Virus record (IMG/VR): IMGVR_UViG_3300021131_000004 | Length of the DNA stretch: 64,000 nucleotides | Source: an uncultured virus (IMG/VR IMGVR_UViG_3300021131_000004) | Lineage: Duplodnaviria; Heunggongvirae; Uroviricota; Caudoviricetes | Direction: 5' to 3' (one strand) | Part shown: piece after piece, positions 1 to 64,000 of the stretch | Position numbering within the stretch: the first letter of the stretch is position 1 | How the letters are laid out: each line of letters opens with the position of its first letter | Notes under the pieces: generated by a model | The model's database searches: none | The model's input: only the letters and a program-made list of their open reading frames with translations | Told to the model about the DNA's origin: nothing | Translations under genes and position numbers: made by a program

Positions 1-8
1 TCCGGACC

Positions 9-92
9 TTTGCCGCTTATTTGCCGCTGAATGGACCGGCCAGACATGCCGGTTATTTGCTTTGCTTTGCCGCTTGTTTGCCATTGCTTTTG
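9..92. repeat. Short TTTGCCGCT / TTTGC repeat cluster in GC-richer non-coding DNA (possible terminus or packaging region)
   Basis: TTTGCCGCT at 9, 20 and 66 plus several TTTGC/TTGC units; no ORF. Confidence 0.55.
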
Positions 93-146
93 CTTATGAA
101 GTATTGAAGGGGCAAATTGAATGAAGGGGGCTACATATATAGATAC

Positions 147-179
147 AAAAAAAGGCTCCGCAGTTGAGAGAGCCTTTTT
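147..179 (-). terminator. Intrinsic terminator ending the leftward unit
   Basis: AAAAAAAGGCTC...GAGCCTTTTT stem with A/T tracts on both sides, downstream of ORF 213..584. Confidence 0.7.
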
Positions 180-195
180 GGTTGAATTAATGGGC

Positions 196-213
196 GGTAC
201 TAAATTTAGTACC
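196..213. promoter_or_regulatory. Perfect 18-bp palindrome, copy 1 (putative operator)
   Basis: GGTACTAAATTTAGTACC, identical to 3084..3101. Confidence 0.6.
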
Positions 214-584
214 TAGCTTTTTGTTGCTAAGTCACGTTTCTCGTATAGCCTTTTTTCGATGCTATCTTCAATAGATCCTTGGCATACAGAATCTCTACCA
301 CTTGAATTACCTGTGCTGAATAAAGTATACACCTTATCAAACATATCTAACCTTGCAGCCATGTGTTGATTCTGCTTACGAAGACTCTTTAGCTCATGCA
401 TAGATCTTTCTAATAAATAAGCATCATGATCATACTTAGGGATTTCATTTCCTGGACCTTCTTTTACTCCTTCATCTAATCTTTTAGCATCAAAAATATC
501 CGGTGACGGAACTGCTTTGATGCTCTTGTCAGATTTTTCATTCGCTACTACCTTCTTTGGAGCAGCCTTCTTTGTTGTTGCCAT
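213..584 (-). CDS. Hypothetical protein with Lys/Ala/Pro-rich N-terminus
   Basis: 123-aa ORF starting MATTKKAAPKK; A-rich leader. Confidence 0.8.
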   Translation of the reverse strand: MATTKKAAPKKVVANEKSDKSIKAVPSPDIFDAKRLDEGVKEGPGNEIPKYDHDAYLLERSMHELKSLRKQNQHMAARLDMFDKVYTLFSTGNSSGRDSVCQGSIEDSIEKRLYEKRDLATKS

Positions 585-607
585 GTTGTTTGTTTTATGT
601 GATTGAA

Positions 608-730
608 TTAATATTTATCGTAGTCAGTATCATCTGAACCTTTTATACCCCATAAAAATAATACTACATAAAAAATTACCCACAATACAAAGGCTACCAA
701 TAAGTAATGATCATGGATGAATTGTTTCAT
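608..730 (-). CDS. Small single-TM membrane peptide (40 aa)
   Basis: Hand-translated MKQFIHDHYLLVAFVLWVIFYVVLFLWGIKGSDDTDYDKY; ATGA overlap with upstream ORF. Confidence 0.55.
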   Translation of the reverse strand: MKQFIHDHYLLVAFVLWVIFYVVLFLWGIKGSDDTDYDKY

Positions 731-903
731 TTCTTTTTTAATTTGTCATAAATAATTATACAAAACTCACCCAATGGAAGTATTGGCCAAAAAATAATCA
801 ACAACACCTCAAACCAATCCTCTGGATGCTCTATCACATTTATCTTGTGACTAGCAATACCTAATAAATAAATTACAGCAAATGAAATGGAAAGAAGTGT
901 CAT
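727..903 (-). CDS. Small membrane protein (58 aa)
   Basis: Hand-translated MTLLSISFAVIYLLGI...LLIIFWPILPLG...KLKKK; two hydrophobic stretches. Confidence 0.55.
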   Translation of the reverse strand: MTLLSISFAVIYLLGIASHKINVIEHPEDWFEVLLIIFWPILPLGEFCIIIYDKLKKK

Positions 904-949
904 GGTTATTTTTATGCGAATCTATGTATAACCATTCGTATAACCAAAA

Positions 950-1126
950 TTAATTTAAAAAAATAAACTTTACTTCTGAATTAAATAAATGCGGAGGGCC
1001 GATTACAAACGGGCAGGGAATGAACCCAACTATATTTACATAAGGACACCACTCAAGCATGTGACCCTTCGGACATCTTATATATCCTGGCTGTCCCTGG
1101 TAGTATAAATAATTGTCGAATTCCAT
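950..1126 (-). CDS. Small hypothetical protein (58 aa, Cys/His-containing)
   Basis: MEFDNYLYYQGQPGYIRCPKGHMLEWCP...; starts just after a TATCTTTA promoter-like box at 1131..1138. Confidence 0.45.
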   Translation of the reverse strand: MEFDNYLYYQGQPGYIRCPKGHMLEWCPYVNIVGFIPCPFVIGPPHLFNSEVKFIFLN

Positions 1127-1140
1127 GACATAAAGATAAT

Positions 1141-1172
1141 AAAAAAGCCACCCTGTTTATTAGGATGGCTTT
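1141..1172 (-). terminator. Intrinsic terminator
   Basis: AAAAAAGCCA...TGGCTTT stem followed by a U-tract on the minus strand, after ORF 1209..1580. Confidence 0.6.
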
Positions 1173-1208
1173 AACTCTAAAAAAATGGAATGGGCTTCTT
1201 AACTGAGA

Positions 1209-1580
1209 TTATAAAGTTACTTCTTCTTTTTGTTCCGGTAAAATATTTTCTTCCTCTTTTTTCTTATCAATGCTATCAAGATGCCTTTGCTTGGCTTCTT
1301 CATAAATTCTAACAGATTGTATGTATATATTAACAGCTTTTTCTCCACCCTTATTATACGCATCCTTCATTTTACGCTCATGATTCAATGGTGTCGGAAC
1401 TCCCTGAACCTGGCGATATGTTTTTAATGGATCTACCTTATCTCCGTTGGATAATTTCGTTACCCCTTGTTTAATTAAATCTGATCCATCAATAGCAGAT
1501 GCCACAGGCTTACTTGTCATAATCTGCGGCATCTGTTGTGCGATTCTTCTGAGCTGCTTTAGCTTTGCTTTCTTTCCCAT
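1209..1580 (-). CDS. Hypothetical phage protein
   Basis: 123-aa ORF, A-rich leader, followed by a terminator. Confidence 0.8.
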   Translation of the reverse strand: MGKKAKLKQLRRIAQQMPQIMTSKPVASAIDGSDLIKQGVTKLSNGDKVDPLKTYRQVQGVPTPLNHERKMKDAYNKGGEKAVNIYIQSVRIYEEAKQRHLDSIDKKKEEENILPEQKEEVTL

Positions 1581-1601
1581 ACAGTTGTTTTTGTAAATTT
1601 A

Positions 1602-1742
1602 TTATTTAGGCTTGGTTATACGAAATTTATTTTCATAGCCAGTTAAATATCCAGTCATGAATAATTGCGTCTCAAGTTTCTTCTTCTTAATATCTGATTT
1701 TATTTTCGATATTAACTTCTTGTCTCCTTTAACATTTTTCAT
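1602..1742 (-). CDS. Small basic hypothetical protein (46 aa)
   Basis: Hand-translated MKNVKGDKKLISKIKSDIKKKKLETQLFMTGYLTGYENKFRITKPK. Confidence 0.4.
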   Translation of the reverse strand: MKNVKGDKKLISKIKSDIKKKKLETQLFMTGYLTGYENKFRITKPK

Positions 1743-1783
1743 TTCGATTTTTTTAGACTGTGGTGGAAGGTTTCTATTTTGTG

Positions 1784-2124
1784 GGTCAGATAGAAATGTT
1801 TACTCCCCTCCCCTCAAAATAGAAGTAAACACTCTATCTGACCTGATTAGACTAGCGGAGCCAAGGATCTAAATGTTTGGGCTGACAGTAGGAAAATGTT
1901 GCATCCTTATTGTCATTTAACAGAAATTATAAACACACACATTTAATCTGTTCTTGGAGAGGTTGCAACCACAGCTTCCCTAGCGTGTGGTTATAATTAG
2001 GTTTGGATATCTAGAGGCATCTTAAAATAAAAAACCACTGCGTCTGAGGTGGAGAACTCTTCGGCAATGGGTTTTTTAGACTTTGGAAATTAGTATCATT
2101 TCGTTCTCCACTCCGTAATGATAC
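1784..2124 (-). ncRNA. Candidate structured non-coding RNA or leader (kissing-loop hairpin pair plus multi-stem domain)
   Basis: No credible ORF; several stems; loops GTGGAGAAC and GTTCTCCAC are exact complements; promoter-like TAACTTTA at 2141..2148. Confidence 0.5.
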
Positions 2125-2185
2125 CGTTCAGTATTTACGTTAAAGTTAGAAATAAAATCGAATTTTCCAAAATTATTTTAAAAAA

Positions 2186-2511
2186 GTGGACTTGAGGGGA
2201 TTCGAACCCCTGTCTCCGTAAGTAATCGTAATACCATTCTTACATGCTTAGTACTGATTTTATCTGCACCGTATTTATGCTTGACTCCACCAATCGGTTT
2301 AAGTCCGATAACTTATGCTTTTGGTCTTTGTACGCTGACCAAGCGGTTGACTAAGCAGCTACTGCTTCTTCAACTGAGGCGAGTGCACCACGAATGATAC
2401 TCGCTCCTACGCTTTGATGATCTACGATCATTGTTTAGGAGTTGTTTGACTCTCCCAAGTCTTGCATGTGATACTACCATTCTCATACGGATCAATTGCC
2501 GTAACAAGCCC
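2186..2511 (-). ncRNA. ssrA: tmRNA
   Basis: 5' GGGCTTG pairs with 3' CAAGTCC-A with G3:U wobble; T-arm GGGGTTCGAATCCCC; CATG boxes of helix 2; internal tag ORF ending EEAVAA-stop (2351..2425); CCA not fully encoded. Confidence 0.93.
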
Positions 2512-2524
2512 ATATTAATTTAAG

Positions 2525-2600
2525 AGGTTAGGGAGTCGATGCAGCCCCTTATCTCTACATCGACTAGGTTGTTCGAGAGGAAAAACCTTTTGCCCTACCT
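2525..2600 (-). ncRNA. Candidate three-way-junction RNA element just upstream of the tmRNA
   Basis: P1 AGGTAGGG/CCCTAACCT, P2 AGGTTTTTC/GAACAACCT, P3 AGTCGATGTAG/CTGCATCGACT (11 bp including one U-G). Confidence 0.45.
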
Positions 2601-2602
2601 AA

Positions 2603-2773
2603 TTACTTCTTCTTTTTTGCCGGAATCGTAGTATACGATTTTGTTCTTTTAGACATAGGTACGGACTTTGTAGTATTTGTTCCCCTGGATTTTAACTGCT
2701 TATCCATTGCAGCTACATACTTATCCTCTCTATCCTTACTCATTGCTCCGGTTTGTTTCTTTGAAGTTGCCAT
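2603..2773 (-). CDS. Small basic protein (56 aa)
   Basis: Hand-translated MATSKKQTGAMSKDREDKYVAAMDKQLKSRG...IPAKKKK; A-rich leader. Confidence 0.65.
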   Translation of the reverse strand: MATSKKQTGAMSKDREDKYVAAMDKQLKSRGTNTTKSVPMSKRTKSYTTIPAKKKK

Positions 2774-2859
2774 GATTTTTTTTATTAAAATTAATAAATT
2801 CTCCTTACACGTAGAAACGTCTGGAGCGAATTAGTAAAAATTAATCTATCGAACTCAAA

Positions 2860-3033
2860 CTATTTTTTCTTAGGATCTACAATGACTATCTCCATACCCT
2901 TACCATAAGCCTCCACCCACTCTCTCACTAATGAAGATAATATACCCTTGTTTTTTACAGCTCGTTTCATAGCCTTCTCGTAAGGAGCATCATCCATCCT
3001 ATAGGCTCTATGCGTTTTTCTTGGTATACTCAT
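2860..3033 (-). CDS. Ribbon-helix-helix-like regulator (57 aa), probably leaderless
   Basis: MSIPRKTHRAYRMDDAPYEKAMKRA...LSSLVREWVEAY has a strand-helix-helix pattern; TATCTTTG box at 3038..3045 favours the 3033 start over 3069. Confidence 0.6.
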   Translation of the reverse strand: MSIPRKTHRAYRMDDAPYEKAMKRAVKNKGILSSLVREWVEAYGKGMEIVIVDPKKK

Positions 3034-3037
3034 GTGA

Positions 3038-3105
3038 CAAAGATAATGGTTATACCTATGTATAAACAAAATATTTTTTGGTTGGTACTAAATTTAGTAC
3101 CTTTG
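3038..3105. promoter_or_regulatory. Divergent Bacteroidota-type promoters with palindromic operator copy 2 (3084..3101)
   Basis: TATCTTTG on minus (3038..3045), TACCTTTG on plus (3098..3105) with upstream TTTG; the palindrome overlaps the plus-strand -7 box. Confidence 0.7.
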
Positions 3106-3122
3106 AATTCAAACTCATTTTC

Positions 3123-3248
3123 ATGAAACAAGTTCTAATCAACATTTATTATACCCTGCTATTTGCATGGTACCTGTTCTGGTTTATGTTCGGACCGATC
3201 ATAGCCTGTGTAGTATTTGGAATCTTAATGGATAAAATATTTAATTAA
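3123..3248 (+). CDS. Small membrane peptide (41 aa), first gene of the early operon
   Basis: MKQVLINIYYTLLFAWYLFWFMFGPIIACVVFGILMDKIFN. Confidence 0.5.
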   Translation: MKQVLINIYYTLLFAWYLFWFMFGPIIACVVFGILMDKIFN

Positions 3249-3254
3249 ATAACC

Positions 3255-3572
3255 ATGAATCATAAAGAAGCATTACAGAAGATAGTAAAAGTATTAACCC
3301 ATAGTGGTAACGTGTATAATACTATTAAAAAAGTAGAAAGGTTAGCCACCGAAGCCCTTCAACCAGAAAGTGAAAGTGAATGGATAAGTGTGGAAGATAG
3401 TAGAAAACCTGAAAACGGAGAACGTATTTTGATTCATTGTAAAGAACTAAACGGTATTCAAGTAACGGGTTATGTTTTCAATGATATTTGGGCTTTACCA
3501 AACTTTGTAAGAAAATGCACCCCCACCCATTGGATGCCACTACCACAAGCACCTAAAACACCTAAAATATAA
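3255..3572 (+). CDS. DUF551-domain phage protein
   Basis: EWISVED..P and PTHWMPLP motifs. Confidence 0.85.
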   Translation: MNHKEALQKIVKVLTHSGNVYNTIKKVERLATEALQPESESEWISVEDSRKPENGERILIHCKELNGIQVTGYVFNDIWALPNFVRKCTPTHWMPLPQAPKTPKI

Positions 3573-3576
3573 TAAC

Positions 3577-4596
3577 ATGGATGAAAGAGATTATCAAGCA
3601 ATGAACAAACAACCTAAATCAGAATCAAGGATGTATTCAGAGGCAGAAGTAATAGATTTTGGTATATGGTTAGGGGAAAAGTATTGGTTTAATCTATCGA
3701 CTTATAAATGGGAGTGTAGAAATGAAGAAGGATTATACGAGGTTCTTGATTCAAAACAATTAATGGAATTATATCGCCAATCCATTCAACCAAAGACAGA
3801 AGCCCTCAAAGAAGGATTTAAACCATGTCCTAATCACCCTGATGTACTTACAAGTCAATGTGGAATTTGTAATGGTGATTTCCCTAAACTAGAACAACCA
3901 AAGACAGAAGAAGGAACATATTGTGACAGGACTATTGAAGGCTTATCTCCTTGTAATGTACAATGTGAGAATTGTAGAAAATTTGAATTTGAAGAACAAC
4001 CTGATACAGTAGAGGTGAAAAAAGTTTTAAATCAATTTTACGATAAGACTACTTGCCAAGTTGTAAATGGGTATCATATTGAAGAATCAGGAGCAGTACA
4101 TAACAAATCAAATACTTTATGTATTGGTTGTATAGGTGCAGATTTAATACCTGTAAAATCATTAGTAGATGCCTATTATTGTCAAGTAAACGAAACAAAA
4201 TACTTGACTTCCCAATCAGTAGAGAAGATGGCAGAGGATGAATTTAAACAATTACATACTTGGTGCTTAAATAACGGTACTTACTTAGATGCAGATGAAA
4301 AGACTATTATATTTTTTGAGGAACAGTTATTTGCCAAGATGAATGAGATAAGAAAGCAAACAGTAGGTGCATTGTTGGAAGGTGAGCATCCTGATGAAAT
4401 CTACCCAAGAGCAGCAAGTTGGTTAGCAGAAAGAAGAAATTGGGCAGCACAAGTAAAAATGCTTGAACAACAAATCGAAGGCTACAAATCTAACAACCAC
4501 TTGGATATAGCTATTGCCCATTATATAAAACTATCAGAAGAAGGGAGTAATCAGGCTTATGTAGTAGCAAAATATTTAAAAACATTAAAACCGTAG
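3577..4596 (+). CDS. Mosaic hypothetical protein with QPKTE-type junction repeats
   Basis: 339-aa ORF; QPKSE, QPKTE, QPKTE and QPDTVE delimit unrelated segments, two of them Cys-rich. Confidence 0.8.
   Translation: MDERDYQAMNKQPKSESRMYSEAEVIDFGIWLGEKYWFNLSTYKWECRNEEGLYEVLDSKQLMELYRQSIQPKTEALKEGFKPCPNHPDVLTSQCGICNGDFPKLEQPKTEEGTYCDRTIEGLSPCNVQCENCRKFEFEEQPDTVEVKKVLNQFYDKTTCQVVNGYHIEESGAVHNKSNTLCIGCIGADLIPVKSLVDAYYCQVNETKYLTSQSVEKMAEDEFKQLHTWCLNNGTYLDADEKTIIFFEEQLFAKMNEIRKQTVGALLEGEHPDEIYPRAASWLAERRNWAAQVKMLEQQIEGYKSNNHLDIAIAHYIKLSEEGSNQAYVVAKYLKTLKP
4179..4208. repeat. 30-bp repeat containing an inverted repeat, copy 1
   Basis: TTGTCAAGTAAACGAAACAAAATACTTGAC, identical at 5599..5628. Confidence 0.85.
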
Positions 4597-4598
4597 AC

Positions 4599-4820
4599 AT
4601 GATAAGAAAAATATTAAAATGGTTATGGATAACCCAAGAAACAGATAATCGGGAACGACATAAAAGAGTAGGTAAAGGGTATAATAAAGCCTATCGTCTG
4701 AATCCTTATAATCCATTAAGCTACTTGCTTATTCCTATTGTATTAGTTGTAGGAGTTATCATGATAGGCTTTGTTGGATTGAAGGAAGAATTACCAAAAA
4801 ATCCTTTTAAGTGGCATTAA
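4599..4820 (+). CDS. Small membrane protein
   Basis: 73 aa; RLNPYNPLSY followed by a TM helix. Confidence 0.75.
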   Translation: MIRKILKWLWITQETDNRERHKRVGKGYNKAYRLNPYNPLSYLLIPIVLVVGVIMIGFVGLKEELPKNPFKWH

Positions 4821-4861
4821 AATATAAACTCGTAGACAGGAGTATCTGAATAACAAAACAC

Positions 4862-5149
4862 ATGGAAACATTAATCGAAAGACTTAATCAAGAAGTCGCA
4901 GAATTAAATGAAAAAGTTCATAAGTTACAAAAGTTCATTAGTTCAGAACAATGGGATTCCGTTGGTTCTGCACAAAAGGGTCTTTTACTATTTCAATTAA
5001 GAGTAATGGGTAATTACTATGAAATTCTTAATCAAAGAATTATTGAAATTAATAGCAACATACCTGAACAAACAGGAGAAAAATTACGCTATACAAATGG
5101 CACATTACAAAAAGATAATAATTACGATTTCAGTACAAAAAACAACTAA
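4862..5149 (+). CDS. Conserved phage coiled-coil protein (crAss001_48-like)
   Basis: ERL..E..EL.EK..KL..FI...LL..Q...M..Y..IL..RI pattern. Confidence 0.7.
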   Translation: METLIERLNQEVAELNEKVHKLQKFISSEQWDSVGSAQKGLLLFQLRVMGNYYEILNQRIIEINSNIPEQTGEKLRYTNGTLQKDNNYDFSTKNN

Positions 5150-5151
5150 TC

Positions 5152-5421
5152 ATGGTAAAGCAATTTAGAAAAAGACCTGTAATTATCGAAGCAGAGCAAT
5201 TCATAGTATGGTTACAAGATAACCCAAAGCCTACTTCAATCAAAGTTAATGGAGTTACCTATCCTGTCTACAAAGATGAAAAAGGCTATCACTTATTTAT
5301 TCCTACTCTTGAAGGGAACATGAGAGCAGATAATTTAGATTGGATTATCAAGGGAGTAAATGGAGAATTTTATCCTTGTAAGCCTGACATCTTTGAAAAA
5401 ACGTATGAGGAAGTTAATTAA
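5152..5421 (+). CDS. Conserved phage protein
   Basis: KRPVIIEA...PTLEG.M.A...DWIIKGVNGEFYPCKPDIFEKTYE motif, widespread in phages. Confidence 0.85.
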   Translation: MVKQFRKRPVIIEAEQFIVWLQDNPKPTSIKVNGVTYPVYKDEKGYHLFIPTLEGNMRADNLDWIIKGVNGEFYPCKPDIFEKTYEEVN

Positions 5422-5429
5422 CCAATCAA

Positions 5430-5463
5430 AGCACACTATCTAATAATGGGTAGTGTGCTATTT
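5430..5463 (+). terminator. Stem-loop, probable terminator
   Basis: AGCACACTA(T)C...GGTAGTGTGCT followed by ATTT. Confidence 0.5.
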
Positions 5464-5598
5464 AAAATTCATGCAAAATGAGATACCTAGAAGGACTTAT
5501 ATCAAATCAGACACAGATTAAAATAATATTCTTTCTTGCAGCACTTTTAATAGCTTGTTGTATATACGCTTTTAAACAAGTGAATAAAGATTAATCAT

Positions 5599-5628
5599 TT
5601 GTCAAGTAAACGAAACAAAATACTTGAC
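5599..5628. repeat. 30-bp repeat containing an inverted repeat, copy 2
   Basis: Identical to 4179..4208; arms GTCAAGTA/TACTTGAC with 12-nt spacer. Confidence 0.85.
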
Positions 5629-5661
5629 ATTTTAAATCCAAGAACTAAAAACAAATAGAAA

Positions 5662-5838
5662 ATGAACATTAATAGATTAAAAGTAGGTCAGGGTGTTTGG
5701 GTGATGAAAGAATATCCAAAGAGATATTTTATAATTATGATAGAAATAGTTCATAATGAAGTTTGGTTAGATGATGGTAATAATTATTCTCCCGATGATT
5801 TATATAGCACTGAATACAGATGCCAACAAGCTAACTAA
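5662..5838 (+). CDS. Small hypothetical protein (58 aa) flanked by 22-bp direct repeats
   Basis: MNINRLKVGQGVWVMKEYP...; AAATCCAAGAACTAAAAACAAA at 5634 and 5842. Confidence 0.6.
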   Translation: MNINRLKVGQGVWVMKEYPKRYFIIMIEIVHNEVWLDDGNNYSPDDLYSTEYRCQQAN

Positions 5839-5866
5839 CCAAAATCCAAGAACTAAAAACAAAACA

Positions 5867-6169
5867 ATGAGCGATATTAAAGACAACACAATAAGCCTTT
5901 TAACAGGGGATTTATTAGAAATACATGAGTATTTAGATACCCTTTGTGTACCAAAAGAAGATAAAATGGGTAGGTACTCTATAATCGGTAGGATAAAACG
6001 TATGCAATCTAGTTTATTAGAAAAACAATCCGAGCTAGAATCCTATTACCTACAAAAAGACGAATTAAATATACTTCTTGAATGGGTAAACGGTTGCATG
6101 GATAACGACTATCCCATTGATGCCAAAGATATTAAATTAAAAATACTTGAATTAAAAATTAAAAAATGA
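5867..6169 (+). CDS. Hypothetical protein
   Basis: Start MSDIKDN after the repeated A-rich leader; track start 5771 overlaps the preceding gene. Confidence 0.7.
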   Translation: MSDIKDNTISLLTGDLLEIHEYLDTLCVPKEDKMGRYSIIGRIKRMQSSLLEKQSELESYYLQKDELNILLEWVNGCMDNDYPIDAKDIKLKILELKIKK

Positions 6170-6411
6170 CACAAAAAACAATAGAATTAATACAAAACGA
6201 ATGTGAATGGGTTGAAGATACAAGTAAACGTGCTTTTTTGGACGGTGCAACCTGTTCTATCAATAATCATAATATTTATAAATCAAATGGATTAATTAGA
6301 ATAGAGGATTTATCCGATTTTTTAAAAAACTATTTGAATAGTTTTTTTTATAAAGATGATGAAAAAGAGGAATTTATAAGAAATTTTATTATAGATATAA
6401 CTAATAACTAA
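6166..6411 (+). CDS. Hypothetical protein
   Basis: 81-aa ORF, ATGA overlap. Confidence 0.7.
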   Translation: MTQKTIELIQNECEWVEDTSKRAFLDGATCSINNHNIYKSNGLIRIEDLSDFLKNYLNSFFYKDDEKEEFIRNFIIDITNN

Positions 6412-6433
6412 CCAAATAAAAAACAAAAGAGTT

Positions 6434-6664
6434 ATGAAAGTAGAATTAGAAAAAATCCGTTTAGCTATATCACCTATTACAGAACAATGCCATGCAGGTA
6501 CAATGAAAACATCAGGTATCTGGGGACATAAAGTAAATGTCCATAATGATTTTATTCATGCAGTTGTAACTTGTTGGGCTGGTAAAAAACAAATAGTTAA
6601 TAACGGTGATGGTTATGAGTACGAAATAAGTGTTGTAAAAAGAAAGATTAAAAAAGATGAGTAA
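6434..6664 (+). CDS. Hypothetical phage protein
   Basis: 76-aa ORF with A-rich leader. Confidence 0.75.
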   Translation: MKVELEKIRLAISPITEQCHAGTMKTSGIWGHKVNVHNDFIHAVVTCWAGKKQIVNNGDGYEYEISVVKRKIKKDE

Positions 6665-6800
6665 TCAACCAACCAAAATAAAAACTCCTGTACTCCTTGA
6701 GTTTAAGTTGAAAGAGGCTGAATCAAAATTGAAGGCAGCTAAACAACAACTTAATGCAACAAAAAAATTATTAGACCAGGTATTAAAACTTTTGAAATGA
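6657..6800 (+). CDS. Small coiled-coil protein (47 aa)
   Basis: MSNQPTKIKTPVLLEFKLKEAESKLKAAKQQLNATKKLLDQVLKLLK; overlaps upstream stop. Confidence 0.55.
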   Translation: MSNQPTKIKTPVLLEFKLKEAESKLKAAKQQLNATKKLLDQVLKLLK

Positions 6801-6917
6801 AAAAAATTATTGACTTTATAATAACACAGTTTATTTTAAATTTTGCAGTTTTTTTTCCTCTTATTGTTATAGGAATAATAATTTTTATTATGTCACTATT
6901 TTTAAAATAAACAAGAA

Positions 6918-7235
6918 ATGAAGACTGAAGTAAAAAAAATATTGCAGGATCTTAAAGAGAAAAAAATTGCAGTAAGTAAAATTGAAAGTGATTTAAAAAT
7001 ATCTTCCGGCTATTTATGGAAAGTAAAAGAAGGTATCAAAAATCTTAGTGATGATAAATTTGAAGAACTGAAAAAGTATCATGCAAAAATTACTGGAACA
7101 ATATTTATTCCAACAAGAAAAAAAGTAAAGACTTATAATCATGTAGAAGAAATTGTTAAGCAGGTAAATAAACCAGTAATGCCTAAAGGATTGTCATTAT
7201 CACAACAGCTAGAATGGAGAGAAAAAAATGCTTAA
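6918..7235 (+). CDS. XRE/Cro-like HTH protein
   Basis: IAVSKIESDLKISSGYLWKVKEG HTH pattern. Confidence 0.65.
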   Translation: MKTEVKKILQDLKEKKIAVSKIESDLKISSGYLWKVKEGIKNLSDDKFEELKKYHAKITGTIFIPTRKKVKTYNHVEEIVKQVNKPVMPKGLSLSQQLEWREKNA

Positions 7236-7360
7236 TAAAGAACTCATTTATGAACTCCTAAAAATACTAGGATATATGGTGGTAGAAAAAGCTGATGGAA
7301 CTACCACCACTTGGGCCTGGGATTCCGATAAAAATAAACCTGTTAGAATAAAATAAAATA

Positions 7361-7395
7361 CCCCGATTGGAGATTATCCTTTCGGGGCTTTTTTT
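7361..7395 (+). terminator. Terminator between convergent early and replication units
   Basis: CCCCGA...TCGGGG stem plus T7 tract; A-rich on the other side. Confidence 0.75.
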
Positions 7396-7563
7396 GGCGG
7401 TTTTCTCTAAAATTACAAATTCAGGTGTCTTAAAAACTTAAAATTGCCGATTCTTGCCTAGTTTTTGCCTTCAAATTTCGATTATATACCCAAGTGCTGT
7501 ACAAAGTTGTATTGAATGTCGAGTTAAGGGATTCTTGATACCTTATTTTAAATATTAAATAAT

Positions 7564-8469
7564 TTACAAATCTGATTGGTTTCGTTTGTCTGGACCGGTC
7601 ACGACAAGCACGTTGAACATTTCCCTCATCCGACTGCGAACTCGATAGCCGTATTTCTGACCGATGATTTGAGGGGCACAATTCGATGTGATAATCAGCT
7701 TCGAAAAATCTTCCTGATGATGGTAATACAACTCGATAAAATTCTTCAACCAATTTATCGTTGTTCCATAATATTTTATTTCTTCTTCTTCACTTCCAAC
7801 ATCATCCAATAAAATCGTTTTGCCTAATTTAATTTCCAGGTGCCCATGATCCTTCACTTCCTCAGAAATATCCAACATCGAATAAATTGAAATTGGTTTT
7901 ATCGGATTGTTTTTTATCGCATCAAAAGTTTTTGTTTTTCCAAATCCGGCATCACCTAAAATCAACAAACCTTTTTTAAAACTAAAATTAAGTTCTGTTT
8001 CAAATCTTGGATCGTTGGAAAAAAAATAACAGATTGTTTGGATGAACTTTTTATTTGAATCGTCAAAAATAAATTTACCGTTTCTTAAAAAATATTTTTT
8101 GATTACGTTGAAGAAATAATTCGCATCACATTTTTTTTGCAGCTCTTCAAATTCTTTTTTCTCTGCCTCTATTTTTTTTGCGATATCATTTTTTCTGTCA
8201 ACGTCCCAATGTTTTCTTTCGTTGGCAAGTTTTAAAATATTTTCATAATCGATTCGAGAAAGCCAATTGATATTTTTCATTTGCTCAAGTGCAAAGTTTT
8301 CTCCCATGCCAGATAAAATCATTTTTCTGACATAAGCTTTTTTCTCTTGCTCAATCTCCCAATCGATGACGGATTTTTTTTCTTGATCCGTGAGAATATC
8401 AGAGAGGTTCGTAGATAGTTGCTCCTGGTTTTCCAATTTCTGAGGCAGCAAATCTCCTATTTTTTTCAT
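7564..8469 (-). CDS. DnaC/IstB-like AAA+ ATPase (putative helicase loader)
   Basis: Walker A GDAGFGKT, Walker B LLDDVG, IITSN, YG.RV.SR.REM. Confidence 0.85.
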   Translation of the reverse strand: MKKIGDLLPQKLENQEQLSTNLSDILTDQEKKSVIDWEIEQEKKAYVRKMILSGMGENFALEQMKNINWLSRIDYENILKLANERKHWDVDRKNDIAKKIEAEKKEFEELQKKCDANYFFNVIKKYFLRNGKFIFDDSNKKFIQTICYFFSNDPRFETELNFSFKKGLLILGDAGFGKTKTFDAIKNNPIKPISIYSMLDISEEVKDHGHLEIKLGKTILLDDVGSEEEEIKYYGTTINWLKNFIELYYHHQEDFSKLIITSNCAPQIIGQKYGYRVRSRMREMFNVLVVTGPDKRNQSDL

Positions 8470-8803
8470 AAAAATTATTTTGAATTGAATTATTATTAGA
8501 GGATAGTTTGAAAAAGATTTTATCTTTTTGATTATTTAAATTTCTTAAAAGAAAATTATTTCTAATCCAATTGTCTAAAAAACATTCTTCTAAGAATTCC
8601 AATAGTGATTTTTCAGATATATCTAAAGTCCAATCTAAATTAGATGCCTCATTTTTTTTTCTGAGAGCTATGATTATATTTTTAAAATCTCTCGGAGATG
8701 ATCCATCAAAGCTTGGTCGGCATTTAAATTTTTTTTCACAAAAAGAAAAATAAACCTCGACTAATTGTTTAAAAAACGGTTCTGGTATAGACTCTTTTTT
8801 CAT
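8399..8803 (-). CDS. Putative replication protein (initiator C-terminal-like domain)
   Basis: 134 aa between iteron-bearing gene and ATPase; W...NF.L..LN.Q..KI resembles initiator C-termini. Confidence 0.55.
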   Translation of the reverse strand: MKKESIPEPFFKQLVEVYFSFCEKKFKCRPSFDGSSPRDFKNIIIALRKKNEASNLDWTLDISEKSLLEFLEECFLDNWIRNNFLLRNLNNQKDKIFFKLSSNNNSIQNNFYEKNRRFAASEIGKPGATIYEPL

Positions 8804-8864
8804 ATTTATTTTTTAATGGCGAAAAAATTTATTTTTTCAGGCTTTTACGATAGTAAAAGACTTG

Positions 8865-9166
8865 TTACTTTCTTCCTTTATTACTTTCTTCCTTTTTGAT
8901 GTATTGTTTATAGTACACACACCAAGGCCACCTTCATCCTTTTACCCATGCCGCCTTCGTGGTTTTTAAAATCCTCTGAAATGCCCTACCTACTTATGTT
9001 CTGTCATATCCTTCGTGGTCACCTTCGTGGTCACCTTCGTGGCATCCTTCGCAGTTTCTTCGTCCTTCGTGGTCACCTTCGTGCCGCCTTCATAGTTCTC
9101 AAAATCTTGATAAGTATCATATTTACAGACAGTTATGCGAATACCTCTGGTCGTCTTCGTGGTCAC
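8865..9166. repeat. Iteron-like 12-bp repeat array plus AT-rich segment: putative replication origin
   Basis: CCTTCGTGGTCA at 9010, 9022 and 9064; variants at 9034, 9046, 9076, 8954 and 9154; TTACTTTCTTCCTTT at 8865 and 8881. Confidence 0.7.
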
Positions 9167-9445
9167 TATCATGGCCTCACTTCTTAAAAATTTAAGAGCT
9201 TTTTCTATTTGATTTGCTGAATAAATTTGTTTTCTATAACCTACAAACCACTTTAATCCATCTTGAATATCGCCTATTGTTCTAATCATTTCACCTCTTT
9301 TTATGCCTAATTTTGAGTTGTTTTTATGATTAGCTTCTTTAATAATCCATGACCATACTTCTCTAGTACATGGGGCGGCATGAGCAATCGCAGAATCTTG
9401 GATAGCCCTGGCCATTATATAGTAACCTCCGGCTATTTTCTGCAT
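8990..9445 (-). CDS. Phage replication initiator, N-terminal winged-helix domain (lambda O-like organisation)
   Basis: GY..MAR.I, W.WII..ANH, I.RG, ITVCKYDTYQ motifs; internal iterons encode KVTT repeats. Confidence 0.75.
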   Translation of the reverse strand: MQKIAGGYYIMARAIQDSAIAHAAPCTREVWSWIIKEANHKNNSKLGIKRGEMIRTIGDIQDGLKWFVGYRKQIYSANQIEKALKFLRSEAMIVTTKTTRGIRITVCKYDTYQDFENYEGGTKVTTKDEETAKDATKVTTKVTTKDMTEHK

Positions 9446-9873
9446 TTTTTTCTTTTATTTGCAAGGGATATGTATTTATTAAAAATAAGATCTTGCATTT
9501 TTTTATCAGTAAGTGCATATTTATATGCATGAGCTACAAGTTCTGATGGGTTGTCTGATTTTAAATTAAAAATACCATCAGCTAGTATTCTCCAATTGTC
9601 AGCAGAAAATATACTTTTCCTTAGTGATTGAATCATTAAATCTCCATACTGTTTAATCATATCCTCTTCATTTTTATGGCAATCATCACATAGTGTAATT
9701 AGTGATTCGGAAGGGTATTCCCAAGGCTCTAATCCTGTTTCGTAGTATTTATGATGCACATGAAGCGTAGATGTATCATCATAACAACTTCTACAAGTAA
9801 AAGAATCTCTTTCTAAAATTTCTAATCTTTTCTTTTGCCATCTAGGGTCAAGAAATTTACTCTTATAGTCCAT
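9433..9873 (-). CDS. HNH endonuclease
   Basis: DPRWQKKRLEILERD.FTC..C....LHVHH..Y.....PWEY....LITLC..CH. Confidence 0.9.
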   Translation of the reverse strand: MDYKSKFLDPRWQKKRLEILERDSFTCRSCYDDTSTLHVHHKYYETGLEPWEYPSESLITLCDDCHKNEEDMIKQYGDLMIQSLRKSIFSADNWRILADGIFNLKSDNPSELVAHAYKYALTDKKMQDLIFNKYISLANKRKKCRK

Positions 9874-9906
9874 AAGTAATTATTAATAATAAGTAAAAAA
9901 AAACAT

Positions 9907-10101
9907 TTAGATTTTTGCGGTGTCCTTGGGAAGAGAATCTAAAATTATTTTTTTCTGATTATCTGATGGAATTAGTCTACCAGATAATATTCTAGATATT
10001 TCAGACTGACTAATACCAGTCTTATTACTTAGCCATATATTCTTTCGGCCATCCAATCTTTTTTTTACAAGATCTACAAAAGAGATTTTTTTATTTTCCA
10101 T
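9907..10101 (-). CDS. Cro/XRE-family HTH regulator
   Basis: WLSNKTGISQSEISRILSGR. Confidence 0.85.
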   Translation of the reverse strand: MENKKISFVDLVKKRLDGRKNIWLSNKTGISQSEISRILSGRLIPSDNQKKIILDSLPKDTAKI

Positions 10102-10115
10102 TTAGTTATTTTTTA

Positions 10116-10211
10116 CAAATATATGGCATGATTTTACATTTTTCAATAAATCTTTAAAAAAATAAATAAAAAAACATTTATTGTTTATTTGGATAATAAT
10201 GTATAAGTTTG
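10116..10211. promoter_or_regulatory. Divergent Bacteroidota-type promoters
   Basis: TATATTTG on minus (10116..10123); TAAGTTTG on plus (10204..10211) with TTG about 20 nt upstream. Confidence 0.65.
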
Positions 10212-10229
10212 TTCCATCAATCAAAATAT

Positions 10230-10640
10230 ATGGGTAAGGTTAATAATAGATTAGAAGAAATTAAGTACTGGAATGAGAAAAGGAGAAATAGTAAACCTTT
10301 AAAGAAAACTCCTTTAAAGAAAAAAGCTTACAAATTAAAACGGCAATCTACACCTATAGCAAAAAAATCGAAGAAGCAATCCACTAGAGATGTTAAATAT
10401 TTAAAAGCTAGGGCTGAGTTTCTTTATATTCCAGGTAATAAGATTTGTCAAATTGTTTTACAACATGATTGTACTATCATCGCCACCGATGTTCATCACC
10501 GTAAAGGGAAGGTTGGAGAACTATATTGGGATAAACAATATTTTAGATCAGCTTGTAGGAATGGTCATAATGCCGTACATGACTTCCCTGAAGAGGCTTA
10601 CAAGACTGGTGATTCTGTATTACGTTTAAAAAAAGACTAA
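10230..10640 (+). CDS. HNH-like zinc-binding nuclease with basic N-terminus
   Basis: CQI.....C...ATDVHH.KG.......ACRNGH..VH; ATG at 10230 lies downstream of the promoter. Confidence 0.7.
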   Translation: MGKVNNRLEEIKYWNEKRRNSKPLKKTPLKKKAYKLKRQSTPIAKKSKKQSTRDVKYLKARAEFLYIPGNKICQIVLQHDCTIIATDVHHRKGKVGELYWDKQYFRSACRNGHNAVHDFPEEAYKTGDSVLRLKKD

Positions 10641-11122
10641 TGGCAAATGGTAAAGTAAAAACAAAAAATAGGTATCAATCCATGTTATGGATGTATCAGA
10701 AAAGAAGAGAAACTATTAGAAAAAATTTGTACACATGGAGAGGGGATAATAAAGAGTACAATAAGCGTGTTAAAAATACTAATCTACGTATCTGGTACAT
10801 TAGAATGCGTATTAAACAAATTGCAAAAAAACAAAATCAAGTAGAAGATGTAATTGATAGAGTAAAAGAGTTTAATGGTATTGATATTAGAAAATTAACC
10901 GGACCCGGAAAGAGGACAAGGTTAGAATATTTAACCAGAAGTTCTTTTTTTAAATATATCATGGAGTTAGGTTTTGAAGGATCTTTTGTGGCTGCTATGA
11001 CAGGTTATTTTAAAACAACGCCATGCACAACTAGGATGGAATTCCAAAAAACTTTTAAAGACAACAAAGAGAATAGAGAATTTTATCACAGGTTTATTCA
11101 ATACATGAATTCAGAAAATTAA
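10640..11122 (+). CDS. Hypothetical basic protein, possible DNA-binding C-terminus
   Basis: 160-aa ORF, TAATG coupling. Confidence 0.75.
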   Translation: MANGKVKTKNRYQSMLWMYQKRRETIRKNLYTWRGDNKEYNKRVKNTNLRIWYIRMRIKQIAKKQNQVEDVIDRVKEFNGIDIRKLTGPGKRTRLEYLTRSSFFKYIMELGFEGSFVAAMTGYFKTTPCTTRMEFQKTFKDNKENREFYHRFIQYMNSEN

Positions 11123-11133
11123 AACAAAACAAT

Positions 11134-11607
11134 ATGCCAAGAATTCAATCAGGATTCACGCCAGTCCTAGAAACACACGACTTTGAAGGTCACCGGATGA
11201 TTTTAAAGGAGGAAAAGTTAGGAGGTAATTGCCAGGTCTTTATTCAATTAAAAGGAGACTCACGGCAAAGGTTAATTGGAGAGGTTGATCGTAAGAGGAA
11301 GATTATGATTGTCAAGCGTGACCATCGTAAGCACTTCCATATTCTTATGAAAGGGTATGGCTTTAATTGGGTTATCATTAATCAAAGAGTTCCAGTAGAA
11401 TATAACCAAATTCTAGTTATAGAAAGAGATGATGACGGAATGGATTATTATTTATTTCCTATTAATGTAGTTACTATTTTTGGGACGAAAAAAAACTTTG
11501 GCCGGTCTGGGTTTGAGTTGCAATACTTTTTGCCTTGGGTCAAGATGAGAGAGTATAAAAAATCAGGAGTTCATTATATAAAAGGTGCTCTTGTTGGTGA
11601 TGTATAA
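11134..11607 (+). CDS. Hypothetical phage protein
   Basis: 157-aa ORF; KHFH....GYGFN and GFELQYFLP motifs. Confidence 0.75.
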   Translation: MPRIQSGFTPVLETHDFEGHRMILKEEKLGGNCQVFIQLKGDSRQRLIGEVDRKRKIMIVKRDHRKHFHILMKGYGFNWVIINQRVPVEYNQILVIERDDDGMDYYLFPINVVTIFGTKKNFGRSGFELQYFLPWVKMREYKKSGVHYIKGALVGDV

Positions 11608-11664
11608 AAATATATTTGGTTATACATTTGTATTAACGTAATTTTAAACCCGAAACATAAAACT

Positions 11665-12189
11665 ATGGAACACATTCCCCTTACGGATGGTCTAAGATAC
11701 ACTGCCACTGTCTTGGACGTAAAACAAGCTGCTGCCACATTCCCAAAATCAGGAACAGGCGAAACAATGTACTGTCATCAGTTAACTTTAAAGGTGGATC
11801 AGTATTCTCATGACCATGCAACGCAATGGTGTAATGGCAATCCACAGGTAACTGAGTTTAAGGTTGGGGACGATATCGCTGTGATTGCCGCTAAGTACAA
11901 TGTAGGCAAGGGTAATCAAACAGTTAAGTTTGAAAAAGTGGTACGCACATCTGCACAAAAAATTGCCGCTCAGACAATCGCAAAGACACAGCTACCTCCT
12001 GAAATTCCTGTAAAAGAATTTAAAGATCCTGGTCAAGTAAATACAAACCCTATGGTGCATGGAACTATTTGGGCTACATGCTTATTTAATGCCGTAACAT
12101 TTCATAAGGATAGAAAAGGTTCTACTCCACAGAATGTAATGGATACTGCCGATGAATTTTATCAACATTTTCAATCGTTCACACTGTGA
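11665..12189 (+). CDS. Putative OB-fold ssDNA-binding protein
   Basis: Beta-rich N-terminus with FKVGD and C-terminal helix V...ADEFY; function inferred only. Confidence 0.45.
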   Translation: MEHIPLTDGLRYTATVLDVKQAAATFPKSGTGETMYCHQLTLKVDQYSHDHATQWCNGNPQVTEFKVGDDIAVIAAKYNVGKGNQTVKFEKVVRTSAQKIAAQTIAKTQLPPEIPVKEFKDPGQVNTNPMVHGTIWATCLFNAVTFHKDRKGSTPQNVMDTADEFYQHFQSFTL

Positions 12190-12497
12190 TTCAATTAATA
12201 GAGACTCAATTACTAACTGCTACTGAAAAATTTCAGTGTGACGCTGTGACATCATTCTATGATTTAATTACGCAGTCAAGACAAGCTAGAAGAGAGTTTA
12301 CTCTTAAATATTTTGGAGACCTGTCTGTTATTATGAAGAATAAGTTTGGATGGATCAATCCAGGTGATATCTACATCGAAAGAACATTTGTAGATGAGAA
12401 TGGAGAGGCTACAGTATTAAAATCTCTTCCTGATATGGACAAAGTTTGTATAAGAAATAAAATTTATCATCCCTTAATAATCAATCAAATAACATGA
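12186..12497 (+). CDS. Hypothetical protein
   Basis: 103 aa, GTGA overlap, INPGD.Y motif. Confidence 0.7.
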   Translation: MIQLIETQLLTATEKFQCDAVTSFYDLITQSRQARREFTLKYFGDLSVIMKNKFGWINPGDIYIERTFVDENGEATVLKSLPDMDKVCIRNKIYHPLIINQIT

Positions 12498-12655
12498 AAG
12501 TAATCGTAGATGCATCTTCATTAGCAAAGGAGTTAAAAAAGGTATCTCCTGTAATGATGAAAAATACCATTTTACCTATTCTAGAAGGAGTTAGAATGGA
12601 GACGGTAGGTAACACCTGTGTTCACAATCCAGAACTACCTTTTAAAAATGGATAG
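12494..12655 (+). pseudogene. dnaN: Truncated DNA polymerase III beta-clamp N-terminus (53-aa mini-ORF)
   Basis: MKVIVDASSLAKELKKVSPVMMKNTILPILEGVRME matches the DnaN start (MKF.V....L...L..V......T.LPIL..V..E); stops after 53 aa. Confidence 0.65.
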
Positions 12656-13241
12656 GATATTAAACCTTGACACGCTCATTTCAAATGACCGTCTCGCAAA
12701 CATCATTAAGTACGCTGACCTGGCAAGACCTCTAGAAGGGAACTATGCCGAGGTCGGTGTATTTCGTGGTGGATCGTTGGAATTAATTTCCAAATTAAAT
12801 CCTGACAAGGAGGTGTATGCATTTGATTCATTCACCGGTCTTCCTCGTCCAACGGATCATGACAACTATCATCAAGAAGGAGATTTTAAGGATACTAATT
12901 TTGAATTTTTGCAAGGATACTTTGAAAGATTTCATCATAATGTTACCTTCTTCAAAGGATTTGTGCCACATACATTTTCTATGGTTGATCCTTTTAAGAT
13001 GTATTCATTTGTGCATATTGATGTTGACCTGTATCAGTCAGTAAAAGATAGTCTTGACTACTTCTTTCCTCGCATGGTAATGGGTGGTATCATTATTTTA
13101 GATGACTATGGATTTGAATCTACTAAGGGTTCTGTTGTTGCTGTAGATGAATTTGTTTCTAGTATTACACCTGCATTCAAAGGAGAACTTTTTTATTACC
13201 CAGGTGGGCCATCTCATAAACAATATTTAATAGTTAAGTAA
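12648..13241 (+). CDS. TylF/MycF-family O-methyltransferase
   Basis: AEVGVFRGGS, FDSFTGLP, KGF, VHIDVDLY, GGIIILDDY; ATG 12648 preferred to GTG 12618. Confidence 0.9.
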   Translation: MDRILNLDTLISNDRLANIIKYADLARPLEGNYAEVGVFRGGSLELISKLNPDKEVYAFDSFTGLPRPTDHDNYHQEGDFKDTNFEFLQGYFERFHHNVTFFKGFVPHTFSMVDPFKMYSFVHIDVDLYQSVKDSLDYFFPRMVMGGIIILDDYGFESTKGSVVAVDEFVSSITPAFKGELFYYPGGPSHKQYLIVK

Positions 13242-14545
13242 TGAAAAAAATTGGTGTCGTTATTACGACTTATAATCGTCCTGCGTATCTGCGTAAGTGT
13301 CTGCATTCAATCGGAAGATCTGATATGCCACATGGTACAGAAGTAATTATCATCGATGACTGTAGTGATGATGAAGAGGCAAAAGGTATTGTAGATAATG
13401 CAGGTTTTTCTTTTTTTAGAAAGTCAAAAAGAACAGGCATTAAGGATTCATTAATCATGGGGTTTGAGTACTTGCTTGATGAAGGTTGTGAGATACTTAT
13501 TAACCTCGATGGAGATGCTAAAATAAGGAATGACTACTTCTCTAAAATACTTGAACTGCATAGTGAGTTTCCTTTTAATTTACTTACTGGATTCAATTGC
13601 AATACACTGAATGCAAATGGAACAATCAGGCATCAGGTTTTACATTCTGATTTTGGATGGAATTTAAAACATACTGTAGGAGGGATTAATTTTTTAATGA
13701 CACCTCAGATGTTTTATGATTGGGTTCTTCCTGCATTACAAGAGCCAATTGGGAACTTTGATCAAAAAGCATGTCTTAATTCAAAAGTTGGTGTTATTTG
13801 TGCAGAGCCAAGCTTAGTGCAGCATTTAGGAGTTAATTCTAGTATGGGGCACACATCTGGCATCGAACAGGCTGATACTGCTGATGATTTTAAATCTCTG
13901 AGCTTACCTAATGTTACATTGGTAATTGTTGATGATGATGTAAATGGTGCAATTTCAACAGTAGATAAATGTTGTGAGGATATTGAGTTTGGTGCAGTAA
14001 AAATATTTTCCTGTGGGGAGTCTACTGACAATAGAGTTGTTCCAATTAGAAAGATAGGAAGTAAGGAGTCGTATAGTTTCTTTATGTTTAAAGAAATAAT
14101 TAACTATATCAATACGACTCATTTTTTAGTAGTTCAGCAGGATGGGTATATACTAAATACAGACGCATGGAATAATGAGTTTTTAAATTATGATATGTGT
14201 GGTGCATTATGGAGTTTCAGACCAGAAGGATTTCGTTGTGCAAACGGAGGTTGTTCAATAAGAACAAAAAAACTTCACGAAGTCATAAAAAACGATAATT
14301 ATATTACTCTTCGTAATGATCAATGGATAAATAATTTTGCGGAAGATCATAACCTAGGTGTAATATATAGGGAATATCTAGAACTTGTTCATGGGATTAA
14401 GTTTTCACCAGATTGGCTATGTGACGAATTTTCTATTGAGGCATGGGGGAAATATTATTTAGATAAGACTTATAAAGGTAGCTTTGGATTTCACGGAAGA
14501 AATATTGTATTTGATAATATTTATGACATAAAAAAACCATACTAA
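13241..14545 (+). CDS. GT2 glycosyltransferase fused to a DUF5672-like domain
   Basis: ITTYNRP.YL, IIIDDCSDD, LDGD; second half T.HFLVVQQDG, W...FL.YD..GA.W, NGG.S.R.KK, AED, FGFHG. Confidence 0.85.
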   Translation: MKKIGVVITTYNRPAYLRKCLHSIGRSDMPHGTEVIIIDDCSDDEEAKGIVDNAGFSFFRKSKRTGIKDSLIMGFEYLLDEGCEILINLDGDAKIRNDYFSKILELHSEFPFNLLTGFNCNTLNANGTIRHQVLHSDFGWNLKHTVGGINFLMTPQMFYDWVLPALQEPIGNFDQKACLNSKVGVICAEPSLVQHLGVNSSMGHTSGIEQADTADDFKSLSLPNVTLVIVDDDVNGAISTVDKCCEDIEFGAVKIFSCGESTDNRVVPIRKIGSKESYSFFMFKEIINYINTTHFLVVQQDGYILNTDAWNNEFLNYDMCGALWSFRPEGFRCANGGCSIRTKKLHEVIKNDNYITLRNDQWINNFAEDHNLGVIYREYLELVHGIKFSPDWLCDEFSIEAWGKYYLDKTYKGSFGFHGRNIVFDNIYDIKKPY

Positions 14546-15055
14546 ATGATTGAGAAAGTATCCCACAATGGGTGTTATTATCCTGCGTTTCAAACAACTG
14601 GCAATGCTGCTAGATTCTGTATGCCATTCGCATTAGAGGTGTTAAAAAATCATCACATAGTGTATGACATCGGCTATAGTAAAAAGGAATGGATGTTCCC
14701 CGGATCGATAGGAGTTGATATTTCTGACGGGAGTGGATATGACGCAATGAATTTACCTCCATTAAGTGCTGATGGAATATTTACTTCACATCTTTGGGAG
14801 CATTTAGAAAGACCTTATGAGGCACTAGATGTGTGGCACAGAAATCTTAAACGACACGGAACTTTATTCATGTATCTTCCAAATATGGACGCTCAATCAT
14901 ACTGGCGGCCTTGGGCAAATAGAAAGCACCTCCACTATGTTAGTCCAGATATTTTAAGAAAATATTTTGATGATAATGAAGAGAAATGGAATAATGTTTT
15001 TATCAGCGAGAGAGATGCATACGATTCATTCACCGTTTTTTGTAATAAAGGATAA
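14546..15055 (+). CDS. Class I SAM-dependent methyltransferase
   Basis: YDIG, DGIFTSH..EH, LK..G.LF.YLP. Confidence 0.8.
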   Translation: MIEKVSHNGCYYPAFQTTGNAARFCMPFALEVLKNHHIVYDIGYSKKEWMFPGSIGVDISDGSGYDAMNLPPLSADGIFTSHLWEHLERPYEALDVWHRNLKRHGTLFMYLPNMDAQSYWRPWANRKHLHYVSPDILRKYFDDNEEKWNNVFISERDAYDSFTVFCNKG

Positions 15056-15765
15056 TGCTAAGTAGAACAATTATTTTAAATCAATTTGCAGGTGCTGGAG
15101 ATATTATTTTCTGTAATTCCATCGCTAATAATTTTATTGATCAGGGGTATAATGTGATTTGGCCTGTAGATGCAATTTACGCACCACTAGCAAAGCACTT
15201 CACAAATATTGCGATGGTTGATAAGGCTTTGATAAATATCAACTATGCATTACCAATGGATTTTAATGTGAGTGGTACAAGGATCATACCTCTTCGATAC
15301 TCCGATTTTTTGTGCAGAGTTCAGTATACAGATTGTATGAAATCAAAATATATATTTTTTGATTGGAATTGGCAGGATTGGAAAAAAAATACTCGCATCA
15401 CTAGATTTGTTGAAAGAGAAGTATCATTATTCCAAGATGTGCTAAGTCTTAAAATAGGCGAGAAATATAATCTGATTTGCGAACAGTTTACCAATGGAGG
15501 AAAGAACACTTTACCTATTGAAGTAAATAATGGACTCCGTAATGTGAAGATGGAATTTGTTCCAGGGTATACCTTAATTGATTGGTTAATGGTAATGCAA
15601 AATGCCACAACCATACATGCTGTTTCTTCTTCCAATATCTACCTGTTCGAGTTGTATCCAATGAAGGCTGATAGAATCCATTTGCATATCCGTAGGCCTT
15701 ATGAGCAGAACCATAATAATTATTCATACATCCTAGAAAAAAATAATTATGTCCTTGAACCATAA
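15055..15765 (+). CDS. Putative GT-B glycosyltransferase
   Basis: Q..GAGDIIF at the N-terminus; DW..V..NA..IH.V.SS. Confidence 0.6.
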   Translation: MLSRTIILNQFAGAGDIIFCNSIANNFIDQGYNVIWPVDAIYAPLAKHFTNIAMVDKALININYALPMDFNVSGTRIIPLRYSDFLCRVQYTDCMKSKYIFFDWNWQDWKKNTRITRFVEREVSLFQDVLSLKIGEKYNLICEQFTNGGKNTLPIEVNNGLRNVKMEFVPGYTLIDWLMVMQNATTIHAVSSSNIYLFELYPMKADRIHLHIRRPYEQNHNNYSYILEKNNYVLEP

Positions 15766-16321
15766 CATCATTAACGTCATCAATCTTCCTGAAGCAATAG
15801 AACGTAGGCAGTCTTTTGAAAAGCAGTTTGTGGATCAGAAAGCTGACTTCAGAGTATGGGATGGATTGGTGGTTGTCGGGATTCCGTTTATGGGTGTGAA
15901 CCTTGCCCATAAGCAAATAGTTCTTGATGCCAGAGACAGGGATTTAAATTCAGTCACCATCGCTGAGGACGATATTATCTTCTCGGCCCCAGGTGCCTGG
16001 GATTATTATAAAGAACATGCACCGGATAGTTTTGACCTGTATATGGGCATGGTTTACTCAGGAGAAATATTGGATAATAGGATCTATAATTACATGGCAG
16101 GTCTGACCCTTTATACCGTTCACCGGAGATTTTATGACAAGTATTTAGCCTTGTCAGCTATGAACCATATTGACCGGTTACTTGGGTCTCTTTCCAATGA
16201 TAACGAGTTCTACGTGTGTGATAAATTCGTGTGTGAGCAGTCGGACGGATGGAGTTATAACAAGCAGGGAAACCATACTTATGGTCACCTGGTTTACGGA
16301 AGAGAATTCTTTGGACGTTAG
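15749..16321 (+). CDS. GT25-like glycosyltransferase
   Basis: VINL....ERR, G..LAH, IAEDD, D.YMG, HID. Confidence 0.75.
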   Translation: MSLNHNIINVINLPEAIERRQSFEKQFVDQKADFRVWDGLVVVGIPFMGVNLAHKQIVLDARDRDLNSVTIAEDDIIFSAPGAWDYYKEHAPDSFDLYMGMVYSGEILDNRIYNYMAGLTLYTVHRRFYDKYLALSAMNHIDRLLGSLSNDNEFYVCDKFVCEQSDGWSYNKQGNHTYGHLVYGREFFGR

Positions 16322-16521
16322 AAGTCAGTTTCCAGAACCTCGGAAATTTTTAACCGTAATTGGTCTGACAGCTTTCTCTTAAGATTGAGGACTTTATTTA
16401 AATGGAATAGGTCAAAACCTGTTTCATGGGCTAACCAAGCGTATGTTCTACGTTCTTTTTTTAGCTTATTTTTAATTTCCGTTCTTAAATCTAGATGTAA
16501 TTCACCTGAATTATGGTACAT
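16318..16521 (-). CDS. XRE-family HTH protein
   Basis: RTYAWLAHETGFDLFHLNKVLN. Confidence 0.7.
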   Translation of the reverse strand: MYHNSGELHLDLRTEIKNKLKKERRTYAWLAHETGFDLFHLNKVLNLKRKLSDQLRLKISEVLETDF

Positions 16522-16572
16522 TTGCCAATAAAATTTGGCATAAAAGTAGTATAAAATAAATAAAAAACAACA

Positions 16573-17394
16573 TTGTCGAAGACTGAAATCATAAGAAATC
16601 CAATTTTGAATGCCTATATGTATGATATATGCTTCAATTTGCCTGAGTCTGTTAAAAAAGACTTGCCTGTTTTTTATCGCAAAATTTTAGCCTCTCCGCA
16701 GAAGACTAAAAATTTTTGTGAATTCAGTAGCCTTGATACTAAGGTTCGATTTTTTCATGCCATAGGTCTGAATAATGCAATTACTATATTCCCGGATAAA
16801 GTTAAAAATGGCAGGGGTGTTCATGATCTTGTAATGAAGTATGAGGAAGAGAGATTAGCCTCTGCATCTAAAGAGCATTCTAATTTACAAGTGTTTGTGA
16901 CAACTGACAAGCAGACAGCGTTTTTGGTTGGGCTAATGGGTCAGACTGTTTATTCTAATAGCTATCTCTTAAATCTAGACTACAATAAGACAGGTTATCA
17001 TATTGAAAAATGGAGCACGAAAATTGATACCGTTAGTTCAAGGGAACTTGAGGATTGTGCAGAAAGTATCGATATTATTGCAAAGACAGTTGCCGAATCG
17101 TATTCATGCTTTAGTACTTCTGAAATATTATTTGGATTAAAGGATTTTGATATAAGTGTTTTATTGTATTTATTTATTAAAAGAAATATCTACGTTACTA
17201 GAGATAAGATTTGGGAGCAGTTTATAATGCAGTATCAAAAAAGGCATATTTATATGTCTATTAAAAGATTATTTCTTAATGATTATATAAAAAAACATCC
17301 AGACCAGGGTTCATTTAAATATACAATTTCTAGCCTTGGGATAGATATGGTGTTTAAATTTTTAAACAGGGTTGTAAAAGCCAATAATTTTTAA
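16573..17394 (+). CDS. Hypothetical protein with C-terminal winged helix (possible late regulator); start uncertain
   Basis: L...D..VL.YL...IKRL....YI.K......Y.IS.LG MarR-like pattern. Confidence 0.6.
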   Translation: MSKTEIIRNPILNAYMYDICFNLPESVKKDLPVFYRKILASPQKTKNFCEFSSLDTKVRFFHAIGLNNAITIFPDKVKNGRGVHDLVMKYEEERLASASKEHSNLQVFVTTDKQTAFLVGLMGQTVYSNSYLLNLDYNKTGYHIEKWSTKIDTVSSRELEDCAESIDIIAKTVAESYSCFSTSEILFGLKDFDISVLLYLFIKRNIYVTRDKIWEQFIMQYQKRHIYMSIKRLFLNDYIKKHPDQGSFKYTISSLGIDMVFKFLNRVVKANNF

Positions 17395-17396
17395 CT

Positions 17397-17696
17397 ATGA
17401 ATACAGACACAAGATTACCGCATCCGTTATTTGACGGAGTTATTATTTTACCTGATCCTGTTAAAAAAGAGATAGGTGGAGTACTTTTACCAGAAGCAAG
17501 TCAGCAGCAGCCATTAACAGGTATTGTAGCTGCTATTGGTGATGGAAGACAAGCACATGATACCGGTGAATGGATCAAGATGCAAGTAGAAATCGGAGAT
17601 AAGGTTCTCTTCAAAAGATTTACAGGTGCCCCAATATCATATAATGGTGTTGAGTACATCCTCATTCCTCAGACAGACATATTACTTTCACTTTAA
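17397..17696 (+). CDS. groES: Co-chaperonin GroES
   Basis: PLFD.VII, GGVLLPE, G.V.AIGDG, V.IGDKVLF..F.G, DIL. Confidence 0.95.
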   Translation: MNTDTRLPHPLFDGVIILPDPVKKEIGGVLLPEASQQQPLTGIVAAIGDGRQAHDTGEWIKMQVEIGDKVLFKRFTGAPISYNGVEYILIPQTDILLSL

Positions 17697-17705
17697 AATA
17701 AAACT

Positions 17706-19313
17706 ATGGGAACTCGTTCAATTCTTTACAACGAAGAAGCAAGAAAAGCAATTAAAAACGGTGTAGACAAAGTTGCTAATGCCGTTAAAGTTACGCTTGG
17801 GGCCAAAGGACGTACAGTTATTGTTGGTCATAAGTATGGATCTAAAATTACCAAGGATGGTATATCAGTAGCAAGAGCCATCAACCTTGAAGATGAAATT
17901 GAAGCTATTGGTGCAAATATTATTAAAGAGGTGTCTCAAAACACAGTGGCACAAGCTGGTGATGGTACAACTTCTGCGATGATCATCGCACAGGCCATCC
18001 TTCATGAAGGGTTTAAATTATCTGCTGCCGGACATAATACTACCGAGTTAAAAAGTGGTATCGATAAGGCCGTTAAAGCTGTAGTAGAGCAACTGAAAGT
18101 TATTTCTACACCTGTAGATGTTGACTCAGATAAGTTGAAACAGATTTCTATCATCTCTGCAAATAATGATGAAGAAATCGGAAGTAAAATTGCCGAGGCA
18201 TATAAGCTTACTGGTAAGGATGGCATCATCAGTATTGATGATAGCACCACAGGAGAGACTTATATCAAATCTGTAGAAGGTATGCAGTTTGAAAGAGGGT
18301 ATATTTCTCCATTTTTTGTAAATGATGAATCAACACTTAGTGTACAATTTGAAAAGCCATACATTCTTGTTTGTGCCGGTAAAATAAGTACAGGAAAAGA
18401 AATTCTTCCAATATTTGGTCAGGTAGTTAAATCTAACAATGCACCATTTTTAATCATCGCTGAAGATGTTGTTGATGAAGCACTTGGCATCATTCTAACC
18501 AATCGTATTAAAGGGCCTTATCCTATCTGTGTGATAAAATCACCTGGATTTGGTGACAATCAAATTGAAACATTAAGAGACATCTGTGCATTGACAGGAG
18601 CAACACTTGTAAATGATGAAACAGGAGTTAGATTGGATACTTTGACTTTAGAACAATTAGGAAAGTCTGATAAGGTTCTTGTAACCAAGGATGAGACTAC
18701 AATTGTTGGCGGTGCCGGAGATAAAAATGGTATTGAAGCAAGAAAAGATTTTATTCGTAAAAGTATTGAGCAATCTCCTGACGAGCGTGAACAGAATTTA
18801 TTCAGAAACAGACTTGCAAAATTAAGTGGCGGTATTGCCATTCTTTATGTGGGTGCATCTTCAGAAGTTGAATTGGGTGAAAAGAAAGATCGTTGCGATG
18901 ATGCACTGAGAGCCACAGGAGCCGCTCTAGAAGAGGGTATCGTTCCAGGTGGTGGAATTGCTCTTATTCGTTGCGATAGTATTCTTGAAAATTTACCATT
19001 CGATAATGATGGTGAAAGAGAAGGCATTAAATTAATCAGAAGAGTGTTATCTGCACCATTTAGACAGATGGTAGAGAATTCAGGACTAGATATTAACATC
19101 AGCAATATTTTGTCTCTTTCTCAAAATTTTGGTTATAACTTTAAGACTGATAAGGTGGAAGATTTAGTAGAGAGTGGTGTTGTCGATCCTACGAAAGTTG
19201 TAAGAGTGGCTTTAGTGAATGCAGCGAGTGTATCAGGTGTTCTATTGACATCAGAATCACTTATCGTTAATGTGGATGATCCAAATCAAATCATGCCTCA
19301 ATTTAAAAGATAA
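17706..19313 (+). CDS. groEL: Chaperonin GroEL
   Basis: AVKVTLGAKGR, ITKDG, AGDGTT, EGMQFERGYISP, KSPGFGD, EEGIVPGGG, GVVDPTKV. Confidence 0.98.
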   Translation: MGTRSILYNEEARKAIKNGVDKVANAVKVTLGAKGRTVIVGHKYGSKITKDGISVARAINLEDEIEAIGANIIKEVSQNTVAQAGDGTTSAMIIAQAILHEGFKLSAAGHNTTELKSGIDKAVKAVVEQLKVISTPVDVDSDKLKQISIISANNDEEIGSKIAEAYKLTGKDGIISIDDSTTGETYIKSVEGMQFERGYISPFFVNDESTLSVQFEKPYILVCAGKISTGKEILPIFGQVVKSNNAPFLIIAEDVVDEALGIILTNRIKGPYPICVIKSPGFGDNQIETLRDICALTGATLVNDETGVRLDTLTLEQLGKSDKVLVTKDETTIVGGAGDKNGIEARKDFIRKSIEQSPDEREQNLFRNRLAKLSGGIAILYVGASSEVELGEKKDRCDDALRATGAALEEGIVPGGGIALIRCDSILENLPFDNDGEREGIKLIRRVLSAPFRQMVENSGLDINISNILSLSQNFGYNFKTDKVEDLVESGVVDPTKVVRVALVNAASVSGVLLTSESLIVNVDDPNQIMPQFKR

Positions 19314-19317
19314 TCCT

Positions 19318-19935
19318 ATGATTCACTTTTTATTATTATTCGGAATGCTGTCACTATTGGCAGCATTCTTTATTATCTCCTTCTATCATTTAACCAGACA
19401 CTGGATAATCATTGAACCTAATGGAAGTAAAACCATAAGTGGAGACCTTTTAAAATGGTGGAGTTATTATTGGGAGTATAGGCTTGAGGATGAAAAAGAA
19501 TTTTATATAGGCGATTCGTTTTCTTTTAAGATAAAAGAATTGGAAAGGTTATATGGAAATATACATCTTAATTATTCAGTTATTTCTGATCATTACTTAG
19601 TTCTGCCTCTAGAAGTGGTTGGTAAAATTCCAGAATTAGAGTTGGCGTTAGGATGTAAATTTCAATACGCAGGTGACTTCAGATACTTGCTATACATAGA
19701 AAAAGAGACTTATGCCCTTCCTGAGTGGGTGAGGAAACCAATAAGTCAATGTTACATCTGTATGTCCTCTGTCTACGGCAGTTTGTTCTGGTGGGGGTTC
19801 ATTTTCCTTCAGAAGGATGCATTTTTATGGTCAAATGAACCAAAAACAACTTATTTTTTATTTTGGATGATATTTATCGTATTTTTATCAGGAATTTTGC
19901 GTATAGTAGGAAAAAAATCTTTCGAGTATGTGTAA
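19318..19935 (+). CDS. Multi-TM membrane protein with CxxC motif
   Basis: N-terminal TM, KPISQCYICMSSVYG, two C-terminal TMs. Confidence 0.7.
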   Translation: MIHFLLLFGMLSLLAAFFIISFYHLTRHWIIIEPNGSKTISGDLLKWWSYYWEYRLEDEKEFYIGDSFSFKIKELERLYGNIHLNYSVISDHYLVLPLEVVGKIPELELALGCKFQYAGDFRYLLYIEKETYALPEWVRKPISQCYICMSSVYGSLFWWGFIFLQKDAFLWSNEPKTTYFLFWMIFIVFLSGILRIVGKKSFEYV

Positions 19936-20098
19936 TTGTGGTAATAATAATCAACAATCGCCTCAGCAGAGAGTAGTAAATACTCCGGTTCGTACATATA
20001 CGCCAACACAAGCACCTGCTGCGAGTGCTAGTAATACGCAACGTATTTTACAGCGTCAATTTAATGCACCAATTAAACCGAGGGATAAGTATCGATAA
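19928..20098 (+). CDS. Small protein MCNCG... (56 aa)
   Basis: Hand-translated; overlaps upstream stop and is TAATG-coupled to the next gene. Confidence 0.6.
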   Translation: MCNCGNNNQQSPQQRVVNTPVRTYTPTQAPAASASNTQRILQRQFNAPIKPRDKYR

Positions 20099-20754
20099 TG
20101 CCAAAGCAATTGAAATATGTCGCTCAACAATGTCTTGACTTGTTCTATCAGAACTATAAGTCGGATGTTGATTTTTGGGTATTATCTGATGCCATAGAAT
20201 TTGCAGGTAATGCAGCCGCAGGATTATACCAGGAATTTTATCAGCAAGAGTATGCGATGCTCAGATCCGAAGTGAAAGATAGCGTGATTCAGTTTGATAC
20301 AGGGTGGTTGGACGAACAGATTTTGCCTGTTAAAACAGAGGATGGTATTGTAAGTGCTGAGTTGAAGTATCCTGTGATGACGTTCCCTTATGACCGCCAA
20401 CAAATAGGCATACAAAATGTAATTTATAAACAGCAAGATTTAGATAGAATATCTTTTTCCGCTGCTTACCAATTGAAATATTTACCTGTTACACCTAATA
20501 TGTTTTTTTATGGTGACAGGAAAAGAATAGTCATCTGCAATACAGGAACAAGGACTATAGATGAGGTCAGGGTTTTATATGTTCCTAGTATGAATGCCGA
20601 AGCAAATATTCCAGATGGAATTATTGAAAAGGTAGAGATGGCCACATTAAACTTAATGAGACAAGCTGCGGATAAAACGGTTGTGAAGAAATCTTTGGAT
20701 CATAATGTAAATAAGATTTTGGAAACAGAAATCGATAAATCGGCACTTAAATGA
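20098..20754 (+). CDS. Putative tail ring/adaptor protein
   Basis: Size, position and helix-beta-helix layout resemble crAss-like ring proteins. Confidence 0.5.
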   Translation: MPKQLKYVAQQCLDLFYQNYKSDVDFWVLSDAIEFAGNAAAGLYQEFYQQEYAMLRSEVKDSVIQFDTGWLDEQILPVKTEDGIVSAELKYPVMTFPYDRQQIGIQNVIYKQQDLDRISFSAAYQLKYLPVTPNMFFYGDRKRIVICNTGTRTIDEVRVLYVPSMNAEANIPDGIIEKVEMATLNLMRQAADKTVVKKSLDHNVNKILETEIDKSALK

Positions 20755-21854
20755 CACAATCTGGACAATACACTTTAACGGAGATTACTGAAGAGTACTT
20801 AGCCGAGCGACAAATCGACAAAAAGAAATATTTTGCCGGATATCTTATTCATGCCAAGATATCCTGGCGTAGGATATTTACTCGGACAATATTTTCTGTT
20901 CAAAGCCAGTGGGAGCCTCTTAAGAATGATGGGAATCATTATTACATAAATATCCCTACGGGACTTTCAAGACTTTTTTCTATTTCAGAGCAGAATAAGT
21001 GTGGTGAGATAATTCCTCTTTATTATAACGAGGTGATGAACGCAATACCTATGCCAGAGCAAAAGGCGTGTAGCTGCGGTAATTGTGCATGTAATGATGC
21101 ATGTGAATTAGTTAACGGGGTTACTCTTACTACTAAGGTTTTATTTACAATTAACAACATTGATTACATAGAAAAAACATGGACTAGAGTTTGTCCTAAT
21201 GGAGATGTAATTGAGTACAGAGAAATACCTACAAAAAAATATAATGATACTATTGGAGATGCCGGAGATTATAATCCAGACTACAATAATGACTATCTTA
21301 TTGGTAATCCTCCATTCTCTAATTTTACAATTGTAAATGAAATTAGGCAAAATGTAATTTGTAAAATGGAGGTGGCCCCATGTGGATGTATTATTGATAA
21401 CGATGCTAATATTGAAAATTTCAATAAAATTGTTGGTTTTAATACTGAGTGGTGGGGTAAATGTGGGAATGGTAAAAAATGCGAATCGAAAGGGAATATT
21501 AATAATAATGATCGTGGAGAAGTAAAGGCTAGTCCTTGTGGTACAAAGATTTTATACTTCCCTAGTAAGCATCATGATGACAAACATGAAAAGTTACCTA
21601 GTTTTTTATTGGTAAATTTTCAAACAAGCGGAGATAGTTGTAATTCTCAGGTTCTTGTTCCATCTTATGCGGTAGATTGCATGAAATTTGGTATTGACTA
21701 TCATTATAAAAGATTTAATAATTCATTTAGTAGATTTGATAAGAAGGCAGCGGAATATGCTTTTGTAGATGCGGAAAATGAAGTAATAAGATTTTTAAAT
21801 CCAATCAATCTTGATTTCTTAGCACAGGTTCAAGATGCAAAAATATTATTTTAA
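20751..21854 (+). CDS. Putative tail ring/tubular protein with Cys-rich insertion
   Basis: 367 aa, coupled to upstream gene, VLVP.YA..C...I.Y C-terminal motif. Confidence 0.5.
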   Translation: MTQSGQYTLTEITEEYLAERQIDKKKYFAGYLIHAKISWRRIFTRTIFSVQSQWEPLKNDGNHYYINIPTGLSRLFSISEQNKCGEIIPLYYNEVMNAIPMPEQKACSCGNCACNDACELVNGVTLTTKVLFTINNIDYIEKTWTRVCPNGDVIEYREIPTKKYNDTIGDAGDYNPDYNNDYLIGNPPFSNFTIVNEIRQNVICKMEVAPCGCIIDNDANIENFNKIVGFNTEWWGKCGNGKKCESKGNINNNDRGEVKASPCGTKILYFPSKHHDDKHEKLPSFLLVNFQTSGDSCNSQVLVPSYAVDCMKFGIDYHYKRFNNSFSRFDKKAAEYAFVDAENEVIRFLNPINLDFLAQVQDAKILF

Positions 21855-21869
21855 AATAAATTTTTAATT

Positions 21870-22646
21870 ATGCCAGGAGCAGATATGATATCAGCAGGAA
21901 TAGGTGAAGCTATATCAATTGGCGAAACCGTTGCAGGACTTATCGGACAAGGCAAGGCTAAGAAAGAAGGAGAACGACTTTCTAAAACGAGACCTAAGAG
22001 ACAAATAAGCCAATATGCAAAAGATGATTTAGCACTTAGCGAAAGCGAGTTATCTAATCCAATGAGTGCTGCTGCGGATAGAGCGTATCAGACTCAAGCG
22101 GATAAGGCGTTTGGCACATCTATAGGTGCTATTACAAGAGGTGGTGGTGGTGTCAATAATATAGGAGATATTTATTCTAGGGGGGAGGAAGCTGCTGCAA
22201 ATCTTGCTATTTTAAAAGACCAATCTAGACTTCAAAGAGTAAATAATGCTCTTCGTTCATATCAAATGATGAATGAAGAAACACAGGCTGATTTTGCATT
22301 CAATGAAGTTGCTCCTTGGAAGGATGCTGCTGCTGCAAATGCACAGAAAAAAGCCGCTGCTGATTCTATGGTAGCACAAGGAATTGGGTCTGCTGGTAGC
22401 CAAGCAATGAGCTTCGCAGAGGGAAAATCGGCATCAAGTGCTTACGATAAATATTTCGGTAATAATATGGGTCAACAAGCACCGCAAACAGTTATGCCCG
22501 GAAGTACTGATATGATGACATCAGGTGCACCGAAAAGTTTCGGTGGTGGCGGTGGACTTAATGCAGGTATGATATCAGGATTAGGGTCTGGAACCGGAGC
22601 AGGTATTGGGGCATCTATGGGTGATGCAATGATGTTAGCAATATAA
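21870..22646 (+). CDS. Putative ejection/cargo protein 1 (Gly/Ala-rich)
   Basis: GA-rich termini, helical core, first of successive cargo-like genes. Confidence 0.6.
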   Translation: MPGADMISAGIGEAISIGETVAGLIGQGKAKKEGERLSKTRPKRQISQYAKDDLALSESELSNPMSAAADRAYQTQADKAFGTSIGAITRGGGGVNNIGDIYSRGEEAAANLAILKDQSRLQRVNNALRSYQMMNEETQADFAFNEVAPWKDAAAANAQKKAAADSMVAQGIGSAGSQAMSFAEGKSASSAYDKYFGNNMGQQAPQTVMPGSTDMMTSGAPKSFGGGGGLNAGMISGLGSGTGAGIGASMGDAMMLAI

Positions 22647-22660
22647 TTAAAAAATAAGAC

Positions 22661-24460
22661 ATGCCTACAGGAGTCGAAAATATATTAGGATACAAAGGAG
22701 ATGCAGCACAAGGAATTGGGGCTAATGCAAAGGGATGGACTATTGATCCTACGCAGCAGTTAAGTGCTATTCAAAAGACTGGTAATGACATCATGTTACT
22801 TGATGCTCAGAGGGCTGTTAAAATGTTTGACCAAAAGGTTAGAGATAGAGATGATCTATATAAATTATTAGATGAGGGACAGGTACAGGCAGGAGAAATA
22901 GATCCTAAATATAGAAGTGAATTCGATAAGGCTGAGAAGGAATCTAAAGATGCTTTTTTAAAAATAAAAGGCCCTAATGATGATGAGGGTCGAATGAATT
23001 ATTTAGCCAAGGTAAGAGCATTGAAAGATGTCACTACACATGCACAAAGTAAGACATTAGAAAAAGCAAAATTAGAACAGGAGTTAGCGAAACAAACTTC
23101 TCCTGCAATGATTAAAGCTTACGAAAAACATATCAAAGGCCAGGAGGATAAACCTTTTTGGGATATGTATGATCCATTCCATCCTACTCCACAATATAGC
23201 ATGGACTTTATTAAAATGGGTCTCGATGGTTCTGTCTCTACACCAGGTATTTCAGCACCAACTGCCACTACAAGTAAAACAACACAAACTACTAAAGACG
23301 GAAAGACTTCTACTACTCAAACGCAAACTTCTGCACCTGTAAAAGGTAAAGGGGTGCAACCTGTAATGACCGGAGAAACGCAAACCGGAACAGATGCTTT
23401 GGGTAGAACAATTACCTCTACAGAAACAAAAGTTGACTACGGAAAAATTCAAGATAATATTGCTAAGTTGTATCTATCAAATCCTGATCAGAGATACAAC
23501 ATGGAAGAGACTTTCAAAAAGATTCAGCAAGACCCTACAGCAGGTAAAGATGTGATTGAACACATGCAACAAAGGTTTGCCGAGTATAATAAAGAAAATG
23601 GATTTGATGAGAATAATCCTAATGCTTTGAAATTTACTGTAGGTAAAAATACTACAGATAGTATCGTTGAAATGAGGGGTGCTAATGGCGAGTTGGTTGG
23701 ATATCATATTAATATGCCAATACCGAAATTTGCGGCAATGATGACCCTTGCAGAGCATCCTGGTAAGTACGTTGAAAGGTCTAGTCAGTGGGATAAAGAT
23801 ACTGATATGTGGAAGTTGGCATTGAAGAAAGAAAAAGATGCCAATGAAATAGGATGGGCTAGGATAGCTGAGATGAGAAGGATGAATAATGCAAAGATTG
23901 CAAAATTAAAAACTGAAGGCGAACAGGATCAGGCAATGGCTCAGTTATGGGATAAAAATCATGCAGAGCAAAAGAATTTTATTCGTTTATATCCTACAGG
24001 TGCATCTCCATCTGGTCAGGCATTTATAGAATCAAAAATCCCTGCTAATAAATCTCTTCCAGTGTTCTTTGTAGGACAAAATGGTAAGCCGGAACTTTTG
24101 ATACCTAAAGGGGCTACTGTTATTAAAAATAAAGCAGGTAATATTATTTCTTACGAAGGAGGTTCATTTGATATCAAGTACACCGATCTTACCGGAAATC
24201 CTGTAGATGCATCTTTCCTAGAACAGAAGTATAATGATTATTTAAGTATGACTCCTAATATAAAGGATAGAGTTAACTTTGAGGATTATGTAAAGACATT
24301 GGTAGAAAGGAATAAAATTGATTATAGAATAGAGGGAGAGAATGGTGCAACTGATAGACAAACTTCATTCTCTGCACAAAAAATTATTTCAAACAAGGAT
24401 ACTAAGAAAGGGCAAACTACACCTTGGGCTGATGTAACAGATGAAAATCAAGAGGAATAA
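22661..24460 (+). CDS. Putative ejection/cargo protein 2
   Basis: 599 aa, helical, no Cys; follows cargo 1. Confidence 0.55.
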   Translation: MPTGVENILGYKGDAAQGIGANAKGWTIDPTQQLSAIQKTGNDIMLLDAQRAVKMFDQKVRDRDDLYKLLDEGQVQAGEIDPKYRSEFDKAEKESKDAFLKIKGPNDDEGRMNYLAKVRALKDVTTHAQSKTLEKAKLEQELAKQTSPAMIKAYEKHIKGQEDKPFWDMYDPFHPTPQYSMDFIKMGLDGSVSTPGISAPTATTSKTTQTTKDGKTSTTQTQTSAPVKGKGVQPVMTGETQTGTDALGRTITSTETKVDYGKIQDNIAKLYLSNPDQRYNMEETFKKIQQDPTAGKDVIEHMQQRFAEYNKENGFDENNPNALKFTVGKNTTDSIVEMRGANGELVGYHINMPIPKFAAMMTLAEHPGKYVERSSQWDKDTDMWKLALKKEKDANEIGWARIAEMRRMNNAKIAKLKTEGEQDQAMAQLWDKNHAEQKNFIRLYPTGASPSGQAFIESKIPANKSLPVFFVGQNGKPELLIPKGATVIKNKAGNIISYEGGSFDIKYTDLTGNPVDASFLEQKYNDYLSMTPNIKDRVNFEDYVKTLVERNKIDYRIEGENGATDRQTSFSAQKIISNKDTKKGQTTPWADVTDENQEE

Positions 24461-24470
24461 ATTATAAACT

Positions 24471-27400
24471 ATGAGCAAATCTGTAAGAGAAAATAAAAGG
24501 GTTCCAGACGCAATAGATTTATCATTTAGCGGAAGTGCCGCTATGCCTCAACAAGAAGTATCAAAAGAGCCTACACAAAAAAAAGGACCTGCTGATGCCA
24601 TTGATATGTCATTTGATGGAGATTTAAAAAAAAAAGATACTCTTTTAGGATCTTCCGCACCTTCATCGACATTACAATCTCAACAAGCACAACCAGGTAA
24701 CACCATTGCTTCTACTCCTGTTGATAATACTCCTAAACCAAAGACAAGAGAAGATTATTTCAAAGGAATTAAGGATGTTGTTTCTAACAACTACGCTGAT
24801 CTTGACGTAAGTGCTAAGAAAAGTAACATCAACCTTAAGCAGGTAGTAATGACTGCTGAAAAAGGTAATGCAGAGTCCTTGGTGACACTGCGTAAATTAG
24901 TTGCTGCAAATTTTGATAAGAAGATAAGTGAATCTACAACACCCTCTAATTTTTCAGCATTTAGTACAGGAGGATTTGGACAACCTATACAAAGTGTTAC
25001 TTCAGGAAAAAATGCCAATCAAGTAAAACTTGAGCAAGAGAAAAATGCGGCATTAAAATCATTAAATGAATTTGGTTCTGTAGCACTTACTAATGATCAT
25101 AAAAAAGTTGCTGGTAATAATATTGATAAAATTGATTTTGTTGCTCTTGGTAGAGACCATCAAAAATATTTTGGCGAAGAAGAAGAAACTAGGCAGCAGC
25201 AACTTGCACAGAAATCTAAATTAGGCATTGCTAAAATAGCCAAGGATAACATTAATTTCAACTACGCATCTATTGGTGTTGGTAATGCTATCCATGACGA
25301 AGAAATGACCTATAATGAACTTAAGGAGGCTGTTAAGAAAGATCCTACACTTGCTCCTAAGTTAGAAGAAAGTAAAAACCAGTTAAATAAACTTTACGAC
25401 AAGCAAAAAAATCTATTCAATGAATATCCTGAAGTAAGAAAACAATATGTTGCTCAGGTGTTAGGTGATAAGATTGCAGAGCAAAATAAAGCTTTTAATC
25501 TTTATGTAAGTAAAGATGATATCATAAAAGCCGCTGATGCAATTGAAAAAGAACATGGTGCAAAATTACCTGCTAATTTCAAGTCAGATGTAAATTCTTT
25601 AATGGATGAAACAGGAGGATTTTTCGGAAATACTTCTCCGGTACCTGGACAAGGATTCAAAGGAGCGATGGATAGGGCTGCTGTAGGAACAGGACTTGGT
25701 ATTTATGGTTTATTGCACATAGGATCAGAAGAAGACAGAGCAGCAAGAAAAGTAGCACTTCAAAGCATGGCCTTTAATAAAGGAACTTCTGAGTCTGGAG
25801 CGACAAAAGAAGTAATGACAATTTCCGATGATGGCAAAACCTATATCCCAAAAAATAACGAAGAAAACTTTCATCATTTTAATCCACTAGATAATCCTGC
25901 TGCTGCTTTTAATAACTACATGCGTGTAGCAGGAGGTGCTGTGCCTATGGTTGCCGAGTTTATGGCAACAGAAGCTGTTACAGGAGGTATCGGTGGTGTA
26001 ATTGCTGGAATTGGAGAAGCGGCAGCGGCACCAGTCGCATTAGTTGATGCAGGTGTAGCTGCTAACATAGCACAAAAATTTGCTTTCTCTGAAAAAACAA
26101 TGGAAGTGGCAAAAAAAGCTGCTAGTTTTTTTGTTACAGGGTTTGATGAAAATCATGATCGTTCTAGTGAGTTGATAAAGGGTGAAGGTATTGTTGCTGA
26201 TACCAAAAGAAATGCGATGGCAGCAGGGTTGACGATGCTAGATATGTTATCATTTGAATTGGTTGGTACTAACGTATCTCAAATAGTAAAAGGGTCAATT
26301 AAGAAGGCTGTAGCTAAAGATTTAGCGGAACATATTGAAAAAGTTGGAGTGGAAGGGTTAACAAGTAAATCAACCTTTATAGATCCTTTAATTAAATCTT
26401 ATGTCCCAAGGTTAGTGACTGCATTAGGTAAAGAAGGTGCTAAGATGGGTGTTGCTACTGCGGTACAAACTGCATTAAAAGATATGGCATCTATTGCAGC
26501 AGACCCTAATCATAAAATGACTCCAGTTTCGGAGTATGCAGACATAGTTACCGAGTCTGCAATAACAGGGATTGCACTTGGTCTTCCAGGTCATGTTTGG
26601 AATACAGAAAGTAAAACATTAAATTCATTAAATAGAGATGCATTATTTGATGCTGCTCAAAACTCTGATAAATATATTCGAAAATATAACCAGGCTGTTG
26701 TTGATGGGAAGATGACAAGACAACAAGCTAATGAAGCTATCAAAGTGGTTAACACTGCAAAATCGGAATATAATAATCGTGAAAATAGAGTTGATAAAAA
26801 TGGTAAGCCGTTAAATGATAGTAAGGTTAAAAAGATCATTGCTGATAGATTTTTACAGAGAGCTACAGAATTAGTAGAAGATAAGGCAGAAAGAAATAAA
26901 TTACGTGAGTCAACACAAAAAAGAATTGATGAAATAAAAGCTAGTGAAGATTGGGTAAATATCAATGAGACCCCATTGATAAAAGAAATGGGTATCAGAA
27001 CTATTGGTGATGGAAGACAGTCATACGCTGTTGATAAAATTGAGGATATAGATCCTGCGGCAGATTATATCATTAGTGGAGAGAAGGGTAAGAAGACAGG
27101 AGCCGAAGTTATCGACATGATTGAAAAAAAAGCACAAAACTATAAACATGAAGAAGCTAAAACATCCGAAGGTGAAGAAACCCCTGATCAAAAGGCCGCT
27201 AGAGAAAAAGCCGAGTCTGAAGCATCCCAAAGTAAGGTAACATTTACTGGTAAGGATAATAATTTCTTGGCCAACACAGAGCCTAATTTCTTCACTCCAG
27301 AAGAGCGTGAGAAGTACAATGAGTTAATGAAGACTCCAGAGACAGCAGATGAAGCTGCCGATATGGTTTCTAAAAGAAAAGAAGAACTCCGTAATCAAAA

Positions 27401-28412
27401 AAATACTCCTATAGAAATAGAGGATAAAGATTTGATGTTTAAGTATGGAGAAGCTGAAGGATTTATCATCGATGGCACTGCCAGGAAAGAGGTTCGTGGT
27501 GTGATGGAAAAAATGAATGATGCAGAATACATCAACGAAAATGAGATGGACAAGGCTGCTAATCATTTGTATGATTTATTGGATAAACATGGAGATAATC
27601 CATCATTCGCAAATCTTATTGAGCCACTAATAAATAAAATTGAGAAGTATGAATTTAGAACAAAGACTGAAACTAGCACAGTTACCGAAAGAGAAGCAGT
27701 TCAAGTTGCTAAAGAAAATAATAGAAGAAAAGCAGTCAGCAAAGACCTCAACCAGTGGGAAGGAAGCACAGCAACAATCACAGACTCCAACGGAAAAGAA
27801 GTAACAGGTCAGATAAAAATGGATGATGGTAAGTATTATTTGTTCGATGCCGAAGGTAATAAAGTCGCTGTTATTGGAGAGGCTGCACTTACTGATCGTG
27901 ATAGTTCATTGCCACCTACAGAAGAGATGCCTAGTCCATTTGAAATTGGCGAGGATGGTCAGATAAAATCAATCACTTTACAACTGAATAAAGTTGATAC
28001 TGAGAATGGTGGATTGAAGCCGGACAAAAGAATTAAGATTGAGTTTAAAGATCCGGAAAAGGCACTTGACTTAGCGATACAATTACAGGCTGAAGCTGTA
28101 GGTGAATATCCTATGGAAGAGTTTGAAACTCAGTATAGAGAAATTCAAAAAGAAATCAAAAAAGAGGTTCTTGTTTCAGAGGCGAAAGAAAAAGAAGATC
28201 GTGAGAAAAAAACAAAGGAACTTGAAAAAGAAAGAGACCAAAAAATATTATCAGAATCTGCTCCCGATCATAATTTTGATTTTATTCCTGATACTGAGTT
28301 AGCGGATATGCCTAAAGAGACAGAGTTGAAAATAGAGCAAAAAAGATTAAAAAATAGGGCTGAACAAATACAAAATCTTATCAAATGTCTAGAGCTGATG
28401 AGCAAGAATTAG
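24471..28412 (+). CDS. Large putative ejection/internal virion protein (1313 aa)
   Basis: Central Gly/Ala hydrophobic helices typical of podovirus ejectosome proteins. Confidence 0.65.
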   Translation: MSKSVRENKRVPDAIDLSFSGSAAMPQQEVSKEPTQKKGPADAIDMSFDGDLKKKDTLLGSSAPSSTLQSQQAQPGNTIASTPVDNTPKPKTREDYFKGIKDVVSNNYADLDVSAKKSNINLKQVVMTAEKGNAESLVTLRKLVAANFDKKISESTTPSNFSAFSTGGFGQPIQSVTSGKNANQVKLEQEKNAALKSLNEFGSVALTNDHKKVAGNNIDKIDFVALGRDHQKYFGEEEETRQQQLAQKSKLGIAKIAKDNINFNYASIGVGNAIHDEEMTYNELKEAVKKDPTLAPKLEESKNQLNKLYDKQKNLFNEYPEVRKQYVAQVLGDKIAEQNKAFNLYVSKDDIIKAADAIEKEHGAKLPANFKSDVNSLMDETGGFFGNTSPVPGQGFKGAMDRAAVGTGLGIYGLLHIGSEEDRAARKVALQSMAFNKGTSESGATKEVMTISDDGKTYIPKNNEENFHHFNPLDNPAAAFNNYMRVAGGAVPMVAEFMATEAVTGGIGGVIAGIGEAAAAPVALVDAGVAANIAQKFAFSEKTMEVAKKAASFFVTGFDENHDRSSELIKGEGIVADTKRNAMAAGLTMLDMLSFELVGTNVSQIVKGSIKKAVAKDLAEHIEKVGVEGLTSKSTFIDPLIKSYVPRLVTALGKEGAKMGVATAVQTALKDMASIAADPNHKMTPVSEYADIVTESAITGIALGLPGHVWNTESKTLNSLNRDALFDAAQNSDKYIRKYNQAVVDGKMTRQQANEAIKVVNTAKSEYNNRENRVDKNGKPLNDSKVKKIIADRFLQRATELVEDKAERNKLRESTQKRIDEIKASEDWVNINETPLIKEMGIRTIGDGRQSYAVDKIEDIDPAADYIISGEKGKKTGAEVIDMIEKKAQNYKHEEAKTSEGEETPDQKAAREKAESEASQSKVTFTGKDNNFLANTEPNFFTPEEREKYNELMKTPETADEAADMVSKRKEELRNQKNTPIEIEDKDLMFKYGEAEGFIIDGTARKEVRGVMEKMNDAEYINENEMDKAANHLYDLLDKHGDNPSFANLIEPLINKIEKYEFRTKTETSTVTEREAVQVAKENNRRKAVSKDLNQWEGSTATITDSNGKEVTGQIKMDDGKYYLFDAEGNKVAVIGEAALTDRDSSLPPTEEMPSPFEIGEDGQIKSITLQLNKVDTENGGLKPDKRIKIEFKDPEKALDLAIQLQAEAVGEYPMEEFETQYREIQKEIKKEVLVSEAKEKEDREKKTKELEKERDQKILSESAPDHNFDFIPDTELADMPKETELKIEQKRLKNRAEQIQNLIKCLELMSKN
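27148..27240 (+). CDS. Nested +1-frame basic peptide (30 aa)
   Basis: MKKLKHPKVKKPLIKRPLEKKPSLKHPKVR; A-rich leader; LKHPKV repeat differs only at third codon positions. Confidence 0.6.
   Translation: MKKLKHPKVKKPLIKRPLEKKPSLKHPKVR
27649..27804 (+). CDS. Nested +1-frame small protein (51 aa)
   Basis: MNLEQRLKLAQLPKEKQFKLLKKIIEEKQSAKTSTSGKEAQQQSQTPTEKK; amphipathic helices; A-rich leader. Confidence 0.45.
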   Translation: MNLEQRLKLAQLPKEKQFKLLKKIIEEKQSAKTSTSGKEAQQQSQTPTEKK

Positions 28413-28837
28413 ATGAACAAGAATTCAGAAGTCTTGTTGAAAGCAAAAGGCATAATCAAGTATTAGCGTCTAATGAAAAAATATTGGCTGCTCTGAAAGA
28501 AATTGTCGATGAGTCAAAAAAGGCTCCTGATAATTCTTTGAAATTAGCAGTAGAAAAACAGACAAAAGCTATTTATGATTTTCTTCAATTTATGAAGGAA
28601 ACACCTGCTGAAGTTAAGCCAGTAGAGAGTAAGGTAGAGTTTAATCCTGAAATCAAAGTGGAAGCCAATCAGGAAAAAGTCGTAAATTCGGTTGTCAAAA
28701 TGTCCGATGATATTCTAGAAGGCTTACAGGCATTGAAAGAGGCGGTGGATAAGGAAGAAAAGCCAAAAGAATTTGAATTTATTATTCATCGTGGGGCATA
28801 TCAATTGATAGAAAAAATAACGGTAAAACAAGTTTGA
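28385..28837 (+). CDS. Hypothetical protein, first gene of inserted cassette
   Basis: 150 aa; C-terminal EFEF.IHR.....IEKI.V motif. Confidence 0.75.
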   Translation: MSRADEQELDEQEFRSLVESKRHNQVLASNEKILAALKEIVDESKKAPDNSLKLAVEKQTKAIYDFLQFMKETPAEVKPVESKVEFNPEIKVEANQEKVVNSVVKMSDDILEGLQALKEAVDKEEKPKEFEFIIHRGAYQLIEKITVKQV

Positions 28838-28870
28838 TAAAAATTTTAATAATAATAAAAACCAATCACA

Positions 28871-29302
28871 ATGCCTAAGTCACAAAACACTTGTAATAAC
28901 TTATTAGCGTTGATTTATAATGCTACAGCATGGGCGAATATTGCTGATAATGCAGCATCGTCTCCAATCACCAATATTTATGTTGCATTAGCTACTGCGA
29001 GTTATACTACAACAAGTACAATGGCCACCAATGAAGCGACATACACAAACTATGTTCGCCAAACTGTAGTAAGATCAACTTCAGGATGGACTGCTCCTGC
29101 AACAAGAGCTACAGCAAATGCGGCCCAAATCACTTTCCCTCAGTGCGGAGTAACAGGTAACACAATTACCAGTGCTGCATGTGGTAAAGCGACAGGAGCA
29201 TCAGATATCTTCCATTATGGAGATTTAAATGCACCGATAGCTGTATCGAATCTGATCCAGCCAATTTTTGCCATTGGAGCCATCACGATTACAGAATCAT
29301 AG
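28871..29302 (+). CDS. Phage tail/fibre-associated structural protein
   Basis: LLALIYNATAWANIADNAASSP.TN.YVAL, EATYT.Y.R..V.R...GW, N...ITFP. Confidence 0.7.
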   Translation: MPKSQNTCNNLLALIYNATAWANIADNAASSPITNIYVALATASYTTTSTMATNEATYTNYVRQTVVRSTSGWTAPATRATANAAQITFPQCGVTGNTITSAACGKATGASDIFHYGDLNAPIAVSNLIQPIFAIGAITITES

Positions 29303-29323
29303 TCAACAACAACTGCAAATACC

Positions 29324-29584
29324 ATGAAATTATCAGAAAGATTTCCTCCACTATATACCTGCTCGGTATGTGGGAGAGCTGTAAAGGTGATACCCCAAGG
29401 AATTGGTGTAGAACCATTGTATGAATACCATAAAAAATGTGAGCACAGAAATGTGACTATATACGCTAACAGGAAAGTAGTTTTGAGAGGAAAGGGTAAG
29501 ATGAATATGATGAAGGAGGCACAATATAAAATGACAATTACTGTTAGAAATTTATTATCAGCATTAACCGGAAGAAGTATTTAA
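29324..29584 (+). CDS. Small zinc-ribbon-like protein
   Basis: CSVC...CEH. Confidence 0.65.
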   Translation: MKLSERFPPLYTCSVCGRAVKVIPQGIGVEPLYEYHKKCEHRNVTIYANRKVVLRGKGKMNMMKEAQYKMTITVRNLLSALTGRSI

Positions 29585-29585
29585 T

Positions 29586-30458
29586 ATGCCAGGATTCACA
29601 AAAGTAAAAGATTTAGTAGACTCTCAGGTCGTTAATGGATCTGAGAGGTACTATACTTTTCGCAAGGCAATAAGTTTAACTCCGCAGTCTGGTATATGGT
29701 TTGATTTTACAATGAGTCCAGGCAATCCTGTTCCAAAATACTGGTTTGATGCTACTCCATTAATAGGCGTTCAAATAAAGCAATCTACTGATGGAGGATT
29801 GTTTCATGGCTCAAATGTATCACCGCAGATAAAATATCTACGTGAATTAATGGTTTTCTGTACATCGGCTACTCCATTGCCAATGCCTATGATGCTATGC
29901 GACTATTTATTGTATTACCCTACTATAGATGAGACGGTAACTACTCCACAGGTAATGACTAATAATTTTCCATTACCAAGGTATGCTGATGGAGGTGGTG
30001 TTCAAATGATGGCTGTATCAACAGCTCCAAGAACAGGTGGTCAAACATTTACTGTAAACTATACTAATTCATTAGGCGTATCAGGAAGAGTTACACCTAA
30101 CGTAGCAGAAAATAACTTAGGTGTTAATGGGAATATAGTTAATTCTTATACTACCAATACGCTAGGTGCTGCAAGTGGGTTATTTATACCTTTGCAAACA
30201 GGTGATTTAGGTGTGCAAAGTGTGCAAAGTGTTACAATGAATGGAGCTGATGTAGGTTTGTTTTCTATCGTTTTAGTAAAGCCATTAGCAAACTTAAGTA
30301 TTCGTGGTGTTGACGCTCCTGTGGAGGTAGATTATTTCAAGGACTTTTCAATAACGCCAATTATACAAGATGATGCATATTTAAATTTACTTGGGGTGCC
30401 TCAAGGTAACTTATCAGGAACACAAATTCATGGAAGTATAAGAACAACTTTTTTTTAA
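29586..30458 (+). CDS. Structural beta-rich protein (paralogue of 30476..31648)
   Basis: Shares MPGF start, LPRY..G.GVQ, YTNS....GR.TP, F.P.Q.GD.G and P.I.D.A.L. Confidence 0.7.
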   Translation: MPGFTKVKDLVDSQVVNGSERYYTFRKAISLTPQSGIWFDFTMSPGNPVPKYWFDATPLIGVQIKQSTDGGLFHGSNVSPQIKYLRELMVFCTSATPLPMPMMLCDYLLYYPTIDETVTTPQVMTNNFPLPRYADGGGVQMMAVSTAPRTGGQTFTVNYTNSLGVSGRVTPNVAENNLGVNGNIVNSYTTNTLGAASGLFIPLQTGDLGVQSVQSVTMNGADVGLFSIVLVKPLANLSIRGVDAPVEVDYFKDFSITPIIQDDAYLNLLGVPQGNLSGTQIHGSIRTTFF

Positions 30459-30475
30459 ATTTTAAATAATATTTT

Positions 30476-31648
30476 ATGCCAGGTTTTTCAAGTATGGACT
30501 CTCTAGTAAACGCTTTAACCCTAGGTCAGCGTTGGAGATTTGACTGGAATAAAAACTTCCTGCCGACAACTACAGGTGTTGTTGGTCAGTGGGATTGTTT
30601 GGCAAGAGGTGCAGGTAATCCAGGATCAGATACTTTGTACAATACAGGTACTAACTTATTGTTTCAACCTGCATACGATTCGTTAGCATCAGCATCAGGT
30701 ATACCTCATGGTGGTAACGTAGCACCAGCGTATAAAAGTTTAATCAATGCTAGTGCATTTAGTGCTGCGGCTACTGTGGCCCCATGCATTTTGTGCTTAG
30801 TTGATTTGTTAGGATTTTATAGGGTTACATCAACAACAACCATCACCTCTCAGGCGATGACAAATACATTGATGGCTTTTGCAACTACTGTTTGTAGTGT
30901 GAATAATATTCTTACGAACACAAGTACAGGAGCAAACATTGCACAAAATTTATTCCCTTTCACAAGGGTTCAGTTTACAACTACAGGTACACTTCCTACA
31001 GGTCTTGCTACAGCGACAGACTACTACGTTATTAAGTTGACAGATACTACAATTTCTGTGGCAACTTCTTATGCGAATGCTGTTGCAGGTACGGCTGTTT
31101 CAATTACATCTGGTACAGGATCAGGAGTACATACTTTGAATACTTTATTACCAAGATACACAAGTGGTGCAGGTGTTCAATCATTCATGTGGAATACAAA
31201 CGCAACACCATTGGGTGCAGGTACTCCAAACTTATCATATCCGGCATATACAAACTCACAACAAGCAACAGGTAGAGCAACACCTGCGGTACTTCCAGTT
31301 GGTAAAACAGCAGCGGAGAACGGAATGATTCTTTATAGTGGTACCGGTGTTGGAAAATATGGAATGTTTATGCCAATGCAAGGTGGTGATTCAGGTACTG
31401 CTAAAATTGATAACGTGCAGTTATCTGCAACATATACTTCAGGTGAATTTTCAATAGGTTTATGCGTACCATTATTATACATGCCGATAACTACATTAGG
31501 TGTTCCTTGTGAAAGAGATTTACTGAATCAGTTGCCATCATTACCAAGAATTTATGATGGTGCAAACCTTCAGTGGTGTTATTATAATGGGAATTTAACT
31601 CCTGTGAATAGTGCTATTAATGGCTCACTAGAATTTGCATGGAACTAA
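30476..31648 (+). CDS. Structural beta-rich protein with inserted tail-fibre-type domain
   Basis: Paralogue motifs plus insert VQFTTTGTLPTGL...TDYYVI...SGTGSGVHTL. Confidence 0.7.
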   Translation: MPGFSSMDSLVNALTLGQRWRFDWNKNFLPTTTGVVGQWDCLARGAGNPGSDTLYNTGTNLLFQPAYDSLASASGIPHGGNVAPAYKSLINASAFSAAATVAPCILCLVDLLGFYRVTSTTTITSQAMTNTLMAFATTVCSVNNILTNTSTGANIAQNLFPFTRVQFTTTGTLPTGLATATDYYVIKLTDTTISVATSYANAVAGTAVSITSGTGSGVHTLNTLLPRYTSGAGVQSFMWNTNATPLGAGTPNLSYPAYTNSQQATGRATPAVLPVGKTAAENGMILYSGTGVGKYGMFMPMQGGDSGTAKIDNVQLSATYTSGEFSIGLCVPLLYMPITTLGVPCERDLLNQLPSLPRIYDGANLQWCYYNGNLTPVNSAINGSLEFAWN

Positions 31649-31660
31649 AATAATTACATA

Positions 31661-33046
31661 ATGGCTCTACTAGGAAATTATTCCGTATTAAACAAAGTTC
31701 CTGTGACTTACCTCGCAGGAACTTCTTGCTGTGATAGGAGTAACTGGAATCCTCCTGGGCCATCAAGAAATATGTTCTTGAATGACGAGAGTGTAATGAA
31801 CGTGAACGGTGGAACATTATCTACTCACTTTCTATTTACTTACGGTGTTCCATTAGGTGGTGTACCACCTTACTCTTGGATTATCCCTCAAGTTGCAGGA
31901 GGTATGGCTATGAGGGGAGTAGGATCTTCTTTAGTCTCTTTTAACTTAATTCCTCAATATCCAACAAGTGCTGCGTTCACAGGTGGTAGTACGTTTGTTG
32001 CTAGTTTAAATGCATTAGGAAATATCATATTAGCAGCTACAGGAGGAAGTAGTTTTGTAGCATCGATGACAGGTACAGGTAATATGACTATAGCACTAAC
32101 AGGGAGCTGTATAACAAGTTTAACTATCAGTGCAAATGGGAATATAGTACTAACGCTTTCTGGTAGTTCTGTTGTAACATCTTCTTTAGTAGGTAATGGA
32201 AATATTAGTGTAGGGTTAACAGGAAGTGGTTCTATTTCAGCTACGGCTTCTCAGTTGATAGAAATGATTGCCGCCCTCACAGGTAGTAGCACAGTAACTG
32301 CGAATATCACAGGTAATGGTGTTATTTCGATAGGGTTAACAGGGAGTGGAAGTATCAGTGCAACCTTAGCTTATCTAGTTGGTATGCTATGTGCTATGAC
32401 AGGAAGCAGTTCCTTCTCTGCGAATGCGTTATTACTCACCAATTTGATTTGTAACATGACAGGAAGTGGCACTCTTAACGCTGATGCCGTCATGTTATTG
32501 TTCATGCTATGTAATTTAACCGGTAGCGGTAGTATTACTGCATCTATGATAGGACAGAAGCCAATGTCTGCATCCATGACGGGACTCGGAAGTTTAAGTG
32601 CTAATATCAACGGTCTTTTAGACATGGTTGCGAACTTGATTGGATCAGGTAATTTAAATGGTGGAGTAGGTGCAATTGCGGATATGAGTATTGATTTAAC
32701 TGTTACAGGATCAGGATTAACTACAGCTAACGTAGGTGCTGCAATTTGGGATGCATTAGCAAGTGAATTTAATAAACCTGGTACTATGGGTAACAAGCTC
32801 AATAGTGCAGGAAATGCAGGAGACCCTTGGAGTACAATTTTACCTGCCGGATACACAGGAGAACAGGCAGGAAATATTCTTGCACAGATTCAAGCTTTAG
32901 TAGATGAATTACATAAGATTCAAGGCTTAGATGCGGCTAATCCATCTACTACTGATGTGAATGCAAGAACATGGACCGCAGGAGGAATTACTATAGATAT
33001 GACAGGTGACTTAACTGATGTAACCACAATGACTAGAAGGCCGTGA
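31661..33046 (+). CDS. Repeat-containing fibre/spike-like protein
   Basis: More than ten ~19-aa LTGSGS.SA repeats. Confidence 0.7.
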   Translation: MALLGNYSVLNKVPVTYLAGTSCCDRSNWNPPGPSRNMFLNDESVMNVNGGTLSTHFLFTYGVPLGGVPPYSWIIPQVAGGMAMRGVGSSLVSFNLIPQYPTSAAFTGGSTFVASLNALGNIILAATGGSSFVASMTGTGNMTIALTGSCITSLTISANGNIVLTLSGSSVVTSSLVGNGNISVGLTGSGSISATASQLIEMIAALTGSSTVTANITGNGVISIGLTGSGSISATLAYLVGMLCAMTGSSSFSANALLLTNLICNMTGSGTLNADAVMLLFMLCNLTGSGSITASMIGQKPMSASMTGLGSLSANINGLLDMVANLIGSGNLNGGVGAIADMSIDLTVTGSGLTTANVGAAIWDALASEFNKPGTMGNKLNSAGNAGDPWSTILPAGYTGEQAGNILAQIQALVDELHKIQGLDAANPSTTDVNARTWTAGGITIDMTGDLTDVTTMTRRP

Positions 33047-33306
33047 TAAGACGTTCTGTAGCCATATCGACAAGGGGTAGGATATCTGCGAGTACCAAGA
33101 AGGCAATAACAATTGCTACGATTGGTTGGATTGTGTATACTTCTCCGGTACCTGGTGGTGGCCAAGGAATTGTCCCCGATAATAGACCTCCAGGTGGTAT
33201 ATTGCAGTCGCAAATAGATGACAGAAGAGACCTAGTTAGAAAGATAGTTGAGAGAGATGATAATGAGATTGTAGAAATCATTAAAATATTTATGAAATGC
33301 CTATAG
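33043..33306 (+). CDS. Hypothetical protein, last gene of cassette
   Basis: 87 aa, GTGA coupling, IATIGW and DDNEIVEII motifs. Confidence 0.65.
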   Translation: MIRRSVAISTRGRISASTKKAITIATIGWIVYTSPVPGGGQGIVPDNRPPGGILQSQIDDRRDLVRKIVERDDNEIVEIIKIFMKCL

Positions 33307-36300
33307 ATTGTTTCGATAAACATTACCCTAGAGCGAAGCAGCAATTTACTGATCGTATCAAAGATGGCATGTCCGAACTTGAACAAAGACAAGAGGGATT
33401 AAAGATTGCTGAAGAACTTCAGAAGCAATTGAATGATGATGTGAATGCATTCAAACAGAAGATTGGTAAAGACCCAAAGGAATATAAGTCTACAGATAAA
33501 TCCGCGAAAGTCGAAGGAATTAAATCCGAATACGACACCAAGATAAAAGAGCTTTCTTCACCTAAAACAAAAACAGATGGCAAAGACCAAAAAAGCAGCA
33601 CCGAAAAAAGCAGCCAAGAAAATGCCTCCCAAAAAGGCAATGAAAAAGGCGGCACCTCCAAAGGGGATGTAATCGTACCACCTACTAGAGATGATTTAAC
33701 ACCAATAATTAAAGTTGGAGGTAAGGAATATACAGGATATGATCATGGAGAGGCAATGAAGAGTGCTATTGCCGCAGGAGAGAAAATTCCTAGTCCTGAT
33801 ACACCAGAAGGGAAGAAATGGAGAATGGAGAATGGTATGTTTAAAGATAATGATGGCAATCTTTTAACCAGAGACCAAACTCAAGATAAATATGGAATAT
33901 CGCATAGTGAACAGTTGCTTCCTGGCAGAGAAGTCCCGATATATGCTAGGAATGTTTCTGCGTTAATAACTCCTGCTACAGTAAGAGCTTTTGATAAATT
34001 AACGGCAAGGATGAAAAAAATGTCTGTTAAATATGATGAATTGGTTGCCGAAATGAATAAAAAACCTAGCGATAAAATACTTTCTAAGATTAGAACTTTA
34101 GAAAGGCAAATACTAGGGGAGGCAAAAAAGGAAATAGTTGCGGCCATAGAAAAAATAAAAGGAGTTGGGGTAATGTTTAAAGATGATAATATGGGTTCTT
34201 GGCATGGAACCGCAGAGCCATCATTAAATATGTTCCTTAAGATAGAGGCAGATGCTGACACTCAGGCTTTAAGTGATTTTATACACGAATTTGGGGAAAA
34301 ATATTCCCAGGATGCTATTATACTTGAAACTCAATCAGAGCATCATAATGATGTCATTTCTGGCAAAAAAGACATTCCATTATCTGATTTTGACGGAAAG
34401 TTCTTGCATTATCCACAAAAACTAATTAAGTTTGCAAAAGATTTAACGGCTGATCAGATAGCAAAATTGTCTAATTCTTTAAGATCTAAAGGAGTAAACG
34501 AATTTTCTTTGAACAGTAAAGAGCTGAAAGTTTCAATTATTACTGAACTTTCAGACGAGCAAAAGAAATTATCGGATGACGAACAATATAAAATAAAACT
34601 AGATGACTACAACTCAAAAAACATCGCAACCAGTGAAGCGGTTAACGCACTCGGAAGCAATGGCGGAGTCGAACAGACTATTAGGTATCGTAAGTCCAAG
34701 TACGAAGGAGGGAAAACAACCGGAGAAGGAGGACAGCAACGCAAATACGATAGAAGTGACATTTTTAAGGACTTCTCAGAAGAAGTAAAAGATACCCAAG
34801 TATTGGGTAAGGAGCTTGGCATTTTACGTGACAAGCAAATTTCTTTGCAAGAGAAAGGTAAAGATTTAACTCCTAAAGAAAAAGAGAGGCTTGATGAACT
34901 TACTAAAAAAGTTCAGCCTATTGTTGAAGAAACATTTCAAACAAGAGAAAGAGAATTTGAAAAGGCGAAAGAAGAAGTAGAGTCAATCGCTGCTAAAGCT
35001 ATTAAAGGTATTCAAGGGTTTGTTTCTAAATTCCCAATTAAAAGAGCCACTAGAGCATCGGTTAAAACTCTTAGATGGTATAGTGCTGATCCATCAAAAT
35101 TAGGGGATGCAGCAAGAGTAAATATTATTGCTCCTGACCTCAAAACATCTAATGAGGTTTTTAATAAAATAAATAAAGAGAATGCGGTAGACGCTGATTT
35201 GAGAAGAATAAATGAGCCTACTGATTTAGGTTATCCAAAAAGACTTATCGAAGTAAGAACATCATCAGGTGCTATTGCTGAAATTCAGGTAATGACTCCG
35301 GAGGGATACCTTGCTAAAGATGGTGTGAAAGATTTTCCTGAAGCTGAAAGAGGCTTTGCAAAAAAACAATTAGATAAGATACGTGAAAAATTAGGATGGA
35401 ATATACCAGATGGTGTTGGCCATTATTTTTATGAGATAAATCGTGATTTTAATGTTCCAGAAAACATAAGAGAAGAAGCTAAAAGATTAAGTAATCAGTA
35501 TTATGATGCAATGCTTCGTCCTGAAGAATCTAAAATTTCTGGAGAACAATTTCAGAAAGATCTTGATAAATTTAGGGAGTCTGTTGATAAGGCTGATAAG
35601 ACTGGATGGGATACAGGTAATGAAGGTAAAATTCCTGAAACCGCTAAAGAGTTTTTAAAAGAAAAAGTTGAAAAATCTGAAGAGAAACAAACAGCTCTAG
35701 ATCAAGAGGATGCTGTTGACCATGAAGATCCATTACAAGTATCTCTTCAAAGAGATGCATTAATTCAGAGAGTTCAAGATGAATTCTTCAAGCCTGAGAA
35801 TGGTTCTAGAAGTATTGGCGATGATGTTGTAATGAATGGTGCAATAAAAACACTTTCAAGAGAAGCAGTTGATGCAGGTAAATCAATATTGAATCACTTA
35901 GCTGATAAAGTTAAAAAGTGGGACAATGAATTATTTAATCCTACTACCGGGGAAAGAAGAGTAGATGGAAATGGACGTTTTGTTCAAAAAGTATTGACTG
36001 ATGAAGAATTAGCAATGCTAGGTGTTCATAGTCTTGAATTAGAGAAGAAAATAAGAGAAGCTAAGTTTGAGCCAGGTGTTGAGATGGATAATGCTGCATT
36101 AGGTGCTCTATTAGGCGAACAGGAGCAATTGCAAAGACTTACTGCCGCAGTTACAGAAGCTGCTGGTAGAGGGTTCCGTTTTATACAACAGATATATAGT
36201 TTTGGAGACAAGGGAGAATATAATCTTCATGTTAAATTAGCAGAACAATTGGTAGGATCTAAAATACCATTGGATGAAGCGGAATTTAAATCATTCAAAG

Positions 36301-39300
36301 AGTCTCTTCCTAAAGGTCAACAGAAAGTAGCACAGGTTGCACATGATGCTATCACTGCATTGAAAGCTAAGTATGATGAGATTGAAAAGAAAAGAGATAA
36401 GATTCAGAAAAATAAAGCTAAGATTGACGCAGAAGAAATCAATAAGCAAACTACCGCTGGTGTAAATCAATCTAAAACATCTGATGTTGAAGATGGTGAT
36501 AAAACAAAGAATACTACTAAGAGTGGAAAAATTAAAAAAAGTTCCGCTGTAAAAGTTTCTGATAGGTTAGATAAGTTAGCCGACTTTATTGAGAATAAAA
36601 ATCTATTAGGAGGTAATCTTCCCGAAGGTACTCAAGCTATGGGTGTGTCAGGTGGTCAAAACTTCAGTAAAGCTGTCGCAGAAAGTATTAGACGTATTGC
36701 ACAAAAAATCAGAAATCTTGAAGGTAAAATTCCTGATCTTATTGATGATGAGGTTAAGTTACTAATCAAAGATGGCCATGATGAAAAACAGGCGAGAGAA
36801 GCTATCAAGAATCAATTGAAACAAGCAGGTATTGAAGATGAAGCAATCAATGCTACGCCAAAGAGAGAGGACTTGATTAATAAAATAGTTGAGCATAGCA
36901 AAAATGCAAAAACACCAAACAAATTATCTAAAGAATCTGTAAAGAAAAATTTAGTTAAGCAGTTGGCTGTTGAAGTTGCATTAAGAGGTGAGCCAGTTGA
37001 ATCAGTTCCTGAAAAAGTAATTTCTTTATTGAAGGAAAAAGGAATTGAATTGGATAGAAATCAATATAATGATGCATTTTTAAGACAAGGTGAATTTAAA
37101 TTAAGCAGAAGTAATGATTTAGCAAATAATGCAAAGAAATTATCTAAAGAATTGACCGAATCAGAGAAGTTATTTACTGAGATGGAAAAATTAGATGAAC
37201 AAATTGCATCTGTTCAAGATACTGGCACAATTGATAAAGACAAGAAAGATATTCCTGAAAAAGTAATAGTACCTAAACTTGCGGAAAAAGAATCTCAATT
37301 AAAAGAGGCAATGATTAAGAAGGGAATTAAATTTGAAAGAGGAAGTAAGGATAGCCAGGCTGCTAAGAGAGGTGTTTTAGCAGCACATAACGAATCGGTA
37401 GAAAGATTTGGAGATAAGATAACTAAGATGCTAGATAATGATGCATTTGGTGATAAAAATGTTGAAGGGTTAAAAGACTTTTTGCGTGGGTTACAGAAAA
37501 AATTATCTCAAAAAGTTGATGCAACTAATTTAGATACGCATATTAAGGAAGCCTCATTAAAAGTTGAAAAAGCAATCAACGAATTTAATCGTGATTGGTT
37601 CAAAGCTGAGAAGAGAGGTGATAAAAGCATGCAAGAAGTACTTGATGATTTAAATAAACTTCACAGAGACATAGAATCTAATGCGAAAAAATCTGCTGAA
37701 AAAATTGCATTAGATAGATTTAAGAAGAGAATGAACAGCGAGATTGATGAATATAATAGAAAGAAAAATGCAGGGGAGTTTGATGATACTAAAGGTGTCA
37801 CAGAATTAAAAAAAGATGCTGATGCGTATAGGCTAGAAGATGAAAAAGAATTAGCAAAAGTTGAATTTATGAGAGCCTTAGATGCTTATAAAAACGAAAA
37901 GGCAAAAGATTCTACTTGGGGTAAAATATATTTATTTGTACATGGTGTTCGTTCTGTTACAGGACGTATGATTGTATCTGGACTTGGTAATATTCAAGCA
38001 AAACTTATTGGTTCTTCTGCAACAAGAAGGGTAACTCCATTATCAAGAGCATTAGCACATCTCTATACAAAAAGGTTAGGATTAGAAGGTTCAGTTGTTC
38101 AGCAATCTACTAATTCAAAAGCAATGTGGAGGGGATATAAAGAAACGATAATTGGGTCTAGTGAGAAAAAAGCTATGGCAGCTATTGAAAAAAGCAGAGA
38201 GAATGTGTATGCGGCTAATGATAAATTAGCTGAAGCTCAAGATAAATATAGAGAGTTAATTGAATCTGGAGATAAAGAAGCGGCAAATAAATTTAAAAAC
38301 ACTGAGTTGGCAAAGGCTAGAAATGAATATAATTTAGCGGCTATGGATGATTCTATTAATTTTATGTACACTAAGATGCATACGAATCCTTGGAGAGGTA
38401 GGGCATACATTTTTGAAAAAGGTCTATCTAAGCAAGAAGAAGATAGTGGCATGTTTGGTAAAAGAGAATCTATAGGTGATGTCATGAAAGATAATTCTCC
38501 TGTAGATTTTGGTAACGATACTAATAAATTTAATGCAGCGGTTAAGAAAACAGGAAGTAGAGTATCTAAGATAATTAGAGCCGGATTATTCTATGCTAAT
38601 ATGACTACTCGTTCACACTCTGTATGGAAAGATATTCCAGCTAGACAGGCGATGGTAGAAGGATATATGAAGAGATTAGAGAAAGCTCAAAATGACGGAG
38701 AAGATATTTCTAACTATGAAGTAAAAGCAAGGCTGTGGCATGAAGCAGTTGCAACTGATGGACAAGAAGCTAAGTTTCAAGATAAAAATAAAGCAGTTGA
38801 TATAACAAGAGATATTCAAAGTGCAATTGGTAAGGGTATATTAAAAGCAGGAGGGAATGAATATGCAGCTAAAACAGTTGATGAGTTAGCGTACATGACT
38901 ACTCAGGTATTAAAAGTTCCTATGAATATCGCTAAGGTTAAGGTATTTCAATATGGGTTAGGAACTATTATGGGAACATTTGACGCACTTGCTCAAAGAA
39001 GTAATGCTAAAAAAGCAGGGCTTGGATTTGCAGAATACATGAAGACAATTGATCCTAAATATTCTGATAGGATTATTAATTCATTAGCTAAAGGAACTGT
39101 AGGTATTGCATCGAGTATTTTAGTAGGTGCAATGACGATGAATGGTCAATATGTCTCTGGAGGTAGTTATCCTGATCCTAAGAAAAAAAATGTCCCGACA
39201 AATGAAGGTCCTCAAGATTTAGAATACGGAGATATTGTAATACTAGGACATAAATTACCGCATTTACTTGCAGTAGCATGGGGTCACACTCCACTTGGAT

Positions 39301-39749
39301 ATACAATGGAAATGGGGAATTTTATTACTGAAGAGGCAATGAAGGCTGGTGATAAAGGAGAGTCATTTGTAGAGAGGTGGATGGATGGTTTAATGGAAGC
39401 AGGAAAAGCAACTATATCTGAAGTGCCTTTAATAATACCAATCAGAAGAGAAAGAGATTATAAAACAGGAGAGACTGTTATGAGGGCACACAATCCGTTT
39501 GCTTCATTAGGCTATTTCGGTGCAGTTAAAGATATTGAATCAGGGTATCAAAATTTAGTTCAAAGTCCAGAAGAAAGAACTAAATATGCAAAAACATATC
39601 AGATGAGTACTATGGAAGGAATATTCTGGAGAAGTGGAATGTTATGGATGGTGCCTACTCAAGATGAGGCAGAAGCAAGAAAAGCTACTGAAGAAGCTGA
39701 AAAAGAAAACAGGGCACAAGAATTTAAAAGTAATCATCCTAACTATTAA
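33297..39749 (+). CDS. Giant polyvalent ejection protein with SAM-lyase-like and RelA/SpoT nucleotidyltransferase-like domains (2150 aa)
   Basis: GSWHGTAEPS...GEKYSQDAIIL; IKRATRASVK, LGDAARVNII, LGYPKRLIEV, AEIQVMT, GHYFYEINR; long helical C-terminal region. Confidence 0.7.
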   Translation: MPIDCFDKHYPRAKQQFTDRIKDGMSELEQRQEGLKIAEELQKQLNDDVNAFKQKIGKDPKEYKSTDKSAKVEGIKSEYDTKIKELSSPKTKTDGKDQKSSTEKSSQENASQKGNEKGGTSKGDVIVPPTRDDLTPIIKVGGKEYTGYDHGEAMKSAIAAGEKIPSPDTPEGKKWRMENGMFKDNDGNLLTRDQTQDKYGISHSEQLLPGREVPIYARNVSALITPATVRAFDKLTARMKKMSVKYDELVAEMNKKPSDKILSKIRTLERQILGEAKKEIVAAIEKIKGVGVMFKDDNMGSWHGTAEPSLNMFLKIEADADTQALSDFIHEFGEKYSQDAIILETQSEHHNDVISGKKDIPLSDFDGKFLHYPQKLIKFAKDLTADQIAKLSNSLRSKGVNEFSLNSKELKVSIITELSDEQKKLSDDEQYKIKLDDYNSKNIATSEAVNALGSNGGVEQTIRYRKSKYEGGKTTGEGGQQRKYDRSDIFKDFSEEVKDTQVLGKELGILRDKQISLQEKGKDLTPKEKERLDELTKKVQPIVEETFQTREREFEKAKEEVESIAAKAIKGIQGFVSKFPIKRATRASVKTLRWYSADPSKLGDAARVNIIAPDLKTSNEVFNKINKENAVDADLRRINEPTDLGYPKRLIEVRTSSGAIAEIQVMTPEGYLAKDGVKDFPEAERGFAKKQLDKIREKLGWNIPDGVGHYFYEINRDFNVPENIREEAKRLSNQYYDAMLRPEESKISGEQFQKDLDKFRESVDKADKTGWDTGNEGKIPETAKEFLKEKVEKSEEKQTALDQEDAVDHEDPLQVSLQRDALIQRVQDEFFKPENGSRSIGDDVVMNGAIKTLSREAVDAGKSILNHLADKVKKWDNELFNPTTGERRVDGNGRFVQKVLTDEELAMLGVHSLELEKKIREAKFEPGVEMDNAALGALLGEQEQLQRLTAAVTEAAGRGFRFIQQIYSFGDKGEYNLHVKLAEQLVGSKIPLDEAEFKSFKESLPKGQQKVAQVAHDAITALKAKYDEIEKKRDKIQKNKAKIDAEEINKQTTAGVNQSKTSDVEDGDKTKNTTKSGKIKKSSAVKVSDRLDKLADFIENKNLLGGNLPEGTQAMGVSGGQNFSKAVAESIRRIAQKIRNLEGKIPDLIDDEVKLLIKDGHDEKQAREAIKNQLKQAGIEDEAINATPKREDLINKIVEHSKNAKTPNKLSKESVKKNLVKQLAVEVALRGEPVESVPEKVISLLKEKGIELDRNQYNDAFLRQGEFKLSRSNDLANNAKKLSKELTESEKLFTEMEKLDEQIASVQDTGTIDKDKKDIPEKVIVPKLAEKESQLKEAMIKKGIKFERGSKDSQAAKRGVLAAHNESVERFGDKITKMLDNDAFGDKNVEGLKDFLRGLQKKLSQKVDATNLDTHIKEASLKVEKAINEFNRDWFKAEKRGDKSMQEVLDDLNKLHRDIESNAKKSAEKIALDRFKKRMNSEIDEYNRKKNAGEFDDTKGVTELKKDADAYRLEDEKELAKVEFMRALDAYKNEKAKDSTWGKIYLFVHGVRSVTGRMIVSGLGNIQAKLIGSSATRRVTPLSRALAHLYTKRLGLEGSVVQQSTNSKAMWRGYKETIIGSSEKKAMAAIEKSRENVYAANDKLAEAQDKYRELIESGDKEAANKFKNTELAKARNEYNLAAMDDSINFMYTKMHTNPWRGRAYIFEKGLSKQEEDSGMFGKRESIGDVMKDNSPVDFGNDTNKFNAAVKKTGSRVSKIIRAGLFYANMTTRSHSVWKDIPARQAMVEGYMKRLEKAQNDGEDISNYEVKARLWHEAVATDGQEAKFQDKNKAVDITRDIQSAIGKGILKAGGNEYAAKTVDELAYMTTQVLKVPMNIAKVKVFQYGLGTIMGTFDALAQRSNAKKAGLGFAEYMKTIDPKYSDRIINSLAKGTVGIASSILVGAMTMNGQYVSGGSYPDPKKKNVPTNEGPQDLEYGDIVILGHKLPHLLAVAWGHTPLGYTMEMGNFITEEAMKAGDKGESFVERWMDGLMEAGKATISEVPLIIPIRRERDYKTGETVMRAHNPFASLGYFGAVKDIESGYQNLVQSPEERTKYAKTYQMSTMEGIFWRSGMLWMVPTQDEAEARKATEEAEKENRAQEFKSNHPNY
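33577..33672 (+). CDS. Nested +1-frame histone-H1/Hc1-like peptide (31 aa)
   Basis: MAKTKKAAPKKAAKKMPPKKAMKKAAPPKGM preceded by AAAACAAAAACAG. Confidence 0.65.
   Translation: MAKTKKAAPKKAAKKMPPKKAMKKAAPPKGM
34603..34788 (+). CDS. Nested +1-frame small protein (61 aa)
   Basis: In ORF track; leader AATATAAAATAAAACTAG; host-frame codons shift to C-ending across this interval. Confidence 0.45.
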   Translation: MTTTQKTSQPVKRLTHSEAMAESNRLLGIVSPSTKEGKQPEKEDSNANTIEVTFLRTSQKK

Positions 39750-39751
39750 TT

Positions 39752-40318
39752 ATGATACTACTATCTGCACACAAAGACACTATAATGAACCACTACAACT
39801 TATCATTCAAGGATGGTAAGTTTGTTGGTTTATTGGATAATATGATTGGTATGTTGGCCGTCAATTCTTTAATTACTGAAGACCCAAGTATTTCATACCT
39901 GGAAAAACAAAATAAAGTAGGTGTTTTCTTTGGTAGTTTTGAAGAGTGGGGATTGGATCATGACTTTCCTAAGTTGACAAAAAAGGATTTGGTTATTGTT
40001 GTTGATGTATGCATCGGTAAGCAGTATGATAAGTATGATTTCTCTATGGAGAATATTCATGGTATACCAGCGCATAAAATCAATGAAGTGGTGGAAAATT
40101 TAGAGTGGGAAGGATTTAAGGTGCTGAAGAAAAAGTATACCGGAAAGATTGAAGATGAGGATGAGGCATTCAAGTGGGTGAAGAAAGGAATACCAGTATT
40201 AAGTTTTATTATTCCAATAGAAGGAGAATCATGGCATCAAGATAACTGCTCTATTTCTGTTGAGAAATTTAATAAGTGTAAACAAGGTCTGAGAAGGGCC
40301 ATTAATTATTTATTATGA
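39752..40318 (+). CDS. M28/M20-like zinc peptidase
   Basis: SAHKD, LDN..G, FEEWG, VVDV, C-terminal WH. Confidence 0.75.
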   Translation: MILLSAHKDTIMNHYNLSFKDGKFVGLLDNMIGMLAVNSLITEDPSISYLEKQNKVGVFFGSFEEWGLDHDFPKLTKKDLVIVVDVCIGKQYDKYDFSMENIHGIPAHKINEVVENLEWEGFKVLKKKYTGKIEDEDEAFKWVKKGIPVLSFIIPIEGESWHQDNCSISVEKFNKCKQGLRRAINYLL

Positions 40319-42594
40319 TCGATAAGTATAATTTAAAGTCAAAAACAGTACTCGTATTCGATTTTGGCTCACAGGTTGCCGTAGCTCAGAGGCTTAGTCG
40401 TGACTTCGGTAGAGTTTTATATTATATTCCAAGTGTCATCAATGGATTTAAAGACCATAAGGCTCATAGTATTGGTAGGGGAATATCTGGCATTGAAAGA
40501 GTAGATGATTTTTGGGGGTATATTCATGAAATTGACTTAGTGGTATTCACTGATATTTATGAAGGTCCATTACAGGATTATTTACGATTTATAGGTAAGC
40601 CTATATTTGGTGGAGGTAGGGCAAGCGAATTAGAAAGTGAAAGACTTAAGTTTAAAGAGCTAATTGCCGCTATCGGACTTAATGTAAATCATTATGATGT
40701 TGCATTTGGGCTAACGGAACTAGATAAAAAATTACAGAGTGCAGAGAATAAATTTATAAAATCGAAACTTCGAGGTGATATGGAAACTTTTCATCATACG
40801 AATTATACTTTATCTCAGACTGAATTGCGTAGGATGAAGCATGATATGGGAGTTTATGCTGAAAAAGAAACTTACATTATTGAAAGCCCTATTGAAGCCA
40901 TTGCGGAATGTTATGATAAAGAAACTGAAGTTTTAACTAAAGATGGGTGGGTGTTATTTAAGGATGTGAAATATTCTGATTTAATCGCAACAATGAATCC
41001 TATTTCTAAAAAATTAGAGTATCAACATCCAATAAATATAATAAAAAGGTATTCTAAGGATATTTGCTATATCAAGGCTCAAAAAATAGATTTTGCTGTA
41101 ACAGAAAATCATAATATGGCTTTAGTAAGAGCTAATAATAGAAGAATAGGGATAGATAAAATAGAGTTAATAAAGGTATCTGATATTAGTAATGGGCAAT
41201 TTACTATAATTAATAGTTGTGTATGGGAAGGAGAAGAAAAGTTATTTTTTAATATAGGAGAAAGAAAGTTAAGTATGGATATGTGGCTTAATTTTCTAGG
41301 ATGGTTTATGTCTGATGGATGTCTAAATGATTACAGAGGCCATGAAGTATTTTCGATATCACAATCATTTTCCAATAACGAACAAAGAGACATGATTGAT
41401 GATGTTTTAAATTCAATTGGCTTTAAATATAATAAAAATGGTAGTAATTATAGAATATACGATAAAGAAGTATATTATGAACTATTAAAATATGGAAGGT
41501 ATAAAAAAGATAGAAGAGTTCCTGATTATATTAAGAATTTATCTTCAAGGCAAATAGGTATTTACCTTGAAGCTTATTGGCAAGGAGATGGGACATTAGA
41601 AAGTAATGGGGTGACAAAATCTTATTGTATTGGCGTTAATGAAAAAATGGCTGATGATGTTCAAGAGTTAATTATAAAAAATGGTGGCAACGGTGCAAAA
41701 TTAAAAAAGAAGCCAATGGGAATACATAAATATGCTGGCAGAATAATAGATAGTAAGCAAGAGACATTTATAGTTTCTTCTCATAAAAATACCAATCAAA
41801 TAGTAACTAAAAATCAAATTAAAAAAGAAAGGTATGATGATTTTGTTTATTGCGTAAATGTTCCTAATCATATAATAATGGTTAGGAGAAATGGCAGAAG
41901 TTCATGGTGTGGGAATTGTGGGTATGATGGGTATTGTATAGATGGTTTATTTCCAGAAATTAGCGTATCTGGAATAGAAATTAAAGATGCTGGTTACATA
42001 GGGAAAATGATTCGATACGATAGGCTTCCTAAACAAATTACAGAGGTGAACGATAAATTCGCTCCAATCCTTAATACTTATGGGTATAGATCCGCATTTA
42101 GTACTGAGATTCGTATTGATGATAAAAAAGACGGATATTTTATTGATCCAACACTTCGCCTGCCAGAGCCTAATACAGCATTAACTCTTGAGATGTATGA
42201 CAATTACTCTGAAATTATATGGGACGTTGCTAATGGTAAAATTCCTAATATTAAGTGGTCGTATGAATGGGGATGTGAATTTATAATAAAGTCAGATCTT
42301 GCAAAAACAGAACCTATTGCATTTCAATTCCCTGATCAGTACAAAAAATACATTAAAATTAAAAATTTAGTAATTGATGATAAGGGGGTATATTGGTATG
42401 TGCCAAACAACGTAGAAATGGCAGAAGTTGGTGCTGTTGTAGGATTAGGAAGAACGATGGAACTAGCTGTTAAGATGGCTACGGAAGTTGCAAATTCGAT
42501 TAAAGGATTTGACATAAAAATAAAAACAGATTGTATTGAAGACGCAAGCAAGCAAATTAAGGACTTAAGAAAAAATGGGATAAACTTTTTATGA
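40315..42594 (+). CDS. PurD-like ATP-grasp ligase interrupted by an intein
   Basis: ELESER..FK, YIIE.PI...E, G.EIKD, STE.R, FIDPT.R.P.P. Confidence 0.8.
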   Translation: MIDKYNLKSKTVLVFDFGSQVAVAQRLSRDFGRVLYYIPSVINGFKDHKAHSIGRGISGIERVDDFWGYIHEIDLVVFTDIYEGPLQDYLRFIGKPIFGGGRASELESERLKFKELIAAIGLNVNHYDVAFGLTELDKKLQSAENKFIKSKLRGDMETFHHTNYTLSQTELRRMKHDMGVYAEKETYIIESPIEAIAECYDKETEVLTKDGWVLFKDVKYSDLIATMNPISKKLEYQHPINIIKRYSKDICYIKAQKIDFAVTENHNMALVRANNRRIGIDKIELIKVSDISNGQFTIINSCVWEGEEKLFFNIGERKLSMDMWLNFLGWFMSDGCLNDYRGHEVFSISQSFSNNEQRDMIDDVLNSIGFKYNKNGSNYRIYDKEVYYELLKYGRYKKDRRVPDYIKNLSSRQIGIYLEAYWQGDGTLESNGVTKSYCIGVNEKMADDVQELIIKNGGNGAKLKKKPMGIHKYAGRIIDSKQETFIVSSHKNTNQIVTKNQIKKERYDDFVYCVNVPNHIIMVRRNGRSSWCGNCGYDGYCIDGLFPEISVSGIEIKDAGYIGKMIRYDRLPKQITEVNDKFAPILNTYGYRSAFSTEIRIDDKKDGYFIDPTLRLPEPNTALTLEMYDNYSEIIWDVANGKIPNIKWSYEWGCEFIIKSDLAKTEPIAFQFPDQYKKYIKIKNLVIDDKGVYWYVPNNVEMAEVGAVVGLGRTMELAVKMATEVANSIKGFDIKIKTDCIEDASKQIKDLRKNGINFL
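40909..41916 (+). mobile_element. Intein (336 aa) with LAGLIDADG homing endonuclease
   Basis: Starts CYDKETEVLT.DGW; VT.NH block B; FLGWFMSDG and YLEAYWQGDG; ends VYCVNVPNH...RRNG....CGN followed by Cys+1. Confidence 0.93.
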
Positions 42595-43247
42595 CAAATG
42601 TGTACGCATCCATAATATCATTTGAATCAACTGCTGGATTTGATGATTATCTTAAACGTATCCACATCATGGATATTTTCAAAGATGTATTTGAATCGTT
42701 TCCGCAACATGCACTTAAAATTGTTAAGTTCATTTTGTACGCATATTCTACAGAAAGCGAGATGCTTGTTCTTGCAGGTAGTACCTGGTCGAAAACATCT
42801 GAAAAAATATACAATAAGGTTGGATTAGATCCTGAAGTATTAGATGTTGATATGCTTCTTGAACATGAGAGTACACGTAGTGCTATCAATCGTTGGTTAC
42901 AATTTCAAAACGAAGAGAACTGGACTCAGTACATTACATTCAGAGATTTACGTTCTCAGTACCTCGAAGCTGCATTATTTCCACTACCAAAATACAAGAG
43001 TGTTGTAAAGGGAGAAGAGGGTATTATGATTGACCCAAATACTGATGCGTATGCTCGGATGAATAACATGATCCAGGCCAAGATGAATGCCGCAGAGAAT
43101 AGTAAGAAGTTGCTTGATATGATGAAAGAGGCATTAGAGAAATTCATTCAGAAACATCCTAAGTTAAAAGATAGTGTAACTGCATTAGATAAGGCAGGAG
43201 TAAAGAGGCATACAACATCTGTAGAAGATTTTATTAAAGAAACGTAA
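42591..43247 (+). CDS. Hypothetical protein, possible terminase small subunit
   Basis: Helical 218 aa, coupled directly upstream of terminase large subunit. Confidence 0.5.
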   Translation: MTNVYASIISFESTAGFDDYLKRIHIMDIFKDVFESFPQHALKIVKFILYAYSTESEMLVLAGSTWSKTSEKIYNKVGLDPEVLDVDMLLEHESTRSAINRWLQFQNEENWTQYITFRDLRSQYLEAALFPLPKYKSVVKGEEGIMIDPNTDAYARMNNMIQAKMNAAENSKKLLDMMKEALEKFIQKHPKLKDSVTALDKAGVKRHTTSVEDFIKET

Positions 43248-45553
43248 TGGCAACTGCAAAATTAAAATATCAGCAGAAAATAATGGTTGGTGAGCATGAG
43301 TGTACTCGTCCACCACTTCCTAAAGACACGAAGGAAATACTTTTCTATGATCAGCCATCTGATAAAGCTTTTTGGTTAAGATTAGATTTACCTGCCGTGT
43401 TTAATTTATTTGTACCTAATTATACTGAGCTGTATCAAGAGGCAACACTGTATGATGAGAAGGGTATTGCCAAGAGTTTCAATAAAGAGGATAGTGATTT
43501 ATTTATTGCGACTGTTAAGCAAGAATTGTATAGAAGAGAGAATGGAATTTTTTTCAGAAATGGCGATGAGATAGAATGGATTACTGGTCATCATTACTGG
43601 ACTTTGCAATATTGTAAGGTATATGGTAAAGACACTCGGTACGATAAATTTGTAAAAATTTATGGAGACCATATACCTAGAGAAACCTATTCGAGGTTGT
43701 ATATGGAGTATGGTTATTTCTATAAGTACCAACGTGATTTATTTTTATTGATTGATAAGGTTAATAAAGATGATGAGTGCCTAGGTGCTGATATTTCTAA
43801 AGCTAAAAAAACAGGTGTTACATTTTTATTTGCGTGTTACAAATTAAATAAGGCTACGCTGTATAAGATGCAGCAGTTGGGTGTGATGTCGAAGAAGCAG
43901 GATGATGCTATTGACACGAACATGATGTACTTCTTCTATGCCTACGAAGGTCTCCCAAACATATTCAAACCAAATATTCAAACACTTGCTAAGGCGAGTG
44001 GAGAGATTGTATTTGGTGCTAAAACATTTACAGGTACATCAGCACAAAAATCTGCGTTGAATAATTTGATGCAGGACAAGGCACTTAACTCAAGAGTATT
44101 TACGGCCCCTACAAAGCCAAAAGGTTTTGATGCTCCGAAGATGAGTGATGTTGAGTTGGATGAGTTTAATAAAATGTTTGCAGAGAGTCATGAGCACCCT
44201 AAAGAGATTTTTGATACCAACAAGGCTACTGTAAAAATGCAGGATGATATCACCGGTAAAATGTGGTTATTCGGTTACGTGTCTGAGGTGAATGATGAGG
44301 GTGTAGATGAAGCGAGAAAAATATACTTCGATAGTAAGCTTTCTACAAGGGGTAATGGTAAAAGAACAAAGAGTGAGTTATGGTGCTTTCACGTATCATC
44401 ACTTAACTCTTATTTGAGTTTGATAGATAAGTATGGTGAGTGTGATGAGAAAGAGGCGAACAAAAGAATTGAAGAGGCATTGGATCGTGCAAAGGGTGAA
44501 CCAAAGACACACCAATCCATCAAAAGACAACTTGCTCGTAATGAAAAAGAGGCATGGTCTGTCGGTGGTACATCATCAACATTTAACGTAAAGGATCTTG
44601 CAGAACATTTAGTGAATCTTCAGGAAGAGTTGAGTAATAGTCCATTCCCTCCTGGTATTCCATTCGATTTAAGATGGGAGATAGATTTATGGGAAAGAGG
44701 CAAGAAAGACAGAAGACCCAAAGGTAAATTTTGTCCAGTTAAAATTGTGTACTTAACACCTGAAGATATTCTTGATGGGAAAGAGGCAAAGTTTAGATTG
44801 TACACTAAAATACCAAAGGATAGAGAGAACCTCGCACTTAAATTCGGCACAGATGACAATGGTAATTTATTGCCTCCAGATAGATTTGATAGCGTAACGG
44901 GAATTGACCCTACAAACTACGCGTCAGGAGCTGAGGTTGTGCAAGGATCTAAAAATGCGATGATATCAATCAACTTCCATTCTGAGGTCGAGAATACCAA
45001 AGCAAATGCTATAGCAACTAAAATTATCATTGCTGATTATTATTTCCGTCCAGACAATCCAACAGAGACCTATGAGGACATGCTGAAGTGGATTATTTTC
45101 ACCGGAACTCTAGCATTAGTGGAAGGTAACGCATCGTTCATGGCCACTAAACTTATTGAAGAGGGATTGATAAACTACATGATAGTTAGAAATAAGGAAA
45201 AGGTAATCTGTCTTGGTAAATCATGGATGAAACTTGGCGAAGATTGCAATCTAATCAGAAGAACAGCAAATGCAGACCAAAATGATATCCTTGAGACCTT
45301 AGTTAGAGTTATTACGCATTACATTGAAGTAGTAGAAGGCGAGATTAACTATTTGGCTTTAATTAAGATTATTAAGGTCATAGAGCAGCTTATTTCCTTT
45401 GACCCTAAAGATACTAGGACAAGTGACTATGTGATGGCTCTAGGGTACTGTCTGTTAGCCTACGAGATACTTCATGCCTCCTTATTCGAGAATAATGACG
45501 ATTATGGCAATTTGAACTACTATGGGGCTATTCTAAACACATTAGCCATGTAA
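43247..45553 (+). CDS. terL: Terminase large subunit (crAss-like type)
   Basis: ITGHHYW.LQ, Walker A-like KAKKTGVT, LDE Walker B, GIDP, Y..RP, LVEGN, D.VMA.G nuclease motifs. Confidence 0.85.
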   Translation: MATAKLKYQQKIMVGEHECTRPPLPKDTKEILFYDQPSDKAFWLRLDLPAVFNLFVPNYTELYQEATLYDEKGIAKSFNKEDSDLFIATVKQELYRRENGIFFRNGDEIEWITGHHYWTLQYCKVYGKDTRYDKFVKIYGDHIPRETYSRLYMEYGYFYKYQRDLFLLIDKVNKDDECLGADISKAKKTGVTFLFACYKLNKATLYKMQQLGVMSKKQDDAIDTNMMYFFYAYEGLPNIFKPNIQTLAKASGEIVFGAKTFTGTSAQKSALNNLMQDKALNSRVFTAPTKPKGFDAPKMSDVELDEFNKMFAESHEHPKEIFDTNKATVKMQDDITGKMWLFGYVSEVNDEGVDEARKIYFDSKLSTRGNGKRTKSELWCFHVSSLNSYLSLIDKYGECDEKEANKRIEEALDRAKGEPKTHQSIKRQLARNEKEAWSVGGTSSTFNVKDLAEHLVNLQEELSNSPFPPGIPFDLRWEIDLWERGKKDRRPKGKFCPVKIVYLTPEDILDGKEAKFRLYTKIPKDRENLALKFGTDDNGNLLPPDRFDSVTGIDPTNYASGAEVVQGSKNAMISINFHSEVENTKANAIATKIIIADYYFRPDNPTETYEDMLKWIIFTGTLALVEGNASFMATKLIEEGLINYMIVRNKEKVICLGKSWMKLGEDCNLIRRTANADQNDILETLVRVITHYIEVVEGEINYLALIKIIKVIEQLISFDPKDTRTSDYVMALGYCLLAYEILHASLFENNDDYGNLNYYGAILNTLAM

Positions 45554-45593
45554 TACGAAAAAAATGCTAAATTTGGCTATATATTTTTAAATC

Positions 45594-48500
45594 ATGGCCG
45601 GAGAGAAATTAATACCCCTCAAGTGTAATACCGATTTAGCGGCTCAGTACTTTCAGAAAGAGTATGCTCGGTATATCAAGAATTTATCCTCTTCCATAGG
45701 TGCAACAAATGAATACGATGGTATTGAAGAAGGGCAGAACCAAGGGGTTCAAAAGCCGCTGCAATCCAATGAAATATACACTATTGTAAATCTTCCACAA
45801 GGAGAAAATCATGTTATAGGTGCAAAAGGATTCCCTGAAGTAAATGAAGTTTATGTGTGGGTTCATAATAGTTTCGGTAATCACTGCATCTATCGATTGA
45901 ATGGAGATACTAGGACGGCAGAAATAGTTAAGATAGACCCTTGTTTTAATTTTAAGTTGCGTCCTGAGAATTTCGTTCATGAATGCGGAGCTGAGTTAAT
46001 TGTAATTTATCTGACAGATCCAGGAACCAATCAACAAGTAATAAAAAAGGATTTGTATTGGACAGATGGAGAAAATTATCAAGGATACATTAGGGTAGAT
46101 GACTGTATTGCAACAAACGGTTATGATCCGCTGAAATTTTCTTACTTCAAAGGGACTTATGATAGATGTGCTATGCTTAGAATGGGTATAGCTACTCCTA
46201 ATAAATGTATTTCTATAGCAGAAGTTCCACAAACATCTGCTGACGATGGGATGAATAATAATTTATTATTCAATGGATTTCAGTTCAGGGTAAAGTATAC
46301 TACTGTATTTGGTCAATCTAGTGAACATGGTATTATTAGCGATGTTTATTTTGCACAAATAAATGATTGCTTTTCATCAAGCAATAAGTTACCTAGGTGT
46401 TTAAATTTAATTTTTGATGCAGGTAATCCATTTATAGATACAATCGATGTAGAGTTTAGGTATGGTAATGAAACGCAATGGTATACTGCCTCAACATTAT
46501 TTTTATATCAAGGGAGCAATATTGGCAAGTGGTGGTTGAGACAAAGGAATCCAAATATAAATTATAATGGAACAGACAATACAATAACCTATAAATTCTG
46601 TCGTACTGAAGAGTGTAATATTGTTGATGTAAATGAAACAAATAGGGTAGAAAATCCTATGCCATTCCAGTCACAGGCTTTAATTCAGTTGAATAAAGCT
46701 TTGGCCTTATTGGGCAATAGATCTGGGTTTAATAAGTTTCAAAATGATTTGTTAGATAGCATAAAAATAAATGTTGTTCCTCCAAGCACTACTTCAAATT
46801 CTAATAGGACTATAACTATACTTGTTCCAATTTACAACGAAGTACAAAATTATTTTAGTGCTGTCAATAAGGACGGTACGTTAGGATATACGTATGGAGG
46901 TTATACTGGATACAATAATCCGTATCAGCAGCATTTTAAAAATATTCAGCAAAGTGGATTTGGTGGTTACTTAGTAGGTACCGGAGGATTTGCTATTAGT
47001 ACACAGGTTGTTAAAGACTCTAATGGTAATCTTATTGACGATCCTGCATTCACCGCTAATGCACAAGGGTATGGGTCTGGCGGTGGCGTTCAATCTTTTC
47101 AAAAATTTGTATTTACTAATGTGCCACCTGCTATTTATACATTTAGATTATTTTCTAATCTAGTTGACCCTACAGTAAGTAGTAATTTTGAAGAGACAAG
47201 CACAACTGTTTATGGCCAATGCCCTTTCAATGGAACATCATTATCTGTTACGGGCACATCAAGAACGCCAGTGCAAGAGTTGGTGATAGATGTATGTGCA
47301 GGTGATTACAACACATTAAATGATGATAAGTGTTTAGTTGTTTTAGACGTATCTGGAAATGGAAGCGAAAAAGTTACTGCCGGATATATTTATGAATCAA
47401 AAATTAATGGGTATGATCAAAATCCAGTAGAATTGATGTCTGTTAATTCTTTACATGGAAATACTTCTTTAATAACTGATCATAATGGGTTCTATTACTA
47501 TTATACAGAAGGGACAGGTAGAACTTTTACTTTTAGTTTTGCATATAAATGTGGGATAGGTCAATTTTTTGTTGGAGAAGGTGGTGTTGGTATTACATTT
47601 ACTAATCAGTTTCTTGATGAAATAAATGGAAGAATTTATGCTGATTATTTAACAACAGTTTGTAATAGAGCTTATGTAAAGGGAAGAATTATTTTATCAG
47701 ATAAAAACATAGGTATACCAAATGTAACAGTGATGCTTACAAGGGGGAGAAGTGCTATTACTGATGACAATGGGTACTTCTCAATCGAGGCACATGATTA
47801 TATTGTTAATGGAGTTGCCGAGAATAGAGTAGATGAAGTTATTGTAACAAATGGAGTGTGCCAATATACCGCTGTTAATGGTGGATGTATCCCAGAAGTT
47901 TCTGTTACAATAATTCCATGTACTACTTGCGGAAATAGAGATGTTACAATCGCTGATATACTTGCATTATATAATAACCAAAAAGGATTACTTAGTGGTG
48001 GTAATTATGGGGTGTGCATGTTTGGATACGACTGGATGGGCCGTAGAACTTATGCAGAACCTATTGGGTATGCATCTATTCAATCTATAATTCAAAGTAA
48101 GGCTATAGGTGTTTCTCAAGTAGGTATAACAATACCTCCATCTGCAATATTTGACCCTAACATAGAATATATTACGTTTGGTATTACAGCAGAGACTACA
48201 ATAGCAGATTATCTTACATGGATTGTAGATAGATTTCAATTCATAGATGACTCAGGAAATATAAATAATGCAGCACCTACACAGATAAAAATATACTACG
48301 CTTCTTTAAATGAATATAACAAGCAGCATAATTTTAGTACGACAACTTCATGGCAATTTATTCCAACGGGAGCCAATACTCCAACTACAGGAGATAAAGT
48401 TTATTTTTATGTAAATGGTGATGGAACTTTCTTCGATAAAACAATAATTGGATTAGTTAAGTATGATCAATCAGGTCAATACTTTTTAATTGACTATACT

Positions 48501-50078
48501 AGCGATTTAGCCGCATTAAAATCTAATGCGATGATAAGACTTGTCAGACCAAAAATTTGTACTGGTAATGAGCCTTATTTTGAACTTTGTGATAGTCGTA
48601 TCGATATTGTCAACAGAAAAGCTACTAAACAATCAATTGTATTAAATGCTTATGATACATATTACCTATCTAGGCAAATACCTGTCCCTACGCCACTAAA
48701 CACTACACCACAAACAACTACAGTGACAACGACAACAACAGTTGGCACTACGGTAACTTCTGTGGCTTCTACTTCTGATAATGTTACTACTGTTAATGAG
48801 CCAAGAATATTTGGGTTCAGATTTGAACATCATAGTGTAAGTAATTTTTGGGGTTATAAAATATGGAACCAGGGAAGAGTAGGCGTAAAAAATCCATACG
48901 AGGCAGTTATTGATAATGTTAATCAAATTGCATTATCCGGTGCTCTTTCTGTAAATGGTCAATTAAATTATTTATCATATTTCGATGATTCATTAAAGGT
49001 TGATTTCGACATACCTGATATGGGCGGTATTATAGGTGCATTTGCTTCACTTGGAAGTATTCATATTATTTGTCAATACGACACTTTCTTGGTAGGGTAT
49101 AATGACGATATCGCTAGAATAAATTCACAAGGCCAGGTAGTTGTTCCAAGTGGTAAAAATGTATTTGGTAGTCCACAAGAAACAATGGGAGCTTATGGAT
49201 GTCAATTAACGGATAAAAATTCTCTCAGTAAATCCAATGAGTACATATTTTTCGTAGATACGAATAAGTCCGAGTTTGTTAGGTATAGAGGGGCACAATT
49301 TAAGTCTCTTACTAGAGATGAGACACAAATGATGGATGGCATTACTAAAGGTCAGTGTGATGCATGGTTTAGAGCTAAGTGTAAACAAGTGCAGTCTGAT
49401 CCGAATAGATATTTTTTAAGTTGGATTGATTCAGTAACTAATAAAGTTTTATTAAGTGACTTCTCTTTGTCAGATAATAGCTATATTAATATTGAGAGAA
49501 TGTATAATCCAAAAGTCAGTGAAACCGTATCATTTGATATGGACTCAGGAGACTTGAAATTGTGGCATTCATTTACGCCAGAGATGGGAGCTAATCTTAA
49601 TGGAGATTTATTATCTCGCCAGATGTTTACTTTTAAAAATGGCGTTCCTTGGTCTCACTACAATATAAACAACAATAATTCGTATAATAATTTCTATGGG
49701 GTACAGTGTGAAAGAGTGTTTAAAATAATAGCAAATAATAATCCTTTTAAGAAAAAGAAATTCTTGAATATGTCGGTTTACTGTAAGCAATCGCTTTATT
49801 TCTGTGATGTTATAAGAACTGAAGTAGGACAAAAGAGCAGAATCCTTCTGAATAATTTTACTCAAGCAGAATACTTTTCTTTTGCCCCATTCATGTGTGA
49901 TTTAAATACGATTAACGATAGTGGTATTCCTAGTGATAAAAATAATTTATTCGAGGGTAATACCTTATATGGATCATACATAGAAATCTCTTTAATTGGA
50001 GACCCTAAGAATGATAATAATTACTCTGAATTATTTGGTGTCGTTGTCGAATCATTTGATACAGAAAAAACAGGTTAG
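45594..50078 (+). CDS. Tail stabilization/muzzle protein (crAss-like)
   Basis: LYWTDG.N, FQFR..Y...GQ.S, G..Y.V....YD..GR, YGC, W.SFTPE, YNNFYGVQ. Confidence 0.7.
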   Translation: MAGEKLIPLKCNTDLAAQYFQKEYARYIKNLSSSIGATNEYDGIEEGQNQGVQKPLQSNEIYTIVNLPQGENHVIGAKGFPEVNEVYVWVHNSFGNHCIYRLNGDTRTAEIVKIDPCFNFKLRPENFVHECGAELIVIYLTDPGTNQQVIKKDLYWTDGENYQGYIRVDDCIATNGYDPLKFSYFKGTYDRCAMLRMGIATPNKCISIAEVPQTSADDGMNNNLLFNGFQFRVKYTTVFGQSSEHGIISDVYFAQINDCFSSSNKLPRCLNLIFDAGNPFIDTIDVEFRYGNETQWYTASTLFLYQGSNIGKWWLRQRNPNINYNGTDNTITYKFCRTEECNIVDVNETNRVENPMPFQSQALIQLNKALALLGNRSGFNKFQNDLLDSIKINVVPPSTTSNSNRTITILVPIYNEVQNYFSAVNKDGTLGYTYGGYTGYNNPYQQHFKNIQQSGFGGYLVGTGGFAISTQVVKDSNGNLIDDPAFTANAQGYGSGGGVQSFQKFVFTNVPPAIYTFRLFSNLVDPTVSSNFEETSTTVYGQCPFNGTSLSVTGTSRTPVQELVIDVCAGDYNTLNDDKCLVVLDVSGNGSEKVTAGYIYESKINGYDQNPVELMSVNSLHGNTSLITDHNGFYYYYTEGTGRTFTFSFAYKCGIGQFFVGEGGVGITFTNQFLDEINGRIYADYLTTVCNRAYVKGRIILSDKNIGIPNVTVMLTRGRSAITDDNGYFSIEAHDYIVNGVAENRVDEVIVTNGVCQYTAVNGGCIPEVSVTIIPCTTCGNRDVTIADILALYNNQKGLLSGGNYGVCMFGYDWMGRRTYAEPIGYASIQSIIQSKAIGVSQVGITIPPSAIFDPNIEYITFGITAETTIADYLTWIVDRFQFIDDSGNINNAAPTQIKIYYASLNEYNKQHNFSTTTSWQFIPTGANTPTTGDKVYFYVNGDGTFFDKTIIGLVKYDQSGQYFLIDYTSDLAALKSNAMIRLVRPKICTGNEPYFELCDSRIDIVNRKATKQSIVLNAYDTYYLSRQIPVPTPLNTTPQTTTVTTTTTVGTTVTSVASTSDNVTTVNEPRIFGFRFEHHSVSNFWGYKIWNQGRVGVKNPYEAVIDNVNQIALSGALSVNGQLNYLSYFDDSLKVDFDIPDMGGIIGAFASLGSIHIICQYDTFLVGYNDDIARINSQGQVVVPSGKNVFGSPQETMGAYGCQLTDKNSLSKSNEYIFFVDTNKSEFVRYRGAQFKSLTRDETQMMDGITKGQCDAWFRAKCKQVQSDPNRYFLSWIDSVTNKVLLSDFSLSDNSYINIERMYNPKVSETVSFDMDSGDLKLWHSFTPEMGANLNGDLLSRQMFTFKNGVPWSHYNINNNNSYNNFYGVQCERVFKIIANNNPFKKKKFLNMSVYCKQSLYFCDVIRTEVGQKSRILLNNFTQAEYFSFAPFMCDLNTINDSGIPSDKNNLFEGNTLYGSYIEISLIGDPKNDNNYSELFGVVVESFDTEKTG

Positions 50079-50827
50079 ACTGCTCCTATATATCTTCTTT
50101 CGCAAACTCGGTATTCTTTATTATTGAATTCAATAGTAGTGTTTACCGCATTGCTTTTTATATACGGTTTAGATCCTGTAGGCATACTCAACGATGGATG
50201 AGAATACGCTATAGTATACTGAAGATATTTAATCTGGTGAAGCTGAGAACTTAAACGCATTTGTTCTGCCTCTTTTTTTTGAACTACTCTTACAATTTCT
50301 GGTGTTATCTGTTGTTTAGTAAGATTTAAGATATCATTTTTAATTTGCTCTAGTTTCATTTGAATCTCTTCAGGAGTCTGATGCCATTCAGCTAATAGAA
50401 TTCCTTCTGGTGTTTCTTCCGACTTAGGTTTGATAACATCCATTTCTAGAAATAAAAATTCTGGATGTGGTATTATTTTTTCGCCATCCCATACGCCATA
50501 GGTTTGGTTATTCTGACCATTCCATTCCTGGGATGTTACATTGTAATAATGATTCTTTTCGTCTTCATAAACTAGAAATCTTTTTGTCTTTTCAAGACTA
50601 GATACACTTCCTTGTGTGAAGTGATGCACGATTAATACATCTCCAACTTTTGCTTCGGGGAAATTAGTAGCAGCACCTTCGCTGATTGCTTCTATAATGC
50701 CGCATTGTGTATTCCGGGTCATCCAAACAAATGCAGGATGCAGGTATATGCCATCAATCTTTTCAGAACGGTCTTTTTCTTCTTGTTTAGGTACTCGGAT
50801 AAGGAAATTTGGAGACAGTGGTTTCAT
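50075..50827 (-). CDS. GroES-like protein (divergent, extended)
   Basis: MKPLSPNFLIRV...GIYL....G.IEA......KVGD.LIVHHF; second GroES-like half (TPEGILL...EF.NKEYRV). Confidence 0.55.
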   Translation of the reverse strand: MKPLSPNFLIRVPKQEEKDRSEKIDGIYLHPAFVWMTRNTQCGIIEAISEGAATNFPEAKVGDVLIVHHFTQGSVSSLEKTKRFLVYEDEKNHYYNVTSQEWNGQNNQTYGVWDGEKIIPHPEFLFLEMDVIKPKSEETPEGILLAEWHQTPEEIQMKLEQIKNDILNLTKQQITPEIVRVVQKKEAEQMRLSSQLHQIKYLQYTIAYSHPSLSMPTGSKPYIKSNAVNTTIEFNNKEYRVCERRYIGAV

Positions 50828-50888
50828 AGCGATACAAATTATTTTTAAATTCACCAAAAATAACTGAAATTTACCAAAAATACCTACA

Positions 50889-53324
50889 ATGATTAGTGAA
50901 TCATCGGAATTATACAAACAGGTCGATCCTAGTAAAAAAGACGCTAGATGGATCAATGAATCCGTTTCAATCATACGCAGAGACTGGCGGCAGATGGTAG
51001 ACACAACAAGAATGCGAGAAAATAAAGAAATTTTATTCTCTGCACAGTCAATGAAAAAAACCAAAGAGTTATTTAAAGATAAGAAATTTTTAAAAGAAAC
51101 TGAATTTATTCCATTAGGAATCTGGAATCGAATAGTCAATACTATTGTCGAAGAGTTAATGGAAGATGGCCCTAAAGCAGAGTTGAAGGCTACAGATCCT
51201 GCGGCAGTCAGTGAGAAGGAAGAAGATATATTTAGGTTAGTAAATAAAAAACATCTTGAATCTGCTATTAATCAGAATAGAGCAGCGATAGGTATGCCTA
51301 AGTATTCACTCCCAAGTAAAGAGTTTAATGGCAATGTAGATGAGTTCGGGAAAATGGGCCTTGATGAAAATGATCCGGACGATATTAATTTTTACACCAA
51401 CAGTGGATTTCAACGCTTAAAGTGGGAGATAGCAGGTCAGTCGTTAATAGATAGCGTTTCTAGGGTAAATAAATTTGAGAGTAGGTATATGCGTAAGATG
51501 GTCATAGATATTCTTGCCGCTATGGTTTTATGCTTCCAGGTTTATGTTGATGAGATTACAGGTGAAATAAAATGGAAATATATTTATCCTGAAGAGGCAT
51601 ACGGAATATTTGGTGAAGAAGAAGATGGCAGCGATGATATTGCAAAGGGATGGGAGCGTCAATTAACGCTAAGAGAGTTTCTTGGATTTGTTGGGAATGA
51701 ATTTAATTTTGAAAGAGATTGGTATAATTTATTGTGGGCATTAAACTATGCGAACACAAGAAAATTCACAGGGTTTATTCGTAATGGTATTACCTATAAT
51801 TGCCAGGATAATCCTGAATGGTCAAATAGATTAGGAATACAAAATGAAAGGGCACAATTACTTGACTTTAACTTAGCGTATACTTACAAGGTTTATACAG
51901 GATATATCGAGTGGGTTTCTATGGATGCGACAGCTACATATCCGATGTCCCCTAATGGAGATTTACTTCCTGAGCCAATGAGTTACGATGCTGCTTTAGA
52001 TAAAATAAAAGAGAGGGAAGGGTATCAAAAAGAATCTTTTTATCAGGAACAAATGTATAAGACATATTACCTTGCTACAAGTAATACGTCTCAATGGATT
52101 TATAAGCCTGGTAAGCTTTATTACCAACAACTAGAAGGAGCATTTGATGAATATGCAAAAGGAACACTTCTTTATCATCGTTTAGAGGGCACTTCTCCGG
52201 CAGATATTTCTAAAACAGATATTCAGTTTGCTAATGACCTTTATTACAAAATGAAGTGGGTTGTGTATCACGCTAAGCCAGAGAAAGAGCAGTATGTTAT
52301 TCCTGAGTTAATCAAGGTAGCAAAAACACTTCAAAGACAGTATCAGCAAACAGATAAAACTGCTGCACCATCCATTGATAGCATCTTAAATAATCTGATA
52401 AAATATCAGCATGAGAACTTTATTCAATTGAGGGATTATCCTGAGATAGAGGGTAAAGCTTATCCTGTATTGACACCTACAGATGGTCCTAGGAAGGGGT
52501 TAGACCCACTAGCTATTGCATTTCAATCTATAGAAGATTGGGCAGAGCAAAGAGTGGCACAGAAAGTAGGTTTTAATGATATGCGATTCGGTCAGCAAGA
52601 GAATGCTAGGCAGGGTTATAAGCAGGGAATGTTGGAGACGCAGAACTCTATTAAATCCACAGGATACATCTATAGGATGGTCCAAAAAATCAAAGAAGAT
52701 ATTTGTACAACAACACTTACCTATTCACAGGATATTATTCGATTTAAAGATACTATACCATATAAATGGCTAGTAAAATTAATTGGAGACGGGCATGTTG
52801 ATACACTTAAAATATTAGACAAATTTGCAGCACATAGATTGGCAATATTTGTTAGCGATTATAATTCCAAGCAAGAGAAACAAAGACTATTACAAGCCGC
52901 TGACTTAGCACTTGACAAGGGTGATGGAAGAGGTGGTATTAGTATAAGCGAGTGGGCACTTGTTACACAGACTGAAGATTATAAACGTGGATTACAAATA
53001 CTTGATTTCTTGAAGCGGAAAGAGACTAAGAAAAAACGTAAGGAAGCTATTGAAGATCAGAAACGTCAACAGGATCATGAGAAGCAAATGCAAGATATGG
53101 CTGCGAAGAGAGACCAGATGAATTCCGAGAATAAGATGAAGGAGCTTGGTATACCTGCAAAAGCAAGTGTTACAGTGGCACAGATTAATAAAGAGGCCAA
53201 GCTTGAGACAAAAGAATTATCTAATCAGCATGAGCCAGAGAAACAAGGGTATAAGGCTGAGTCGGAAAAACAAATTCTTGATAAGAAAGCTGAGTTAGAA
53301 AGTCAGAAAGCCTTTAGCGAGTAG
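50889..53324 (+). CDS. Portal protein
   Basis: 811 aa, P..I...IVN.IV, A.DP.A, C-terminal coiled coil; upstream of scaffold and capsid genes. Confidence 0.75.
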   Translation: MISESSELYKQVDPSKKDARWINESVSIIRRDWRQMVDTTRMRENKEILFSAQSMKKTKELFKDKKFLKETEFIPLGIWNRIVNTIVEELMEDGPKAELKATDPAAVSEKEEDIFRLVNKKHLESAINQNRAAIGMPKYSLPSKEFNGNVDEFGKMGLDENDPDDINFYTNSGFQRLKWEIAGQSLIDSVSRVNKFESRYMRKMVIDILAAMVLCFQVYVDEITGEIKWKYIYPEEAYGIFGEEEDGSDDIAKGWERQLTLREFLGFVGNEFNFERDWYNLLWALNYANTRKFTGFIRNGITYNCQDNPEWSNRLGIQNERAQLLDFNLAYTYKVYTGYIEWVSMDATATYPMSPNGDLLPEPMSYDAALDKIKEREGYQKESFYQEQMYKTYYLATSNTSQWIYKPGKLYYQQLEGAFDEYAKGTLLYHRLEGTSPADISKTDIQFANDLYYKMKWVVYHAKPEKEQYVIPELIKVAKTLQRQYQQTDKTAAPSIDSILNNLIKYQHENFIQLRDYPEIEGKAYPVLTPTDGPRKGLDPLAIAFQSIEDWAEQRVAQKVGFNDMRFGQQENARQGYKQGMLETQNSIKSTGYIYRMVQKIKEDICTTTLTYSQDIIRFKDTIPYKWLVKLIGDGHVDTLKILDKFAAHRLAIFVSDYNSKQEKQRLLQAADLALDKGDGRGGISISEWALVTQTEDYKRGLQILDFLKRKETKKKRKEAIEDQKRQQDHEKQMQDMAAKRDQMNSENKMKELGIPAKASVTVAQINKEAKLETKELSNQHEPEKQGYKAESEKQILDKKAELESQKAFSE

Positions 53325-53604
53325 AATTCCTTTTTACAATACTTGAACCATTATTAGAGGGGACACTTAAAAGTCCTCTCTTTATTTTTACATCCTTCTT
53401 GTCTTTATGAACAACCACATCGATGTCTTTGCAAGTTTCACAAGGCTTACCAGAGTACGCTAAAACTTTTGGTATTGACAATCCTGTAGATTCCGAGGCA
53501 TCTATTATTCTCTTAAAGTTAGCGATGCCCATTTTTATTATAACTCGATTACAGTGTCTAATGTTGACTCCTTTATAAACTTCAACTATAGGATTTTTTT
53601 CCAT
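53314..53604 (-). CDS. Small hypothetical protein with CxxC
   Basis: 96 aa; TATCTTTG box at 53627..53634 upstream on minus strand. Confidence 0.65.
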   Translation of the reverse strand: MEKNPIVEVYKGVNIRHCNRVIIKMGIANFKRIIDASESTGLSIPKVLAYSGKPCETCKDIDVVVHKDKKDVKIKRGLLSVPSNNGSSIVKRNSTR

Positions 53605-53702
53605 AAACTAAAAATGATTGGTTGCCCAAAGATAATAATTATACAGTTAATATTTTTTAGTATCCATAATTATTAGTCAATTTGGGTATAGAAAAATTCT
53701 TT

Positions 53703-54869
53703 ATGCCAAAAAGCAAAGCAGAGATTGATCAGATAAACGTACTGAGAACTCAAATGGGGGAAGCACTTCTTCCTTATGAGGACGAAGATACTGTAGCTGC
53801 TGCTAAAGCTGCTGCTGATGCCGCTGCTGCGGAAGAAGAGGCTAAAAGAAAGGCTGCTACAGTTGAAGCCGCAGGTACAGAAAAAGAACCTGTTATTAAA
53901 TTGGGTGTTAAAGGTGCAACTGTTGAAAATACAGAAGGCAAACCAAATGCCGGTGCCGGTAATGAAGATGATATCGATGACGATAAATTAAAAAAGGCAC
54001 TTGCAAAAAAATTAGGTATTGCTGTTGAAGATGTTGATGCTTACCTAAAACCAAAAGAAACGGTTCTTACCGATGACGATAAAATAAAATTGAAAGAAGA
54101 AAGAGAAAATAAAAAAATCGCTTTTGCACTTCAATCAGGTAAGATTACAAAAAAAGAAATTGATTCTTATGTTGCCGATACTAACGACTTAGAAAAAGTT
54201 GTTTATAATCATTACAAGGCACAACAACTTGAAATAGATCCAGACCTTACAGTAGAAGAAATCGAAGCCGCTTTCGAAGAGAAATACGGTTTAACTTACG
54301 ATAAAGAATCTAGGCAATTTAAAGCCGGTCAAAAAGATTTAAGCTTTATTGCTGAATCAATCATAAAACAAAAACACGCAAATTACCTGTCAATCGACAA
54401 TGAGTTCAATGCTCATGAAGAGTCGGAAGCAACTGCACAAAAAACTATCCAAGAAATTTCAGCTAAAACACCTCAATTCAGAAAAGATATTGATGATGTG
54501 AAAGCGGAATTGAAAACTCTCAAGATTAACCTGGCTAATAACGAATCATACAGCATTCAGTTGGATGATGAACTGTTAGACAGCTACACTCAAAAAATGC
54601 TCACTCCAGAGTACGCTAAGAAAGTGATTTCTCAAGGGTACACAAAAGACGGTATCAGGGATACTATCAAGTTCGCAGTAATTGCGGATAATTTAGATAG
54701 TATTATCCAAGGTGTTGTCAATGCAGACAGATTGAAAAATCAAGCTGGTCTGAGAGGTGTGTTGCCAGAAAGAAAATTCTTGAGAGAAAAAGAATTAACC
54801 GAAGAAGCTAAAAAGAACAAAGAAAAACTTCGTGAAACTCTTGGAATGACACAAGCAAGTGCTAATTAA
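53703..54869 (+). CDS. Putative scaffolding protein
   Basis: Acidic, helical, immediately before the major capsid gene; ATG 53703 preferred to TTG 53682. Confidence 0.65.
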   Translation: MPKSKAEIDQINVLRTQMGEALLPYEDEDTVAAAKAAADAAAAEEEAKRKAATVEAAGTEKEPVIKLGVKGATVENTEGKPNAGAGNEDDIDDDKLKKALAKKLGIAVEDVDAYLKPKETVLTDDDKIKLKEERENKKIAFALQSGKITKKEIDSYVADTNDLEKVVYNHYKAQQLEIDPDLTVEEIEAAFEEKYGLTYDKESRQFKAGQKDLSFIAESIIKQKHANYLSIDNEFNAHEESEATAQKTIQEISAKTPQFRKDIDDVKAELKTLKINLANNESYSIQLDDELLDSYTQKMLTPEYAKKVISQGYTKDGIRDTIKFAVIADNLDSIIQGVVNADRLKNQAGLRGVLPERKFLREKELTEEAKKNKEKLRETLGMTQASAN

Positions 54870-54895
54870 TATTTATAATATAAAAAGACAGATAA

Positions 54896-56398
54896 ATGGC
54901 AACACCAATATTCAGTAACGCACCAAAATTTACCCAAAAACCAATTTCGGTTGACGGTATTTTGAATTTACCTAAGTTTGACGTAATCGCTCAGACTGAT
55001 CCAGAAATCAATAACGTGGCTCAGTGGTTGGGTACTGACTCCTTAGAAAGCACCACTTGGGTTAAAAATGTTGTTCATGAGTTGATCCATGTTGGAGGTA
55101 AAAAAATTGATTTGAACTTCTTCTTTGATATGTTCTATACTCAGGAACACCTGGTACAGACAAAGAGATTGTTCAACCATTATATCACAGATCCAGACTT
55201 GAACGTGTATGCTGCTGCTACCAGAACTGGTACCGGCACTTTGACATTCCAAGTGTTGAAGCAAAATCACCTTCAAGGTGGTGCATATAGCTATCCTGCA
55301 CAAGGATACATTTTGATGGATAAGGATAATATGAACTGGTACTACATCCGTAGTGTCGATAAGAGTACTCCTTATGCACACAAGGTGACAATTGAATCAT
55401 CAGTGAGTCAAACGACTCCTATTACCATTAATGCAAACACTGCATACTTGGTATTACCTGCTAACTTAGTAGGTGGTTACAGTTGTCCTACATTTATCAA
55501 CGATGCAATGAGCATTGGTTACTCTCAACAAGTAAACTTCCTACGTTTACGTAGAGATGCTGATGTGTCAATTGATTTATTAAGAGGCTACCGTGACAGG
55601 TTCCAATATGCAGTAATCTATGATAAAGAGGGTAATCCTTATGATGCATGGGATTTCTATTTAGCTCAAGAGGCTAGATTGGATTTGCGTATGGCCTTTA
55701 ACGTGCTTTCATTCATTGGCTCTCCAGTTACCAACACAGACTTGACAACAGGTTTGAATGCGGTAATTGACCAAGACCACGTTGGATACTATGGTTTGAT
55801 TCCTTCTATCAAGTATGGTGGTGGTATCTTAAAACCATTTGCATCTTCTGTAGGTTGGGATTGGGAAAGTGATTTTGAACCTGTTGCTTTGTATCAGGAT
55901 TCATTAAAGCGTACAACAGAATTTACGGCTATCGTTGGTCAGCAATTGTTGATGAACATGGATTACCGTTCAAATAAAATGGTTGCTCGTACACAAGTAG
56001 GTGCAACAGTATTCGAAGCGTACAAACGCTTAGGAGTAAATGATGTTACTGGTTTGCAAAAATTAGGCATCAGTTCTTATGACTATCGTGGATTCATGGT
56101 GGATCTGAAGAAATTCGATTCATTGAGTGACCATAGATTCATCGGTTCTGATCAATGGAGCAATTCAATGACAATGATTCCTGCAAGTGGATGTTCTGAA
56201 AAAGGCCGTGAAATCAGCCCAATCGAATTCTACCAATACGGACAAAATGGATGGACCGGAGACTACGAAGAGTTCTACCGTGACATGCGTAAGATTAACG
56301 GTTGTGAAGAAGTTCAAGTTCAGTGTGCTCAATCACTTTCTATGAAGGTGCATTGCCCTCAACTGTTTGTCTTCTGTCAAGGAGTTGCTGACGCATAA
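54896..56398 (+). CDS. Major capsid protein
   Basis: 500 aa; visibly biased high-expression codons (TTC, AAC, CGT); G.YGLIP.I..GG motif; position after portal and scaffold. Confidence 0.75.
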   Translation: MATPIFSNAPKFTQKPISVDGILNLPKFDVIAQTDPEINNVAQWLGTDSLESTTWVKNVVHELIHVGGKKIDLNFFFDMFYTQEHLVQTKRLFNHYITDPDLNVYAAATRTGTGTLTFQVLKQNHLQGGAYSYPAQGYILMDKDNMNWYYIRSVDKSTPYAHKVTIESSVSQTTPITINANTAYLVLPANLVGGYSCPTFINDAMSIGYSQQVNFLRLRRDADVSIDLLRGYRDRFQYAVIYDKEGNPYDAWDFYLAQEARLDLRMAFNVLSFIGSPVTNTDLTTGLNAVIDQDHVGYYGLIPSIKYGGGILKPFASSVGWDWESDFEPVALYQDSLKRTTEFTAIVGQQLLMNMDYRSNKMVARTQVGATVFEAYKRLGVNDVTGLQKLGISSYDYRGFMVDLKKFDSLSDHRFIGSDQWSNSMTMIPASGCSEKGREISPIEFYQYGQNGWTGDYEEFYRDMRKINGCEEVQVQCAQSLSMKVHCPQLFVFCQGVADA

Positions 56399-56441
56399 TA
56401 AAACTCAACTGCAATTACCATAAAACAAAAAAAGTAATCAA

Positions 56442-57359
56442 ATGGCACACCAAGAAGAAGTTCCAGTAATGTATATCGAATTGACGGATCAGCAAGACAG
56501 CGGATACCGTAGAGACGATACTGTTGGAACACCTTATGAAGAAAAAATAACCTGCCCAGGTGTAGAATTTATTCCTAATGTAGGTAAAAGAGCCGAACCC
56601 ATCCGAGATAAAGATGGGATTGAAACAGGCAGATTTTCTTTTGTTCCGATTAGATACATCAAAGGATGTGACATAATCGATGTGCCATTACAAGATAAAC
56701 TAGGTTGGAAGCCTAATGCGATTCCGCAAGAAGATGCTATTCAGATTCTGAAGGGTAAGACTCTTGTTAGAAGAGAAGGTGATACTGCTTTATTTGATTA
56801 CTTAGAAAAAGTGTTTTATAATATCAGTGCTCCTAATCGTTCACCAAGAGCAAAAGGTTTGTATAAGGTTGTTGAAATCGAAAAGCAAACTGAAGTCCTT
56901 AATGAAAAAGATTTCATGGCAGCAGATGCTGTTATGTATGTGAGAAGTCTGTTATTGCCTACAGGTAAAAACACGTATAAGTATAGAGAAGATAAAATCG
57001 ACAACATTCTAACTATTTTAGGTTTGTATGGTGGCGATAATTATCCTGATAAAATAAAAGTTCTTACACATGCTGCAAAAAACAGTCCTGAGAATTTCTT
57101 AAAACTTGTTGTTAAAGCTGATGATGTAACAATCACAGAGGTAACACATGCATTAGAACTTGATGTTATTGCTATCAATGGCACTACTATCGAGTATGTA
57201 GATGATAAAAAAGTTTTAGCGAATTTAAGTGATGTAAAGGGTGGTAAGGATAAAAAGATTGCAGCTTTTGCAGAATTATTGAGAACTCCTGAGTACGCTC
57301 AGGCTTATCAAGAAATGAAAGTAAGGGTTGAATTGGCACAAGAAAATTCTTTAAAATAA
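56442..57359 (+). CDS. Conserved head-associated protein following the capsid gene
   Basis: IRY..G...I....Q motif and gene position as in crAss-like phages. Confidence 0.55.
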   Translation: MAHQEEVPVMYIELTDQQDSGYRRDDTVGTPYEEKITCPGVEFIPNVGKRAEPIRDKDGIETGRFSFVPIRYIKGCDIIDVPLQDKLGWKPNAIPQEDAIQILKGKTLVRREGDTALFDYLEKVFYNISAPNRSPRAKGLYKVVEIEKQTEVLNEKDFMAADAVMYVRSLLLPTGKNTYKYREDKIDNILTILGLYGGDNYPDKIKVLTHAAKNSPENFLKLVVKADDVTITEVTHALELDVIAINGTTIEYVDDKKVLANLSDVKGGKDKKIAAFAELLRTPEYAQAYQEMKVRVELAQENSLK

Positions 57360-57374
57360 TAAAAATACATAAAG

Positions 57375-58058
57375 ATGGCTACATACATCCCAGGGTTCGT
57401 CCTCCAAAAATATAACACTCAATTCGCCCCTAAAGGCGGTGCTCCAGTTGGTGCCATTTTAGAAATCCCTACTCCCGATAACGGAGCTGTGATTGATGGT
57501 GACTTTTGGGCAGTTCCGGTGAATATCGGTGTGTATGCCGGTTGGACTTTTCAACCTTATAACGTAAATAATCCAGCAGAAGCGACTGCACCAAATTTGT
57601 TCTCAGTAGCAGTATGCAGAATTAGTTCTAATAAAACTAGCGATGTGTATTATGTACTTGGAACAGTAGCACAGTATGTTACTGCTGCTGCTGGTGGAAC
57701 AGCTCTTCCTGCTGCATGGCCAACATTGGCTCATACAGTTCCATTATTACCAGTTTGTCAGACTTTAAGTAGTCAAGATGGTAGTGGTAACTACATCGGT
57801 GAGATTGGAGTTCCTTCATTAGATATTGGCGGTAACTACTTCCCATTTGGTTTCTTTAACGGTGTTGCTTTAGCAGCCGCTACTGCAAATGGATATGCGG
57901 ATCTTACATCTTTGTTAGTGTTCTTAAACGCTTCTTGGAGTGCTGTAGGAACATGGACTAAGACAGCCGACAACTTGAGTATCATTGTTACTCAAACAGG
58001 CGGTCCAGGAACAGATGTATTCTGTGGAGCAATCGTTGATGTTCATCCATCATTATAA
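57375..58058 (+). CDS. Putative capsid decoration protein (paralogue A)
   Basis: Shares WA.PV..G...G..F, CQT, PSL..G..YFP.G..N.VAL.A...NGYA....LL.FLN..W with the next gene. Confidence 0.6.
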   Translation: MATYIPGFVLQKYNTQFAPKGGAPVGAILEIPTPDNGAVIDGDFWAVPVNIGVYAGWTFQPYNVNNPAEATAPNLFSVAVCRISSNKTSDVYYVLGTVAQYVTAAAGGTALPAAWPTLAHTVPLLPVCQTLSSQDGSGNYIGEIGVPSLDIGGNYFPFGFFNGVALAAATANGYADLTSLLVFLNASWSAVGTWTKTADNLSIIVTQTGGPGTDVFCGAIVDVHPSL

Positions 58059-58078
58059 TATCTAGAGGGACTTAAATA

Positions 58079-58792
58079 ATGGCAGCACCTACTAATCAAA
58101 TATCAACGGTAACAGTACCTGCATTGGTAATATCATTGAACAACTTTTTGTTTGTTGATAAAACTGATAGCGATGTTGTTCTCGGTAAAGTTCTTCAAGT
58201 TCCATGTAGAGACATTCTATATGACAACACTGATAGATGGGCAATACCTGTGAAGGATAGCGGTCTATTTACTGGATTAGATTTTGAATATATGGTGAAG
58301 GTATATGCCGATATGGATTTTACGCCTCAGCCAACTTTTGATTCTTTCTCGGTATTCAGGATTAGAGATACAAAGAGTTCTTTTGAGTGGATGATATATG
58401 GTTCAAAAGCGAATCTGCTTACTGCGTGTGCTACATGCTGCGGTGCTGATGCGGTTTCTATGCCAGGTATCTCTCCATCATTTAAATTAAGAATTGCTCC
58501 TTGTCAAACTGTAAATCTTTTGAATGGAAGTGGAGTTCCTTATGGAGTATTTGCATTACCATCTTTAGGAGTAGGTCAGCAATATTTCCCTTATGGTTCT
58601 TATAATAACGTAGCTCTTCCGGCAGGTGCAACAAATGGGTATGCAACTACAACTGCATTACTTTCATTTTTGAATACTACTTGGAATACTTATGTATGGA
58701 CTTTGAGTTCTGATAACGAAACATTAATAGCAACAGGTGGATCGACAGGAGACAGTTTATGTGTGAACATAGTAGCTGTGACTCCATCATAG
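58079..58792 (+). CDS. Putative capsid decoration protein (paralogue B)
   Basis: Paralogue of 57375..58058; both end near PS. Confidence 0.6.
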   Translation: MAAPTNQISTVTVPALVISLNNFLFVDKTDSDVVLGKVLQVPCRDILYDNTDRWAIPVKDSGLFTGLDFEYMVKVYADMDFTPQPTFDSFSVFRIRDTKSSFEWMIYGSKANLLTACATCCGADAVSMPGISPSFKLRIAPCQTVNLLNGSGVPYGVFALPSLGVGQQYFPYGSYNNVALPAGATNGYATTTALLSFLNTTWNTYVWTLSSDNETLIATGGSTGDSLCVNIVAVTPS

Positions 58793-58828
58793 AAAAATAA
58801 AACCCCTTTGGTGGGTAACTTAATAACT

Positions 58829-58863
58829 AAAGGGTAATCTGGTAAAAAGGATTACCCTTTTTA
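58829..58863 (+). terminator. Intrinsic terminator after the capsid operon
   Basis: AAAGGGTAATC...GATTACCCTTT followed by TT. Confidence 0.8.
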
Positions 58864-58874
58864 ATTATCGTGAA

Positions 58875-61727
58875 ATGAATATTACTAATTCAAATGACAT
58901 CTCAGTTTTACAAGTACAGGTATTTTTTGATATCAGTGGTAATACGCCTATCATTGCCCTTGTAAATCAGAGCCAGGGAGCGAATTTAGCGAATGTATCT
59001 TATGCATTTGTCGCAACTTCTCCTACGGGAACTTACATCCACAATGGGAATATAAATACTCCTGATGTTGTTGGTGCTTGGACTACGCAACAAATTACTG
59101 ATCCTTGGCCTCGTCCGTTCAATCAAATTGAGTGGAGTGGTGCTCCATATTCATTTGTAGTAATTGCAAAAGATAGTGCCGGTAATATTTACCAGGCACC
59201 TGCTCAGTTAGCTACTATTTGCAGACCTAATGGGAACTACGATAATTCAAAGACTGCGTTTGGTATTGCTACTTCGGATTTAAATGTAAAGTGTCAGGAT
59301 GGAAGAATATTTTTTCAAGATACTACCTATCATTCTTACAAGGGTGACGATGGTATTTTAGTTTCTTCTCAATTAAAAGTTATTTTCCCTATTGATGAGA
59401 CAGAAAATATTCCAACGCCATTCAATCTTATAAATTATTCTACAGCACTTGTTCCTATCACGTACAGTTCTGATAATTATCAGTTCTTACAAAATGTAAT
59501 TTATGATTATGATCAAGGTAATGGTGTAATCATTCGTATAAAGTATCAAACACTAAGAACATTTGCTGTTTGGTGTAATATTGATTTAGCACCGCTTGTT
59601 TGTGAGTTCAATGATTTGATTTATAAAGTAGAAAGTGGCAATTGCACAGATGCTAATTTAGCAGCACAGCAATTGAATTTAATCACTGGTAAGATGGCCC
59701 TTGTATTCATGGGTATTCAACAACCATTGATTGGCATTGATGTTCCGGCTGTTATTGAAGATATAAAACAAATTGGTGGATTTAATTGCAACTGTTGTAC
59801 AGCACCTACAGGAATTATCCCAAATACAGCATCTATCATCGATGGATATTCATTCAGTGTAGTTCATACAGGTGGTGATGTGAATGGTAATGTAACTCAG
59901 GCAGGATCTAACATTCAAATCAATCTGCATGACGTAAGTTATGTGTTTGCAATTGGTGTTACTTCTCCGATGACTACAACAGCATTTGGTGTTTCTTCAG
60001 TAGTTGCAGGAGATGGGTTCACGAAGACTTATTACTTGAATGTCGATGGTCAGCAATTGGCTCTTGATATCCTTGCAAATATTGGTGACAATCCTGTTGC
60101 ATTAAACGAACTTAAAACACTTGTTGGTGCGACTAATTTTGAATTAACGGTTGATGGTAAGTGTGTGTTTGATTCAAGTATCTCTTGTGATTATACTTAT
60201 TTGCTATCAAATGTACCTGCGAGTGTAACATACTCTTTGTTGCAAAATATTATTGTCAATGGAATTGCACAGCCATTATCATTTGCATTGAATTTAACTA
60301 ATTTATCTGCGTTTCAAACGTACTTAAATACATTAGGAATAGGAACATTTGTAGTCACTAATGTAGCAGGTGTAGTTCATGTAGTTTCTTCATCAAATAC
60401 TTTCAAGCTTTCTGATTTAACATACTCAACAGCTTCAGTAAATTATATAGCTACACTTACTAAAGTTTGCACAGGCACAACACCGATTAGTGCTAACCAG
60501 GTGGTACAGAATATTATCAATTATTTATGTGGCCTTACGGATGCACAGGTAACTACTTCTCAAGAGTATGTGATATGCTATATTGATCCTATTACTAATG
60601 AAAAAACGGTAGCGAATATAAGCTCAGGAACAAAACTTACTGATTTTATATCTACGTTATTGGCGTTAGGTTGTCATACTATTGATTATGTAAAAACAAT
60701 CGGTGGCGGTGGGTCTCCAACTTGTGATAGTACTAAAGCTTTATTCCCTACCAATACAAACGCTCTTTTAGAGTCTGATATAATCTTTGTAACCAAGGGT
60801 GGCACATGTTCTAGAATAAGTCCTATTGAACTAGGAACGGCAATACTTCAGCTAGGAATTTACAACAGTGATTTCTTATCTGCATTTTGTACTGCTGCTG
60901 CTATTTGTGCAGGATCTACAGATTGTCCTAGCTTGATTAATTTCGAGTATCATTACACAGGGACTAATTTGATTATAACGAAGGCTATCTTCAATACAAC
61001 ACCTACAGCACCTCAAACAATCACGTTACTATATAAGATTTCCACAAATCCAACATACACTTTATTCTCTGCCGCAGTGGTGGTGAATACTGATGGAACT
61101 TTGGTTGCTCCGGCTGTTATTCCTATATCTTCAGGAACAACTTATAATGTACAGATGATTAATAACTGTTCAAGTCCTGTAGATGGAATCACTAAAACGA
61201 TTTCTACTTCAGTAGTACCTACAGCAGGTTCCTATAAATTAGGAACTACTAACCCTGGAGTATGTACCGCAGGAACTGTAACTCTTTATAGTAACGGAGC
61301 ATTTGCTATCGGGGATGTAATGTATACTGATATTGGATTAACAAACCCTGTGACAGGATATACATTCATTGTAAATACCGCAGACAATCATATTTACAAC
61401 ATTAATTCTACAACAGGATTGGTTGGATCTGATACAGGAAATGTGTGTGTGTCTTTAGGAGGTAGCTTCTTAATTGCATACGGCACAGGTGGTTCAGGCG
61501 GTGTAGGATCGGCTTGTTACAATTCAGCGTCTAACATTCATACAGTTAGTGTTTATTGGGCAATTCCAGATGGTCCGGGTCTTAACAATGGTCAAACATA
61601 TTATAACTCTGATGGAAGTAAATTTAATGGAACAATTGAGTCTTATTGGGCTGATCAGAACATCTCGTTCCAATACGGTACAATTGATGTGAACGGTGTA
61701 TTCCATTTCCACGGGGCTTGTGTATAA
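58875..61727 (+). CDS. Large Cys-rich structural protein (tail hub/fibre-like)
   Basis: 950 aa, beta-rich, CNCC motif, repeated C-terminal modules. Confidence 0.6.
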   Translation: MNITNSNDISVLQVQVFFDISGNTPIIALVNQSQGANLANVSYAFVATSPTGTYIHNGNINTPDVVGAWTTQQITDPWPRPFNQIEWSGAPYSFVVIAKDSAGNIYQAPAQLATICRPNGNYDNSKTAFGIATSDLNVKCQDGRIFFQDTTYHSYKGDDGILVSSQLKVIFPIDETENIPTPFNLINYSTALVPITYSSDNYQFLQNVIYDYDQGNGVIIRIKYQTLRTFAVWCNIDLAPLVCEFNDLIYKVESGNCTDANLAAQQLNLITGKMALVFMGIQQPLIGIDVPAVIEDIKQIGGFNCNCCTAPTGIIPNTASIIDGYSFSVVHTGGDVNGNVTQAGSNIQINLHDVSYVFAIGVTSPMTTTAFGVSSVVAGDGFTKTYYLNVDGQQLALDILANIGDNPVALNELKTLVGATNFELTVDGKCVFDSSISCDYTYLLSNVPASVTYSLLQNIIVNGIAQPLSFALNLTNLSAFQTYLNTLGIGTFVVTNVAGVVHVVSSSNTFKLSDLTYSTASVNYIATLTKVCTGTTPISANQVVQNIINYLCGLTDAQVTTSQEYVICYIDPITNEKTVANISSGTKLTDFISTLLALGCHTIDYVKTIGGGGSPTCDSTKALFPTNTNALLESDIIFVTKGGTCSRISPIELGTAILQLGIYNSDFLSAFCTAAAICAGSTDCPSLINFEYHYTGTNLIITKAIFNTTPTAPQTITLLYKISTNPTYTLFSAAVVVNTDGTLVAPAVIPISSGTTYNVQMINNCSSPVDGITKTISTSVVPTAGSYKLGTTNPGVCTAGTVTLYSNGAFAIGDVMYTDIGLTNPVTGYTFIVNTADNHIYNINSTTGLVGSDTGNVCVSLGGSFLIAYGTGGSGGVGSACYNSASNIHTVSVYWAIPDGPGLNNGQTYYNSDGSKFNGTIESYWADQNISFQYGTIDVNGVFHFHGACV

Positions 61728-61738
61728 AATAAATAGAG

Positions 61739-62548
61739 ATGATAGATGTATTCGATTTATATAATGACTTTAAGGGTCTGGTAAATACCTTCCAAGGAGG
61801 GTTTTACCAGCCCCAAAGTACCTTTATTCGTGCAGCCAATAATATTCATAAGGAATTGTGGATTAAGTGGACTAATGAGGCAGAGAAATCGCAGGAGGCA
61901 AGAGATAATCTCGCATGGGCTTTAAAGTCTGAAAATGTTATTGTAACGGCAGCGAATTCTTACTATGGCATTTTAAAGCCGCCAGTAGATTACGGACGAT
62001 TTGCTTCAGCGAAAATATTGTGGGAGAAAAAAGATGATGAGGTAAAGTGTAAGCCGTCTATCAATGTGAATAAGGGTAAGTGTATTATTGGGAAGAGAAA
62101 TAAAAATGGCATCATGATTAACACTTATGATACTACTATTTCTCAGGAAGAAATCACCGAAGCTTACTATGATAAATTAGAGGAATCTGATGTTGAATTA
62201 ATTGATGAACAAAGGTGGTCTGCGTGTATAAAACATCTATCGAAAAGTCCTACTATTGAGAATCCAAAAATGCGGCAAATAAATCAAGGATGGAATGTAG
62301 CACCAAGACAAGTAAGTATGGTAATTTTAAATTATTATATTAATCCTGTTGATGCTAAATTTGCTTATGCAACAACACCTGGTGATGTGCAAACAGGAGC
62401 AGGTGATGAAATAGTTTACGATGCGAAAAATAGCACACAATTTCCTTGGCCTGACTCAGTGAAGAATGAATTTTTATGGAGATTGGGAGAGCGTTTTTCG
62501 TATTTTACACACGATCAGTTTTTAGCTCAAGTTATTAAAATAAAATAA
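61739..62548 (+). CDS. Putative tail ring protein
   Basis: P.DY, P....P, YY..P....FAY..........YD..NS.QF.WP pattern of crAss-like ring proteins. Confidence 0.6.
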   Translation: MIDVFDLYNDFKGLVNTFQGGFYQPQSTFIRAANNIHKELWIKWTNEAEKSQEARDNLAWALKSENVIVTAANSYYGILKPPVDYGRFASAKILWEKKDDEVKCKPSINVNKGKCIIGKRNKNGIMINTYDTTISQEEITEAYYDKLEESDVELIDEQRWSACIKHLSKSPTIENPKMRQINQGWNVAPRQVSMVILNYYINPVDAKFAYATTPGDVQTGAGDEIVYDAKNSTQFPWPDSVKNEFLWRLGERFSYFTHDQFLAQVIKIK

Positions 62549-62550
62549 TC

Positions 62551-63270
62551 ATGCCTTACCCATCACAGACGTTTAATAATTTTGATGACTTATTAGCGTA
62601 TATAAATTCTTTATGGATTACTAATGGCAATCAGGAGATAACGGGGTTGATAGGCAATAATGTAGTGAATGGATTATTGACATTTATTCGTGAGTCTCCA
62701 TTAAATTATCAGAAAGCAAAAGTTTCTAGTACAGCAATACATTTTGGAGCTACGCAGCCGGTGAATGTATTTTCAGGAACACCGCCAATTGATGTTTCGT
62801 TTGGAGACAATATTTATAACGAGTATACTTTTGTGAATGCAACAGGAGTAGATATTCCATTTATTGCAGGTCAGTCATTTTATGATGTTAACTTAAACAA
62901 CATCACCTACATTCCATCTAATCAAATATTAAATATTAGTAAGGCTCAGAATGGTATGTGGATACAGACAAATAACTTTAATCCAGGTGCTGAAGTTTGG
63001 GAGCAAATTAATTTTGAGGTTGGGGTAAGTGGGATGAATCCTGGCGATATAACTTACACGATACCGTATCCAAAAATTAAAATAAATAGTGTAAAACCAT
63101 TTGTAGATAGCGGAAGATTATATCCAAATGTATCGGATCAGTTTAGTTATTCGATAGTATATAATGCGAATAATGTAGTAATAACATTTTTAAATGATTC
63201 TGGTGCTGGTAATCAAGGAGTGGTATCTGGACAAAAAATAATTATAGATTATGCTAAAGTATCTTTTTAA
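62551..63270 (+). CDS. Structural protein (fibre-associated)
   Basis: I.TNGNQEITG...N.V N-terminal motif; C-terminal SGQKIIIDY. Confidence 0.6.
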   Translation: MPYPSQTFNNFDDLLAYINSLWITNGNQEITGLIGNNVVNGLLTFIRESPLNYQKAKVSSTAIHFGATQPVNVFSGTPPIDVSFGDNIYNEYTFVNATGVDIPFIAGQSFYDVNLNNITYIPSNQILNISKAQNGMWIQTNNFNPGAEVWEQINFEVGVSGMNPGDITYTIPYPKIKINSVKPFVDSGRLYPNVSDQFSYSIVYNANNVVITFLNDSGAGNQGVVSGQKIIIDYAKVSF

Positions 63271-64000
63271 ATTAGTCATCCTGTTATTTATAGGTGTTTC
63301 TGTACATGCACAAACATTGCAACCTACAAATCTTCCCACTACCAATGCACCGAGTAGGTGGGATGATATTTTTGGTATCAGGGGAATCATTACAATGTAT
63401 CACGAAACAGATACATTCCCAAGTAAGTATCCTGCAATGATCAAGCACTTGAATCATAAGTATTACACTACGAATGGTAATGGTGCTCCTTGGACTGAAT
63501 TAGGTGGAAGTGGGAAGGCGTATTATACAATTAACCCTGCTCCAGATAGTTCTTATGTGACGATTAAAAGTTTGGACGGAACTCAGATAGACACTATAAA
63601 ATTCATTGATTTAAATCAGACCGCAGTAGGGGATAAAAATCTTACGATGAATAACTCCGGTGCCGGAGCACCTAGCGGAACTGTATTTGATAGAACTGTA
63701 AATTTAGTGCTCTCGTATAACACTATTGGGGCGAGTCCTCTTGCAGGATCATCTTCACTTACTACAGTAGGATCATTAACAAGTGGTGCTATCCCATATT
63801 CATTACTGACTGGAACTATACCTACATGGAATCAGAACACCACAGGAACGGCAGCAAATATCACAGCGACATCTAACAGCACATTGGTCACGTTATCTTC
63901 CCTATCGCTTCCGTATAGCCAATTAACGGGAGTTCCGACTACATCAGCAACTTTAACTGTAAATAGTTCTGGTAGTGGTGATGCTAGTCCATCATTATAC
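63251..64000 (+). CDS. Fibre-like protein with Sec signal peptide (runs off window end)
   Basis: Open for 250 codons: MLKYLFKLVILLFIGVSVHA-QTLQP...; PTWNQNTTGTAAN and PYS.LTG fibre-type motifs. Confidence 0.7.
   Translation, partial: MLKYLFKLVILLFIGVSVHAQTLQPTNLPTTNAPSRWDDIFGIRGIITMYHETDTFPSKYPAMIKHLNHKYYTTNGNGAPWTELGGSGKAYYTINPAPDSSYVTIKSLDGTQIDTIKFIDLNQTAVGDKNLTMNNSGAGAPSGTVFDRTVNLVLSYNTIGASPLAGSSSLTTVGSLTSGAIPYSLLTGTIPTWNQNTTGTAANITATSNSTLVTLSSLSLPYSQLTGVPTTSATLTVNSSGSGDASPSLY

Follow-up and report, generated by a model that had tools for sequence, protein, structure and literature searches.

A 30-codon open reading frame nested in the +1 frame of a 1313-aa phage gene is most likely a by-product of the linker encoded by that gene and not a selected gene, a reading to which we assign a probability of roughly one half. 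The existence of the frame, its length and the charge of its product follow from the host protein sequence (here and below, the host gene, protein and frame are those that enclose the nested frame). A residual third-base signal exists in the linker, and a comparable null is also beaten in unrelated low-complexity linkers. A hidden gene is possible and unproven; the composition of the repetitive spacer yields such a frame almost automatically.

The nested frame and its host gene

The window, i.e., the whole stretch of 64,000 nucleotides that was analysed, carries the following features around the nested frame, all on the plus strand:

24471..28412, +, host gene of 1313 aa (P0001), from the ORF call
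27118..27120, +, TGA in the +1 frame, from host ATG-ATT (M883-I884), read from the sequence
27124..27131, +, A8 run in the A-rich leader, host GAA AAA AAA G (E885-K886-K887), one of nine runs of at least A8 in the window
27148..27240, +, nested +1 ORF, with its ATG from host CAT-GAA (H893-E894)
27156..27236, +, host linker A896-K922, devoid of hydrophobic residues, differing between homologues and lying within the AlphaFold low-confidence segment aa 893-930 (alignment, composition, AlphaFold)
27157..27174, +, first LKHPKV copy, CTA AAA CAT CCG AAG GTG, host residues AKTSEG, read from the sequence
27159..27233, +, five degenerate 15-nt units (unit table, lag-15 autocorrelation)
27165..27227, +, five rare NCC host codons: TCC 27165, ACC 27180, GCC 27195, GCC 27210, TCC 27225
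27217..27234, +, second LKHPKV copy, CTG AAG CAT CCC AAA GTA, host residues SEASQS, read from the sequence
27237..27395, +, conserved host block VTFTGKDNNFLANTEPNFFTPEEREKYNELMK..., whose first codons, GTA-ACA, create the nested TAA

A preliminary description of this DNA had placed, nested in the 1313-aa gene, a +1-frame peptide gene with an A-rich leader. Reading the sequence confirms both elements: the frame runs from ATG 27148 to TAA 27238-27240 (30 codons plus stop, MKKLKHPKVKKPLIKRPLEKKPSLKHPKVR), and the 25 bases 5' of the ATG are A-rich (GAAAAAAAAGCACAAAACTATAAAC). In the ORF list the +1 frame spans 27121..27240 and thus opens directly after the TGA. The peptide has no Cys and no hydrophobic stretch, and the search for its relatives gave no usable Atlas match. 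Codon usage in the nested frame is among the worst of all alternate-frame ORFs (z = -6.4, rank 51 of 53), while that of the host frame in this region is normal (z = -0.46, to -0.9). The RNA at the nested ORF is not unusually structured (fold z = +0.46; 134 of 200 shuffles fold at least equally well), and no Rfam family matches the site. Elsewhere, sub-threshold Rfam matches (REN-SRE at 27406-27440, and MIR396) were taken as chance.

P0001 corresponds to one part of a giant phage protein, 2000-3500 aa long in relatives (2058-2884 aa and more; 2528-3515 aa for the stop-to-stop ORFs of loci L001-L006). Its earlier label as ejection-like found no confirmation, with no Pfam family, no PHROG family and no PDB sequence match. 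Protein searches returned 3, 3 and 1 matches (the last being P0047), and a search of representatives returned 42 proteins and no DNA. Among 50,697 phage records, neither nucleotide searches nor tblastn matched the region or P0001, and no relative covering the nested site was found in viral, metagenome and genome contig collections. Loci L001-L006 share only aa 1004-1246 with P0001, and tblastn at E <= 1 finds nothing upstream of that segment. The terminase matched 87 phage records, 86 of them from Flavobacteriia hosts and one with its host unnamed. Of the 14 sequencing runs listed with the stretch, none is recorded as RNA. Contigs of runs X1, X2, X5 and X6 span the nested ORF (X2 at about 94% identity, X6 at about 89%, X5 with a 177-nt contig over 27127-27303 that carries 10 differences) and show 338 differences in total; the 40 that are listed include none inside 26811-27280, a sample that cannot speak to variation within the nested ORF.

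The host linker is a disordered, repetitive spacer

The preliminary description had also regarded the host protein as a tolerant linker at this site, which is supported by composition, homologue variability and structure prediction. From K892 to K922 (31 aa) there is no L, I, V, M, F, W, Y or C. Across 16 homologues (17-sequence alignment), the linker varies in sequence and length and is rich in indels, while both flanks align; within the conserved block that follows, G927-E972 is invariant in 9 sequences. AlphaFold pLDDT falls below 50 at aa 893-930, compared with 76-79 before and 67-84 after. In two relatives, P0047 and P0007, host residue 896 is Val, a residue whose codons GTA and GTG would give +1 TAA and TGA; the linker of P0005 contains an Ile, for which ATA would give +1 TAG.

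The five 15-nt units read KTSEG EETPD QKAAR EKAES EASQS in the host frame and K-x-P-x-x five times in the +1 frame, where unit positions 1 and 3 are invariant (K, P). Base autocorrelation at lags 15, 30 and 45 is 0.49, 0.46 and 0.58, respectively; the lag-15 value has P = 0.004, which becomes 0.11 when the best of all lags is taken; TRF reports no tandem array in the linker region. At the protein level, lag-5 periodicity gives P values of 0.06 for P0001, 0.06 for P0005, 0.03 for P0006, 0.40 for P0007 and 0.14 for P0008. The segment accordingly shows what is expected of a disordered tandem-repeat interdomain linker, namely periodicity, variable length and a predicted lack of structure.

This disordered spacer is flanked by a conserved N-terminal module, which ends in Y-x-H-E-E, and by a conserved DFTGKDNNFLAN block, and consists of some five degenerate pentapeptides (15-nt units) that follow the pattern [K/E/Q]-x-[S/T/A]-x-x. 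A +1 stop requires a host codon ending in TA or TG (L, I, V, M), so the open part of the +1 frame coincides exactly with the hydrophobic-free stretch, and its bounds, the TGA at 27118-20 (M883-I884) and the TAA at 27238-40 (V923-T924), are the edges of that stretch. Host xAA and xAG codons become Lys or Arg in the +1 frame and host CAT-GAA (His-Glu) provides the ATG, while the A-rich Lys/Glu/Gln/Asn codons upstream mimic the A-rich start context, free of a Shine-Dalgarno (SD) sequence, of this Flavobacteriia-type phage.

What the host protein dictates

With the host protein fixed and its codons redrawn, 16,043 of 20,000 draws (80%) keep the ATG, and every draw that keeps it has an ORF of at least 28 codons with a net charge of at least +8. 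An alternate-frame ORF with its start inside the host gene, as looked for in overprinted genes, is indeed present; because 80% of codon resamplings yield the same, it is weak evidence of a gene. Three other hydrophobic-free linkers in the window are likewise fully open and K-rich in the +1 frame, and by default only about 40-60% of homologues would be expected to keep a +1 ORF of at least 25 codons, with a chance of about 3% that all five do so.

The same holds in large part for the repeat on which the preliminary description had based its claim of selection on the hidden peptide. Its five silent differences between the two LKHPKV copies are as reported, all at nested third positions, i.e., host first positions. 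Because these positions coincide, host changes within a residue class (K/E/Q or S/T/A) are mostly silent in the +1 frame and differences between units look synonymous there: 40 of the 67 host-changing first-position mutations in the linker are silent in +1. The argument from silent differences is therefore largely geometric, and what stands in favour of selection is the third-base signal described below. LKHPKV is the only identical 6-aa pair at most 40 codons apart with at least 3 base differences in the sense alternate frames of the 50 called genes (18,472 codons). Randomised windows contained one or more such pairs in 6% of runs that shuffled blocks of 20 codons, in 3.3% with blocks of 40 codons, in 2% when whole genes were shuffled and in 3% of synonymous resamplings (300 runs each). 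The pair is uncommon, yet within reach of a scan of many windows, and both the repeat and the periodicity were chosen post hoc, after inspection of the data.

The start context of the nested ATG scores 7.03, higher than 80% of real starts and a value reached by 5 of 974 alternate-frame ATGs; over three scoring variants, it lies above 70-84% of real starts and ranks 3-8 among the 974. The score expected from the host residues alone, 3.2 +/- 2.6, overlaps that of real starts (median 3.9), so this good context may carry little weight. An SD-like core is missing from 47 of the 50 real genes (3 carry one), and real starts are A-rich upstream, with an A frequency of 0.90 at position -11.

A third-base signal in the repeat units

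The five NCC codons keep an exact 5-codon spacing, occupy the same unit position in all five units and each read as Pro in +1. The NCC share within the four-codon TCN, ACN and GCN families is 8.6-11.7%, which gives P ~1e-5 for five NCC given the residues, and theirs is the only 5-term NCC progression in 18,472 codons (none in 400 resampled windows). Of the 11 xCN codons in this linker, 5 end in C, versus 2 of 46 in the window's three non-periodic linkers, and NCC usage is independent of the next base (7-12% in all four contexts). More generally, pairwise differences between units number 35, 19 and 16 of 50 at host codon positions 1, 2 and 3. The likeness among host third positions exceeds the prediction from codon usage (16 differences versus 30.1 +/- 4.3, P = 0.0027), host first positions are at the random level, and the order of variability is that expected for +1 coding.

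For calibration, we turned to hydrophobic-free linkers at six other phage loci, where Pro plus Ala in the +1 frame beats codon resampling (P < 0.05) in 2 of 8; one of the two outliers is a poly-Gly run with no ATG (P < 0.001). Among homologues, xCN occupies the would-be Pro position of the pentamer in all 5 units of P0005, 3 of 5 of P0006, 4 of 6 of P0008 and 4 of 6 of P0007. We infer that the units share their NCC codons through common descent or copying, rather than through selection for +1 proline.

The fragment P0047, encoded on an 83-kb contig and 90% identical to the host protein, carries six host replacements in the linker. By single-step parsimony from the protein, four would be silent in +1 and the other two would fall in one +1 codon (P ~0.1 against a null of 33% silent), so that P0047 would keep 29 of 30 nested versus 24 of 30 host residues.

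A second +1 frame

Another +1 ORF lies at 33577-33672; it encodes 31 aa, is K/A/P-rich and has the top-ranked start context. Host codons are much more strongly distorted over this ORF than over 27148-27240, and no A8-type run precedes it. Apart from composition, the two nested ORFs show no likeness to each other (DNA P = 0.69, peptide P = 0.49), nor are the two giant host proteins paralogous (best E = 0.35). An ORF of similar kind, 19 aa long, occurs at the matching site of L001 (6856-6915). Neither relatives of the host gene of the 33577 ORF nor close relatives of L001 were found in viral contigs.

Alternative explanations

That the nested frame is a real overprinted gene is a tentative second reading. 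Ribosomes of a Bacteroidota host would start, independently of an SD sequence, at ATG 27148 on the host mRNA, and the candidate product would be a 30-aa, very basic peptide of K-x-P-x-hydrophobic repeats, for which the preliminary description had suggested DNA condensing or ribosome binding as conceivable roles, with selection on Lys and Pro codons fixing host positions 2 and 3 while the linker absorbs first-position changes. The five exactly spaced NCC codons and the ranking of unit variability (nested position 3 > 1 > 2, with its third-base likeness) argue for this. So do the start context, the rarity of SD-like cores with A-rich real starts, the Flavobacteriia hosts of the terminase-matched records and the lack of structure in the nested region, as well as the inferred retention of nested residues in P0047, the second +1 ORF with its distorted host codons and the 19-aa ORF in L001. 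Against it, the ORF, its charge and much of its start context follow from the host residues; the would-be Pro position is xCN in only part of the units of P0006, P0008 and P0007; codon usage in the nested frame is very poor; linkers of other phages beat the resampling null too, one of them with no ATG at all; and the peptide is without recognisable relatives, its repeat and periodicity having been picked after seeing the data. Somewhat more doubtful is the wider proposal that this phage encodes basic, Lys/Pro-rich +1 peptides of about 30 aa in giant-protein linkers, with at least two genes (27148-27240 and 33577-33672) and a counterpart in L001, started at internal A-rich ATGs free of SD sequences and with Lys/Pro/Ala codon selection distorting host synonymous sites.

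The codon anomaly can also be read with no second protein, as a DNA or RNA signal, or a tuning of translation through the spacer, that constrains CC at 15-nt spacing. The anomaly is confined to one repeat column, with other third positions showing normal usage, as this would predict; we know of no signal with a 15-nt CC period, the region lacks both a stable RNA structure and an Rfam match, and the following base has no influence on NCC usage, all of which make such a constraint unlikely. A pair of compensating indels might instead have moved the linker into a new frame, leaving the old Lys and Pro codons in +1. The protein-like +1 pattern and the indel-prone A8 run just upstream would suit this history, which is nevertheless quite improbable: H893-E894-E895 and the block after the linker are in the present host frame in all relatives, the linkers of the closest relatives are acidic, host-like and in the same pentamer phase, and host codon usage is normal. 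We rejected it on the grounds that no in-frame linker of a homologue resembles the +1 peptide (best score 26 versus a shuffled maximum of 27.5 +/- 3.4, P = 0.72). Ribosomal or transcriptional slippage on the A8 run, which would cut the host protein short and add a basic tail of 38 aa rather than release a free peptide, is harder still to credit. The +1 frame does open at 27121, three bases ahead of the run, but runs of this kind are common (9 of at least A8 and 11 of at least T8 in 64 kb) and the second ORF has none before it. The frame is open behind the run, which, to judge from the proteins, is not kept: the Lys-Lys pair appears as Gln-Lys in P0047 (K886Q, which would break the run) and seems not to be Lys-Lys in P0005-P0008. 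Finally, a codon-aligned minus-strand ORF (27230..27021, TTG start) is open for 69 codons, and because the reverse complement of NCC is GGN (Gly), host first-position changes are third-position changes in this antisense frame as well. We give an antisense gene practically no credence and rejected it for its poor starts (scores of -6.5 for the TTG and -9.4 for an internal ATG), its codon usage (z -6.7) and the absence of a promoter-like site on the minus strand in 26800-27600; moreover, the repeat copies read TFGCFS and TLGCFR there, hence are not identical, and the surrounding genes are all on the plus strand.

If the nested frame is a by-product of the linker, as we favour, it carries a caution: finding all differences synonymous in +1 is largely a matter of the layout of the genetic code, acidic hydrophobic-free linkers would always carry an open basic +1 frame, and in hosts that do without SD sequences such frames may even show a convincing start context. 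Since linkers yield open basic +1 frames in this way, nested basic linker peptides should have to pass a substitution test for each frame. A real peptide would mean dual coding within a giant phage protein's disordered spacer, accompanied by a second case 6 kb away, among hosts whose start-site choice is poorly understood.

Comparison with known systems

Out-of-frame genes nested in phage genes are known from lambda, where Rz1 lies inside Rz in the +1 frame, and from phiX174, where E lies inside D. The ORF described here is likewise short, ATG-started and wholly inside a longer phage gene, in +1 and on the same mRNA. Rz1 and E were shown by genetics and are conserved, whereas the present peptide is predicted from the sequence. 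The embedded o-spanin Rz1 has the signal sequence and lipobox Cys of a lipoprotein; the nested peptide, with neither Cys nor hydrophobic segment, has no lipobox.

Low-complexity or tandem-repeat interdomain linkers are known as a general class in large phage virion proteins. The host linker resembles them in being E/K/S/T/A-rich, hydrophobic-free, variable in length and low in pLDDT, with a 15-nt periodicity. It differs in the rare NCC codon shared by every unit, which residue class and codon usage do not explain.

Among overlapping viral frames, genome-like codon usage marks the ancestral one, according to Pavesi et al., 2013 (PMC3744397). Set against overprinted viral genes in general, the host frame is genome-like and the nested frame is not, the pattern of a host frame that is ancestral and a second frame that is either younger or non-coding. 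Codon usage cannot tell apart an overprinted gene of recent origin and an alternate frame that does not code. For Bacteroidetes, SD-independent initiation relying on unstructured mRNA and upstream A residues is described by Baez et al., 2019 (PMC6847099). The starts of this phage agree with that description in being A-rich and largely free of SD sequences, and the nested ATG also has an A at -3 and AAAA at -12 to -9. That study concerns annotated starts, whereas the nested ATG is an internal, out-of-frame candidate start.

A periodic linker beneath the nested frame

The preliminary description had reported an ORF in the +1 frame of the host gene (24471-28412, plus strand; 1313-aa protein P0001), and its sequence facts (the ORF, the frame, the LKHPKV pair and the five third-position differences) agree with the DNA when read directly.

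27148-27240, plus strand: nested ORF in the host +1 frame, ATG at 27148 to TAA at 27240, peptide MKKLKHPKVKKPLIKRPLEKKPSLKHPKVR
27157-27174 and 27217-27234, plus strand: LKHPKV copies with five differences, all at nested third positions; host reading AKTSEG and SEASQS

Across the sense alternate frames of the 50 called genes (18,472 codons), no other two identical 6-aa words lie at most 40 codons apart with at least three base differences. Shuffling or codon resampling of the window (300 runs each) produces a comparable pair 2-6% of the time; such a pair is uncommon, yet often expected when many windows are scanned.

Residues 640-990 of P0001 were searched against 1.84 billion representatives (E <= 0.001), and 42 relatives were recovered, all large proteins. 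In a 17-sequence alignment, the spacer between host KHEE and VTFTGKDNNF is rich in E, K, S, T, A and Q, differs in sequence across relatives and varies in length from about 25 to 60 residues. A conserved N-terminal module precedes it, and the block that follows, DFTGKDNNFLANKEPxFFTPEEREKYNELMK, shows strong conservation; Y891, H893, E894 and E895 are invariant across the five closest proteins. An AlphaFold model of aa 801-1050 built with this alignment falls below pLDDT 50 at exactly aa 893-930 (76-79 before, 67-84 after). Because the spacer varies among relatives and is modeled with such low confidence, the earlier proposal that the host protein tolerates this segment as a linker is supported.

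The linker consists of five degenerate 15-nt units (27159-27233; host KTSEG EETPD QKAAR EKAES EASQS), read in +1 as K-x-P-x-x five times. The repeat thus extends beyond the LKHPKV pair, whose copies correspond to the first and fifth units. The autocorrelation of bases has its peaks at lags 15, 30 and 45 (0.49, 0.46 and 0.58); codon shuffling gives P = 0.004 for lag 15 and P = 0.11 when the best of all lags is taken. TRF calls no repeat at these units. At the level of the host protein, the close homologues P0005 (P = 0.06) and P0006 (P = 0.03) share a lag-5 periodicity with the same phase relative to HEE; this periodicity is weak in P0008 (P = 0.14) and P0007 (P = 0.40).

The open, basic +1 frame follows from codon geometry

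For a stop to arise in +1, a host codon must end in TA or TG (Leu, Ile, Val, Met) and have a suitable next base. Here TGA at 27118-20 (host Met883-Ile884) and TAA at 27238-40 (host Val923-Thr924) close the +1 frame, so that the open stretch coincides precisely with the hydrophobic-free host stretch. Host xAA and xAG codons (Lys, Glu, Gln) become Lys or Arg in +1, and the nested ATG is supplied by host CAT-GAA (His-Glu). When synonymous codons were redrawn from window usage for an unchanged host protein, the ATG was present in 16,043 of 20,000 draws (80%), and in every one of these the ORF ran for 28 codons or more and had a net charge of at least +8. The window's three other hydrophobic-free linkers are also K-rich and free of stops in +1. 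A linker of this kind automatically carries an open, basic +1 frame.

The silent differences had been taken as a mark of selection on the hidden peptide. Within a residue class (K/E/Q; S/T/A/P; G/S), codons have the second base in common and vary at the first; a linker needing only 'charged, small, small, charged, small' therefore varies at host position 1, which is +1 position 3, and 40 of the 67 host-changing first-position mutations in the linker are silent in +1. The codon-aligned antisense frame has the same wobble property, since the reverse complement of NCC is GGN, and the silent-difference argument therefore applies to more than the +1 frame. Of the preliminary description, the observation and the tolerated linker stand; selection on the peptide does not follow from an argument that is mostly geometry. 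A periodic disordered linker would yield an open basic +1 frame as a side effect, and we place the probability that the nested ORF is such a by-product at about 0.5.

A residual signal at synonymous sites

The small residue at position 3 of every unit uses a rare NCC codon (host frame, plus strand):

27165, plus strand: TCC
27180, plus strand: ACC
27195, plus strand: GCC
27210, plus strand: GCC
27225, plus strand: TCC

NCC codons account for 8.6-11.7% of usage in their four-codon families (TCN, ACN, GCN), and the remaining seven xCN codons in or beside the linker end in T or A. No other NCC codons in the window form a 5-term arithmetic progression, and 400 codon-resampled windows contained no such progression. 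C-ending xCN codons number 5/11 in the linker vs 2/46 in the window's three non-periodic linkers. Pairwise unit differences at host positions 1, 2 and 3 are 35, 19 and 16 of 50, which is the order of variability expected from coding in +1; the 16 third-position differences compare with 30.1 +/- 4.3 predicted by codon usage (P = 0.0027, more alike). These NCC and unit-difference statistics were framed post hoc, and two of the five NCC codons belong to the original observation.

The by-product reading leaves this signal unexplained. For calibration, the same resampling was applied to eight hydrophobic-free linkers from L001-L006, six other phage loci sharing P0001 aa 1004-1246. Two exceeded the null for +1 Pro+Ala at P < 0.05, one of them a poly-Gly run without an ATG (P < 0.001). 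Independent codon draws are therefore too strict a null for low-complexity DNA, whose units copy one another, and the calibration reduces the weight of the NCC signal without erasing it.

Further +1 ORFs in the 2150-aa gene

33577-33672, plus strand: second +1 ORF, ATG at 33577 to TAA at 33672, inside the 2150-aa gene 33297-39749; 31 aa, MAKTKKAAPKKAAKKMPPKKAMKKAAPPKGM
34603-34788, plus strand: third +1 ORF, inside the same gene; 61 aa, start-context score 7.45

The 33577 ORF is a stronger candidate than the one at 27148-27240. It has the top start-context score of 974 alternate-frame ATGs (9.0) and occupies the window's longest hydrophobic-free linker. In host codon usage the site is a top-0.2% outlier (z = -4.59), with 15 of 48 host codons C-ending, beginning directly after the ATG, and a local GC of 0.46 vs 0.35-0.39. 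Its Ala+Pro count is 13; at least 8 was reached in 0 of 20,000 codon resamplings. The best match to its start region over the six loci, both strands, is L001:6837-6859 (score 17; shuffled-query maximum 15, 0/60 shuffles reaching 17), in a distant relative where the start site is conserved as TTCACCnAAAACAnAAACAGATG. The matching ATG begins a 19-aa +1 ORF, MKTKPKKPKPKKPKGYGKM, built from ACC/GCC host codons (site and ORF at L001:6837-6915, plus strand), and both ORFs end at host Asp-Val (GAT GTA A). The 27148 and 33577 ORFs show no likeness beyond composition. The third ORF adjoins a host codon-usage outlier (z = -4.23 at 34599).

The 1313-aa and 2150-aa proteins match separate parts of one giant ORF, L001:3190-10773: P0001 aa 1004-1246 corresponds to L001 6001-6705, and aa 1157-2068 of the 2150-aa protein to L001 aa 1567-2437 (E = 8e-26). 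From these matches to a single ORF, one giant gene seems to have been divided into two in the window. Six smaller called ORFs of 86-461 aa lie between them (28385-33046).

Relatives and alternative explanations

That 27148-27240 is a genuine nested peptide gene is possible though doubtful. The real residue of non-random synonymous sites keeps this explanation alive, and the 33577 ORF increases the prior probability that ORFs of this kind are meaningful in this phage, although its pattern could equally reflect young, C-richer tandem repeats; against it stands the ease with which codon redraws produce the ATG and a basic ORF. Codon usage is very poor in the nested frame, which ranks 51st of 53 alternate-frame ORFs (z = -6.4), and normal in the host frame (z = -0.46). 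The Atlas gave no neighbour of the nested peptide. Contigs of four public runs span the ORF at about 98%, 94%, 94% and 89% identity, one of the ~94% contigs being 177 nt over 27127-27303; 40 of 338 differences are listed, 0 in 26811-27280, and these have no bearing on ORF variation either way. The only informative relative is P0047, a 104-aa fragment 90% identical to P0001, with six linker replacements (A896V, G901S, P905A, E915D, S916T, Q920K). By single-step parsimony four changes are silent in +1 and two fall in one +1 codon (null 33% silent, P ~0.1), in a relative available as protein only, where host-silent changes, the telling kind, are invisible.

Another constraint on the CC columns, which would also address the NCC codons, is improbable; no RNA structure was found at the nested ORF (z = +0.46) and no Rfam family at its site. 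Still less likely is a +1 frame that is the fossil of a former host frame: the nested peptide does not resemble the in-frame linkers of homologues (P = 0.72), which counts against a recent frame switch. A frameshift tail is slightly less credible again, the A8 run at 27124-27131 sitting where the +1 frame opens but being one of nine such A-runs in the window and not kept in relatives. An antisense gene, despite the shared wobble property, has almost no probability; the antisense ORF was rejected for its start context and codon usage and because no promoter was found for it.

P0047 lies on an 83-kb contig and is called as 104 aa only, equivalent to P0001 aa 879-977 with different ends; on both sides of it, either the giant gene is interrupted or the assembly is shifted. 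The strongest codon-usage outliers of the whole window (z = -7.27 at 9088, z = -5.92 at 7653) sit in minus-strand genes 8990-9445 and 7564-8469.

Start context and phage affiliation

The window belongs to a phage genome (35% GC), and almost every gene in it lies on the plus strand. The gene set includes a terminase, a GroEL-like chaperonin and glycosyltransferases, along with several giant ORFs. The phage-encoded chaperonin (17706-19313, plus strand) matches phrog_5725 at E = 9e-150. P0001 has no relative in Pfam, PHROG or PDB, which leaves the 'ejection-like' label once given to its gene unconfirmed.

Start context was scored with a position matrix from the 50 gene starts (leave-one-out for real starts). 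The nested ATG scores 7.03, exceeding 80% of real starts and equalled by 5 of 974 alternate-frame ATGs, among which it ranks 3rd to 8th across three matrix variants. The host residues EKKAQNYKHEE alone predict 3.2 +/- 2.6, near the real-start median of 3.9, and start context therefore discriminates little. SD-like cores occur in only 3 of 50 gene starts, so the absence of one is no argument against the nested ORF; the upstream regions are A/T-rich, with A at a frequency of 0.90 at position -11. At 22-24% identity, the terminase has matches in 87 phage records, of which 86 have Flavobacteriia hosts (Flavobacterium 68, Cellulophaga 15, Tenacibaculum 2, Maribacter 1) and one is unnamed. Bacteroidetes initiation is described as relying on unstructured mRNA and upstream adenines (PMC6847099). 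The start pattern of the window fits initiation of this Bacteroidota type, in line with terminase matches to Flavobacteriia phages only.

Follow-up and report, generated by a model that had tools for sequence, protein, structure and literature searches.

ORF A, a reading frame of 31 residues nested in the +1 frame of a 2150-aa gene, is very probably a real gene in its own right, and its product is predicted to be a disordered polycation of 3.3 kDa. It was found in the window, the whole stretch of 64,000 nucleotides from an uncultured virus that was analysed here, and the surrounding gene is called the host gene below. The sequence-only reading of this DNA had given MAKTKKAAPKKAAKKMPPKKAMKKAAPPKGM followed by a stop, placed behind AAAACAAAAACAG in the +1 frame of the host gene. 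Translation of the segment returns exactly this peptide at this place, which corresponds to residues 94-125 of the host protein (Table 1). The peptide contains 12 K, 8 A, 5 P and 4 M; K, A and P together account for 25 of its 31 residues, its net charge is +12, and acidic as well as large hydrophobic residues are absent. Such a product is unable to fold or to span a membrane. The host frame across ORF A is indeed the featureless linker that had been described, 32 residues of the types D/G/K/Q/S/E/T/N/A with 6 basic and 6 acidic among them. ORF A matches 0 Pfam families at E values up to 1 and 0 PHROG entries at E values up to 0.05. The best scores in the ESM Atlas, 0.87 for ORF A and 0.77 for a second nested frame, ORF B, belong to unnamed clusters and serve as leads only.

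Table 1. Features of the nested frame, its host gene and the other parts of the split giant gene.
Feature	Position	Strand	Description
ORF A	33577..33672	+	nested +1 ORF, 31 aa; codon signature, counterpart at L188:6968-7099, footprints in related proteins
Putative A-rich initiation region of ORF A	33559..33576	+	start-context rank; unpaired in centroid; determinants of PMC6847099
Host gene	33297..39749	+	2150 aa; C-terminal part of giant gene (one 2,550-2,840-aa ORF in relatives); added module at aa 212-790
1313-aa gene	24471..28412	+	N-terminal half of the same ancestral giant gene; identity to P0065 and P0066
Tas1-like (RelA/SpoT-type) alarmone-synthetase domain	34956..35516	+	host aa 554-740; phmmer to PDB 6ox6_A, E = 2.4e-9
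Nested +1 ORF B	34603..34788	+	61 aa, inside conserved module of the host; z 5.3
Candidate nested +1 ORF C	27148..27240	+	30 aa, K/P-rich, in 1313-aa gene; z 2.6 only; good start
Candidate nested +1 ORF D	27649..27804	+	51 aa, in 1313-aa gene; z 4.1; resembles nested ORF of L065

The evidence that ORF A is more than chance is written in the codons of the host gene. The phage has 35% GC and avoids codons ending in C, with AGC, GGC and TCC used genome-wide at only 8%, 10% and 5%. Within the ORF A segment, 15 of the 21 eligible host codons end in C, compared with 148 of 1509 in the remainder of the host gene, and such rare codons are found nearly throughout. Host codons must end in C here because the +1 frame spells Ala and Pro. 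The excess corresponds to z = 8.0 for the segment and z = 8.4 for the best sliding window, which stands at the top of 12,954 such windows in 21 genes. We also recoded these host residues synonymously 200,000 times, following the codon usage of the phage. No recoding gave as many as the 25 K/A/P residues of ORF A (18 at most), and none rebuilt the peptide. The +1 frame was open in all 200,000 recodings, so that the open frame itself is no evidence for a gene. ORF A scores z = 7.7, the highest value among those listed for 1,304 +1 ORFs of at least 20 aa, drawn from 212 long ORFs in the window and in related loci. Its repeat is simplest in the +1 frame, where 6 residue types are spelled by 12 codons including all four Pro codons, compared with 9 and 10 residue types in the other frames; the DNA itself carries only a 2.3-copy 15-mer at 84%. 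On these grounds a DNA-level repeat as the source of ORF A was rejected. A caution applies to the motif KKAMKKA, which can appear in +1 as a mere shadow of acidic E/S/D repeats: of 116 pattern hits, 9 have a -1 frame of at least 300 aa and resemble such shadows. The rare-codon test distinguishes ORF A from them. ORF A thus shows what defines a nested same-strand gene, an ORF wholly inside another gene with selection on its own frame, and the best explanation of the host linker is that its sequence is largely a by-product of ORF A.

It is also very likely that ORF A is translated. Gene starts of this phage are A-rich and carry no Shine-Dalgarno motif. With a matrix built from 56 of them, the ORF A start ranks second among 952 out-of-frame ATGs. 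Adenines are found at -6, -11, -12 and -13, and the initiation region is unstructured. In a Flavobacterium study (PMC6847099), A is listed as a positive determinant of initiation at -3, -6, -12 and -13; position -3 of ORF A is a C and not the favoured A. Taken as a whole, the context points to a putative Bacteroidota-type start belonging to ORF A itself. Promoter and terminator scans gave nothing above shuffle level.

The window represents part of a phage and includes genes for a terminase, GroEL and tail-fibre-like proteins. The terminase has 87 matches among phage records at ~22-24% identity, which by name are 68 Flavobacterium, 15 Cellulophaga, 2 Tenacibaculum, 1 Maribacter and 1 unclassified phage. 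Because of these matches and the A-rich gene starts lacking a Shine-Dalgarno motif, the phage probably infects a member of the Bacteroidota. A cluster of methyltransferase and glycosyltransferase genes (12618-16321, plus strand) adjoins GroEL (17706-19313). In the 759-aa ORF at 40315-42594 (plus strand), residues 199-535 are missing in the orthologue of the related genome G001, and the ends of this part look intein-like by eye. The second-highest C-ending window (56204-56300, plus strand, z 6.0) is located at the end of the putative capsid gene; no ATG-led +1 ORF was seen there, and it may reflect the codon use of high expression.

Both frames appear to be maintained at the ORF A locus. In the strain comparison with public contigs (run X1), 23 of the 25 listed differences within the host gene fall at third codon positions, and so do 8 of the 9 listed for 33297-33576, upstream of ORF A. 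Relatives have single ORFs of 2,550-2,840 aa that span the linker. By these patterns the host frame is really coding, across ORF A as well as upstream of it. In runs X1-X3, which come from one study, 12 differences are found in 33000-33675 and 0 inside ORF A, a weak result with ~1.4 expected by hand arithmetic. All four strain runs carry an extra 39 nt, in frame, right behind the ORF A stop, with both frames intact. A second short contig in run X4 has the start region with 6 differences and then a K/P/M-rich frame, a loose end of 30 letters.

DNA of relatives came from one relative of the lineage (L188, in G001) and from its cousin L190. G001 is syntenic with the window, since 21 of the 36 proteins tested match and their order is the same. 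Its giant gene is a single 2835-aa ORF, the C-terminal part of which is ~24% identical to the host protein of the window. This gene contains a 43-aa K/A-rich +1 ORF (L188:6968-7099) with z 4.3, the top value among its 45 +1 ORFs of at least 8 aa. The frame ends in KKAMKKAM-stop, and KKAMKKA together with the Met-stop end is common to ORF A. In both phages the frame starts with ATG behind an A/C-rich tract, like the other gene starts of the phage. A further +1 ORF of L188, 30 aa long and K/P-rich (z 4.0), immediately precedes the small domain that in the window comes after ORF A. The L190 sequence agrees fully with L188 until it enters the first codons of the 43-aa ORF; from there on the two differ, L190 having a 9-codon ORF and a shorter, decayed or variant K/P/M stretch that has no stop.

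For related proteins a footprint model was used, in which protein segments are fitted to a K/A/P-rich +1 gene running from ATG to stop, with the composition preset and the wobble bases unseen. In 6 of the 11 related proteins (P0063, P0066, P0069, P0070, P0071 and P0072) the best segment is found in the same linker, at 13.4-23.5 bits; the protein of the window scores 18.7 bits and 58 control giant proteins reach at most 12.7. Five of the six footprints end on host D/N-V, compatible with Met-stop. No strong footprint is found in the linker of P0065 or P0067, and the scores are 6.2 bits for P0073, a fragment, and 2.5 bits for P0076. P0079 gives 13.9 bits at an unrelated place, so that the footprint score is not fully specific. 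The nested peptides of the relatives are alike in composition more than in sequence. K/A/P-rich +1 ORFs at this linker in relatives had been proposed as a check; the K/A-rich ORF in the L188 DNA and the footprints bear the expectation out, whereas the decay in L190 and the lack of a strong footprint in P0065 and P0067 limit it. At this level of sequence comparison, ORF A counts as conserved in relatives, and its patchy presence fits a dispensable passenger. Several wider searches added nothing: neither host aa 1-498 nor the C-terminal alignment, used as the query, retrieved a relative from viral or genome contigs, DNA patterns for the lineage and for the K/A-Met-stop end found nothing, the 43-aa peptide of L188 returned four candidates in a protein search with none at E up to 10, and the ORF A start pattern returned five hits with none nested in a giant ORF.

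The histone name that the sequence-only reading had attached to the peptide does not carry over to family membership. With 31 aa and neither a Pfam nor a PHROG match, ORF A is not a member of H1, Hc1 or Hc2. It is like Hc1/Hc2 and the C-terminal tails of H1 in being K/A/P-rich, repetitive, strongly basic and predicted to be disordered. It is unlike them in its length (31 aa, under 100 aa), in having no globular domain or Pfam match, and in being phage-encoded and nested; Hc2 is 165-237 aa long according to PMC2848022. A close resemblance to the free-standing ORF 213-584 had been pointed out as well. The resemblance itself stands, with 10 of 11 residues identical, but it is limited to these 11 residues and KKAAPKK is a generic motif. 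At least 120 viral contigs contain KKAAPKKAAKK, which mostly forms the tail of an unrelated protein and in none of them is nested in a giant ORF. As such a widespread tail, it leaves the likeness to ORF 213-584 with little weight. The ORF 213-584 protein is otherwise not histone-like (23 basic and 20 acidic residues of 123). Kinship of the two was rejected, with 8 of 10 shared residues on different codons (counted by hand) and the rest of the sequences unrelated. Proteins of 170-260 aa that carry long KKAAPKK tracts form a large family in L068, L069, L074 and similar small viral contigs of 12-13 kb.

The host protein has no Pfam or PHROG family match, and no named polyvalent-protein domain is recognised in it by Pfam. 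A tblastn search of 50,697 phage records with the host protein gave no cultured-phage match, and none was found for the putative capsid protein. By alignment the host protein is a mosaic, and its modules have different relatives. Residues 212-790 are 40-56% identical to a module of many 2,000-3,700-aa proteins (62 hits including itself), and residues 850-2150 match P0065 (64%), P0066 (59%) and P0067 (35%). The 1313-aa protein aligns with the N-terminal half of P0065 at 44% identity and with that of P0066 at 50%. Because the N- and C-terminal halves of P0065 and P0066 match the 1313-aa and the 2150-aa proteins, one ancestral giant gene has been split in two here. Seven genes are found between the halves, one of them for a Gp80-like fibre protein, and ORF A is near the old junction. 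The host protein is charge-balanced with 364 basic and 357 acidic residues, and the 1313-aa protein is acidic with 185 basic and 217 acidic residues. The part of the host before the Tas1-like domain gives a faint match to S-adenosylmethionine lyase (E = 0.004), below the cut-off. The designation of the host as an ejection protein is plausible, because of its position and its Tas1-like domain, RelA/SpoT domains being known from phage polyvalent proteins. The host gene has the features of the polyvalent type: it is giant, mosaic and equipped with a host-directed enzyme domain. A study of phage polyvalent proteins includes RelA/SpoT-type domains among them and proposes their injection with the DNA (Iyer et al., PMC5512222); the host protein resembles those described there as a giant phage mosaic with a RelA/SpoT-type domain. 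The word 'overlapping' occurs 0 times in the main text of that paper and 'reading frame' once.

ORF A is not the only nested frame, and by the sequence evidence the host gene family demonstrably carries nested genes. ORF B was surveyed in 63 loci, of which 53 cover this part, giving 39 distinct sequences with the window included. At host aa 452-491 its +1 frame is stop-free in 39/39 sequences, with a Met upstream in 39/39, compared with 0/39 for the +2 frame; any other 40-codon window is stop-free in +1 in at most 17/39. The ratio of third- to first-position changes is 1.2 at ORF B against 2.3 and 3.0 in the flanks (14 independent pairs), and the homologues share a conserved IEVTFL end. ORF B has no Pfam or PHROG match. 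In terms of these alignments, its conservation evidence is stronger than that of ORF A. An antitoxin of the Tas1-like domain was considered for ORF B and is doubtful, as ORF B is kept in L032, L033 and L035, which match only the part before the domain. For ORF C, a similar K/P ORF is nested in L188:5732-5824, and P0065 and P0066 carry a footprint. Basic +1 ORFs of the MP[FY]K type are found in 25 of the 39 distinct homologues of the middle module of the host, and one of them has a weak match to phrog_1375 (E = 0.0097). In L027, L055, L056, L057 and L059, where the MP[FY]K type is absent, the nested basic +1 ORFs belong to a third family, 47-54 aa long with a MIVRK or MIAKK start. Among ORFs of at least 1,000 aa, 38 of 894 +1 ORFs (69 ORFs) reach z of at least 4, against 2 of 410 in 143 shorter ORFs, the sequences being related and not independent. 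Free-standing tiny K/A/M-rich genes adjoin terminase- or capsid-like genes in L247 (a 22-aa gene), L203 and L239, with the neighbours judged by eye. Rows of at least five free-standing small, very basic genes were observed in L001:6001-7770 and L203. In the parts of phages Panino and phi46:3 that were scanned, the best nested candidate reached z 3.4 with 20 aa and was not convincing.

The textbook case of a nested gene is Rz1 of lambda, a lysis gene embedded with Rz as a spanin pair. ORF A is like Rz1 in being a small gene wholly inside a larger one, on the same strand and in the +1 frame. It differs in that its host is a giant multi-domain protein and not a spanin, its product a soluble polycation without a lipobox, up to four nested ORFs occur in one split gene, and the slot takes different peptide families. 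With the MPFKS-type (phrog_1375-like) genes it shares the place of a +1 basic ORF in the linker of a giant phage gene. It is unlike them in having no MP[FY]K start, aromatic core or PHROG match, in its K/A/P/M low complexity, and in belonging to another giant-gene lineage. Our literature search, with most subscription journals outside its range, found no account of basic peptides encoded inside giant genes of phages.

H1 tails and protamines are chains that bind nucleic acid without specificity. If the ORF A peptide is translated, it would likely bind nucleic acid too, by analogy of composition. In the mechanism that we propose, ribosomes would start at the A-rich site of ORF A itself, on the same late mRNA as the giant gene, which would be a virion-module gene of the polyvalent type in an uncultured Bacteroidota phage. 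The peptide would then bind nucleic acid non-specifically, like an H1 tail or a protamine, during head assembly and packaging, and it may neutralise or compact the genome or travel with the giant protein. We place the chances that ORF A is such an independently initiated, disordered polycation, acting on nucleic acid during virion assembly as a genome counter-ion or assembly aid, at about even, and the overall case for a role in the virion is likewise evenly balanced. This reading is favoured over a cytoplasmic role, a silent relic or shadow, a frameshifted tail and a lysis peptide. The peptide could also be made and act in the infected cell rather than in the virion, binding host DNA, RNA or ribosomes at a late stage of infection or chaperoning the acidic parts of the giant protein. 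We consider this fairly unlikely. Polycations in general bind acidic proteins as well as RNA, the 1313-aa protein has an acidic surplus, and the unrelated basic peptide families that fill the slot in relatives suggest a loose requirement; nested and free-standing versions in the virion module, together with the balanced charge of the 2150-aa host, speak against it.

That ORF A is nothing but a shadow of the S/G/E/K/Q linker, or an unexpressed relic of a captured gene, is improbable. The +1 frame stays open under every recoding, shadows of acidic repeats do exist, the L190 copy has decayed, and the absence of changes in runs X1-X3 is weak. However, a shadow or relic does not account for the rare codons AGC, GGC and TCC nearly throughout the segment, nor for an ATG, a start context and a Met-stop end that are intact in two phages whose host proteins are ~24% identical. 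More improbable still is a product with no initiation of its own, in which a +1 frameshift in the A-rich tract would give the N-terminal part of the host a K/A/P tail and end it there. Runs of A precede the ATG, no stop is met in the +1 frame over the 10 codons ahead of it (by hand), K/A/P tails are common on phage proteins, and the giant gene is split close to the same junction. Both DNA-confirmed ORFs nevertheless start with ATG behind an A/C-rich tract, no stimulatory structure is found nearby, and the footprints in relatives begin where an ATG is allowed, a weak point because this is built into the model. A cationic, membrane-disrupting lysis peptide is the least credible of these readings and very improbable. 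ORF A would suit it as a small, cationic, late gene, and the nested Rz1 is a lysis gene; by inspection, however, a peptide with no L, I, V, F, W or Y and with five prolines forms no amphipathic helix, signal peptide or lipobox, and ORF A is not adjacent to recognisable lysis genes.

As for the origin of ORF A, capture of an older small gene is favoured over overprinting of the linker, because free-standing look-alikes exist and the occupants of the slot appear exchangeable. We tentatively propose, at somewhat less than even chances, a wider reading by which the linkers of giant virion genes in Bacteroidota phages would be an exchangeable slot for +1 'phage protamines' of several unrelated families, read from one mRNA with the giant protein, produced in step with it and packaged as genome counter-ions. 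New here are the K/A/P type of nested gene and the four nested candidates in one split gene. Nested products of this kind are missed twice, once because gene callers discard nested ORFs and again because trypsin cuts a peptide with 12 lysines to pieces. If packaged, the ORF A peptide would give a tailed phage a counter-ion comparable to H1 tails or protamines. If the slot reading is true, the low-complexity linkers of these proteins would arise as shadows of genes hidden in them, and neither annotation nor tryptic proteomics would see a whole class of internal virion peptides. A second gene can determine the sequence of a 'featureless' linker in a giant phage protein, and this has a bearing on the growth and splitting of such mosaic proteins.
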